Source: Xylanibacter ruminicola 23
Lineage (GTDB): Bacteria; Bacteroidota; Bacteroidia; Bacteroidales; Bacteroidaceae
DNA length: 32,000 nucleotides
Direction of reading: 5' to 3'
Assembly: GCF_000025925.1 (NCBI RefSeq)
Contig: NC_014033.1
Coordinates: 150,001 to 182,000 of the forward strand
Position numbers and translations under genes: made by a program. Of this stretch, positions 1 to 32,000 are shown piece after piece. The notes under the pieces were generated by a model. That model was not told the origin of the DNA. It saw nothing but the letters and a program-made list of their open reading frames with translations, and made no database searches. How positions within the stretch are numbered: position 1 is the first letter of the stretch; each line of letters starts with the position of its first letter.

Positions 1-1939
1 CAATCAGTCGGCTCACGCTGTATTTCTCCTGATACTCGCTCATGTCGATACGCGTCATCATGGTCTCGTCGTTAAACAGATAGTCGGCCAGGGTTTTGGC
101 AAGCTCTGTTTTACCTACACCTGTGGTACCAAGGAAGATGAAGCTGGCGATAGGACGCTTGGGATCCTGCAAGCCAGCACGACTACGGCGCACAGCATCA
201 GATACGGCAATGATGGCTTCGTCCTGACCAATCACACGCTTGTGCAACTCATTCTCTAAGTGCAACAGCTTTTCGCGCTCGCTCTGCATCATCTTGGTTA
301 CGGGGATACCTGTCCAGCGGCTTACTACCTCGGCGATGTCATCGGCGGTAACCTCTTCGCGAACCAGAGAGTTATCGCCTTGGGCATTGGCCAGCTGACT
401 CTGGATATGTGCAATGTCGTCCTCAAGTGCTTTCAGTTTCGAGTAGCGTATCTCGGCTACCTTGCCGTAGTCGCCCTCGCGCTCGGCACGTTCTGCCTCC
501 AGCTTCAGGTTCTCAATATCCTGCTTGTCCTGTTGGATTTTGTTGATGAGTTGGCGCTCGCCTTCCCACTTGGCACGGAACTGGGTTTCCTGTTCCTTCA
601 GTTCGGCGATGTCCTTATCCAACTGTGCTATCTTCTGGGTGTCGCCCTCTCTTTTGATAGCCTCACGCTCGATTTCGAGCTGAGCCAGTCGGCGGGTAAT
701 CTCATCCAACTCCTCAGGTACCGAGTCGCGCTCCATGCGCAGTTTTGCTGCGGCCTCGTCCATCAGGTCGATGGCCTTGTCGGGGAGGAATCTTTCAGAG
801 ATATAGCGCTCTGAGAGTTGCACGGCAGCGATACAGGCATCGTCCTGGATACGTACCTTGTGGTGGTTCTCGTAACGTTCCTTCAAGCCTCGCAGAATGC
901 TGATAGCACTCAGTTCATCGGGCTCATCTACCATCACGGTCTGGAATCGGCGCTCCAGGGCCTTATCCTTCTCAAAGTATTTCTGATACTCGTTCAGCGT
1001 GGTGGCACCTATGGCACGCAGTTCACCACGTGCCAGGGCAGGTTTCAGAATGTTGGCTGCATCCATGGCGCCCTCGCCACCACCTGCACCTACCAAGGTG
1101 TGGATCTCGTCGATAAACAGGATGATGCGGCCCTCGGCCTTGGTCACCTCGTTGATCACACTCTTCAGGCGCTCCTCAAACTCACCTTTGTACTTGGCAC
1201 CTGCTACCAGTGCACCCATATCCAGCGAGTAGAGTTGCTTGTCCTTCAGGTTCTCGGGCACATCGCCACGCACAATACGACCAGCCAGTCCCTCAACGAT
1301 GGCTGTTTTACCTGTACCAGGTTCACCTATTAATATAGGGTTGTTCTTGGTGCGGCGACTCAGAATCTGCAGTACACGACGAATCTCATCGTCGCGACCA
1401 ATCACTGGGTCCAGCTTGCCTTGGCGGGCCAAATCCACCAGGTTCTTGGCATATTTCTCCAAGCTCTGGTAGTTATCATCGGCACTCTGCGATTGCACCT
1501 TCTGTCCCTGGCGCAGCTCCTGGATAGCCGCCTGCATATCCTTCTCGGTACAGCCGGCATCCTTCATGATGCGCGAGGCAGTAGAATTAACTTTCAGCAG
1601 GGCGAGTAGGATAGGTTCTACCGATACAAACTCGTCGCCACCTTTCTGGGCTACCTCTTGCGCGCGCACGAGTACATTATTACTATCACTGGAGAGATAA
1701 GGCTGACCAGCACCCTGTACTTTGGGCAGATGCTGTATCTCCTGATCTACCAGTAACTCTATCTGCTGGGCATTTACACCCAACTTCTGGAAGATGAAGG
1801 TGGTTACATCCTTCGCCTTCTCTATCACACCTTTCAGTATGTGTACAGGTTCTATCACCTGCTGACCATTCATCTGGGCCGCGTTCACCGCCTGCTGAAT
1901 GGCCTCTTGTGCTTTAATTGTAAACTTGTCGAATGTCAT
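1..1939 (-). CDS. clpB: ClpB AAA+ disaggregase, N-terminal ~646 codons (3' end runs off the window)
   Basis: Not in the ORF track because there is no stop in the window. Reverse-complement reading from the ATG (plus-strand CAT 1937-1939) gives [22 protein letters not shown]... It continues with [15 protein letters not shown] (Walker A, NBD1), [14 protein letters not shown] (Walker B), a long coiled-coil middle domain and [16 protein letters not shown] (Walker A, NBD2). The + strand ORFs at 260-1609 are antisense shadows. Confidence 0.96.
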
Positions 1940-2101
1940 AATATGCTCCTTTCTGTTTTAATGTTTAATCTTTAATGTTTAATGTTCAAAGCTTATGCCT
2001 AAGGCTTTTTGTCTGACAAAATGGCATTGATGTATGTCTGTTTGTCGTAGTGCTTCTGAAAATCCATATAAATGTGGATTGCTCAAGTTGCAAAAATTGC
2101 G

Positions 2102-2109
2102 TACCTTTG
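2102..2109 (+). promoter_or_regulatory. Bacteroidetes-type -7 promoter box TACCTTTG
   Basis: Matches the TAnnTTTG -7 consensus of Bacteroidetes primary-sigma promoters and lies 33 nt upstream of the receptor ATG at 2142. Confidence 0.55.
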
Positions 2110-2141
2110 CAGCGCAATTAAGAACATAAGTTGTAAAATTG

Positions 2142-4616
2142 ATGAATAAGAAGATTGTTTTCGTGCTTTTGGCACTGGGTGGTCAGCTTTCGGTAATGGC
2201 CACTCCTCTTAGAAACTTGGATACTGAGGAGCTCAGCGATTCAAGTAAGGTTATCGACCTTGACGAGGTTGTGGTGGTATCGCAACCCAAGGAGCAGGTG
2301 CGCCTGCGCCTTCAGCCAGTTAGTAGTAATGTGTTTGGTAGTGAGCAGTTGCAGCAGTTGCATGTTCACGATTTGAGTCAGCTTTCGCAGTATGTGCCAT
2401 CGTTTGTGATGCCATCGTATGGTTCGCGCCTCACCTCGTCGATGTATGTGCGTGGTATTGGTTCGCGTATCAACAATCCTGCAGTGGGTGTGTATTACGA
2501 TAACATCCCCCTGATGTCGAAGTCGGCTTTCAACAACCATTTCTATATGTTGGATCGTGTAGATGTGCTGCGTGGTCCTCAGGGTTCGCTCTATGGTCAG
2601 AATACCGAGGGTGGACTGGTACGTATCTATTCTAAGAACCCTATGAATTATCAGGGTACTGATATCCGTTTGGGTATCGGCACTGGCTTATATAGTAATG
2701 TAGAGGTGGCTCACTACCATCGTCCATCAGAGAAGTTGGCATTCAGCGTGGCTGGATTCTACAGCGGACTGAAAGGTTTTATTAATAATCAGAACTTCGA
2801 CCAGAAGAACGACCTGACCAACGAGGCTGGTGGTAAGCTGCGCCTGATTTGGCAGCCTAACAAGCAACTGAAGTTCGACTGGACTGCTGATTACCAGTAT
2901 GTAAACCAGAATGGTTTTGGTTATGGCGAGTTCCATCCGTTCGCTTATCTGCCAACACTATATAGCTCAACATTTATGCCTGCAGATGAAACAGTTCAGG
3001 ATCCTGCAACCACCATCATGAACGGTTACAAGCGTAACATGTTTACCACAGGTTTGAACATTGGTTACGAGACAGAGAGCCTGCTCTTTACCTCAACCAC
3101 CAGCTATCAGTACCTGAACGACCTGATGCTGATGGACCAGGACTATATGACAGGCGATTATCTGCAGCTTCGTCAGGCTCAGAAGATGAACGCCATCACT
3201 CAGGAGTTTGTGCTGCGTAGCAACAACAAGGGTCTGATTCGTCAGATATTCCCCAGTCGTTGGCAGCATGCTACAGGTTTGTTCGCTTCGTACCAGTGGC
3301 TTAACACCAATGCACCCGTGCTCTTTGGCGATGGCATCACAGGTCCTATCGGCAATGCGATTGCCAATGCCATGAAGAACTCTATGCTTCAGGGTATGAT
3401 TGGTCGCTTTATGGGGCAGGGAATGAGTGCTGAGGCTGCTAGGGCTGCTGCTCAGGCTGCAGTAGATAAGATGGGCGTAACCATGACTGCCGAGATGGCT
3501 GTACCTGGTGAGTACAAAACTCCAACTTGGAACTTTGCTGCTTTCCACGAGAGTAACATCCTGTTGGGCGACAACTGGAAACTTACCCTTGGTTTGCGCT
3601 TTAATATAGATAAGGTGAAGATTGAGTACGATGCGCTGGCCTATATGAACATGACTGGTGGTACTGCTAATGCCACAGCTACCTATCACCTCACTTCGCA
3701 TGTACAGGACAGTCGCTCTAAGAGCTACACCCAGCTATTGCCAAAGATTGGTCTTACCTATACCTTCGACGATTCAATTGGCAATATCTACGCATTGGTA
3801 TCAAAGGGCTATCGCGCTGGTGGTTACAACTTCCAGATGTTTAGCGGTGTGCTGCAGACTGAGTTGAATGCGCATCAGCAGGACGCTATGCGTGGTGACT
3901 ACGATGTGGAGCACACTGCTGCCGACTATGATGCTATCAACGAGACTATCGCATATAAGCCAGAGGAGAGCTGGAACTATGAGATTGGTACCCACCTGAA
4001 TCTGTTTGGTGGTAGCACTCACTTCGATCTGGCTCTGTACTACATGCAGATTCGTAACCAGCAGTTGTCGATCATGGAGCCAAACAGCAACTATGGTCGT
4101 ATCATGGTTAATGCTGGTAAGAGTCACTCATGCGGACTTGAGGCAACTCTGCGCGGAAAGGCTGCCGACAATGCTCTCGACTGGGCTGTAACCTATGCAT
4201 ACACAAATGCTAAGTTTGATGAGTACCAGCATACCGTAGGTGGTTCAACATCTCCAAATACGGATACATTCGCTGGTGATTACGATGGCAACTATGTGCC
4301 ATTCGTTCCTCAGCACACTCTGAGCGCTATGGTCGACTGGCATATCGGCAAGTTCACCATTGGTGCCAATATGAATGGTCAGGGTAAGATCTGGTGGGAC
4401 GAGGCTAACACCTACGCACAGAAGTTCTATGCTGTAGCTGGTGCTCATGCTGATTACGACTTCGGTCCAGTGCTGGTATCACTCTGGGGACGTAATCTCA
4501 CCAACACGCACTACAATACGTTTGCCGTTGCATCGAGTGCTGTAGGTGGAACTCACTACTTTGCTCAGCGAGCAACACCTATCCAGGTTGGATTAGACGT
4601 TAACATCCACTTCTAA
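2142..4616 (+). CDS. TonB-dependent outer-membrane receptor
   Basis: Signal peptide MNKKIVFVLLALGGQLSVMA; plug-domain motifs (DEVVVVSQPKE, VLRGPQGSLYGQNTEGGLVRIYSK); long beta-barrel region; terminal aromatic residue (...VNIHF). ATG 2142 is preferred over the TTG at 2139 used by the track. Confidence 0.9.
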   Translation: MNKKIVFVLLALGGQLSVMATPLRNLDTEELSDSSKVIDLDEVVVVSQPKEQVRLRLQPVSSNVFGSEQLQQLHVHDLSQLSQYVPSFVMPSYGSRLTSSMYVRGIGSRINNPAVGVYYDNIPLMSKSAFNNHFYMLDRVDVLRGPQGSLYGQNTEGGLVRIYSKNPMNYQGTDIRLGIGTGLYSNVEVAHYHRPSEKLAFSVAGFYSGLKGFINNQNFDQKNDLTNEAGGKLRLIWQPNKQLKFDWTADYQYVNQNGFGYGEFHPFAYLPTLYSSTFMPADETVQDPATTIMNGYKRNMFTTGLNIGYETESLLFTSTTSYQYLNDLMLMDQDYMTGDYLQLRQAQKMNAITQEFVLRSNNKGLIRQIFPSRWQHATGLFASYQWLNTNAPVLFGDGITGPIGNAIANAMKNSMLQGMIGRFMGQGMSAEAARAAAQAAVDKMGVTMTAEMAVPGEYKTPTWNFAAFHESNILLGDNWKLTLGLRFNIDKVKIEYDALAYMNMTGGTANATATYHLTSHVQDSRSKSYTQLLPKIGLTYTFDDSIGNIYALVSKGYRAGGYNFQMFSGVLQTELNAHQQDAMRGDYDVEHTAADYDAINETIAYKPEESWNYEIGTHLNLFGGSTHFDLALYYMQIRNQQLSIMEPNSNYGRIMVNAGKSHSCGLEATLRGKAADNALDWAVTYAYTNAKFDEYQHTVGGSTSPNTDTFAGDYDGNYVPFVPQHTLSAMVDWHIGKFTIGANMNGQGKIWWDEANTYAQKFYAVAGAHADYDFGPVLVSLWGRNLTNTHYNTFAVASSAVGGTHYFAQRATPIQVGLDVNIHF

Positions 4617-4620
4617 GCAT

Positions 4621-4654
4621 AAAAAAACCTCGCCGATTGGCGAGGCTTTTTTTT
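4621..4654. terminator. Bidirectional rho-independent terminator between convergent genes
   Basis: AAAAAAA-CCTCGCC-GATT-GGCGAGG-CTTTTTTTT: a 7-bp GC stem with an A-run on one side and a T-run on the other, between the receptor stop (4616) and the typA stop (4740). Confidence 0.85.
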
Positions 4655-4739
4655 GTGCTATATAAACCTTATACTTTATTAGCCTTGACCTACGGTCGAG
4701 CCTGCTTGCGTTCGGTAATCGATGCAAGCATCATTACGC

Positions 4740-6542
4740 TCACTGTTTCGCAGCCTTCTTACGCTGGTCGTGATCCAGAATCGTTTTGCGCATACGCATC
4801 GACTTTGGTGTTACCTCAACCAGCTCATCGCTCTTGATGTACTCCAGGCACTCCTCAAGACTCATTACGGTCTTTGGAATAATGCGAGCCTTATCATCGG
4901 TACCCGATGCACGTACGTTAGTAAGCTGCTTAGCCTTACATACGTTTACTACCAGGTCGTTATCGTGAACATGCTCACCAACTACCTGACCCATGTAAAC
5001 ATCCTCACCTGGATCGATGAAGAACTTACCACGGTCCTGCAGCTTATCGATGGCATAAGCAAAGGCGTTACCAGTATCCATCGAGATCATCGAACCATTT
5101 ACGCGGCGCTCAATCTCGCCCTTGTATGGCTGATACTCCTTAAAGCGGTGGGCCATGATAGCCTCGCCCTGACTGGCTGTGAGCACATTGGTACGCAGTC
5201 CGATAATACCACGTGATGGGATATCGAACTCGATATTTACACGCTCGCCCTGACTCTCCATCGATGTCATCTCACCCTTACGACGGGTTACCATATCAAT
5301 CATCTTAGATGAGAACTCCTCGGGCACGTTGATGGTGAGCTCCTCAACAGGCTCGTGCTTTACACCGTCGATCTCCTTGTAGATTACCTGAGGCTGACCA
5401 ACCTGCAACTCGTAGCCCTCGCGGCGCATGGTCTCAACCAGCACTGAGAGGTGCAGCACACCACGTCCTGATACAATCCACTTATCGGTGCTATCCTCGA
5501 AAGGTGTCACACGCAGGGCCAGGTTCTTCTCCAGCTCCTTCTCCAAGCGGTCGTTAATATGGCGCGATGTAACAAACTTACCCTCCTTACCAAAGAAAGG
5601 CGAGTCGTTAATCATAAACAGCATCGACATGGTAGGCTCGTCGATAGCGATAGGAGCCAGTGGCTCTGGGTTCTCCAGGTCGCAGATGCTATCGCCAATC
5701 TCAAACTTGTCTAGTCCGATTACAGCGCAGATGTCGCCACACTCTACCTGCTCGGTATGTACGTGTCCCATACCCTCAAAGGTGTGCAGCTCCTTAATCT
5801 TAGTCTTCTCCATGGTGCCATCGCGGTGTGCAATGGTAACCTGCATGCCATCCTTCAGGGTGCCACGGTGTACACGACCTACGGCGATACGACCCTGATA
5901 GCTCGAATAGTCGAGCGATGTGATGAGCATCTGAGGTGTTCCTTCTTCCTTCTTTGGGGCGGGAATCACCTCTACGATTTTATCAAGCAGATAAGTGATA
6001 TTGTCGGTAGGCTTCTGCCAATCCTCGCTCATCCAGCCATTCTTAGCCGAACCATAAACCACGGGGAAATCCAACTGCTCCTCGGTGGCATTGAGCGAGA
6101 ACATCAGATCGAATACCATCTCGTAAACCTCCTCAGGGCGGCAGTTAGGCTTATCTACCTTGTTAACTACAACGATGGGCTTCAGACCGATTTCGAGTGC
6201 CTTCTGCAGCACGAAACGTGTCTGAGGCATAGGACCTTCGAAAGCATCAACCAACAGCAGACAGCCATCGGCCATGTTGAGCACGCGCTCAACCTCGCCA
6301 CCGAAATCCGAGTGTCCTGGAGTGTCGATGATATTGATTTTAACGCCTTTCCAATTGATACTGACGTTTTTTGAAAGAATGGTGATACCACGCTCGCGCT
6401 CCAAGTCGTTGGCATCCAGTACCTGATTGCTGAGATTCTGTCCGTCACGGAACAGGTGTCCAGCCAGCATCATCTTGTCCACAAGGGTTGTTTTTCCGTG
6501 GTCAACATGAGCGATAATTGCAATGTTTCTGATATCCTGCAT
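4740..6542 (-). CDS. typA: Translational GTPase TypA/BipA
   Basis: [25 protein letters not shown] (G1), [14 protein letters not shown] (G3), NKVDK (G4). At 600 aa it is collinear with the TypA/BipA family. Confidence 0.96.
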
Positions 6543-6565
6543 ACGAAAATACTTAAATTCGGGTG

Positions 6566-6573
6566 CAAAGTTA
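6566..6573 (-). promoter_or_regulatory. -7 promoter box TAACTTTG (minus strand) for typA
   Basis: Plus-strand CAAAGTTA is TAACTTTG on the minus strand, ~24 nt upstream of the typA ATG at 6542. Confidence 0.5.
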
Positions 6574-6583
6574 CAAAAAAATA

Positions 6584-6670
6584 GGCACGGATTACACGGA
6601 TTACGCGGATTTTTTAATAAATATCACAAAAAAATATCAAAAATCAGTGTTAATCCGTGAAATCCGTGCC
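6584..6670. repeat. Inverted array of CACGGATT / AATCCGTG words (long hairpin)
   Basis: Left arm is GGCACGGATTACACGGATTACGCGGATT (6584-6611). Right arm is AATCCGTGAAATCCGTGCC (6652-6670). The outer 19 nt pair 18/19 around an A-rich ~40-nt spacer. Confidence 0.85.
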
Positions 6671-6700
6671 AAAAAATTTGGAGGAATGGATAAATTGTTG

Positions 6701-6708
6701 TAATTTTG
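6701..6708 (+). promoter_or_regulatory. -7 promoter box TAATTTTG for rpsO
   Basis: TAnnTTTG match that would give a ~105-110 nt leader before the rpsO ATG at 6821. Confidence 0.5.
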
Positions 6709-6820
6709 CAGCCGCATTTCGGAAAATCCGGAGCATTTGACGACGTAAACCCACTGGTGATTAGGCGGGAATCGCGTTTGAAAAATGTTATTGCAACAAT
6801 TTTTTAATCACATTAAAATT

Positions 6821-7090
6821 ATGTATTTAGACAAGGCAAAGAAAGAGGAGATCTTCGGTCAGTATGGTAAGAGCACTACTGATACTGGTTCTGCAGAGGC
6901 TCAGATTGCACTCTTCAGCTACCGTATCTCTCACCTGACAGAGCACCTGAAGAAGAATCACAAGGACCACAACACTGCACGTTCACTCACCATGCTGGTA
7001 GGTAAGCGTCGTAAGTTGCTGAAGTACCTGTACAATAACGATATCAATCGTTATCGTGCTATCATCAAGGCTCTGGGTCTCCGTAAGTAA
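6821..7090 (+). CDS. rpsO: 30S ribosomal protein S15
   Basis: MYLDKAKKEEIFGQYGKSTTDTGSAEAQIALFSYRISHLTEHLKKNHKDHNTARSLTMLVGKRRKLLKYL...; typical 89-aa S15. ATG 6821 is preferred over the upstream ATG 6785 in the track. Confidence 0.95.
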   Translation: MYLDKAKKEEIFGQYGKSTTDTGSAEAQIALFSYRISHLTEHLKKNHKDHNTARSLTMLVGKRRKLLKYLYNNDINRYRAIIKALGLRK

Positions 7091-7116
7091 TATTCGTACT
7101 TACAACCAAGAAAAGA

Positions 7117-7152
7117 AAATCCCCATCTCAATCGAGGTGGGGATTATTTTTT
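7117..7152. terminator. Rho-independent terminator shared by convergent rpsO and luxS
   Basis: AAAATCCCCATCTC-AATC-GAGGTGGGGATT followed by ATTTTTT; located between the rpsO stop (7090) and the luxS stop (7167). Confidence 0.8.
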
Positions 7153-7166
7153 ATGTTGCTGAAGGA

Positions 7167-7661
7167 TTAGGCATCGGCAAACACCTTACCATCTTCGAGT
7201 GTAATCTGCAGTTTGGTGTACTCGCAGTGGAAATCGTTCTTCAGACGGTCAAGATAGCGGGCGCACTCCCATTTGCACATGGGCAGATCGTGCAGCAGAT
7301 AGTTGCCACAAGCCTCGGGACGTGTTGCAGGCACCTCGTCCTGTGTCAGTATCCACTCCAGGCACTCCATCGTCAACTGGCGCATGTCCTCAACGGTGTA
7401 TTCACCCGTCATAATGATGTACATACCTGTGAGGCATCCCATCGGACCCACATATACCACATCCTCCTTGGCGCGCGAGTTACGGAACCACGTGGCCATC
7501 AGGTGCTCGATACTGTGGATAGCAGCAGGGGCAACAGCAGGCTCCTTATTGGGTTCGGTAATGCGTAAATCAAAAGTGGTAAAACCTTTATCCACACGCG
7601 ATACGTAGATACCTGGCTTCAGGTGCGTGTGGTCGATCGTAAAACTCTGTATAACTTCCAT
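7167..7661 (-). CDS. luxS: S-ribosylhomocysteine lyase (AI-2 synthase)
   Basis: SFTIDHT, FDLR, metal-binding HSIEHL (HxxEH), PMGCLTG and CGNY..H motifs, collinear with E. coli LuxS. Confidence 0.93.
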   Translation of the reverse strand: MEVIQSFTIDHTHLKPGIYVSRVDKGFTTFDLRITEPNKEPAVAPAAIHSIEHLMATWFRNSRAKEDVVYVGPMGCLTGMYIIMTGEYTVEDMRQLTMECLEWILTQDEVPATRPEACGNYLLHDLPMCKWECARYLDRLKNDFHCEYTKLQITLEDGKVFADA

Positions 7662-7703
7662 TTTTCAATTTTTACATTTCCTAATTTTTTCATTTTTACA
7701 TTT

Positions 7704-8333
7704 TCAAAGGCTTTCGATGAAAGTCTTGGTGGTTTGGAATGACTTTTCGGCTACGGTATCCCAGAAGTTGTGGTATTGCGAGGCATCGGTGTCGCGCAGG
7801 GGGATATCGCTGATGACGCGGAACGAGATAAAGGGCACCTTATAGATGTGGCATACCTGCGCGATGGCACAGCTCTCCATATCTACAGCCTTGGCCTCGG
7901 GGAAGTGACTTACTATCTCGCGCATCTTTTCCTTAGAATCCACAAACCAGTCGCCAGTCACAATCAGTCCGGGCTTGGCACCTGCCAACTGGGCTTTCTC
8001 AAGCAGGTAAGGGTCGGCCTGATAACGGGCTGGCAAGCCCTGCACCTGACCATATACGGTGTTCTCGTCGATGGCATAGCCACAATACACATCGTGGTAG
8101 GTCAGCTCCGAACTAACCACTACATCCTGCAGGTTGATGTCGTCGCCATTACCACCAGCGCAACCACTCGAGATAATCACGTCGGGCTTATACTGGCGAA
8201 TCATCTCTACTGCCTGGATAGCGGCATTTACAGTGGCAATACCACTCTTTTGCAGAATCACTTTATCTTCGGGGAATAATGGACGGAGCTGCTTCAGTTC
8301 CTTGTCCATCGCTACTATCATTCCAACTTTCAT
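7704..8333 (-). CDS. mtnN: 5'-methylthioadenosine/S-adenosylhomocysteine nucleosidase
   Basis: MKVGMIVAMDKE, KPDVIISSGCAGG, VDMESCAIAQVCH and FRVISD, collinear with E. coli MtnN/Pfs. Immediately upstream of luxS on the same strand. Confidence 0.9.
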   Translation of the reverse strand: MKVGMIVAMDKELKQLRPLFPEDKVILQKSGIATVNAAIQAVEMIRQYKPDVIISSGCAGGNGDDINLQDVVVSSELTYHDVYCGYAIDENTVYGQVQGLPARYQADPYLLEKAQLAGAKPGLIVTGDWFVDSKEKMREIVSHFPEAKAVDMESCAIAQVCHIYKVPFISFRVISDIPLRDTDASQYHNFWDTVAEKSFQTTKTFIESL

Positions 8334-8336
8334 ACG

Positions 8337-8360
8337 TTAAACATTAAACATTAAACATTC
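8337..8360. repeat. (AATGTTT)x3 word array, read on the minus strand, abutting the mtnN start
   Basis: Plus strand TAAACATTAAACATTAAACATTC; 4 nt from the mtnN ATG at 8333. Confidence 0.9.
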
Positions 8361-8420
8361 TTTTAGTCGGCGTTCCGCCTTTGTAAAAGCGGCAAAGCCG
8401 AGCGAAACATTTATTTTTTT

Positions 8421-8492
8421 GCAACGGACTACAGGACTTTAGGATTTTTTTTACCTGTGATAATCAGTCTTGTTAGTCCTGTTGTCCGTTGC
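8421..8492. repeat. ~70-bp element with ~18-bp terminal inverted repeats, copy 1
   Basis: GCAACGGACTACAGGACTTTAGGATTTT...CTTGTTAGTCCTGTTGTCCGTTGC. Near-identical to 14591-14658. Ends are GCAACGGAC.ACAGGACT / AGTCCTGT..TCCGTTGC. Confidence 0.9.
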
Positions 8493-8499
8493 TAAATTC

Positions 8500-9243
8500 T
8501 CATTTGCTATTACGCTGGCGCACTGCTTCGTACATCAGGATAGCGGCTGATACGCTTACGTTCAGCGAGTCTAGGCGGCCCAGCATGGGTATGCGGATAT
8601 GGGCATCGGCGGCCTCTCGCCACTGGTTGGTAAGGCCCGTGCTCTCGGTGCCCATCACAATGGCGGTGCCCTGCGTCATGTCGTAATCGTAATACTCGTA
8701 CGAATCCTGCAACTGGGCGGTAAGAATCTTGATGCCGTGCTCCTTGAGGAAGGCGATGCACTCCTGCGACGAACAAACGGCTGTGGGCACGCAGAACACA
8801 CCACCGATACTAGCACGAATCACGTTGGGATTGTACATATCCGTCAGTGGGTCGCACACGATGAGGGCATCAATACCAGCCGCCTCGGCACTACGCAATA
8901 TAGCCCCCAGGTTGCCAGGCTTCTCCACACTCTCCAGCACCACAATCAAAGGGCTCTCCTTCAACTGCAACTTTTCCAGTGTGTGCTCCTTGCATCTCAC
9001 CACGGCAATGTGGCCCTCGGTACTGCCGCGATAGGCCATCTTTTCATATACCTGCGGCGAAACGTTCTTGTCGCGGATGTACTCCTCAACCACCTCGTAG
9101 CCGCAGGCTTTACAGTGCTCTATCTCGCGCTGGCCTTCAACCACAAAAAGTCCCTCCTCACGACGGAGCGACGACTTCTGCTGCAGGGCTACTACGTGCT
9201 TAATCTTTGCGTTTTGTACGCTTGTAATGATTGTTTCTTCCAT
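8500..9243 (-). CDS. TrmH/SpoU-family RNA 2'-O-methyltransferase
   Basis: SpoU motifs GNLGAILRSAEAAGIDALIV and C-terminal LNVSVSAAILMYE. ATG 9243 (MEETIITSVQ) is preferred; the track's 25-codon extension runs through its own promoter box and a repeat. Confidence 0.85.
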   Translation of the reverse strand: MEETIITSVQNAKIKHVVALQQKSSLRREEGLFVVEGQREIEHCKACGYEVVEEYIRDKNVSPQVYEKMAYRGSTEGHIAVVRCKEHTLEKLQLKESPLIVVLESVEKPGNLGAILRSAEAAGIDALIVCDPLTDMYNPNVIRASIGGVFCVPTAVCSSQECIAFLKEHGIKILTAQLQDSYEYYDYDMTQGTAIVMGTESTGLTNQWREAADAHIRIPMLGRLDSLNVSVSAAILMYEAVRQRNSK

Positions 9244-9252
9244 ATTTTGCTG

Positions 9253-9260
9253 CAAAATTA
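9253..9260 (-). promoter_or_regulatory. -7 promoter box TAATTTTG (minus strand) for the TrmH-family gene
   Basis: Plus-strand CAAAATTA is TAATTTTG on the minus strand, ~10 nt upstream of the ATG at 9243. Confidence 0.45.
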
Positions 9261-9265
9261 TAAAA

Positions 9266-9293
9266 AATCCGTGAAATCCGTGTAATCCGTGCC
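9266..9293. repeat. AATCCGTG word array (three words), single arm
   Basis: AATCCGTGAAATCCGTGTAATCCGTGCC followed by AAAAATT. Same words and same trailing A-run as 6652-6676. Lies in a divergent promoter region. Confidence 0.9.
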
Positions 9294-9303
9294 AAAAATT
9301 TAA

Positions 9304-9311
9304 TACCTTTG
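9304..9311 (+). promoter_or_regulatory. -7 promoter box TACCTTTG for the YfhO-like gene
   Basis: TAnnTTTG match 27 nt upstream of the ATG at 9338. Confidence 0.55.
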
Positions 9312-9337
9312 CAGGCAAATTAAATAATTTGCAAGTT

Positions 9338-11827
9338 ATGACATTATTGAAAAAATGGCTGCCCGATATGTTGGCAGTGTTGTTATTCGCCGTTCTGGCC
9401 TTTGCGTATTTCTTCCCTGCCGATATCGAGGGACGTATCCTGTACCGTCACGATGCCTCAGCTGGTCGTGGTGCTGGTCAGGAGGGTATCGAATATATGC
9501 AGAAAACAGGCGAGCGTAGTCGTTGGACCAACGCCCTGTTTGGTGGTATGCCTACCTACCAGATGGCTCCCTCGTATCATTCTACCGATAAACTCAGTAC
9601 AATGACCAAGATCTACCATCTGTTCTTACCCGAGAATGTGTGGTATGTGTTTGCTTATCTGTTAGGATTCTATATTTTGCTGCGTGCTTTCGACTTCCGT
9701 CAGCATCTGGCAGCCTTAGGCTCTATCGTGTGGGCCTTCAGCACCTATTTCCTCATCATCATTGCTGCAGGTCACATCTGGAAGGTGTGGGCTTTGGCCT
9801 ATCTGCCACCATTGATTGCAGGACTTGTGCTGGCCTATAGGGGCAAATATCTGTGGGGCTTTGTGCTCACAGCCATTTTCACTGCTTTCGAGATCAATGC
9901 CAACCACGTGCAGATGACCTATTACTATCTGTTTATCATCCTGGCCATGGTGATTGCCTGGTTGGTAGATGCCATCCGCAAGCATCAGTTGGCTGCCTTC
10001 GGTAAGGCCACTGCCGTGTGCATCGCAGGTGCCGCCATTGGCGTGTGCATCAACCTCTCAAACCTCTACCACACCTGGCAGTACGGTCAGGAGTCGATGC
10101 GCGGTAAGAGCGAACTGGTAAAGAAGAATTCGGCCAACCAGACCAGCAGTGGTTTGGAGCGCGATTATATCACACAGTGGAGTTATGGTATCGACGAGAC
10201 CTGGACCCTGCTCATTCCTAACACCAAGGGTGGTGCTTCGGTGCCCATGAGCGAGAGTAAGATTGCCATGGAGAAAGCCGATCCTACCTACGAGAGCATC
10301 TACCAGCAGATTGGTCAGTACTGGGGCGAACAGCCTGGTACCAGCGGTCCTGTGTATGTAGGTGCCTTTGTGATGTTCCTGTTTGTGCTGGGACTGCTGA
10401 TTGTCAAAGGTCCTATGAAGTGGGCTTTGCTCGCTGTTACCATCCTGTCGATACTCCTGTCGTGGGGGCGTAACTTCATGGGCTTTACCGATTTCTTCCT
10501 CGATTATGTGCCCATGTACGCCAAGTTCCGTACCGTGGCCTCGATATTGGTGATTGCCGAGTTCACCATCCCCTTGCTGGCCATGATGGCATTGAAAAAA
10601 CTGTTCGACGAGCCCGAGGGCTTTAGCAAGTACAGCAAGCCTATCTACATCAGTTTTGGTGTTACCGCAGGCTTCTGTCTGTTGTTTGCCCTGATGCCAA
10701 CCACCTTCTTCGATGGTTTTGTTTCATCCAGCGAGATGCGTGCTCTCAGCACCTTGCCACAGGAGCACATCCAACCACTTATCAGTAATCTGGTTGATAT
10801 GCGTACAGCCGTGTTTACAGCTGATTGTTGGCGTTCGTTCTGGATTATCGTGGTGGGCATGGTATTGCTCATGGCTTACAAATATCGCAAACTCAAGGCC
10901 GAATATACCATCGGCGCTATCCTGGTGCTCTGCCTCATCGACCTTTGGCAGGTAAACAAGCGTTACCTGAACGATGAGATGTTTGTGCCCCAGAGCGAGC
11001 GCGAGGCACCCCAGCAGATGTCGCAGACCGATGAGCTCATCCTGCGCGATAAGGCCCTGGATTACCGTGTGCTCAACCTGGCATCAAATACCTTCAACGA
11101 GAACGAGACATCTTACTACCATAAGAGCATTGGTGGTTACCATGCTGCCAAGCTGCGCCGTTATCAGGAGATGATAGAGCAGTATATATCACCCGAGATG
11201 CAGCGCCTGATGAATGCTGTGGCCGAGGCTGGTGGCGACATGACTCAGGTTAAGGGCGACAGCATCTGTCCTGTTATCAATATGCTCAACACCCGCTACT
11301 TTGTGTTCCCACTGCAGGGTGGCCAGACAGTGCCCATCCAGAACCCCTATGCTTTGGGTAATGCGTGGTTTGTTGATAAGATTAGCTATGCCAAGAATGC
11401 CAACGAGGAGATTTTGAAGGTGGGTCAGATTGACCTGCGTCACGAGGCTGTGGCCGACGAGAAGTTCCAGGCACAGCTGGGTGATGCTGTTGCACAGGAT
11501 ACCACCAGCACCGTGGATATCAAGAGCTACGAGCCTAACCAGCTTACCTACGAGGTTAACTCGGGTAAGGGTGGTGTAGTGGTATTCTCCGAGGTTTACT
11601 ATCCCGGCTGGACTGCTACCATCGATGGCGAGCCTGCCGAGTTGGGTAGGGTAAACTACATCCTGCGTGCCCTCAATGTAAAACCAGGTAAACACGAGGT
11701 AGTGCTCAGCTTCTTCCCCAAGTCGGTTGATACTACCGAGACGATTGCCTATACAGCGTATGCTATACTGCTACTGGTGCTGGCAGGAGCCGCCTTCATG
11801 GCCTACCGCCGCAAAAAGAATGGTTAA
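9338..11827 (+). CDS. YfhO-family polytopic membrane protein (putative glycan/lipid-linked sugar transferase)
   Basis: ~829 aa with many hydrophobic helices across the N-terminal two thirds, a soluble C-terminal region and a final TM helix plus basic tail (AYRRKKNG). The N-terminal block FPADIEGRILYRHDASAGRGAGQE...FGGMPTYQMAPSY resembles Bacteroidetes YfhO-like proteins. ATG 9338 is preferred over TTG 9329. Confidence 0.7.
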   Translation: MTLLKKWLPDMLAVLLFAVLAFAYFFPADIEGRILYRHDASAGRGAGQEGIEYMQKTGERSRWTNALFGGMPTYQMAPSYHSTDKLSTMTKIYHLFLPENVWYVFAYLLGFYILLRAFDFRQHLAALGSIVWAFSTYFLIIIAAGHIWKVWALAYLPPLIAGLVLAYRGKYLWGFVLTAIFTAFEINANHVQMTYYYLFIILAMVIAWLVDAIRKHQLAAFGKATAVCIAGAAIGVCINLSNLYHTWQYGQESMRGKSELVKKNSANQTSSGLERDYITQWSYGIDETWTLLIPNTKGGASVPMSESKIAMEKADPTYESIYQQIGQYWGEQPGTSGPVYVGAFVMFLFVLGLLIVKGPMKWALLAVTILSILLSWGRNFMGFTDFFLDYVPMYAKFRTVASILVIAEFTIPLLAMMALKKLFDEPEGFSKYSKPIYISFGVTAGFCLLFALMPTTFFDGFVSSSEMRALSTLPQEHIQPLISNLVDMRTAVFTADCWRSFWIIVVGMVLLMAYKYRKLKAEYTIGAILVLCLIDLWQVNKRYLNDEMFVPQSEREAPQQMSQTDELILRDKALDYRVLNLASNTFNENETSYYHKSIGGYHAAKLRRYQEMIEQYISPEMQRLMNAVAEAGGDMTQVKGDSICPVINMLNTRYFVFPLQGGQTVPIQNPYALGNAWFVDKISYAKNANEEILKVGQIDLRHEAVADEKFQAQLGDAVAQDTTSTVDIKSYEPNQLTYEVNSGKGGVVVFSEVYYPGWTATIDGEPAELGRVNYILRALNVKPGKHEVVLSFFPKSVDTTETIAYTAYAILLLVLAGAAFMAYRRKKNG

Positions 11828-11843
11828 GGCTCTTGGCGAGCTG

Positions 11844-11875
11844 AATGTTCAATGTTCAATGTTCAATGTTCAATG
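11844..11875. repeat. (AATGTTC)x4 tandem heptamer array running into the fkp start codon
   Basis: AATGTTCAATGTTCAATGTTCAATGTTCAATG. Every unit carries an ATG; the last one (11873) is the probable fkp start. Confidence 0.95.
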
Positions 11876-14584
11876 AAAAAATTGCTCTCATTGCCACCAA
11901 ACTTGGTGGACAGTTTCCACGATGTAACCGGATTGAGTCGTGAGGAGTATTTCTGTACCAACGATCCAGTTGGTCATAAGTTGGGTAGTGGTGGCGGAAC
12001 CACCTGGCTGTTACAGGCCTGTATGACTACCGAGGATGGCACCTCGCTTGCCGAGTGGCTGCCCCGCGAAAAGCGTATCTTGCTGCATGCCGGCGGACAG
12101 AGTCGTCGCTTGCCCTCGTATGCCCCATCAGGTAAAATCCTTACCCCCGTACCCGTGTTCCGTTGGGAGCGTGGACAGCGCCTCTCACAGGACTTGCTCA
12201 GTCTGCAGCTGCCCCTTTACGAGCAGATGATGGATATGGCTCCCGAGGGCATCCACACCATGGTGGTAAGTGGCGATGTGCTGGTGCGCACCTCACAGCC
12301 CCTGCAACCCATCCCCGATGCCGATGTGGTGTGCTATGGCTTGTGGCTCGATGCCTCAGTGGCCAAGAACCACGGTGTGTTCGTAAGTTCGCGCAAATCG
12401 CCCCAGGTGCTTAAGCATATGCTGCAGAAACCCAGCATCGAGACCCTGAACGAGCTTCAGAAAGATCATTATTACCTTACCGATATCGGTATCTGGATGC
12501 TGAGCGACAAGGCCGTTGAACTATTGGCTAAAAAATCAATGGCAGATCCAAATGGTCCATTGTCAATGGTCCGCTCCAGCTCTGCTGGCTTGCAAGGCAA
12601 GAATGGTCAATTAAAAGAGTACGATATGTACTCTGAGTTCGGTTGTGCTTTGGGTACCAACCCTTCGTTGCCCGACGACGATCTGAAGGATCTTAAGGTG
12701 GCCATCGTACCCCTGCAGGGTGGCGAGTTCTACCACTTCGGTACTTCGCGCGAGATGATCTCATCTACCCTCCGCATTCAGAATCTGGTAAACGATCAGC
12801 GAGAGATTATGCACCACGATCGCAAACCGCACCCCAGCTTGTTTGTGCAGAATGCCGTTTGCAAGTACAAGTTTACCGAGGACAATACCAATATATGGAT
12901 TGAAAACAGCGACGTGAGCGAGGGCTGGACCCTGAGTCACGACAATATTATAACAGGTGTACCCCAGAACCACTGGAAGGTAAACCTGGCCCCAGGCGAG
13001 TGTATCGATGTAGTGCCCATTGGCGATACCGAATACGCTGTGCGCCTGTATCATATCGACGATAAGTTTGCTGGTGCCGAACAGCAGAAACAGCAGTTCC
13101 CTGTAGTGGCCGACCTTGAGGCCCTGAGCATGCTGCAAACACTGGATGGCCTGGCACTCGTTACCAGTCGTATGATTTCGGCCGAGGAGATTAGTACCGA
13201 GGCCAATCTGCATCGCTTGTTCGATCAGCGTAAGGCTTTCCGCAAACTCAACTGGAGTGCGCTGGCCAAGAACTGGAACCACAGTGTGTTCTACCAGCTC
13301 GACCTGGCCGATGCCAAGCGCGAGTTCGACGAACAGCACATCGAGATGCCCCCTGCACTCGATGCCGATGCACCCCTGATGACGCGCATCCACGATGCCA
13401 TGTTCCGTGGCGAAAGCGAAAAGGCCTTTGCGCTTTTACGTGAGGGCTTACTCGATACCAACGATTATCAGCAGATACCCCAGCTCAGCGTGGCCGACGA
13501 CCAGATTGTTTGGGGTCGTTCACCCGTGCGTATCGATATCGCAGGTGGTTGGACCGATACCCCTCCTTACTGTCTGATGGAGGGTGGTAATGTCATCAAC
13601 CTGGCCATCGAACTCAATGGTCAGCCCCCGTTGCAAACCTATGTGCGCCCCTGCCAGGAGCCCCGTATTGTGCTGCGTAGTATCGATCTGGGTGCCATGG
13701 AGGTAGTAGAAACCAGCGAGCAGTTGCGTGATTTTATGCACGTAGGCTCACCCTTCTCAATCCCCAAGGCCGCCTTGGTATTGGCTGGCTTTGGTCAGCG
13801 TTCGCTCAAGGATGAGTTAGCTGCCTTTGGCGCAGGTATCGAGCTCACCCTGCTCAGTGCCATCCCCGCAGGCAGTGGCTTAGGCACCAGCAGCATCCTG
13901 GCTGCTACCGTCCTGGGTGCGCTCAACGATTTCTGCGGCTTGGGTTGGGATAAGAACGAGATTGGTCATCGCACCCTGATGCTCGAACAGATGCTTACCA
14001 CAGGTGGTGGTTGGCAGGATCAGTTCGGTGGTGTGCTGGGTGGCGTAAAACTGCTGCAAACGGGTAGGGGCTTTGCCCAGAACCCACAGGTGCGCTGGTT
14101 GCCCACCGATCTGTGGACGCAACCCGAATATCGCCCTTGTCACCTATTATATTATACAGGCATCACGCGTACGGCTAAGAGCATCCTGGCCGAGATTGTG
14201 CGCCGTATGTTCTTGAACCACGGTGGCGAGCTGCGCCTGTTGCGCCAGATGAAACAGCATACCCTCGACATGTACGAGGCTATCCAGCAGAACGACTTCG
14301 AGCGAATGGGCTTGCTGGTACGTAAAACGTGGGCACAGAATCAGGCCCTCGATGCAGGTACCAACCCAGCCGATGTGGCTAAGCTCACCAGCTTGATCGA
14401 TGACCTCTGCTTAGGTTACAAACTGCCTGGTGCAGGTGGTGGCGGCTATCTGTATATGATAGCTAAGGATCCCGAGGCCGCCGCACGTATCAAGCAGATT
14501 CTTTCTGAAAACAGCATCCGTAAGAACGCAAGATTTGTTGATATGGCACTATCCACAACAGGCTTGCAAATAAGTAGAAGTTGA
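11873..14584 (+). CDS. fkp: Bifunctional L-fucokinase / fucose-1-phosphate guanylyltransferase
   Basis: The N-terminus KKLLSLPPNLVDSFH...FCTNDPVGHKLGSGGGTTWLL matches my recollection of Bacteroides Fkp. C-terminal GHMP-kinase motif PAGSGLGTSSILAATVLGAL and GAGGGGYL. ~900 aa. Start moved to ATG 11873 because the MFNVQCS extension is just the heptamer repeat. Confidence 0.88.
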   Translation: MKKLLSLPPNLVDSFHDVTGLSREEYFCTNDPVGHKLGSGGGTTWLLQACMTTEDGTSLAEWLPREKRILLHAGGQSRRLPSYAPSGKILTPVPVFRWERGQRLSQDLLSLQLPLYEQMMDMAPEGIHTMVVSGDVLVRTSQPLQPIPDADVVCYGLWLDASVAKNHGVFVSSRKSPQVLKHMLQKPSIETLNELQKDHYYLTDIGIWMLSDKAVELLAKKSMADPNGPLSMVRSSSAGLQGKNGQLKEYDMYSEFGCALGTNPSLPDDDLKDLKVAIVPLQGGEFYHFGTSREMISSTLRIQNLVNDQREIMHHDRKPHPSLFVQNAVCKYKFTEDNTNIWIENSDVSEGWTLSHDNIITGVPQNHWKVNLAPGECIDVVPIGDTEYAVRLYHIDDKFAGAEQQKQQFPVVADLEALSMLQTLDGLALVTSRMISAEEISTEANLHRLFDQRKAFRKLNWSALAKNWNHSVFYQLDLADAKREFDEQHIEMPPALDADAPLMTRIHDAMFRGESEKAFALLREGLLDTNDYQQIPQLSVADDQIVWGRSPVRIDIAGGWTDTPPYCLMEGGNVINLAIELNGQPPLQTYVRPCQEPRIVLRSIDLGAMEVVETSEQLRDFMHVGSPFSIPKAALVLAGFGQRSLKDELAAFGAGIELTLLSAIPAGSGLGTSSILAATVLGALNDFCGLGWDKNEIGHRTLMLEQMLTTGGGWQDQFGGVLGGVKLLQTGRGFAQNPQVRWLPTDLWTQPEYRPCHLLYYTGITRTAKSILAEIVRRMFLNHGGELRLLRQMKQHTLDMYEAIQQNDFERMGLLVRKTWAQNQALDAGTNPADVAKLTSLIDDLCLGYKLPGAGGGGYLYMIAKDPEAAARIKQILSENSIRKNARFVDMALSTTGLQISRS
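12551..12611. repeat. Intragenic ~60-bp element (AATGGTC words flanking a double-hairpin core), in-frame inside fkp
   Basis: AATGGTCCATTGTCAATGGTC-CGCTCCAGCTCTGCTGGCTTGCAAGGC-AAGAATGGTCAAT. 36 nt (12570-12605) are identical to 15228-15263. Translated here as ...NGPLSMVRSSSAGLQGKNGQ... Confidence 0.9.
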
Positions 14585-14590
14585 TATTTA

Positions 14591-14658
14591 GCAACGGACT
14601 ACAGGACTTTAGGATTTTTACCCGCGATAATCATCTTGTTAGTCCTGTTATCCGTTGC
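14591..14658. repeat. ~70-bp element with terminal inverted repeats, copy 2
   Basis: GCAACGGACTACAGGACTTTAGGATTTTTACCCGCGATAATCATCTTGTTAGTCCTGTTATCCGTTGC. Fills the fkp/GSCFA intergenic gap. Confidence 0.9.
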
Positions 14659-14669
14659 AAAAAGAAAAT

Positions 14670-15563
14670 ATGGAGTTTAGAACGATAGTTGATATAGATG
14701 ACCCTGGGTTTAGGATAGGGGCTTGCGAGGAGATGCTCTTCGTAGGGTCGTGCTTTGCCGATAAGATAGGCGCACGCTTTACTGATGAGAAGTTCCGCAC
14801 CATCGTTAATCCCTTTGGCGTGATGTATAATCCCGCCTCCATCCTCCATACCATCCAGCGCCTCTCCGCTCAGCCCGATTTGAAATCCGTCAAGACTGCA
14901 TTCTTGACCCTCGGCACCAATCACGTTTATATTCTCAATGAAACAGGCGAGATAGTAGATAACTGCCAAAAGCGCCCCCAGTCGCTCTTTACCGAGAAGG
15001 AACTCACGGTAGATGAGTGTGCCGATTACCTGCAGCAGGCCATCGACATCCTGCATGCCGCCAATCCCGATATGCGCATCGTGCTCACCGTTAGCCCCAT
15101 CCGCTATCGCAAATACGGCTACCACGGCTCCCAGCTCTCCAAAGCTACTTTACTCTTGGCCGTCAATAAGGTGATAAAAATGTTCCGCTCGGCTTTGCCG
15201 CTTGGCTCGTCCAAGAATGTTCAATGTTCCGCTCCAGCTCTGCTGGCTTGCAAGGCAAGAATGTTCAATGTTCATTACTTTCCCGCCTACGAAATCATCA
15301 ACGATGAGTTGCGCGATTACCGCTTTTATGCCGATGATATGCTGCACCCCTCATCGCAGGCCGTAGAGTATATCTGGCAGCGATTCTCCGAAGTGTATCT
15401 CAGTCCCGAGGCCAAGGCATTCCTCAAGGAGTGGCAACCCCTCAAGGCCGCGCTTAATCACAAGCCGTTCAATCCCGATTCGGATGAATATCGCATATTT
15501 ATGGATAAAACTATGTTAAAAATTTCCGAGTTGCAAAAAAAATACCCTAACTTTGCAGTATGA
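14670..15563 (+). CDS. GSCFA-domain protein
   Basis: Contains the eponymous GSCFA motif (LFVGSCFADKIG) and the downstream YFPAYEIINDELRDYRFYADDMLHPS block. ATG 14670 is preferred over the track's TTG 14655, which lies inside the TIR repeat. The stop overlaps the next gene's ATG (ATGA). Confidence 0.85.
   Translation: MEFRTIVDIDDPGFRIGACEEMLFVGSCFADKIGARFTDEKFRTIVNPFGVMYNPASILHTIQRLSAQPDLKSVKTAFLTLGTNHVYILNETGEIVDNCQKRPQSLFTEKELTVDECADYLQQAIDILHAANPDMRIVLTVSPIRYRKYGYHGSQLSKATLLLAVNKVIKMFRSALPLGSSKNVQCSAPALLACKARMFNVHYFPAYEIINDELRDYRFYADDMLHPSSQAVEYIWQRFSEVYLSPEAKAFLKEWQPLKAALNHKPFNPDSDEYRIFMDKTMLKISELQKKYPNFAV
15179..15273. repeat. Intragenic repeat, apparently two tandem units (AATGTTC words flanking 27-nt cores), in-frame inside the GSCFA gene
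   Basis: Unit 2 (15213-15273) is AAGAATGTTCAATGTTC-CGCTCCAGCTCTGCTGGCTTGCAAGGC-AAGAATGTTCAATGTTC. Unit 1 (from 15179) has the same AATGTTC-CGCTC start and AAGAATGTTC end with a diverged core. Translated as ...MFRSALPLGSSKNVQCSAPALLACKARMFNVH... Confidence 0.8.
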
Positions 15564-18016
15564 AATACAGTATAGAAAAGGTTACCACGCTCATAGGAGC
15601 GCGACGATATGGAAACACTGAGGCTCAGGTAAGCTGGTTGCTCACCGATAGCCGTAGTCTTTGTTTCCCCGAAGAAACATTGTTTTTCGCCCTGAAAACA
15701 CAGCGTAACGATGGTCATCGTTACATTCAGGACTTGTATAACCGTGGTGTGCGTCAGTTCGTAGTCGAACAGGTGCCCGAGGCTTACGAAACCCTTTATC
15801 CGCAGGCCAACTTTTTGCGAGTGCCTCACACATTGGCAGCCCTGCAGCGTTTGGCCGAGCGCCATCGCGACGAGTTCTCGCTGCCCATCGTAGGTATCAC
15901 CGGCTCTAACGGTAAAACCATGGTCAAGGAGTGGCTTTATCAGTTGCTGTTGCCCTCGCAGCGTATTGTACGTTCGCCTCGCAGCTACAACTCACAGATA
16001 GGTGTGCCCCTCTCGGTATGGTTGCTCAACGAGCAGACCGAGGTTGGAATCTTCGAGGCTGGTATCTCGCAGCCAGGCGAGATGATGGCCCTGCGTGATA
16101 TCATCCAGCCCACCATCGGCGTGCTCACCTCGTTAGGTGCCGCCCATCAGGAGAATTTCCGTTCGATGGAAGAGAAGTGCATGGAGAAACTCGAGCTGAT
16201 GCACGATACCGAGGCCATGGTATATTGCTCTGATAACGATATCGTGAGCCGTTGCATCCGTCGCATGAACTATAAAGGCGAGAAAATCTCGTGGAGCACC
16301 TGCGATCAGCAGGCCGCCTTCTATGTTAAGAGTGTCGAGAACTCGCACATCACCTATATTTGGAAGGAAGAGGAGAACTGCTTCGATATCCCATTTATCG
16401 ACGAGGCCTCAATCGAGGATTGTATCACCTGTGCAGCCGTAGCCTTGCGCTTGGGTCTTACCCCTGGCGATCTGGCCGACCGCATGCCTAAGCTCGAACC
16501 CGTGGCCATGCGCCTCGAGGTTAAAGAAGGCCAGCGTGGTTGCATCCTCATCAACGACTCGTACAACTCTGATATCAACTCACTCGATATCGCCCTCGAT
16601 TTCATGAATCGCCGCGAGGAGTTGAAGAAGCGTACCCTTATCCTTAGCGATATGTTCCAGTCGGGTCTTTCGCCCGAAAAACTCTACGCCCAGGTATCCG
16701 AGTTGGCTGTTAAGCGTGGCATCACCAAGTTTATTGGTATCGGCGCCCAGCTCACTGCCCAGGCCGATAAAATCCAGATTGCCGACAAGCAGTTCTTTGC
16801 CGATGTAAACCACTTCCTGGGTAGCGATGCCTTTACCGGTTTGCGCAACGAGATGATTCTCTTGAAGGGTGCCCGTCCTTTCGGTTTCGATCAGATTACC
16901 GAGCAGCTCGAGCAGAAGGTTCACGAAACCATCCTCGAGGTCAACCTCAATGCCGTGGTCGAGAATCTCAACTACTATCGCTCGTTCATGAAGCCCGAAA
17001 CCAAGATGGTGTGCATGATCAAGGCCGATGCCTATGGAGCAGGAGCCGTCGAGATAGCTAAGACCCTGCAGGATCACCGTGTTGACTACCTCGCAGTGGC
17101 AGTGGCCGACGAGGGTGTTACCCTCCGTAAGGCTGGCATCACCGCCAATATCATGATTATGAACCCCGAGATGACCGCCTTCAAGACCATGTTCGATTAC
17201 GACCTGGAGCCCGAGGTATATAGCTTCCGCTTGCTCGATGCCCTCATCAAGGCAGCCCGCAAGGAGGGTATCACCGGCTGGCCTGTACATATCAAGCTCG
17301 ATACAGGTATGCACCGCTTAGGCTTCGATCCCGAGCAGGATATGGATGAGCTTATCGATCGCCTCACCCATCAGCAGGCTGTTATTCCCCGTTCCGTATT
17401 CAGTCATTTCGTTGGTTCCGACAGCGACGATTTCGATAATTTCTCAACCTTGCAGTTCAAGCGTTTCGAGATGGGCAGTCAGAAACTTCAGGCCGCCTTC
17501 TCGCACAAGATTCTGCGCCATATCGACAACTCTGCCGGCATCGAGCACTTCCCCGATCGCCAGTTGGATATGTGTCGTTTGGGTCTTGGCCTGTATGGTA
17601 TCGATTCGCGCGACAACCGCATTCTCCATACCGTCAGCACCCTCAAGACCACCATTCTGCAGATGCACCAAGTGCCCAAGAGCGAAACCGTGGGCTACAG
17701 TCGCAAGGGCAAGCTGACTCGCGATTCTGTCATCGCTGCCATACCTATTGGCTATGCCGATGGCTTGAACCGTCGTTTGGGCAATCGCCACTGCTACTGT
17801 CTGGTCAACGGTCAGAAAGCTGAGTATGTGGGTAATATCTGTATGGATGTGGCCCTGATTGATGTCACCGACATCCCCTGTCAGGAGGGCGACCAGGTAG
17901 AGATCTTTGGCGAGCACCTGCCCGTTACCGTGCTCAGCGATGTGCTCGAAACCATCCCCTATGAGGTCCTCACCGGCATCAGCAACCGTGTAAAACGCGT
18001 TTATTTCCAGGATTAA
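15560..18016 (+). CDS. Bifunctional UDP-MurNAc-tripeptide--D-Ala-D-Ala ligase (MurF) / alanine racemase (Alr)
   Basis: The N-half has the Mur-ligase P-loop GITGSNGKTMVKEWL. The C-half has the alanine racemase PLP-lysine motif CMIKADAYGAGAVEIA and the conserved tail GISNRVKRVYF. This fusion is a known Bacteroidetes architecture. Confidence 0.92.
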   Translation: MKYSIEKVTTLIGARRYGNTEAQVSWLLTDSRSLCFPEETLFFALKTQRNDGHRYIQDLYNRGVRQFVVEQVPEAYETLYPQANFLRVPHTLAALQRLAERHRDEFSLPIVGITGSNGKTMVKEWLYQLLLPSQRIVRSPRSYNSQIGVPLSVWLLNEQTEVGIFEAGISQPGEMMALRDIIQPTIGVLTSLGAAHQENFRSMEEKCMEKLELMHDTEAMVYCSDNDIVSRCIRRMNYKGEKISWSTCDQQAAFYVKSVENSHITYIWKEEENCFDIPFIDEASIEDCITCAAVALRLGLTPGDLADRMPKLEPVAMRLEVKEGQRGCILINDSYNSDINSLDIALDFMNRREELKKRTLILSDMFQSGLSPEKLYAQVSELAVKRGITKFIGIGAQLTAQADKIQIADKQFFADVNHFLGSDAFTGLRNEMILLKGARPFGFDQITEQLEQKVHETILEVNLNAVVENLNYYRSFMKPETKMVCMIKADAYGAGAVEIAKTLQDHRVDYLAVAVADEGVTLRKAGITANIMIMNPEMTAFKTMFDYDLEPEVYSFRLLDALIKAARKEGITGWPVHIKLDTGMHRLGFDPEQDMDELIDRLTHQQAVIPRSVFSHFVGSDSDDFDNFSTLQFKRFEMGSQKLQAAFSHKILRHIDNSAGIEHFPDRQLDMCRLGLGLYGIDSRDNRILHTVSTLKTTILQMHQVPKSETVGYSRKGKLTRDSVIAAIPIGYADGLNRRLGNRHCYCLVNGQKAEYVGNICMDVALIDVTDIPCQEGDQVEIFGEHLPVTVLSDVLETIPYEVLTGISNRVKRVYFQD

Positions 18017-18043
18017 ACTTAATCCTATATACAACTACAAGTC

Positions 18044-18067
18044 AGGGAGTGCAGTTATGTACTCCCT
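18044..18067. terminator. Hairpin between convergent murF-alr and the 156-aa gene
   Basis: AGGGAGT-GCAGTTATGT-ACTCCCT followed by TTTATTG. Same AGGGAGTG...CACTCCCT stem type as 26455-26482. Confidence 0.6.
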
Positions 18068-18538
18068 TTATTGTATGTAAGCGTCTATCTGTGCGGCAAT
18101 GTCGCCAGCCAGTACGGCACCGTAGCCCACACGGAGCTCGATAGTGGGACGAAGCGGGTCGTTGGTACCGATGATCACAGCATACTCGTCTATGGTGTAG
18201 GGCGTGGCCATGTTCTTTGACATCACGCACTCCAGACTGCTGAGTTTCAGCTCTTCGCCGGCGATAATCGCAATGTCATGGTTGGGATAGAATAGGATAA
18301 GGGCAGGGAGCTCGTTGGCTCGCGAGGCATCCAGCACCACCACGCCGTCGGGTTCTCCGTATCTCTGTTTTGCCTCTTCCACCGTGGCGTAGGTCACCCT
18401 TGGAACAGCCGTCCGCTCCTTGCGCTTGATGATGAAGTAAGCGAAGGGGGCGATAACCAGCAGCAACAGTAAGTACGGTCCAAAGCCAATGGCTAACATA
18501 ATGCCGGCAACGACGGCAAGAATCGTGTTTCGTTTCAT
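18068..18538 (-). CDS. Hypothetical membrane-anchored protein (156 aa)
   Basis: MKRNTILAVVAGIMLAIGFGPYLLLLLVIAPFAYFIIKRK gives two hydrophobic helices followed by a soluble domain. ATG 18538 is preferred over the track start at 18613. No family recognised. Confidence 0.6.
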   Translation of the reverse strand: MKRNTILAVVAGIMLAIGFGPYLLLLLVIAPFAYFIIKRKERTAVPRVTYATVEEAKQRYGEPDGVVVLDASRANELPALILFYPNHDIAIIAGEELKLSSLECVMSKNMATPYTIDEYAVIIGTNDPLRPTIELRVGYGAVLAGDIAAQIDAYIQ

Positions 18539-18581
18539 AAATAGTCTGTTATTTGTCTTTACCGAAAAATCGCTGGCAAAG

Positions 18582-18869
18582 TTACGCATTCTCCTCAAAA
18601 AGCTGTCTATCAAACTCCTCGGAAGAAGTCCAATGTACCTGTCCGTTTCTTAAATTCTCTTCAAACTTATCTATACTTTCAATAGCCTCTTTTTCTGATG
18701 AAGGGCCAATGATGGGATACTTTTCCCAGTTCAGATCGTCAATCCAGTCGTGGACGGCAGTAATGCCATCTACCGAGTTCGAAGCAACGCTTGCTGCTGC
18801 AGCTGTAGGTTCGCATGCCATGTTGGTATTGCTTTCCTCTTCGATTTGTGGATATCTTTTTTCTTTCAT
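18582..18869 (-). CDS. Hypothetical acidic protein (95 aa)
   Basis: MKEKRYPQIEEESNT... from ATG 18869. A TATTTTTG -7 box on the minus strand lies just upstream (plus-strand CAAAAATA near 18887-18894). No family recognised. Confidence 0.5.
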   Translation of the reverse strand: MKEKRYPQIEEESNTNMACEPTAAAASVASNSVDGITAVHDWIDDLNWEKYPIIGPSSEKEAIESIDKFEENLRNGQVHWTSSEEFDRQLFEENA

Positions 18870-18961
18870 TGCGCTTTGTTTTATGGTACAAAAATAAAAC
18901 ATTATTTTGTAATACCAAAGTTTTTACTACTTTTTAAACCTTGCATAAACTATTGTTTCGT

Positions 18962-18988
18962 AAATGTACTAATGTACCAATGTACCAT
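18962..18988. repeat. 27-bp GTACC-word block AAATGTACTAATGTACCAATGTACCAT, copy 1
   Basis: Identical 27-mer at 27700-27726 in direct orientation, plus a related inverted copy at 27521-27542. Confidence 0.95.
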
Positions 18989-19092
18989 TGTTGATAGAGT
19001 CAGATTAAGCATAATTACTTCACAATTAGCCAGTTTTGTGCAATTATATATATTTTTCTGTTCAAAAACACATTTCATTTAATATTTCTTCG

Positions 19093-19100
19093 TATATTTG
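19093..19100 (+). promoter_or_regulatory. -7 promoter box TATATTTG upstream of the protease gene
   Basis: TAnnTTTG match in AT-rich DNA, ~150 nt upstream of ATG 19249. A 30-codon ORF (19142-19234) lies in the leader. Confidence 0.4.
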
Positions 19101-19248
19101 TACACGATACGTCTAATGAATGGCGCCAATAGCTAAAACGAATGGATATGGAAATACAATGCCTGTTTGAACAAGTACTCTATGAGATTGCACGCCACCT
19201 CGACGTGGATGTGAAAGAATTGTTTATGTCATAAAAAACTTATTGAAT

Positions 19249-19896
19249 ATGAACTATTTAATAAATCAGTGTATTTATCCAATTATGGATGGGATTGATG
19301 ATGTAGGACAGGGCTTTTTGGCTGATGGTTATTTTATAACAGCAGCACATATTATTAAGGACTGTCCTAAGTGTTTTGTCAAAATTGGAGGTATTACATA
19401 TAAGCCTATTGAATTTACTCCAGTATTTCAAGGAGAAAGGGATATTTGGAATGATGAGACTCAGCATGATGTTATTATGTATAAGTTTAATAAGGTTCCA
19501 AGTCCTTTGCATTTATCTGCAAGAAAGGTAACATTTGAAGACACTTTAAGAAGCTATTGTATGTCTGTCAGATATGATGATAAGAGTAACCTTTACTACA
19601 ATGAACTGTCTGTAGAAGAAGTTATACTAAAGAATCAAGGTACAGAAAACTATCTATGGTGTGAAGCTAATAGGTTTGAAGGTAGTAGTGGCAGTCCTTT
19701 ACTTATAGATAATGAAGTTGTAGGTATTATGCATAGTGGAAATAATAATGGTATATGTACATTTCTTAAGGTTAGATCCTTCATACTACCACCAGAACCT
19801 AGAAAATATAAACTCTTTGATAAACCTAGTGAGCCTTGGACTCCAGAATATTTCAACAAGAAGGCAGAAGAACAAATTAATGATGCATTTGAATAG
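19249..19896 (+). CDS. Trypsin-like (chymotrypsin-fold, Trypsin_2-type) serine protease with no signal peptide
   Basis: His motif YFITAAHII, Asp in QHDVIMYKF and Ser motif FEGSSGSPLLIDNEVVGIMHSG give a complete catalytic triad in canonical order. No N-terminal hydrophobic signal. ATG 19249 is preferred over TTG 19243. Confidence 0.75.
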   Translation: MNYLINQCIYPIMDGIDDVGQGFLADGYFITAAHIIKDCPKCFVKIGGITYKPIEFTPVFQGERDIWNDETQHDVIMYKFNKVPSPLHLSARKVTFEDTLRSYCMSVRYDDKSNLYYNELSVEEVILKNQGTENYLWCEANRFEGSSGSPLLIDNEVVGIMHSGNNNGICTFLKVRSFILPPEPRKYKLFDKPSEPWTPEYFNKKAEEQINDAFE

Positions 19897-19898
19897 CT

Positions 19899-20066
19899 AT
19901 GAATATATTTAATAAGTTGATTACCTATAATAAAGAAGGAAAATGTGAGAATCCTGTTGCTCTTAAAGAAAAACAGGAAAGAGAAAAGCTCGCTTATAGA
20001 GCAAAGACAATGGGAAGATGGCAAGTTTCAAAATTCTTAGAAGTTAGAAAATTCTATAGCAAATAG
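19899..20066 (+). CDS. Small basic ORF (55 aa), below the ORF-track cutoff
   Basis: ATG 3 nt after the protease stop: MNIFNKLITYNKEGKCENPVALKEKQEREKLAYRAKTMGRWQVSKFLEVRKFYSK. Supported only by position and open frame. Confidence 0.3.
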   Translation: MNIFNKLITYNKEGKCENPVALKEKQEREKLAYRAKTMGRWQVSKFLEVRKFYSK

Positions 20067-20193
20067 ATAATATGGGAAATATAAAAAAAGAAATGATGAT
20101 TCTAGTCTGGAGGATCATTTAAGATCCCTAAACTACAAGATTGTTCCTGACTATATCTATCAAACATCAATTCTGGGAATCAGTCGTTTAAGA

Positions 20194-20616
20194 ATGGGTA
20201 CTGATGGGCATGGTATAACAACATTGGTTGCCTTTAATGGCTGTCCTCTTAGATGTAGATATTGTCTAAATCCTGAATGCCTAAATACGAGTAAGAAAGT
20301 AAGACGTTTGCTTCCAGAAGAAGTAATGGACGAATTAAGAAAAGACGAAATGTTTTATTTAGCTACTAAAGGCGGAGTGACCTTTGGTGGTGGAGAACCT
20401 TTGCTGAATAGCCAATATATTAAGGATATTCTAGAATTGGGTGCCAGGAGTTGAAATGTTACAGTAGAAACCTCACTGAATGTTCCAAGAAAGCATCTAA
20501 AACTGTTATTGCCATATATAAATGAACACATCGTGGATATATTGGAGTATCCTGGATTCGATATAGTATGGGCAAAACATTGTGAAGACACAAATTGGTA
20601 TCCTAAATTTGAATAG
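20194..20616 (+). pseudogene. Radical-SAM activase-like gene (PflA/NrdG type) with an in-frame TGA and 3' truncation
   Basis: GTDGHGITTLVAFNGCPLRCRYCLNPEC (CxxxCxxC cluster motif) and GGVTFGGGEPLL (SAM-binding GGE). The TGA at 20452-20454 is followed in the same frame by NVTVETSLNVPRKHLKLLLPYINEHIVDIL... up to TAG 20614-20616. It aligns by eye to the first ~140 residues of PflA-type activases; the remaining ~100 residues are missing. Confidence 0.65.
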
Positions 20617-20658
20617 TTGTTGCGAAAAAATAGTATACTTAAAATTAAAAATATTATT

Positions 20659-21450
20659 ATGAGAACGAGCATTGTATTGTTTGTGATGGTGGCCGTAGTT
20701 ATCACTGCGTGTGTGCCAGGGGAAAAAGCCCCTATGCAAAAAGGTATCTTAAAATGCGAATCATCGTTCTTTGGAGATAGCACTGCCGTCTTTATGGCGA
20801 ATACCTTGCAAAATGGGTATAAAATATCAATCATCCACAATAAGCAGTTGGACTTAATACATTTCGAAAGAGGTGATTCTATAAGCCAATATTGTGCAAT
20901 TCATAAGCTCCCTTTCGACCTAAGATATTATGAAGAGGACTCAATCGGAGTCTTCCAAACCGAGTTGAACATCCCGGTTTTAAGATTAGATACATTGGGA
21001 GGGACTAAATATGCTCCTGATATGTTCTTTATGGACGTAAACTTTGATGGAGAAGAAGATTTTATTGTTGCACATGAAGGATATAATAGGACTTATTATG
21101 CCTGTTTCGATTTAGTTAATGGTAACAGATATGGTTCGTGCCCTGGGCTTCTCGAATCAAACAATGAACCGCCTTACAATAATATTGTCTCTGGTATTTA
21201 TGAACAGCCATCCTATACCGTCTTTGACCGAAAGAAAAAAGAAATCTACATAAAGGAAACTATGGGATGCTGTTCCTATTATGAAACATGGGCAAAATAC
21301 TTTGAAGGAGACAATTATGGTAATGAAGCAAAAGTAAAGATCACCAAGGAAGTACATCACGATTGGTGGGCTGATGGGACAGAGCATGTTGAAATATATA
21401 AGCTGATTAATGACTCCTTAAAATTGGTTGAAAACAAAGTCGTTGAGTAA
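20659..21450 (+). CDS. Lipoprotein, paralog family member 1 (FG-GAP-like FDG motif)
   Basis: Lipoprotein signal MRTSIVLFVMVAVVITAC. Motif DMFFMDVNFDGEEDFIVAH is shared with 23418-24365 and the C-terminus of 24729-26120. ATG 20659 is preferred over TTG 20617. Confidence 0.75.
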   Translation: MRTSIVLFVMVAVVITACVPGEKAPMQKGILKCESSFFGDSTAVFMANTLQNGYKISIIHNKQLDLIHFERGDSISQYCAIHKLPFDLRYYEEDSIGVFQTELNIPVLRLDTLGGTKYAPDMFFMDVNFDGEEDFIVAHEGYNRTYYACFDLVNGNRYGSCPGLLESNNEPPYNNIVSGIYEQPSYTVFDRKKKEIYIKETMGCCSYYETWAKYFEGDNYGNEAKVKITKEVHHDWWADGTEHVEIYKLINDSLKLVENKVVE

Positions 21451-21535
21451 ATACTCAGTGTTCAAAGGGATGCCCATTGCCATGTTTTTCTAATCGCAAG
21501 CCTTGCGGAGATTTGGAAGTGTGGAGATAGTTTTG

Positions 21536-21543
21536 TAATTTTG
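21536..21543 (+). promoter_or_regulatory. -7 promoter box TAATTTTG for the FtsZ-like operon
   Basis: TAnnTTTG match 25 nt upstream of ATG 21568, preceded by a small hairpin (CGCAA-GCC-TTGCG, ~21495-21507) after the upstream lipoprotein gene. Confidence 0.5.
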
Positions 21544-21567
21544 TAGCCAAATTAAATATATTGGATT

Positions 21568-22836
21568 ATGGGTGATACTTTACCATTTTTTGAGAACGAG
21601 ATTAAAGATACGATGCAAGGCATCATCAAAGTTGTAGGCGTTGGCGGAGGTGGCTGCAACGCTGTACGTAATATGTGCAACGAGGGCGTGGTGGGTGTTT
21701 CTTTTGCGGCCTGCAACACGGATAGTCAGTCGTTGAAAGGCTCGCCTGTTCCAGTAAAAGTCCTGATGGGTGAAGGCTTGGGAGCTGGCGGTGATCCTGA
21801 AATCGGCAAAGCTGAGGCTGAAAAGAGCTTGGACTCTCTTAAGAAGATTCTAAGCGATGGTACTAAGATGGTGTTTATCACTGCCAGTATGGGTGGTGGT
21901 ACAGGCACAGGCTCTGCGCCTGTTGTTGCCCAGGTGGCAAAAGAGTTGAATTTGCTTACTGTTGGTGTGGTGACGATTCCTTTCTATTTTGAGAAAAAAC
22001 AGAAGATTGTCAAGGCCTTGAAGGGCGTGGATGAATTGAGGAAATATGTGGATGCTATCTTGATTATCAATAATGAACGTCTGTGTGATGTCTATTCTGA
22101 TTCTGACATCTCGCTGAAAGAGGCATTTGGTAGGGCTGACAATATTTTGAAGGATGCCGTAAAAGGTATCTCGGAGTTAATCACAGTGCATAGTGAGGGC
22201 TCTATCAATCTTGACTTCCGTGATGTGGAAGCTACGATGAAGAATGGAGGAGGAGCTATCATGGCAATGGGACGTGCTAGTGGTGATCATCGTGTGGAAA
22301 AAGCGATTCTTGATGCACTGAATTCCCCTTTGCTTTATGGCAATGACATTGGCAAGGCCAAACGTATCCTATTTAATATCTATGCCAGTGAGGAGCATCC
22401 CATCTTCGTGAGGGAGATGCAGGAGATTGATGACTTCTTTGATCAGCTGGATCCTAATATCAGCGTTATCTGGGGTACTTCAACGGATGATACCCTGGGT
22501 GAAGATGCCAAGGTGACGATTCTAGCTACTGGATTGGAGGATGATATGCGCAAGGAGGTGAAATCGAATGTACATCGTACTGATGATGATTTCTATGAGG
22601 AATTGATTCCAATGCTATATAAGCCTGCAAAAAAGCCAACGCCAGCGAAAGTTCTTGTTCAGGAATTACCTTTTGAGGTAGAACCTGCCCCTGAGCCAGA
22701 ACCAGCTGTGGAGGAGCCAAAAGTGGAGGAAGAATCTGAGCTAGAACCTGTGAAAGAACAGGTGATAACAGAGTCGCCTACGGTTAGTAGATGGAAAACG
22801 TGGTTGAATAACATTATGAAGGATGTGACAGAATGA
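21568..22836 (+). CDS. Divergent FtsZ paralog (tubulin/FtsZ GTPase, full length)
   Basis: IKVVGVGGGGCNAV, NTDSQSL, GLGAGGDPEIG, tubulin signature MGGGTGTGSAPVVA, VTIPFYFEKKQK, T7 loop INLDFRDV, C-terminal domain ...NSPLL...VTILATG, a P/E-rich acidic linker, and the terminal peptide SRWKTWLNNIMKDVTE. Confidence 0.9.
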   Translation: MGDTLPFFENEIKDTMQGIIKVVGVGGGGCNAVRNMCNEGVVGVSFAACNTDSQSLKGSPVPVKVLMGEGLGAGGDPEIGKAEAEKSLDSLKKILSDGTKMVFITASMGGGTGTGSAPVVAQVAKELNLLTVGVVTIPFYFEKKQKIVKALKGVDELRKYVDAILIINNERLCDVYSDSDISLKEAFGRADNILKDAVKGISELITVHSEGSINLDFRDVEATMKNGGGAIMAMGRASGDHRVEKAILDALNSPLLYGNDIGKAKRILFNIYASEEHPIFVREMQEIDDFFDQLDPNISVIWGTSTDDTLGEDAKVTILATGLEDDMRKEVKSNVHRTDDDFYEELIPMLYKPAKKPTPAKVLVQELPFEVEPAPEPEPAVEEPKVEEESELEPVKEQVITESPTVSRWKTWLNNIMKDVTE

Positions 22837-23414
22837 ATGAGCTGCTAACACCAGAAGAGCGGGCACTGGAGGTAAAAAGACTCGTGAACCAGCTGCAGGC
22901 AGAGGGTAGGACAGACCTTTTGCTACATGCCATTGGTGTGCCCTTGCTTGAAGAACTGAGGATTGAGGCAGCCAAGGGGCGTTTGAGTCGACTGGTAATA
23001 ACAAAGGATTATCGTTTCATCTTAGAGGATTATCAAAAGGAGGTGGAGCTGCAGCCTGTTCATAAGGCTGTCTATCTGTTGTTCCTAGCGCATCCTGAAG
23101 GTATTGAATTTAAACGTTTGTTTGATTATCGTGATGAGTTACTTCGTTATTATATGGCAACAGGCAAGATGATGGATAAGGAGAAGGTGATAGAAAGTGT
23201 AGATCATCTAGTAAATCCTCTCGACAATGCCATCAACGAGAAGTGCTCACGTATCAAAAAGGTGTTTCTTGATCTTATGGATGTATATACTGCTAGTTAT
23301 TATATAATTAGTAGCCATACCCAGAAACAGTTTTCTGGTTCAGATCGCATATGGTATCAAAGATTGAAAAATATAACACTTCCAAGGGAATTAGTAATAG
23401 ATTATAATAGATGA
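22833..23414 (+). CDS. Unknown 193-aa cytoplasmic protein translationally coupled to the FtsZ paralog
   Basis: Its ATG overlaps the FtsZ-like stop (ATGA at 22833-22836). Predicted soluble and helix-rich. The segment VELQPVHKAVYLLFLAHPEGIEFKRLFDYRDELL weakly recalls an OmpR/PhoB-type winged helix (weak, by eye). Confidence 0.7.
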   Translation: MNELLTPEERALEVKRLVNQLQAEGRTDLLLHAIGVPLLEELRIEAAKGRLSRLVITKDYRFILEDYQKEVELQPVHKAVYLLFLAHPEGIEFKRLFDYRDELLRYYMATGKMMDKEKVIESVDHLVNPLDNAINEKCSRIKKVFLDLMDVYTASYYIISSHTQKQFSGSDRIWYQRLKNITLPRELVIDYNR

Positions 23415-23417
23415 AAG

Positions 23418-24365
23418 ATGAAGAAGATTTTGATATATTTAGTATTCCTACTTCTCCTTGGTTGTGGTAATAACAAGCAAGCGCGAGATGTCCAGAAAGA
23501 GACGAAAACAACTGGAGATTGTTCGTTCAAGAAGGAATATGTGTCTGATTCTACACCACACTGGGTGGAGAGGTTGAACGATATACCACTCCCGGATTAT
23601 ATGCAGGGCGATTCTTTGATTGATGTTTACTTCAAATATACCCAGGCAGTCAAGGGATATGAGGTGACAGGCAGATGGATGCCATACGATAAGTTAGCAG
23701 AAACAGGAAATGTGGTTGTCAACTTCCATCATAAGGAAACAGGAACTGAATTTCAGTACTTTGGCGAAAAATACCATTCATTCGATACTGATGATATTTC
23801 TTTTGCCAAGGATTTCAAAGGGCATAAAAATGGAGATATACACTATTTCAACTATACTTCCCCTGATACGATTGATATATACAAGGAGTATAATGATAAC
23901 TCGCCTATTGGCTATTACTCGTCATTTCAGTTCTTAGATGTAGATTTTGATGGGAATGATGAACTTCTCATATCTGATATGTGTAAAGGACGGGCTGGCA
24001 ACAATTATGAGGTGTATAAACTTTCTAAGGATGGCTTGCAGAAAGTGACCTATATGCCTTTAGGCGGATTGACGAATATGGACAAGATTGATCTTAAGAA
24101 TAAGACCATAACGATTTATCAGAATGATGGAGCCTATGATGAAGCTGAATTCTTTTTCTCATTTAAGAAGCGGCGAGTTGCAATTAAAGATATTCCAAAA
24201 TTCTATTCAGCCAGTGCAAGTTATTTTGACTTTGACAAATATAACAAGGAACTTGGCTCACCTTTCGTTTTAGATTCTATCAAGGAATACACGAAAACTG
24301 ATAGCGAACGACGTGTGACATATCAGGTTCGTGGTAGTAGGTTAGTGAAAAAAAGAAGAAACTGA
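23418..24365 (+). CDS. Lipoprotein, paralog family member 2 (FG-GAP-like FDG motif)
   Basis: Lipoprotein signal MKKILIYLVFLLLLGC. Motif SSFQFLDVDFDGNDELLISD. Starts 3 nt after the preceding stop. Confidence 0.8.
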   Translation: MKKILIYLVFLLLLGCGNNKQARDVQKETKTTGDCSFKKEYVSDSTPHWVERLNDIPLPDYMQGDSLIDVYFKYTQAVKGYEVTGRWMPYDKLAETGNVVVNFHHKETGTEFQYFGEKYHSFDTDDISFAKDFKGHKNGDIHYFNYTSPDTIDIYKEYNDNSPIGYYSSFQFLDVDFDGNDELLISDMCKGRAGNNYEVYKLSKDGLQKVTYMPLGGLTNMDKIDLKNKTITIYQNDGAYDEAEFFFSFKKRRVAIKDIPKFYSASASYFDFDKYNKELGSPFVLDSIKEYTKTDSERRVTYQVRGSRLVKKRRN

Positions 24366-24389
24366 TAATAATATAATAGACAAGAAAAG

Positions 24390-24692
24390 ATGGAAAAATT
24401 TTATTGGTCAAAACTTATATTGAACAAAAACGAAGCTGCTACAAAAAGTACCTTGATTAAATACATACTTGGTATAAAAGATAGTTCATCAATTACAGTT
24501 GAACAACTAAAATGCTTGACGCAAGAAGTTATTGATGGTACTGATCAGAATTATGATTTGAAGGTGTTTTTGGAATCTATAACAGATTTTGAAGAGGCTG
24601 CTAGTTGGTTAAGTAAAAATGCCTATTCTTTAGATATGTCAAGAAACCTTCTGGGGATAATAAAGCATCCTAAGGGCAAGAGAGGTCTTTAA
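24390..24692 (+). CDS. Unknown 100-aa protein
   Basis: Open frame in operon position (24-nt and 36-nt gaps to its neighbours), no signal peptide, no recognised motif. Confidence 0.55.
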   Translation: MEKFYWSKLILNKNEAATKSTLIKYILGIKDSSSITVEQLKCLTQEVIDGTDQNYDLKVFLESITDFEEAASWLSKNAYSLDMSRNLLGIIKHPKGKRGL

Positions 24693-24728
24693 TATGTTAA
24701 TTATAAGGACGTTCAATTAGATTTAATT

Positions 24729-26120
24729 ATGGGGAAGAGGGAGATAAAGTTTATCATAGTTGCCGTTGTAGCTATAATGATAACTTGCCTGGCATTAATG
24801 CTGATATGCAATCAGATCGTTGTGAACAATGCAGAGGGTAAGGTGTTCTCTAACATCGATAGCATCAAGTATAATAAGGTGGGACTATTGTTGGGTACCA
24901 CTCCGCAGGCTCGCATAACAAGAATTTCAAACCAGTTCTTTACCTATCGTATTGATGCAGCTGAGCAGCTGTACAAGGCAGGGAAGATTGAGCAGATATT
25001 GATTAGTGGCGATGAGAATAGTCTTGATGGTGTCAATGAGCCTGAATGTATGAGGGATTCGTTGGTTGCGAGGGGGGTGCCATCGAGTGCAATAATCTTG
25101 GATGGTAAGGGGTATAGGACAATAAACTCTATTGTTGATGCTAACAAGGTGTTTGGTTTGAAGAGTTTTACGATAATATCTCAGGAGTTCCATAATGAGC
25201 GAGCCATTTACCAGGCAGAGCATCTTGGGCTGGATGTGGAGAACATTCAGGCATATAATGCAGAAATGCCAAAAGCAAGACGGGCGTTTCTTACCACAAT
25301 CCGCGAGTATTTTGCAAGGGTTAAGTTGTTCATCGATTTGTGTTTTACAGATAGCAATGATCTCAGTCCACAAAACTCAAGGAAACTTGTAAAATGGAAG
25401 TCTGTACCTTGTCATCGAATTCCAAAAGAGTTTGCAGATAGTTTGAAAGTAGATAGATACAGCAAGGATAGTATCCTCGTTGTCTATAGACAGCCGGTTA
25501 ATGGATATAAAGTGAAAGCTATTGCCAAGTTGGCTGTATCTGATGATGATATTATCTCTGCAGATTTTACTTTTACGAAAGGCGGACAATCATTTAAGCT
25601 CCATACACAATGCTTTGGAGATACAGCGTTCTGTAAAGGTAGGCTGGACTTCCAATTTGAGAATCCAAAGTTATTCAAAAAGTATAAGAACAAGACTATA
25701 AAGGCTAATTATCATTATTATAAAGATGAAGATCAGTTGATGCCGATGTATACACCATTCTTCTTTATGGACTTGGATTTCGACGGAAAAGAGGAATTGG
25801 TTATAGTGCACAAGTCTATGGCTGTTAGATATCACGATGGTTACGATGTGTATCGTATTGTAGAAGGACGTCCTGTGCTCATAGACTATCCTCCATATAA
25901 TGATAATAAGGATGGCTGGGGATTTGGTATGACCGACTACCCTGAGTTTGATTTTAAGAAGAAAACAATATCATGCCCATATCCTGAAGGTGAACTAAAG
26001 TGGGCTGGCCGTACCATCTATGGCGTCAGTAAAAAGCATAAAGATACAGTGGTGGTGAATGGTAAGAAACATCTATTTAACCATATGGAAGTGATTAAGG
26101 AGATAAAGTTTGATGAATGA
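24729..26120 (+). CDS. SanA/YdcF (DUF218) membrane protein fused to a C-terminal copy of the FDG paralog domain
   Basis: N-terminal TM helix (FIIVAVVAIMITCLALMLIC). Residues ~40-215 are collinear with E. coli SanA (LLLGTTP..., ILISGDENSLDGVNEPECMRDSLVARGVP, ILDGKGYRTINSIV, TIISQEFHNERAIY, IREYFARVKLFIDL). The C-terminal ~250 aa carry TPFFFMDLDFDGKEELVIVH and YDVYRI blocks like the two lipoproteins. Confidence 0.85.
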   Translation: MGKREIKFIIVAVVAIMITCLALMLICNQIVVNNAEGKVFSNIDSIKYNKVGLLLGTTPQARITRISNQFFTYRIDAAEQLYKAGKIEQILISGDENSLDGVNEPECMRDSLVARGVPSSAIILDGKGYRTINSIVDANKVFGLKSFTIISQEFHNERAIYQAEHLGLDVENIQAYNAEMPKARRAFLTTIREYFARVKLFIDLCFTDSNDLSPQNSRKLVKWKSVPCHRIPKEFADSLKVDRYSKDSILVVYRQPVNGYKVKAIAKLAVSDDDIISADFTFTKGGQSFKLHTQCFGDTAFCKGRLDFQFENPKLFKKYKNKTIKANYHYYKDEDQLMPMYTPFFFMDLDFDGKEELVIVHKSMAVRYHDGYDVYRIVEGRPVLIDYPPYNDNKDGWGFGMTDYPEFDFKKKTISCPYPEGELKWAGRTIYGVSKKHKDTVVVNGKKHLFNHMEVIKEIKFDE

Positions 26121-26286
26121 TCTGCCTGGCTTTATAATAAATACCCTCAGGCTTCGTGTTGGAAACCTGGGGGTGATTATGCCTGCTGCAGTATGCGTGG
26201 CGGGCCGCGCAAGTGCAGGTCCTTGGCTGTTCGCAGGGCTTCACAGTCCCGAAATATGAGATGGAAAAGTCGTCTATAGTGTTTTA

Positions 26287-26390
26287 GACCATTTTCCTGA
26301 CGTCAGGAAAACGATACCAATGCCTAGATGCTATGGGATAGCTCATGGTATTCTGAGGACCATTTTGCTGACGCTAGCAAATTGGTATCA
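26287..26390. repeat. Two direct 33-bp repeats, each containing a hairpin or palindrome
   Basis: GACCATTTTCCTGACGTCAGGAAAACGATACCA (26287-26319) and GACCATTTTGCTGACGCTAGCAAATTGGTATCA (26358-26390). The first contains the perfect 20-bp palindrome TTTTCCTGACGTCAGGAAAA. GATACCA and TGGTATC at the two ends are complementary. Confidence 0.85.
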
Positions 26391-26454
26391 CTAATTTCAG
26401 AAACGGAATGTGAGGTGGATGATTTAAAAAAAGCGTATAGAGCTTGCGAAACAA

Positions 26455-26482
26455 ATCAGGGAGTGCATAAACACTCCCTGAT
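26455..26482 (-). terminator. Hairpin terminator downstream of the small peptide gene
   Basis: ATCAGGGAGTG-CATAAA-CACTCCCTGAT, an 11-bp stem 5 nt past the stop at 26487, followed on the minus strand by TTGTTTCG. Confidence 0.65.
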
Positions 26483-26486
26483 TCTA

Positions 26487-26588
26487 TTATAGGCCCATGC
26501 AGCTCGTGGCACCAAGGGCAGTTACAATCGCAGTTGCGATACTGGCAATCATCTGTACGATGAACTTCAATGTCTCTTTCTTTGTCAT
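26487..26588 (-). CDS. 33-aa hydrophobic peptide resembling the Bacteroidetes 'smalltalk' small protein
   Basis: Not in the ORF track because it is under 60 aa. Minus-strand ATG at 26588 gives MTKKETLKFIVQMIASIATAIVTALGATSCMGL, with stop at 26487-26489. It lies directly downstream of an HU-like gene, which as I recall is the usual context for this family. Confidence 0.65.
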   Translation of the reverse strand: MTKKETLKFIVQMIASIATAIVTALGATSCMGL

Positions 26589-26631
26589 AATTATTAATGG
26601 TTATAGGTTAATGTTTCATGTTTAATGTGAA

Positions 26632-26654
26632 GGGTGGGGCTTGCGCCCCAACCC
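26632..26654 (-). terminator. GC-rich intercistronic hairpin between the HU-like gene and the small peptide gene
   Basis: GGGTGGGGC-TTGC-GCCCCAACCC immediately after the HU-like stop (26655). No strong U-run, so it may be an attenuator or stabiliser rather than a full terminator. Confidence 0.4.
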
Positions 26655-27209
26655 TTAGTCTCCGATAGGCTCGTGGCTTCCACCACCGGTATTGCCACCG
26701 CCGCTATTCCCGCCGCCTCCGGTGTTTCCACCGGTATTGCCGCCCTGGCTGCTACCACTGCCGTTGGTGGTCTTCTCACCATCGCCGCTCAGCAGACTCT
26801 CGGCGTTTACAAACTCGGCCTTCTTCAGGAACTCTCGACTCGAGATATTCATCTCCTGCTCCTGCTCAGGCATAAATCGGATGTGGAGAGCCTTCAGGTT
26901 CTTACCCACATTAAACTCCTCCTTCTTGGGAGCACCACCGGGCTCGTTCTCCAGGGTAGTGAAGAAGGTGCCCAGACCGTCGATCTTCACTCGCTTCGAC
27001 TCCAGCAGCATCTCCACCAGACAGCTGCGGAACTTCTCCAGCACACCAAACACTACATCCTGCGTATAAACGCTACCGTGCTCGCTGATGTGCTTGGCCA
27101 GCTTGCGGGTGTTCAGGATTTCAATACTCTTGCTGTGGGCAAACCACTTGCCAAATACCTGCGACTTGTTGTTTTTGTTCTGTCGCAACTCATAAAAAAT
27201 CTTTGCCAT
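26655..27209 (-). CDS. HU-family (Bacteroidetes HU_HIG-like) DNA-binding protein with a Gly/Asn-rich tail
   Basis: MAKIFYELRQNKNNKSQVFGKWFAHSKSIEILNTRKLAKHISEHGSVYTQDVVFGVLEKF...KIDGLGTFF is typical of the long Bacteroidetes HU-like proteins. The C-terminus is the low-complexity SSQGGNTGGNTGGGGNSGGGNTGGGS. Confidence 0.8.
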   Translation of the reverse strand: MAKIFYELRQNKNNKSQVFGKWFAHSKSIEILNTRKLAKHISEHGSVYTQDVVFGVLEKFRSCLVEMLLESKRVKIDGLGTFFTTLENEPGGAPKKEEFNVGKNLKALHIRFMPEQEQEMNISSREFLKKAEFVNAESLLSGDGEKTTNGSGSSQGGNTGGNTGGGGNSGGGNTGGGSHEPIGD

Positions 27210-27520
27210 ACTCTAATACTTTTTAATTTTAATGGTTAATACTAATGTTAATTACTCTCGTGTGTGTCTCAATCCACGTGTGCACTTTGTTTCTTTTTGA
27301 CGATGCAAAGGTACAAAGAAAAATGTTACCCTCCAAACGTTTTTTGAACCTTGTTTTTGTGTGTAAATAAATCTTACTTTAAAATATGGCGCTCCATTAC
27401 CAATCTTTAAGATAGTACCTTGCAATCAAAAAGAAAGTTCGGCAGATTTTGCAAAAATCTCGTTAACTATCTACCAGATTCTGCCGTACCGCTTAAAACA
27501 CCCTGCTGGCGGCAAAGATT

Positions 27521-27542
27521 GGTACAATGGTACATTGGTACA
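27521..27542. repeat. Inverted copy of the GTACC-word block
   Basis: GGTACAATGGTACATTGGTACA matches 20/22 to the reverse complement of 27703-27724 (TGTACTAATGTACCAATGTACC). Confidence 0.85.
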
Positions 27543-27699
27543 AATTGTAAAATTAAGTAGTGCAACTTGTGGCTTTTATCTCTTTATATAATTTATATAT
27601 ATTTTAATATATATAAATTTAATATATAATATATAGAATATCTTCTTTGTGCAACAATTGCCAGCGTGCCGCCCTCTTTTACTTTGCATCAGATTTTGA

Positions 27700-27726
27700 A
27701 AATGTACTAATGTACCAATGTACCAT
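27700..27726. repeat. 27-bp GTACC-word block AAATGTACTAATGTACCAATGTACCAT, copy 2
   Basis: Identical to 18962-18988. Confidence 0.95.
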
Positions 27727-27814
27727 CGTGCATATAATTTTGGTTTTAACATTAATTACACTTCTAAACCCGTAACATTTTGGTTTTCTGCATACTTATA
27801 TGTAGAAAAAGCAT

Positions 27815-27822
27815 TATTTTTG
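27815..27822 (+). promoter_or_regulatory. -7 promoter box TATTTTTG for the AlbA_2 gene
   Basis: TAnnTTTG match 10 nt upstream of ATG 27832, which would give a very short leader. Confidence 0.4.
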
Positions 27823-27831
27823 CAAACGATT

Positions 27832-29394
27832 ATGACAACTGAAGAGATAAGAGCTTTGCTCAATGATATTGAGAGTGATAGAGTTGAACGAACAATTTCG
27901 ACTACTAACACTGATAAGTTTGGACAGGCAATCTGTGCATTTGCTAATGATTTGCCTGACCATCGTTTGCCCGGATATCTTTTCCTTGGCGTAAAGGATG
28001 ATGGAACTGTAACAGACCTTAACGTAACGGATGAACTATTGAAGAATATTGCTGCTATACGTACTGATGGCAATATTCAACCGCAACCATCAATGACTGT
28101 TGAGAAAGTATCGATGGACGAAGGTGATATTGTTATGGTAAGGGTAGAACCATCAGTGTTTCCTCCTGTCAGGTATAAGGGGCGAATATGGATTCGCATT
28201 GGTCCACGTAAGGGTGTGGCTAACGAAGATGATGAAAGCATCCTGATGGAGAAACGTCGCACAAATGTTACTTCATTTGACGCTTCACCCTGCATCAATG
28301 CGACCATCGACGATTTGGATTTGCAGAAGTTTAAGCATTACTATCTGCCCAAAGCAATGACGGATGACGAAATAGAGGAAGATCGCAAGGAAGGACGAAC
28401 TGTGAAAGAGCAGATGGCTTCGTTCGGTTTCTTTGATACAAAATATGATTGCCCTACGAATGCGGGTATGCTTTTCTTTGCCAAGAATCTGCGAAGGTTT
28501 ATCCCTGGGGCATATATCCAGTATGTGCGCTTTGCAGGTAAAGATCGTGCGGGCGATATTATGACGGAGCATGAGTTTAAAAGCAATTTGTGTACAACCT
28601 TGGAAGAGTTGGATACTTTTGTGGAGACAACTATTGCCAATCGTCGTCCGATACCAGTAAGCCCCACCCGTGAAGATCCTTTTGTAGATTATCCTTACTG
28701 GGCAACTCGTGAGCTGTTGATGAATGCTATATGTCATCGCGACTATACCAGTAATGGTCCAATACAGTTCTACCAGTATGATGACCGCATCGAAATTATG
28801 AATCATGGTGGACTGTATGGAAAAGCAAACGAACAGAATTTTCCAAAGGTTAATGATTATCGCAATATCATTGTGGCCGAAGGCATGAAGGTGCTAGGCT
28901 TTGTGAATCGTCATAGCCGAGGAGTGCAGAGGGTACAAAGGGAACTTATGGCTAATGAGAATGGCGAGGCTGAGTATGACTTTAGTTACCAGACGGCTGT
29001 GATGGTGAAAGAAATGAAGTCACCTCTCGGTGAGCGGGCCTTGCAGGAAGCAATAGCTCGAGGTTTTGTGACGGAAAATGGAGAAAAACGGTCAGATTTG
29101 ACCATTTCTGAAGATAAAAATGGTCACAAAAATGGTCACAAAAATGGTCATGAGGGTGACCGGAAAACATCACAAAAAACACCTAAAATGAAGGTTTCTA
29201 AGTTCCCAGCTCCTATTGTAGAGCAGGTGTACAAGTCCCTTAGGTTAAATCGTAAGGCAAAATACTCGTGGCTTCAGGATAATCTTGGAGTTAGTGAGGC
29301 AACAATAAAACGTGCCATTAGCGATTTGAAGGAACTAGGATACATCAACAAGGAACACTCGAAAATTAAGGGCGAGTGGCAACTACTAAAATAG
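27832..29394 (+). CDS. AlbA_2 (Schlafen-like) plus HATPase_c_4 putative DNA-binding/ATP-binding regulator (RecG-like annotation class)
   Basis: N-terminal ESDRVERTISTTNTDKFGQAICAFANDLPDHRLPGYLFLGVKDDGTV (AlbA_2-type). Central RELLMNAICHRDY signature (HATPase_c_4). C-terminal HTH-like SEATIKRAISDLKELGYI. ATG 27832 (MTTEEIRALL) is preferred over the track start at 27718, which runs through a repeat. Confidence 0.75.
   Translation: MTTEEIRALLNDIESDRVERTISTTNTDKFGQAICAFANDLPDHRLPGYLFLGVKDDGTVTDLNVTDELLKNIAAIRTDGNIQPQPSMTVEKVSMDEGDIVMVRVEPSVFPPVRYKGRIWIRIGPRKGVANEDDESILMEKRRTNVTSFDASPCINATIDDLDLQKFKHYYLPKAMTDDEIEEDRKEGRTVKEQMASFGFFDTKYDCPTNAGMLFFAKNLRRFIPGAYIQYVRFAGKDRAGDIMTEHEFKSNLCTTLEELDTFVETTIANRRPIPVSPTREDPFVDYPYWATRELLMNAICHRDYTSNGPIQFYQYDDRIEIMNHGGLYGKANEQNFPKVNDYRNIIVAEGMKVLGFVNRHSRGVQRVQRELMANENGEAEYDFSYQTAVMVKEMKSPLGERALQEAIARGFVTENGEKRSDLTISEDKNGHKNGHKNGHEGDRKTSQKTPKMKVSKFPAPIVEQVYKSLRLNRKAKYSWLQDNLGVSEATIKRAISDLKELGYINKEHSKIKGEWQLLK
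29116..29150 (+). repeat. 12-nt tandem repeat (AAAAATGGTCAC)x3 encoding KNGHKNGHKNGH
   Basis: AAAAATGGTCACAAAAATGGTCACAAAAATGGTCA inside the AlbA_2 gene. Contains the AATGGTC word seen in the fkp intragenic element. Confidence 0.9.
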
Positions 29395-29433
29395 AACACC
29401 ATACTTAGTATTGTAATCCCGTCTTTCATTATA

Positions 29434-29470
29434 AGAGGAGTGAGCAGTGATGCTCATTCCTCTTTATTGT
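29434..29470 (+). terminator. Rho-independent terminator after the AlbA_2 gene
   Basis: AGAGGAGTGAGCA-GTGA-TGCTCATTCCTCT followed by TTATTGTTT. Confidence 0.8.
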
Positions 29471-29519
29471 TTGTGCTTGTTTTGCGTTGGAAAAATTTGG
29501 TGATTAACAGAAAATGCTG

Positions 29520-29527
29520 TACCTTTG
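29520..29527 (+). promoter_or_regulatory. -7 promoter box TACCTTTG
   Basis: TAnnTTTG match 50 nt upstream of ATG 29577. Confidence 0.5.
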
Positions 29528-29576
29528 CAACTCTGAAACTAAAAGATTGTTTTTATAAGATATCAACAAATATATA

Positions 29577-30494
29577 ATGGAGGACGTAAGGTACAAACAA
29601 AAATTGTACAGGCTAAGATTAACCAGTTGTCAACGATCCATATTTGGCGGGTTCGAAGATCTTGATTCGGATCAGTTGGATGTGTTTGTTGACGCCATTG
29701 AAAATGATATTAACGAAACCCGAAAATTAAGATTTGAAAATCCAAAAAATGGTACTATATATGAACGGCACTACGTATTCCGCCTGGTAGAGGGCATGGT
29801 GATACTACATGTGGGTAGATTCAGGAAAAATAACGATTATGCCTCGATAGTTCTACACCTAAACAAATGTGGAAATCCGCCATATGTGGTATTGGTTGAC
29901 TATGAAAAATCATTTGCTAACGACAAAATATTGGTCGAGATTGTTGAACGTGCTTTTAACTGGGCGTTGAACGATAAGGGGGTAAGGGTAGTGCTCGAGA
30001 ATTGGGAATTGTCGCAGGAGTGCATCAAAGCCATGTGGAACTCGGATTATTCGGATGCACATATTCTTGCTAAGAGAAAACATCCTGAAGCGCCCGTACT
30101 TAGGAGTGGCTATGAAAAAATTAAACCCATGATGGAGAAGGTGAGGCTACGGGAGAAACTGAAACACCAAAAGCACACTACTATGAAAAGAACACGAAAA
30201 GCATATATCGACTATATTGAGGCCAGTGATAAGGAGATGGTGTTGTATATTCTGCACGAATATGCTGATAAAACAGATAAGCCCAAGCGGGCCATTATAG
30301 GGCAACGTGTACTGATGGATTTGAAAATGAGAAACGATGCCATACCGCATCCGGTATTTACTGACGAGTTTGGTAGCGGGAAAGGTCGTGATAGTAGCTC
30401 GTACAGTACTTACCTTAATGTAACAACCGACTATAGCGACGATCCTTTATATAAGAAAATATACAAGAGTTTACTGCCTTATAGGCTAAAATAA
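29577..30494 (+). CDS. Hypothetical protein (305 aa)
   Basis: Long open frame with its own promoter box. No motif recognised. Confidence 0.6.
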   Translation: MEDVRYKQKLYRLRLTSCQRSIFGGFEDLDSDQLDVFVDAIENDINETRKLRFENPKNGTIYERHYVFRLVEGMVILHVGRFRKNNDYASIVLHLNKCGNPPYVVLVDYEKSFANDKILVEIVERAFNWALNDKGVRVVLENWELSQECIKAMWNSDYSDAHILAKRKHPEAPVLRSGYEKIKPMMEKVRLREKLKHQKHTTMKRTRKAYIDYIEASDKEMVLYILHEYADKTDKPKRAIIGQRVLMDLKMRNDAIPHPVFTDEFGSGKGRDSSSYSTYLNVTTDYSDDPLYKKIYKSLLPYRLK

Positions 30495-30495
30495 A

Positions 30496-30540
30496 ATCGG
30501 AATTTTCGGAACATTCGGATTTGCCGAAAGTCTCGGAAAT
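30496..30540. repeat. TCGGA word array
   Basis: AATCGGAATTTTCGGAACATTCGGATTTGCCGAAAGTCTCGGAAAT: four direct TCGGA words plus one inverted (CCGAA). Confidence 0.75.
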
Positions 30541-30598
30541 GTATGCGAGGCCATGTTCGTATTCCGAGCTTGGCTTCGTTTATTTCTGTAGAACTCTG

Positions 30599-30606
30599 TA
30601 TATTTG
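30599..30606 (+). promoter_or_regulatory. -7 promoter box TATATTTG
   Basis: TAnnTTTG match ~84 nt upstream of ATG 30690. Confidence 0.4.
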
Positions 30607-30689
30607 TCCCCGCTGAAGCAAGAACCTAAAAGTATAACCCCGAGGGAGGGATTAGGCCTAAGACTGAACTCATAATTCTTATAAAGGAT

Positions 30690-31358
30690 ATGAGAAATGA
30701 AGAAAAGGAGTATGTATGGCACGATGGTATCAGAATCAACGATGCTCAACTTGTAACTTTAGCCATGAATGCTGGTAGCTATCATGTGGCAGAACATTAT
30801 CTGTTGTCGCTGTTGGCCCATGGCGTGATGCACCATTTACCTGACTATATAAATAAGGTAAACCAGGTGCGCGAGTTCTATGGTGTGGCTCCCATACCTG
30901 CCCCCAAAAACAACTTTACTGAGGATGCTAAACCTAAAAAGTGTGACATGGGCACCAAGGTGCGCAGGCTGTACCTGAAGATGACGGCTAGCGAACACGA
31001 GGAGTTGCTAAGCCAGTGCCTGCTGGTAATGATGGCAAACTATCCCAAACTGTTTAAGTTTAAGAACCAGTGGCAGGGCATTTATCTGGTGATGAGAGAC
31101 AGATTGGATTACGGATTATCGCAAATGGATTTTCTGGTGATGGCGATTAAGGCCACACCTTCAGGATGGCCTAAACGGCTGCAGATAAGCGAGAGTGTGA
31201 TAAAGAACTTCAGTCATGGCATCAAGATAATGGATGCCGATGATGCTTATTACGAGATGACCGACAATCCGCAACGTGAGCTCTGTGATATATTCTGGGA
31301 GGTGCTGATGCAGCAATTATTGACGGTAAAATACGGAGCCGATACGGAGTTAATCTAA
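30690..31358 (+). CDS. Hypothetical protein (222 aa)
   Basis: Long open frame. No motif recognised. The last codons (KYGADTELI) are made of ATACGGA words. Confidence 0.55.
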   Translation: MRNEEKEYVWHDGIRINDAQLVTLAMNAGSYHVAEHYLLSLLAHGVMHHLPDYINKVNQVREFYGVAPIPAPKNNFTEDAKPKKCDMGTKVRRLYLKMTASEHEELLSQCLLVMMANYPKLFKFKNQWQGIYLVMRDRLDYGLSQMDFLVMAIKATPSGWPKRLQISESVIKNFSHGIKIMDADDAYYEMTDNPQRELCDIFWEVLMQQLLTVKYGADTELI

Positions 31359-31399
31359 AAAATACGGAGAAAAATACGGAGTTGATACGGAAATACGGA
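31331..31399. repeat. ATACGGA word array (six copies) straddling a stop codon
   Basis: ATACGGA at 31331, 31342, 31362, 31374, 31385 and 31393. Two copies are inside the 222-aa ORF and four are downstream, ~30-100 nt upstream of the next -7 box. Confidence 0.85.
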
Positions 31400-31427
31400 A
31401 TCAACCCGAGAGTAATGCTTAATGATC

Positions 31428-31435
31428 TACCTTTG
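31428..31435 (+). promoter_or_regulatory. -7 promoter box TACCTTTG
   Basis: TAnnTTTG match 55 nt upstream of ATG 31490. Confidence 0.5.
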
Positions 31436-31489
31436 CATCGTCGATAAGCGACAAAGGTAGATTTTTAAGTATTAAAATAATAAGAAAAA

Positions 31490-31858
31490 ATGAAGAAAGT
31501 GAAAACAGTATTGAACCCTTGTGGTTTGCGAGTAAAGAAGTGTTGTGCCAGTTGTATCAACAAGTTAGTAGATAACGATGGCATGAGATTGTGCCCCATC
31601 CATAACCTGTTTGTGGAGTCTGGCCATGTGTGCAAAAAGTGGCAGATGGACTACAATACATCGCAGGCAGGCGTGTGCCGAGGTCGCGTTCACAAAAAGG
31701 AATATCTGATGTTTGCACTGGCCATCCGATTAGGTGAGAGTGTTGAGGCATTGAAAGCCAAAAAGCAAGGCAAACCTGAGCCTGAGTCAAGAACGATCGA
31801 GAGCATCAGACGTGAGTATGAAACGGATTATGGTACCACAATTTTACTGGATATATAA
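31490..31858 (+). CDS. Hypothetical Cys-rich protein (122 aa)
   Basis: Open frame with seven Cys in the first ~65 residues (CGLRVKKCCASC...CPIHN...HVCKKW...), suggesting metal binding. No family recognised. Confidence 0.55.
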   Translation: MKKVKTVLNPCGLRVKKCCASCINKLVDNDGMRLCPIHNLFVESGHVCKKWQMDYNTSQAGVCRGRVHKKEYLMFALAIRLGESVEALKAKKQGKPEPESRTIESIRREYETDYGTTILLDI

Positions 31859-31862
31859 TATA

Positions 31863-32000
31863 ATGGCAGAGGAATACTTACTTTACGATGTAGATGGTAC
31901 AGCTGCAAAAGTAATGCGCTATGTAAAGCATAGAATAAGTAGTGGCTTGTATGAATACTTGTTGCAAATTCTGTTGCCTTATTCAAGCAGGGTTCAGCAG
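31863..32000 (+). CDS. Hypothetical protein, 5' fragment (runs off the window)
   Basis: ATG 31863 starts 5 nt after the previous stop and is open to the window end: MAEEYLLYDVDGTAAKVMRYVKHRISSGLYEYLLQILLPYSSRVQQ. Confidence 0.35.
   Translation, partial: MAEEYLLYDVDGTAAKVMRYVKHRISSGLYEYLLQILLPYSSRVQQ

Follow-up and report, generated by a model that had tools for sequence, protein, structure and literature searches.

The repeat shared by fkp and a GSCFA gene of Xylanibacter ruminicola is, as we hold with high confidence, a copy of a family of miniature insertion elements of about 30 nt found in rumen Prevotellaceae. It represents one subtype (U2) of a large and structurally conserved family, whose members are bare 30-nt insertions that neither duplicate the target site nor remove target bases, and whose U2 and U1 types are polymorphic within species and mobile between loci. 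A literature search returned no published description of such modules in Prevotella or Xylanibacter; the family is previously undescribed and new to this group, in-frame elements of the REP or RPE type being already known as a kind.

The window, i.e., the whole stretch of 32,000 nt that was analysed, contains two U2 modules (fkp and GSCFA gene), one U1 module (GSCFA gene) and one degenerate intergenic relative. The 36-mer TCCGCTCCAGCTCTGCTGGCTTGCAAGGCAAGAATG, which a first-pass annotation had reported as identical in both genes, indeed matches exactly at 12570-12605 in fkp and at 15228-15263 in the GSCFA gene, with no further copy in the window at up to three mismatches (0 expected from 100 shuffles). 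Extended without gaps, the match between the two copies grows to 49 nt (96% identity; 12563-12611 and 15221-15269). Its sole two mismatches are both G/T, one in the heptamer on either flank and at an equivalent position. Both host ORFs are long, namely fkp (11873-14584), the product of which combines Fucose_pyrophosphorylase and GHMP kinase domains, and the GSCFA gene (14670-15563; PF08885).

In fkp, the sequence of the plus strand reads AATGGTC CATTGTC AATGGTC (12551-12571), the first of these heptamers corresponding to Asn-Gly codons native to the loop, followed by the U2 module CGCT-CCAGC-TCT-GCTGG-CTTGC-AAG-GCAAG (30 nt, 12572-12601), translated in phase 0 as RSSSAGLQGK, and a further AATGGTC (12602-12608). 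At site B of the GSCFA gene, also on the plus strand, one AATGTTC (15179-15185) precedes the U1 module CGCT-CGGC-TTT-GCCG-CTTGG-CTCGT-CCAAG (30 nt, 15186-15215; RSALPLGSSK, phase 0), two AATGTTC heptamers (15216-15229) separate it from a U2 module identical to that of fkp (15230-15259; (S)APALLACKA(R), phase 2), and two more (15260-15273) reach the conserved YFPAY codons. The translations initially quoted for both proteins are correct and differ in frame. A second, diverged unit had been placed from 15179 onwards; it is real, as the tandem repeat detected by TRF confirms (period 44 x 2.2), but represents a different family member, U1. The element size of about 60 bp had to be revised, since the element proper measures 30 nt and the heptamers are only its context.

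All modules consist of a 4-nt tag, CGCT, which is invariant across all copies, and two abutting short hairpins, the second of which is always CTTG…CAAG; in the window, the predicted DNA fold yields the two mini-hairpins already recognized in the core. A search pattern leaving hairpin 1 unconstrained retrieved 126 copies at about 100 sites in 44 variants, and hairpin 1 still pairs in this set, using at least nine different stems. Double-sided, i.e., compensatory changes were observed at four of its five pairs, the covariation score of 0.132 (0.060 in shuffles) was reached by none of 500 shuffles, and pairing amounted to 92.6% in the true register versus 15–39% in slid registers. Moreover, the length is exactly 30 nt in 114/126 copies and, in a second count, in 146/170 modules, even though these 30 nt are split differently (4+11+15 in U1, 4+13+13 in U2). 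Terminal inverted repeats are absent, since the left end (CGCTCC…) does not recur in inverted form at the right end (…GGCAAG). Folding energies are unexceptional (z of -1.3 to -1.8) and Rfam gave no match even at E ≤ 1.

Near-identical alleles and most orthologues lack the modules, which argues that the segments were inserted rather than inherited. GSCFA orthologues of 78–91% identity vary in length from 256 to 321 aa, and site B occurs among them empty, with heptamers only, with U2 only, with U1 followed by U2, or with U2 followed by U1; the U1 30-mer itself is identical in two loci (L018 and L025) in which its order relative to U2 is reversed compared with the window. Two alleles of about 98% identity to the window near site B (L022 and L023) carry AATGTTC AATGTTC only, the window gene exceeding them by 81 nt (2 x 30 + 3 x 7), and modules are missing from alleles that share 97–99% identity with the window. 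Likewise, U2 is missing in all other aligned fkp orthologues, for which the ancestral loop is approximately KRSxxDGxxxEYDLY and about 20 residues shorter than in the window. At the module point, the insert-free orthologue L162 reads AAG AATGGTG AT, and the alleles L163 and L164 feature four heptamers of other words and no module. Consistently, the orthologue alignment and loop mapping proposed at first reading revealed clean insertions into variable-length loops of both proteins, the GSCFA insert lying in an unstructured, low-pLDDT loop of the structure model.

The exact boundaries are most evident in a DNA methylase, where more than 110 orthologues encode LARYF/NDGK and, in four, exactly 30 additional nt occupy the position of the slash. 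Here, the empty allele TACTTT/AATGAC (L027) and the filled allele TACTTT[30 nt]AATGAT (L011) differ without any target duplication, and in a further locus (L028) a reversed U1-type module occupies the same point. In addition, three independent nested insertions cut a reverse U1 at GCGGC/AAAGCC, leaving the host module intact and again without duplication. Flanking homology in the methylase and nested cases does not exceed 1–3 nt, and, in the present data, copies at non-orthologous sites have no extended flanking homology in common.

With respect to the target, AA directly follows the module in 20/23 copies and in 23/28 by-catch copies (neither set being selected by its flanks), which corresponds to NTT/ on the complementary strand, and position -1 is C in 56%. 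The target is pyrimidine/AAY in either orientation, TC/AAY junctions of AAYNNTC arrays being preferred but not exclusive. Heptamer arrays are about 10-fold enriched near modules (18% versus 1.4%) and the window-type U2 lies almost always within arrays of the AATGNTC type, whereas a flanking direct repeat is absent at 85% of sites and present at 15%. Since nothing but the 30 nt has been added at sites without arrays, the AAYNNTC heptamers represent context and are neither part of the element nor a target duplication; the flanking copies noted previously are therefore present but do not have that meaning. In line with this, site A has equal numbers of heptamers in filled and empty alleles. Insertion into hairpin loops is only weakly enriched overall (7/115 versus about 3%), which counts against the mechanism favored below.

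In species-representative genomes, U2 occurs in 21 copies, all in rumen Prevotella or Xylanibacter, with at most five per genome and at loci that differ between genomes. Host genes are unrelated and include those for AMP-binding, GH2 and GH35 proteins, two methylases, an FAD protein, an OEP, an MFS protein and a Cob adenosyltransferase, and nine module copies reside on viral contigs. Singlets and direct tandems make up the majority of copies, and alternating-orientation clusters were found in a few loci (L033, L058, L102, L112, L138, L147). The early suggestion of a miniature mobile element open in several frames is borne out by this range of genes, and modules in long ORFs use all three sense frames as well as antisense. 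In fact, 31 of the 44 variants (70%) are stop-free in all six frames, as compared to 17–25% expected, and 65/126 copies lie inside open frames of 150 aa or more, in every phase and both orientations. Modules with a length that is not a multiple of three are rarer in long ORFs (4/21 versus 86/149). An insertion of exactly ten codons, usually without a stop in any frame, can neither displace the reading frame nor cut it short. Within a gene it simply contributes ten further residues, and the copies that survive are those at tolerant positions, in surface loops and turns.

Several other explanations of these patterns were considered. Shared ancestral coding sequence, a convergent peptide motif or an assembly artefact could account for in-frame reading and for nothing more; we regard this possibility as practically nil, as it is refuted by the use of three sense frames and antisense, by the lack of the segments in most orthologues, with no homologous residues in distant Bacteroidales, and by the recovery of modules from more than 140 independent contigs of different projects (dozens of independent assemblies). 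A conventional MITE mobilized by a DDE transposase, with the heptamers as 7-bp duplications and the arrays as footprints of repeated insertion and excision, would fit the words on both sides of the window's modules, which match at each locus and differ between loci (AATGGTC versus AATGTTC), as well as the derivation of the fkp word from native sequence. However, given the lack of terminal inverted repeats, the array-free sites without any duplication, the equal heptamer numbers at site A and the small share of sites with a flanking direct repeat (15%), this explanation is very improbable, and a target duplication is directly contradicted by the filled and empty methylase alleles.

A dedicated enzyme would be dispensable if modules spread by homologous or microhomology recombination, gene conversion or template switching between arrays sharing AAYNNTC. 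The embedding of U2 in arrays and the array enrichment described above speak in favor of such a process, as do module-free arrays at equivalent sites in other strains and the reshuffling of module order, module number and heptamer number among near-identical alleles. We nevertheless consider it unlikely, since the 85% of sites without flanking repeat, the exact 30-nt methylase and nested insertions with a homology of only 1–3 nt, and the striking of the methylase site by different modules in both orientations are hardly accommodated, and conservation of the tag and of a compensated hairpin is not expected for passive cargo. Even less probable is the view that modules are host-functional signals (for protein binding, RNA stability or termination, or of uptake type) kept by selection and only incidentally genic. 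Conserved tag and hairpin structure, the location of about half of the copies outside long ORFs, partly in alternating clusters as in BIMEs, and the known co-option of REPs for such roles (PMC3733652) agree with this view, but it leaves unexplained the presence/absence polymorphism within species, the occurrence of identical modules, read in every frame, in genes that are unrelated, the 30-nt length and the stop-free property, and it also has the lack of Rfam matches and the ordinary folding energies against it. Such a function does not exclude mobility and could be a secondary role.

The account that we favor, and judge to be somewhat more probable than not in its entirety, combines a mobile 30-nt family, spread catalysed by an HUH/Y1 enzyme and local reshuffling of arrays. 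Its enzymatic part is possible but tentative: spread to new sites may be catalysed in trans by a single-strand HUH/Y1 enzyme recognizing the hairpins, with RAYT or IS200-like proteins, perhaps of the Bacteroidetes-specific TnpA-REP subclass 2.6, as candidates, while slippage or recombination between repeats might reshuffle modules and heptamers within arrays. In the window, U2 has inserted into the fkp loop and into GSCFA site B, where U1 adjoins it. A motif scan covering about 0.87 Mb of loci with modules, as well as the stretches that separate inverted module pairs, revealed no HUH/Y1 gene, the window holds no transposase, and the published REP/TnpA table has no Prevotella entry. A mechanism acting on lagging-strand ssDNA would predict an orientation bias relative to GC skew; module orientation was split into 48 positive and 51 negative cases with respect to the local skew sign, at low power owing to the short loci. 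The HUH model accounts neither for how the heptamer arrays arose nor for their conserved TC/AAY junction. An alternative option, which we deem rather unlikely, is a TC/AAY-specific cut-and-join activity of rumen Prevotellaceae that moves six-frame-open 30-nt cassettes as singlets, both builds and maintains AAY-NN-TC arrays, continually remodels surface loops of ordinary enzymes and hits phage genomes; if true, no insertion unit of autonomous appearance described so far would be smaller than these modules.

The proposed HUH-type mobile family resembles REPs and REPINs in its size class (20–40 nt), a conserved four-base tag immediately 5' of a short hairpin with co-varying stem, several subfamilies per genome, lack of terminal inverted repeats, in-frame intragenic copies and, at a few loci, alternating clusters. 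In contrast, the tag is CGCT instead of GT[AG]G or CGTC, two abutting hairpins of fixed 30-nt total replace the single one, about half of the modules are intragenic and U2 does not exceed five copies per genome, whereas REPs are mostly extragenic and number hundreds, and modules are mostly singlets, whereas the doublet is considered the mobile unit of REPINs. REPs also have a cognate single-copy RAYT, typically REP-flanked, of which none was found in the module-bearing loci. Atypical, non-GTAG hairpins are nonetheless described for subclass 2.6, including B. xylanisolvens motifs with a 4-nt tag, stem and 3-nt loop, and class 3 REP motifs lack GTAG as well (PMC6006769). The Rickettsia elements put forward as precedent are comparable in being palindromic, in-frame in unrelated genes, translated, surface-tolerated and polymorphic among relatives, but in-frame REP-type insertions have been reported more widely (PMC3733652, PMC6006769), and the short RPE-4 and RPE-6 are members of GTAG/CGTC REP superfamilies (PMC3733652).

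The modules differ from RPEs by their 30 nt, presumably unrelated sequence and Prevotellaceae instead of alphaproteobacterial hosts, and association with heptamer arrays is not described for RPEs. RPE-1 measures roughly 100–150 bp. Palindrome-associated elements of the IS200/IS605 type, which transpose as single strands ('peel and paste'), likewise have hairpins at both ends, neither terminal inverted repeats nor target duplication, and a short specific adjoining target, here NTT/ on the strand reading CTTG…AGCG; however, the module is far smaller than any described derivative, leaving no room for guide sequences, no TnpA was found in the loci scanned, and no replication-strand bias was detected at the low power that short loci allow. 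Intragenic MITEs of Coxiella are similarly small, non-autonomous repeats able to add protein residues, but have terminal inverted repeats and target duplications, both lacking here, and at least 100 bp.

These modules would extend in-frame elements of the REP or RPE type to the Bacteroidota, a dominant phylum of gut and rumen, in an unusually minimal and well delimited form (30 nt, exact boundaries, no duplication), which opens the mechanism to direct tests using oligonucleotides together with a candidate HUH enzyme. As ten codons that are mostly stop-free in six frames, they constitute a mobile element that is frame-neutral by construction. They account for a class of differences in protein length between Prevotella strains, which would otherwise upset orthology assignment, the clustering of pangenomes and the quality control of MAGs, and, together with AAYNNTC arrays, are potential strain markers. 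The enzyme, if found, could be a compact tool for placing short cassettes into pyrimidine/AAY targets.

The intergenic U1 relative (CGCTCGGCTTTGCCGCTTTTACAAAG…; 8379-8404, minus strand) has the tag and hairpin 1 of U1 with a divergent second half, and leads into (AATGTTT)x3 and then the ATG start codon of a nucleosidase gene (7704-8333). A module-free (AATGTTC)x4.6 array (11844-11875, plus strand) lies directly upstream of the fkp start codon and overlaps it, its heptamer word being identical to that of the GSCFA array.

The 36-nt string reported by the first-pass annotation is present as an exact match at 12570-12605 and 15228-15263, and no further copy was found in the window with up to 3 mismatches allowed, none being expected by chance. 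Ungapped extension of the two copies gave 49 nt in common, with a G/T exchange at the same heptamer position on each side as the sole differences. One copy lies in fkp (11873-14584; Fucose_pyrophosphorylase and GHMP-kinase domains), the other in an ORF assigned to the GSCFA family by a Pfam match (14670-15563), which is interrupted precisely at the start of the repeat. The translations quoted for the two copies were correct, and the reading frames indeed differ between both genes. The element itself is smaller than the ~60 bp proposed initially: the unit is a module of exactly 30 nt, here termed U2 (CGCT-CCAGC-TCT-GCTGG-CTTGC-AAG-GCAAG), comprising a CGCT tag and two hairpins. A second unit suspected ahead of the GSCFA copy does exist (TRF period 44 x 2.2), but it is a different member of the same architecture rather than a diverged copy, namely U1 (CGCT-CGGC-TTT-GCCG-CTTGG-CTCGT-CCAAG), likewise of exactly 30 nt. 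Folding predicted the two abutting mini-hairpins for U1 as well as for U2. A degenerate U1 relative is located in an intergenic region on the minus strand (8379-8404). A protein match at 100% identified the host as Xylanibacter (Prevotella) ruminicola.

Alignment of orthologues showed that the segments are inserted and not ancestral, since GSCFA and fkp orthologues without the element exist, including close alleles. Among GSCFA orthologues with 78-91% identity, protein length varies between 256 and 321 aa, and this variation is confined to two places, sites A and B. At site B, some strains have no insert (NKV-AGAT-YFPAY) and some have peptides derived from heptamers only (IKMFNVH, IKMFHVSCLMFNVS), while others contain U2 alone, U1 then U2, as in the window, or U2 then U1. 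Site A is empty in the window, and one orthologue carries U2 there in the reading frame used in fkp (TVRSSSAGLQGKNYQ). Allele L022 has flanks identical to those of the window, yet reads …AAAAATGTTC AATGTTC ATTAC, the window being longer by 81 nt, i.e., 2 x 30 + 3 x 7. Around the site, GSCFA alleles free of modules and arrays share 97-99% identity with the window, so that this turnover occurs within a species. In fkp, orthologues across Bacteroidales feature a short loop (KRSxxDGxxxEYDLY), at which the window protein is ~20 residues longer; in further Prevotella lineages, this position is occupied by four heptamers with different words. An insert-free fkp allele reads AATGGTG here, so that the AATGGTC heptamer of the window derives from native sequence. 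A location in a loop was supported for the GSCFA insert by a structure model of the protein encoded in the window (mean pLDDT 65.6, moderate confidence), in which residues 174-198 form an unstructured segment (pLDDT <50) between a helix (155-174) and a strand (201-203). In the array-free site B allele L024, the "empty" site is a small palindrome (GGTGGC-TGGC-GCCACC) across the V-AGAT codons, which may be a coincidence or the reason for the hotspot. A metagenomic fkp ORF (L163, 1400-1520) breaks off after ~330 codons and resumes in another frame; this frameshift, located ~85 codons beyond the heptamers, may stem from a sequencing error or mark a pseudogene. The same may apply to the many fkp matches of ~310-350 aa found on longer contigs, which may alternatively represent stand-alone pyrophosphorylase genes (e.g., L162).

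The exact boundaries became apparent at a site without heptamers in a DNA methylase gene, where the protein sequence is LARYF|NDGK in more than 110 orthologues and LARYF-RSSSAGLQGK-NDGK in four. The empty allele …TACTTT|AATGAC… corresponds to the filled allele …TACTTT[CGCTCCAGCTCCGCTGGCTTGCAAGGCAAG]AATGAT…, and the insertion is therefore the bare 30 nt, with no bases duplicated or lost. A fifth allele has an oppositely oriented U1-type module at the same place, which implies two independent insertions. Nesting was seen in three further independent cases, in each of which a module interrupts a U1 of reverse orientation at GCGGC|AAAGCC; without the guest sequence, the host module is complete. 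The flanking heptamers had been considered a possible target-site duplication, but their number is equal in filled and empty alleles of GSCFA site A, and the filled/empty pairs rule out such a duplication. Apart from this role of the heptamers and the element size, the initial observation was confirmed and its interpretation supported.

When one genome per species was searched, the U2 core was found in 21 copies, all in rumen Prevotella/Xylanibacter, with at most five copies per genome, at loci that differ between genomes and in ordinary, unrelated host genes. When the tag and hairpin 2 were fixed and hairpin 1 left wholly free, metagenomes yielded at least 126 copies at about 100 or more distinct sites; copies were also seen on nine viral contigs. 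Hairpin 1 is still a hairpin in almost all matches listed, with varied stems (CGACC/GGTCG, CGAGC/GCTCG, CCAGC/GCTGG, CGACT/AGTCG, CGAAC/GTTCG, CGAGA/TCTCG, CGGTC/GACCG, CGGCC/GGCCG and CGGC/GCCG). Among these matches, the commonest type retains a G·A mismatch, four of the five pairs show changes on both sides, the covariation score was 0.132 compared to 0.060 in shuffles (0 of 500 as high), and 92.6% of cells are paired in the true register versus 15-39% in slid registers. Hairpin 2 varied in by-catch types (CTTGG/CCAAG, CTTGGC/GCCAAG, CTTTGC/GCAAAG, CTTCG/CGAAG), and a structure-based scanner, which gave no match on reversed sequence, detected 170 modules in 0.9 Mb. By folding energy alone, the hairpins were weakly significant (z of -1.3 to -1.8); the evidence for the structure comes from covariation. 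An Rfam search for a known RNA family gave no match at the gathering score or at E<=1.

Modules are followed by AA in 20/23 and 23/28 copies not selected for their flanks, mostly as AAC or AAT, and preceded by C in 56% of the matches listed. Among the sites listed, a flanking direct repeat was present at 15% (2% in controls) and a short tandem array abutted the module at 18% (1.4% at random positions). Arrays thus represent a strongly enriched context and no requirement; the CCAGC subtype of the window is nearly always located within AATGNTC arrays. In ~1 Mb of DNA from module-bearing genomes, 131 period-7 arrays have at least three units, and TCAA is in three-fold excess in their units (40 versus 12.7 expected). 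Where arrays follow the AAYNNTC pattern, positions 4-5 account for 41 of 55 mismatches, with AA, Y and TC near-invariant (chi-square p ~1e-11). The constant part is the TC|AAY junction, at which modules also sit, and the arrays may be landing pads, products of the module-inserting activity, or both. Hairpin loops or palindrome centres were rejected as a general target (7/115 sites versus ~3% in controls), the isolated cases being the nested copies and the viral contig L159. Within the window, AT-rich words of 7-9 nt (AATGTTT, AATGTTC, AATGTACC …) form short tandem arrays in most intergenic regions (1957-1986, 8337-8359, 11844-11875, 18963-18991, 26608-26628, 27520-27543 and 27701-27725). Several end at or overlap a start codon, and the fkp array generates an upstream in-frame ATG (MFNVQCS-MKK).

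A length of exactly 30 nt was found for 114 of the 126 copies among the matches listed and for 146/170 in the structure-scan census, and U1 and U2 share this total despite a different split between their hairpins. As 79% of the copies outside long ORFs also measure 30 nt, this length is a property of the family and not solely a post-insertion filter, with long ORFs holding 4/21 modules with a length that is not a multiple of three, a depletion compared to 86/149. Furthermore, 31 of 44 variants among the matches listed and all U1/U3 types seen are stop-free in six frames, versus an expectation of 17% from shuffles and 25% from all possible hairpins on the same scaffold. Open frames of at least 150 aa harbour 65 of the 126 copies listed (37 in sense phase 0, six each in phases 1 and 2, and 16 antisense, of which L013 and L014 were verified by Pfam). 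The phase-0 excess would fit a target that is often the in-frame Asn codon of an N-G turn. Modules recur in the C-terminal 20 codons of ORFs (L043, L062, L090, L100, L118, L133, L141 and L148), always at the same position of the last motif resembling a beta-hairpin (…KGLYI|NGKKVIK*), in large proteins that look secreted, mostly of ~960-1400 aa (only 90 aa are open in L148); L043 has an additional U1-type module upstream. These tails look like T9SS sorting domains, but neither NCBIfam nor Pfam supported such a domain, also after removal of the module.

The tag with co-varying hairpins, the exact excision-sized units without TIRs or duplication, the short target motif, the use of both orientations, recurrent insertion at the same site, nested copies and the presence on viral contigs point to a structure- and sequence-specific insertion rather than passive recombination. 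Enzymes with such a signature are the HUH/Y1 single-strand transposases, i.e., TnpA of IS200/IS605 and the REP-moving RAYTs, and we infer that an enzyme of this type could move the modules. Rearrangements of the modules and heptamers at a given site would most simply be explained by slippage or recombination between repeats. The HUH step is in line with in-frame REPs reported within ORFs of several phyla (PMC3733652) and with the largely Bacteroidetes-specific TnpA-REP subclass 2.6, which has atypical flanking hairpins without GTAG, in B. xylanisolvens consisting of a 4-nt tag, a stem and a 3-nt loop (PMC6006769). The REP/TnpA table of the latter study lists neither Prevotella nor a double hairpin with a CGCT tag. 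An HUH/Y1 motif search in six-frame translations of the module-bearing loci (216 kb, then 869 kb, then viral loci) gave no match, and a single-copy gene may lie elsewhere in the genome. No REPtron-like transposase lies between inverted module pairs, which enclose small cassettes, host genes or a phage antirepressor-like ORF, and module orientation showed no bias relative to the local GC skew of these short loci. At locus L008 (2400-3230), two small ORFs (100 and 79 aa) lie between oppositely oriented modules, with a third module upstream; at a guess, they may be a toxin-antitoxin-like pair, and the arrangement suggests that small mobile cassettes may be delimited by modules.

Compared to known repeats, the module works like a REP or a short RPE, but lacks the GT[AG]G/CGTC tag and the mostly extragenic location at high copy number of REPs. 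It has neither the TIRs nor the duplication of a MITE and is thus not one. With IS200/IS605-type elements it agrees in boundaries and target, although all described derivatives are far larger. In-frame hairpin elements are already known; the novelty lies in the CGCT-tagged form of 30 nt with two hairpins, for the most part open in all six frames, as well as in the high intragenic fraction, the mobility as a singlet and the link to AAYNNTC arrays. The phenomenon is real and widespread in an important bacterial group, and apparently undescribed; we found no earlier description in the literature on Prevotella/Xylanibacter. The system is also mechanistically tractable.

Further repeats occur in the window. 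A second family is a long intergenic hairpin of ~80 nt (GCAACGGACTACAGGACT … AGTCCTGTTGTCCGTTGC) at 8411-8497, downstream of a SpoU gene, and at 14586-14668, between fkp and GSCFA; it is flanked by T/A runs and looks like a shared terminator or a mobile palindrome. Palindromic elements of AATCCGTG / CACGGATTA words (6547-6670 and 9242-9330; 89-nt arms, 73% complementary) resemble the hairpins flanking the subclass-2.6 TnpA-REP of B. xylanisolvens (GTTC-CAGCGGATT-TAT-AATCCGCTG), and in L159 a 30-nt module is located at the centre of a palindrome of this type. ORF 27718-29394, encoding a Schlafen/AlbA_2 + HATPase_c_4 + HTH protein, contains a perfect in-frame tandem repeat with a unit of 12 nt (AAAAATGGTCAC x 2.9; 29116-29150), i.e., an intragenic repeat of another period. 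Next to an FtsZ/tubulin-family gene (21568-22836), the ORFs 20617-21450, 22833-23414 and 23418-24365 had no Pfam match. A recurrent …TACCTTTGCA motif is located 20-40 nt upstream of start codons (2093-2111, 9295-9313, 15539-15557, 29511-29529 and 31421-31437) and matches TAnnTTTG, the -7 promoter element of Bacteroidetes. The 3' end of the GSCFA gene contains one copy, upstream of a single ORF of 818 aa (15560-18016), in which a MurF-like Mur ligase is fused to the N- and C-terminal domains of alanine racemase, a fusion likewise found at the compared locus L029.

Follow-up and report, generated by a model that had tools for sequence, protein, structure and literature searches.

Genes and features of the locus

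The window, by which we mean the whole 32,000-nt stretch of Xylanibacter ruminicola 23 DNA that was analysed, carries an ftsZ gene followed on the same strand by four further open reading frames, with gaps of -4, 3, 24 and 36 nt (Table 1). The array had been described in an earlier, sequence-only reading, and its coordinates and spacing were recovered here. ftsA, ftsQ and mur-dcw genes are absent from the window, in which a murF-alr fusion at 15560-18016 is the sole Mur gene, and the view that this ftsZ does not lie in a division or cell-wall context was thereby confirmed.

Two overlapping Bacteroidetes-type -7 boxes were found ahead of ftsZ, TAGTTTTG at 21528-21535 and TAATTTTG at 21536-21543; the latter is the promoter-like box previously assigned to the gene. 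No further TAnnTTTG occurs on the + strand after this box before position 27735. An inverted repeat, CGCAA-GCC-TTGCG, is located at 21495-21507, inside the conserved 5' region.

Table 1. Features in and around the ftsZ-p193 cassette (positions within the window)
Feature	Position	Strand	Basis or remark
XAC2610-like lipoprotein, 277-aa ORF, outside the cassette	20617..21450	+	NCBIfam XAC2610_fam, below cut-off
Conserved 5' region of the cassette	21473..21567	+	DNA homology with loci L009 and L052 starts here
ftsZ, Prevotellaceae "amphipathic-tail" clade, 422 aa	21568..22836	+	Pfam, NCBIfam and PDB matches, motifs, tree
FtsZ C-terminal tail (…PTVSRWKTWLNNIMKDVTE)	22780..22833	+	C-termini compared
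p193, 193 aa, conserved partner	22833..23414	+	Directly 3' of clade-B ftsZ
Lipoprotein, 315 aa, XAC2610-like, strain-specific neighbour	23418..24365	+	Lipobox LLGC, motif FLDVDFDGNDE
100-aa ORF, strain-specific neighbour	24390..24692	+	Only in near-identical X. ruminicola loci L001 and L002
SanA/DUF218 membrane protein with C-terminal XAC2610-like domain	24729..26120	+	Profile matches

A complete FtsZ of a separate Bacteroidales clade

In the ftsZ product, a GTPase core and an FtsZ_C domain are followed by a linker that is acidic and rich in Pro and Glu, and the chain ends in an amphipathic helix. Both Pfam domains were matched (Tubulin, 1e-38; FtsZ_C, 5e-16), as were FtsZ structures in the PDB (4.6e-72), and the protein scored 326 bits on the NCBIfam model TIGR00065 ftsZ, for which the equivalog cut-off is 295 bits. 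The G-box is preserved, as are the T7 Asp residues, and the motifs quoted in the sequence-only reading are present. The protein is thus the complete FtsZ that this reading had recognised, and the Pfam and NCBIfam matches agree with its statement that this is neither an FtsZl-type nor a TubZ-type protein. The identical protein is ADE83695.1 of X. ruminicola 23, and the same protein sequence occurs in two X. ruminicola strains. Purifying selection on the gene is strong (dN/dS 0.03-0.04). With a core ~50% identical to the FtsZ proteins of S. aureus and B. subtilis, and with such a dN/dS, the term "divergent" was overstated, although the protein does belong to a distinct Bacteroidales lineage.

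In an NJ tree it grouped apart from the canonical, ftsA-linked FtsZ proteins, in a separate Bacteroidales FtsZ clade (clade B) whose hosts are rumen and gut Prevotellaceae (Xylanibacter, Segatella and relatives). Motif tables gave GGGGC, FEK and F[RC]DV for clade B versus GGGGG, FEG and FADV for canonical FtsZ. The GGGGC, FEKK and FRDV deviations noted earlier are therefore real, but they are clade-wide signatures and not particular to this gene. About half of the p193-linked members have D, K or A at the T7-loop position where canonical FtsZ proteins invariably have Asn, a change suggestive of altered constraint. None of ~55 clade-B loci had ftsA or ftsQ within 10 kb, whereas such linkage was found at nearly all canonical ftsZ loci whose sequence extends far enough; the canonical ftsQ-ftsA-ftsZ order was seen in Bacteroides, Parabacteroides and one oral Prevotella (Prevotella sp. 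oral taxon 299). Judged by gene order, clade B has left the ftsQ-ftsA-ftsZ cluster.

A comparison of C-termini revealed that the FtsZ tail replaces the canonical FtsA/ZipA-binding peptide P-x-[FY]-[KL]-R. Its hydrophobic moment is 0.60, compared to 0.57 for the membrane-targeting helix of E. coli FtsA.

ftsZ and p193 form a two-gene cassette

The start of p193 overlaps the ftsZ stop codon (ATGA). No family match was obtained for p193 in Pfam, NCBIfam, PHROG, PADLOC or the PDB, and its structure prediction had a pLDDT of 51. A protein search returned 6522 homologs; in the alignment the motifs PxxKAxYLLFLxHPEG and NxINEKCxRI are invariant, and dN/dS was 0.07. p193 lies immediately 3' of clade-B ftsZ in ~45 GTDB species and adjoins it even in a distant clade member (L092). 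This first downstream gene is a true partner, in agreement with part of the proposed five-gene unit; only ftsZ and p193 stay together across these species. DNA homology among relatives runs from ~95 nt 5' of ftsZ through the p193 stop codon and beyond these limits the DNA is unrelated, the flanks being entirely different even between close relatives. On this pattern of conservation, ftsZ and p193 alone make up the actual unit, a cassette of two genes.

In X. ruminicola 23 the cassette is part of a variable island of low GC content. ftsZ and p193 have GC3 values of 0.45 and 0.39, versus 0.54-0.67 for upstream core genes, which bears out the AT-rich setting and non-core codon choice noted before. 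The pair has native GC3 (0.60-0.73) in loci L005, L011, L016 and L022, and it is found downstream of dnaB in L005, L011, L016 and L020. In Segatella hominis, clade-B ftsZ and p193 are carried on a 317-kb extrachromosomal element (plasmid/LEE), 1-5 kb from RepB and ParA genes. The MAGs RUG14503 and PUUB57_bin.008 contain two cassettes each, with different flanks; the PUUB57 cassette contigs have coverages of 32 and 31.

Proposed role of the cassette

We propose, with a probability of roughly 0.6, that clade B carries its division-ring FtsZ in an own-promoter ftsZ-p193 cassette, with tethering or regulation through the amphipathic tail and p193 as a clade-specific FtsZ-associated factor. Clade-B FtsZ would polymerise as a GTPase and build the division ring as other FtsZs do. 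Its tail would act on the membrane itself or by way of p193.

A 2026 preprint shows that Segatella requires annotated ftsZ for division: when the gene was knocked down by antisense, S. copri HDC01 and S. sinica HDE06 became filamentous. Duplicated genes, ftsZ_1 and ftsZ_2, were described for S. copri DSM 18205T, in which the two copies are redundant, and for S. sanihominis RHB01 (bioRxiv 10.64898/2026.04.17.719208). The 11-mers targeted by the antisense constructs match none of the ftsZ loci compared. If the targeted genes are of clade B, the knock-downs suggest an ordinary division role over a specialised role in the envelope or in defence.

The island cassette might also be, in line with the "second" FtsZ of the sequence-only reading, a horizontally acquired extra ftsZ, redundant or conditional as in S. 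copri DSM 18205T, with the other X. ruminicola ftsZ being a native clade-B cassette beside dnaB or a canonical ftsA-ftsZ pair. What this reading addresses is copy status, and it would leave room for a function in division. We regard it as a serious possibility, somewhat short of even odds. The island GC3, the plasmid/LEE-borne member and the two-cassette MAGs all fit an accessory copy, and so do the differing flanks, the duplicated Segatella genes and the canonical dcw ftsZ of Prevotella sp. oral taxon 299. However, searches of limited power to detect a further ftsZ in this genome turned up none, the MAG duplicates may be binning artefacts, the identity of the protein in two X. ruminicola strains and the strong purifying selection speak against this reading, and a dS of 0.53 to the nearest relative argues against a very recent transfer.

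A role in replicon maintenance or DNA segregation is improbable. Here a TubZ-TubR-like filament would move DNA, and p193 would be a DNA-binding adaptor recognising the FtsZ tail. The proximity of the S. hominis pair to ParA and RepB, the dnaB or DnaB_C-only helicase genes adjoining the cassette in many genomes and the small inverted repeat in the conserved upstream region are consistent with this idea, as is the helix-rich conserved core of p193, in which an HTH-like sequence pattern may be discerned by eye. HTH models, however, gave no p193 match, and iterated centromere-like repeats were not found flanking the cassette. Furthermore, the FtsZ passes the equivalog cut-off and is not a divergent TubZ or PhuZ, and most cassette copies are chromosomal with native composition.

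It is very unlikely that an extra or variant FtsZ, together with p193, buffers the cell against toxins or phage inhibitors aimed at FtsZ. Ting et al. reportedly described, in 2018, effectors that ADP-ribosylate FtsZ, along with ARH proteins that confer immunity. Variable regions around the cassettes are rich in conflict genes, among them DarT, Cas9, kinase-AAA and Hsp70-like genes, and an ADP-ribosylglycohydrolase gene was seen directly upstream of ftsZ; SIR2-like and ARH-like ORFs, assigned on N-terminal sequence only, are nearby. The X. ruminicola window also encodes a Schlafen/AlbA_2 ATPase and a trypsin-like protease, and p193-like domains are found in fusions with variable N-terminal domains; plasmid pE2-28 carries p193-like domains next to ARH and kinase genes. 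Variable hot spots are often anchored by core genes, so the association with conflict genes may be positional. Defence models matched none of the five genes, and both the purifying selection and the almost universal occurrence in the clade are in keeping with a housekeeping gene.

The genes surrounding the cassette

The envelope-facing genes belong to the flanks. ORF 24729..26120 matched DUF218 (1.8e-18), SanA (NF008092, 4e-39) and, weakly, XAC2610_fam; it is indeed a SanA(DUF218) fusion with an extra C-terminal domain. The downstream lipoprotein matched NF047539 (2.4e-06), and the 100-aa ORF had no match in the family databases searched. The public gene call for the 277-aa ORF upstream of ftsZ begins at 20659, and this gene was not found beside ftsZ in the other species examined. 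Its product, the downstream lipoprotein and the C-terminal domain of the SanA protein are XAC2610-like paralogs (E ~1e-8). One paralog family thus occupies both sides of the cassette, and what had been read as wiring to envelope-facing proteins is juxtaposition.

The sequence-only reading had joined the polymerising GTPase and three envelope proteins into a five-gene module for envelope remodelling or division interference, possibly in defence or stress. A single cluster of -7 boxes precedes the closely spaced same-strand array, so co-transcription is plausible in X. ruminicola 23, where transcription from the ftsZ promoter may extend through the whole array. SanA N-terminal fragments also occur in the wider neighbourhood of loci L009/L010, L044 and L052, at varying distance and in varying orientation. 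Such a module is nevertheless highly improbable, since the lipoprotein and 100-aa genes are missing beside ftsZ in every other species examined and accompany it only in near-identical copies of the locus, homology stops at the p193 stop codon, an XAC2610-like paralog lies upstream as well, and PADLOC matched none of the five genes. From the loci compared, the five-gene arrangement is a local one, to which no conserved function attaches.

Comparison with known systems

TubZ-TubR of type III plasmid partition and phage PhuZ likewise combine a tubulin/FtsZ-family GTPase gene with an adjoining small partner gene and, like the clade-B cassette, are sometimes extrachromosomal. In such pairs the partner is expected to dock on the tail of the GTPase. 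The X. ruminicola protein passes the equivalog threshold, which sets it apart from TubZ and PhuZ, both of them highly divergent and without FtsZ_C; the cassette also differs from TubZ-TubR in that no centromere repeats were found and p193 has no detectable wHTH. The genes for FtsZl-1 and FtsZl-2 are likewise separate from the dcw cluster and have conserved neighbours that do not act in division, but these families are distant, Tubulin_2-like and without the FtsZ C-terminal domain, while X. ruminicola FtsZ has both domains with strong scores (Makarova and Koonin 2010, PMC2875224).

Archaeal FtsZ1/FtsZ2 and the cdrS-ftsZ2 operon provide two FtsZ lineages per taxon and a small gene co-transcribed with one ftsZ. 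CdrS, however, is an RHH protein of 60 aa that bears no relation to p193, the hosts belong to another domain of life, and the loci compared here gave no sign of two obligatory, non-redundant FtsZs. p193 has no sequence or structural similarity to FtsA, SepF or ZapA-D; by analogy only, it sits in the position of a dedicated FtsZ accessory such as SepF or ZapA-D, and the clade-B tail resembles the FtsA amphipathic helix in its hydrophobic moment.

The preprint on Segatella duplicates (bioRxiv 10.64898/2026.04.17.719208) deals with Segatella strains and gives no gene context, partner gene or clade assignment. These strains belong to the same family as X. ruminicola, and a genome among them may hold several full-length ftsZ genes, the experiments indicating copies that act in division and can be redundant. 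Canonical dcw FtsZ proteins, such as B. thetaiotaomicron Q8A262 and that of Prevotella sp. oral taxon 299, have the same fold and domains as X. ruminicola FtsZ, with ~50-56% core identity, and share with it the GGGTGTG G-box, the T7 Asp residues and a disordered linker followed by a short C-terminal peptide. They end in P-x-[YF]-K-R or …ITF, the clade-B tail in …RWKxWLNNxMKxVTE. Unlike them, X. ruminicola FtsZ has no ftsA/ftsQ link, is paired with a co-translated p193 partner and belongs to a separate clade of the tree.

A two-gene cassette of ftsZ and p193

The sequence-only reading had proposed a five-gene envelope-facing or division-interfering module, headed by a divergent second FtsZ. The five same-strand ORFs and the gaps between them were found exactly as it had placed them (see table). 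Close and distant FtsZ relatives (57-98% identity) were gathered from metagenome data and from a set with one genome for each GTDB species. A homolog of p193, the 193-aa protein encoded directly 3' of ftsZ, follows ftsZ in ~45 species, usually within a few nt, and precedes it in two cases. The lipoprotein and 100-aa genes adjoin ftsZ only in near-identical copies of the same locus (L001, L002), and SanA fragments near the cassette vary in distance and orientation (L009/L010, L044, L052). DNA homology between the window and its two nearest relatives (87-89% identity) extends only from ~95 nt 5' of ftsZ to the p193 stop codon; outside these limits the window DNA is unrelated to them. The same homology boundaries were observed between the two cassettes carried by single MAGs (L028/L033, L013/L052). 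Comparative evidence of this kind limits the conserved unit to ftsZ and p193 out of the five genes.

The data do not support a module of five genes with an envelope or defence function, since the lipoprotein and 100-aa genes are not found beside ftsZ in the other species compared and homology ends at the p193 stop. None of the five genes matched PADLOC-DB 2.0 (anti-phage defence models), where matches were confined to flanking genes, and the second (p193) and fourth ORFs had no match in Pfam, NCBIfam, PADLOC or PHROGs. What survives is a lineage-specific FtsZ cassette with a tightly coupled partner, hosted variously by chromosomes, islands and extrachromosomal elements.

Features of the window and of compared loci (window positions unless a locus or record is named)
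Feature	Position	Strand	Remarks
murF-alr fusion	15560-18016		single 818-aa ORF: MurF-like Mur ligase joined to alanine racemase (same annotation as P. gingivalis PG1097)
Low-GC island	18600-32000		32-45% GC; from after murF-alr to window end
Trypsin-like peptidase	19243-19896		island; weak PADLOC RT-Protease_XI matches
Glycyl-radical-enzyme activase remnant	20194-20454		island; 86 aa
XAC2610-like domain	20617-21450		in lipoprotein; 277-aa ORF upstream of ftsZ
Small inverted repeat	21495-21507		in conserved upstream stretch, together with -7 boxes
-7 box TAATTTTG	21536-21543	+	Bacteroidetes-type; 24 nt before ftsZ ATG; preceded by TAGTTTTG
ftsZ	21568-22836	+	Pfam Tubulin and FtsZ_C, NCBIfam TIGR00065
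p193 gene	22833-23414	+	overlaps ftsZ end (gap -4 nt)
Lipoprotein, XAC2610-like domain	23418-24365	+	gap 3 nt; 315 aa
100-aa ORF	24390-24692	+	gap 24 nt
SanA/DUF218 protein with added C-terminal domain	24729-26120	+	gap 36 nt; PF02698 1.8e-18; NF008092 4.4e-39, below equivalog cut-off
XAC2610-like domain	25350-26120		fused to SanA
Two 33-nt direct repeats	26287-26390		71 nt apart, each with palindrome TTTTCCTGACGTCAGGAAAA
HU-HIG protein	26655-27209	-	island; GC3 0.70, unlike its neighbours
Schlafen/AlbA_2 + HATPase_c_4 + HTH protein	27718-29394		558 aa; PADLOC pAgo-associated model 1.8e-25
p193-domain fusions and 190-aa stand-alone paralogs	L005 4218-5627; L007 4368-5627; L036 11228-12217; L011 7345-7917
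DnaB_C-only helicase beside cassette	L009 414-1427; L013 7133-8173; L052 7073-8110		337-346 aa
Interrupted p193 copies, MAG RUG14503	L013 10331-10863; L052 11278-11789
ADP-ribosylation genes beside cassette or p193-like genes	L009 1832-2785; L052 716-2218; L007 2131-3585; L178 2852-3781
S. hominis HDD12 ftsZ/p193 locus (L177)	locus positions 11174-18940 of NZ_CP137560.1 31096-56091		317-kb circular element; 1-5 kb from ParA and RepB genes
Canonical murG-murC-ftsQ-ftsA-ftsZ-yqeY cluster (L176), Prevotella sp. oral taxon 299 str. F0039	NC_022111.1 1539928-1558809

The window FtsZ belongs to a Prevotellaceae group with its own signatures

By every sequence criterion applied, the window gene is a member of the FtsZ family. 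PF00091 (Tubulin) scored 133.9 bits (cut-off 33; 1.1e-38), PF12327 (FtsZ_C) 59.3 bits (cut-off 27; 4.7e-16) and TIGR00065 ('ftsZ') 326.2 bits, above its equivalog cut-off of 295.2, in line with the complete FtsZ and C-terminal domain that had been read from the sequence. Comparison with PDB sequences gave ~50% identity to the solved Staphylococcus and Bacillus FtsZs. The nucleotide-binding signature GGGTGTG lies at residues 109-115 and the T7 synergy loop (N-x-D-x-x-D) reads NLDFRDVE (residues 214-221). The X. ruminicola 23 entries ADE83695.1 (FtsZ) and ADE82515.1 (p193) are identical to the window proteins, and so are GJG32548.1 and GJG32549.1 (assembly GCA_019973335.1).

Canonical Bacteroidales FtsZs, encoded in a murG-murC-ftsQ-ftsA-ftsZ context, were compared from Dysgonomonas, Parabacteroides, Proteiniphilum, Azobacteroides, Paludibacteraceae and Bacteroides (including B. 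thetaiotaomicron Q8A262). The motifs of these proteins are GGGGGNAV, FEG and NLDFADV, and their C-terminus is a P-x-[YF]-K-R peptide or …ITF. The window FtsZ and all Prevotellaceae relatives compared have GGGGC, FEK and F[RC]DV; a few distant members (one from 'Parabacteroides sp. PFB2-10' and the four cluster representatives P0247, P0251, P0253 and P0255) share FEK and F[RC]DV and keep GGGGG. The positions described as deviant in the sequence-only reading do deviate, but since they are common to the Prevotellaceae relatives they are clade signatures and not marks of a degenerate paralog. That view was dropped, because the deviations are clade-wide and dN/dS is 0.03 (range for ftsZ 0.03-0.04; p193 0.07). 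Purifying selection on the window ftsZ is strong. At the Asn position of the T7 loop, which does not vary among the canonical sequences, about half of the p193-linked FtsZs have D, K or A, and the window FtsZ retains Asn; this substitution may be one sign of changed constraint in this Prevotellaceae 'amphipathic-tail' group, hereafter clade B.

The group is also set apart by its C-terminus. The FtsA/ZipA docking motif, tested as P-x-[FY]-[KLN]-R, is present in canonical relatives (IPTYKR, TPVFKR, PAYKRR) and absent from the window FtsZ, whose tail is …SPTVSRWKTWLNNIMKDVTE. The C-terminus of all clade-B proteins, including the distant ones, is an amphipathic helix with acidic residues after it (…SRWKTWLNNIMKDVTE in the window); the hydrophobic moment of the window tail is 0.60, compared to 0.57 for the membrane-targeting helix of E. 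coli FtsA. In every clade-B locus with readable context neither ftsA nor ftsQ was found within 10 kb of ftsZ, whereas the order ftsQ-ftsA-ftsZ was found in the canonical loci that extend far enough. The window itself has no homolog of FtsA, FtsQ or DnaB, which agrees with the earlier remark that this ftsZ is not in a division or cell-wall context. A metagenome scan with an FtsA profile returned only canonical ftsA-ftsZ loci, and the representatives looked up were Bacteroides species.

In the phylogeny that the sequence-only reading had suggested, a neighbour-joining distance tree without support values (364 columns), clade-B sequences were placed apart from the ftsA-linked Bacteroidales sequences. 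Within clade B the p193-linked FtsZs form one sub-clade, and the basal FtsZs, of 473-504 aa (S. paludivivens and others), have no adjacent p193.

The partner protein p193

A protein search returned 6522 p193 homologs, and the alignment contains the invariant motifs PxxKAxYLLFLxHPEG…NxINEKCxRI. Paralogs (35-45% identity) are either stand-alone proteins of 190 aa or fusions to DUF6804 or DUF1810 domains; they are encoded a few kb 5' of ftsZ in several genomes, and Prevotella sp. E2-28 carries them on plasmid pE2-28. In the fusions, the conserved C-terminal domain of 140 aa is joined to membrane DUF6804, to DUF1810 or to a coiled-coil N-terminus. The usual block consists of a p193-like gene, a ~140-aa 'MTDYEY…' gene, DnaB or DnaB_C, ftsZ and p193, and a p193-like gene also adjoins a distant clade-B ftsZ (L092).

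Profile searches with p193 against PDB sequences, Pfam, PHROGs and PADLOC and a single-sequence NCBIfam scan gave no match. Structure prediction, also suggested from the sequence, yielded no informative fold: the AlphaFold model was poor (pLDDT 51; alignment of 18 sequences at 70-99% identity), and Foldseek with this model found no meaningful match. Its sequence pattern may resemble an HTH. In view of the missing matches and the poor model, we infer the role of p193 from its linkage to ftsZ alone.

ADP-ribosylation genes were seen beside the cassette or beside p193-like genes in several loci. They comprise an ADP-ribosylglycohydrolase directly 5' of ftsZ, DarT, and SIR2-like/ARH-like ORFs (assigned by their N-terminal sequences alone). 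ADP-ribosylating effectors that have ARH immunity proteins are known to act on FtsZ.

Genomic setting and transcription

Core genes at ~52% GC (TonB receptor, BipA, SpoU methylase, murF-alr and others) extend up to ~18.6 kb, with murF-alr as the last core gene ahead of the island. GC3 is 0.45 for ftsZ and 0.39 for p193, compared to 0.54-0.67 in core genes, and the AT-rich setting with non-core codon choice noticed earlier is thereby borne out. Several further island ORFs had no family match.

Three sequences are mutual paralogs (BLASTP E ~1e-8) with the common motif F[ML]D[VL][ND]FDG..E: the 277-aa protein encoded 5' of ftsZ, the 315-aa lipoprotein, and the SanA fusion in its C-terminal half. 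An array of one lipoprotein family thus surrounds the cassette, and the supposed wiring of FtsZ to envelope proteins comes down to juxtaposition. The fusion protein has the N-terminal membrane anchor and DUF218 of SanA, and its XAC2610-like domain is not part of SanA. Matches to NF047539 (XAC2610_fam, cut-off 35 bits) are weak and stay under the threshold: 27.9 bits for the 277-aa protein, 26.6 for the 315-aa protein and 18.4 for the C-terminal domain of the SanA fusion. XAC2610 itself confers immunity to a peptidoglycan-hydrolase effector, and the three domains could represent orphan immunity genes of the periplasm, arranged as an array. The direct repeats just 3' of the SanA fusion may act as terminators; alternatively, they may mark a sub-boundary of the island as a site of recombination or binding.

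Promoters were searched with TAnnTTTG, as a sigma-70 scan is uninformative for Bacteroidetes. The -7 box confirms that ftsZ has a promoter-like box of its own. No further plus-strand TAnnTTTG occurs before 27735, so co-transcription of the five genes is plausible in this strain. An Rfam scan of 18-28 kb gave no match, and no tRNA gene was present in the window.

Resident gene or accessory copy

The evidence on whether the cassette is a core gene or an accessory copy points both ways. In four relatives (L005, L011, L016, L022) its composition is that of the core neighbours (GC3 0.60-0.73), and a full-length dnaB (503-522 aa) lies upstream in L005, L011, L016 and L020; native composition and a dnaB-adjacent position look like those of a resident housekeeping gene. 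On the other side, the X. ruminicola cassette has an island-like composition, and two MAGs carry two cassettes each with different flanks. The DnaB_C-only helicases beside some cassettes hint that a helicase-cassette block was duplicated or mobilised. Segatella hominis HDD12 encodes a clade-B FtsZ (64% identity) and a divergently transcribed p193 homolog (62%) on one of the 'large extrachromosomal elements' of Blanco-Miguez et al. 2023 (PMC10635906).

Both p193 copies of MAG RUG14503 are interrupted, and L052 lacks 64 nt that are present in the window; either the assembly is in error or the duplicates are decaying.

A canonical cluster is present in Prevotella sp. oral taxon 299, and the family has thus not uniformly lost the canonical ftsZ. 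The 1.77-Mb record concerned is labelled 'plasmid' and looks like a chromosome filed as such. That X. ruminicola has another ftsZ copy is possible, but we lean slightly against it.

Proposed role and comparison with known systems

Full-text literature searches found no description of clade-B FtsZ, its tail, p193 or a Bacteroidales FtsZ paralog; the only related report found was a 2026 preprint on ftsZ duplicates. In that study, S. copri HDC01 and S. sinica HDE06 became filamentous on antisense inhibition of the annotated ftsZ. Two full-length ftsZ genes are present in S. copri DSM 18205T, both of which must be silenced to block division, and in S. sanihominis RHB01 ftsZ_1 is complete and ftsZ_2 truncated (bioRxiv 10.64898/2026.04.17.719208). 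The antisense target 11-mers had no match in any locus collected. On these results, ordinary division is the default role to assume for FtsZs of Prevotellaceae, and ftsZ is shown to be duplicated in some strains.

We favour, with a probability of roughly 0.6, that the window FtsZ is a functional division FtsZ, of the type found in Prevotellaceae, with a dedicated partner. By analogy to the Segatella knock-down phenotype, clade-B FtsZ is predicted to polymerise in a GTP-dependent manner and to form a mid-cell ring. Tethering or regulation would proceed through the amphipathic tail and/or p193, and not through the canonical FtsA-binding peptide. If ftsA linkage and the FtsA/ZipA peptide have truly been abandoned and a partner has co-evolved, the textbook model of Z-ring tethering would not apply to Prevotella, Segatella and Xylanibacter, which dominate many gut and rumen communities and whose cell biology is almost unstudied. 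In that case p193 would be a clear candidate both for a novel division factor and for a lineage-specific target of the antisense approaches under development. The presence of cassettes in islands and on an extrachromosomal element might also explain the recent Segatella ftsZ duplications. Read as a five-gene envelope module, the finding would have no significance.

A bolder reading, which we consider rather unlikely, is that ftsZ and p193 form a self-contained, transferable cytoskeletal cassette, independent of FtsA by means of its own tail and new partner, that has duplicated or replaced the dcw ftsZ in some Prevotellaceae. The tail would bind the membrane or an adaptor, and the chromosome, islands and large extrachromosomal elements could all host the cassette. 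If true, a major lineage of gut and rumen bacteria would anchor or regulate its Z ring in an undescribed way, and p193 would be the founding member of a new FtsZ-associated protein family.

Judged by its sequence, the window FtsZ does not group with the canonical dcw-linked proteins, with TubZ/PhuZ or with FtsZl-1/2, and the earlier exclusion of the latter two holds. TubZ and PhuZ are divergent GTPases without FtsZ_C that come with a TubR adaptor and centromere repeats, whereas the window FtsZ contains FtsZ_C and passes the equivalog threshold, and no centromere-like iterated repeats were found. FtsZl-1 and FtsZl-2 have a distant FtsZ-like core without FtsZ_C and characteristic neighbours, whereas the window protein, at ~50% identity to FtsZ, carries the full FtsZ_C domain.
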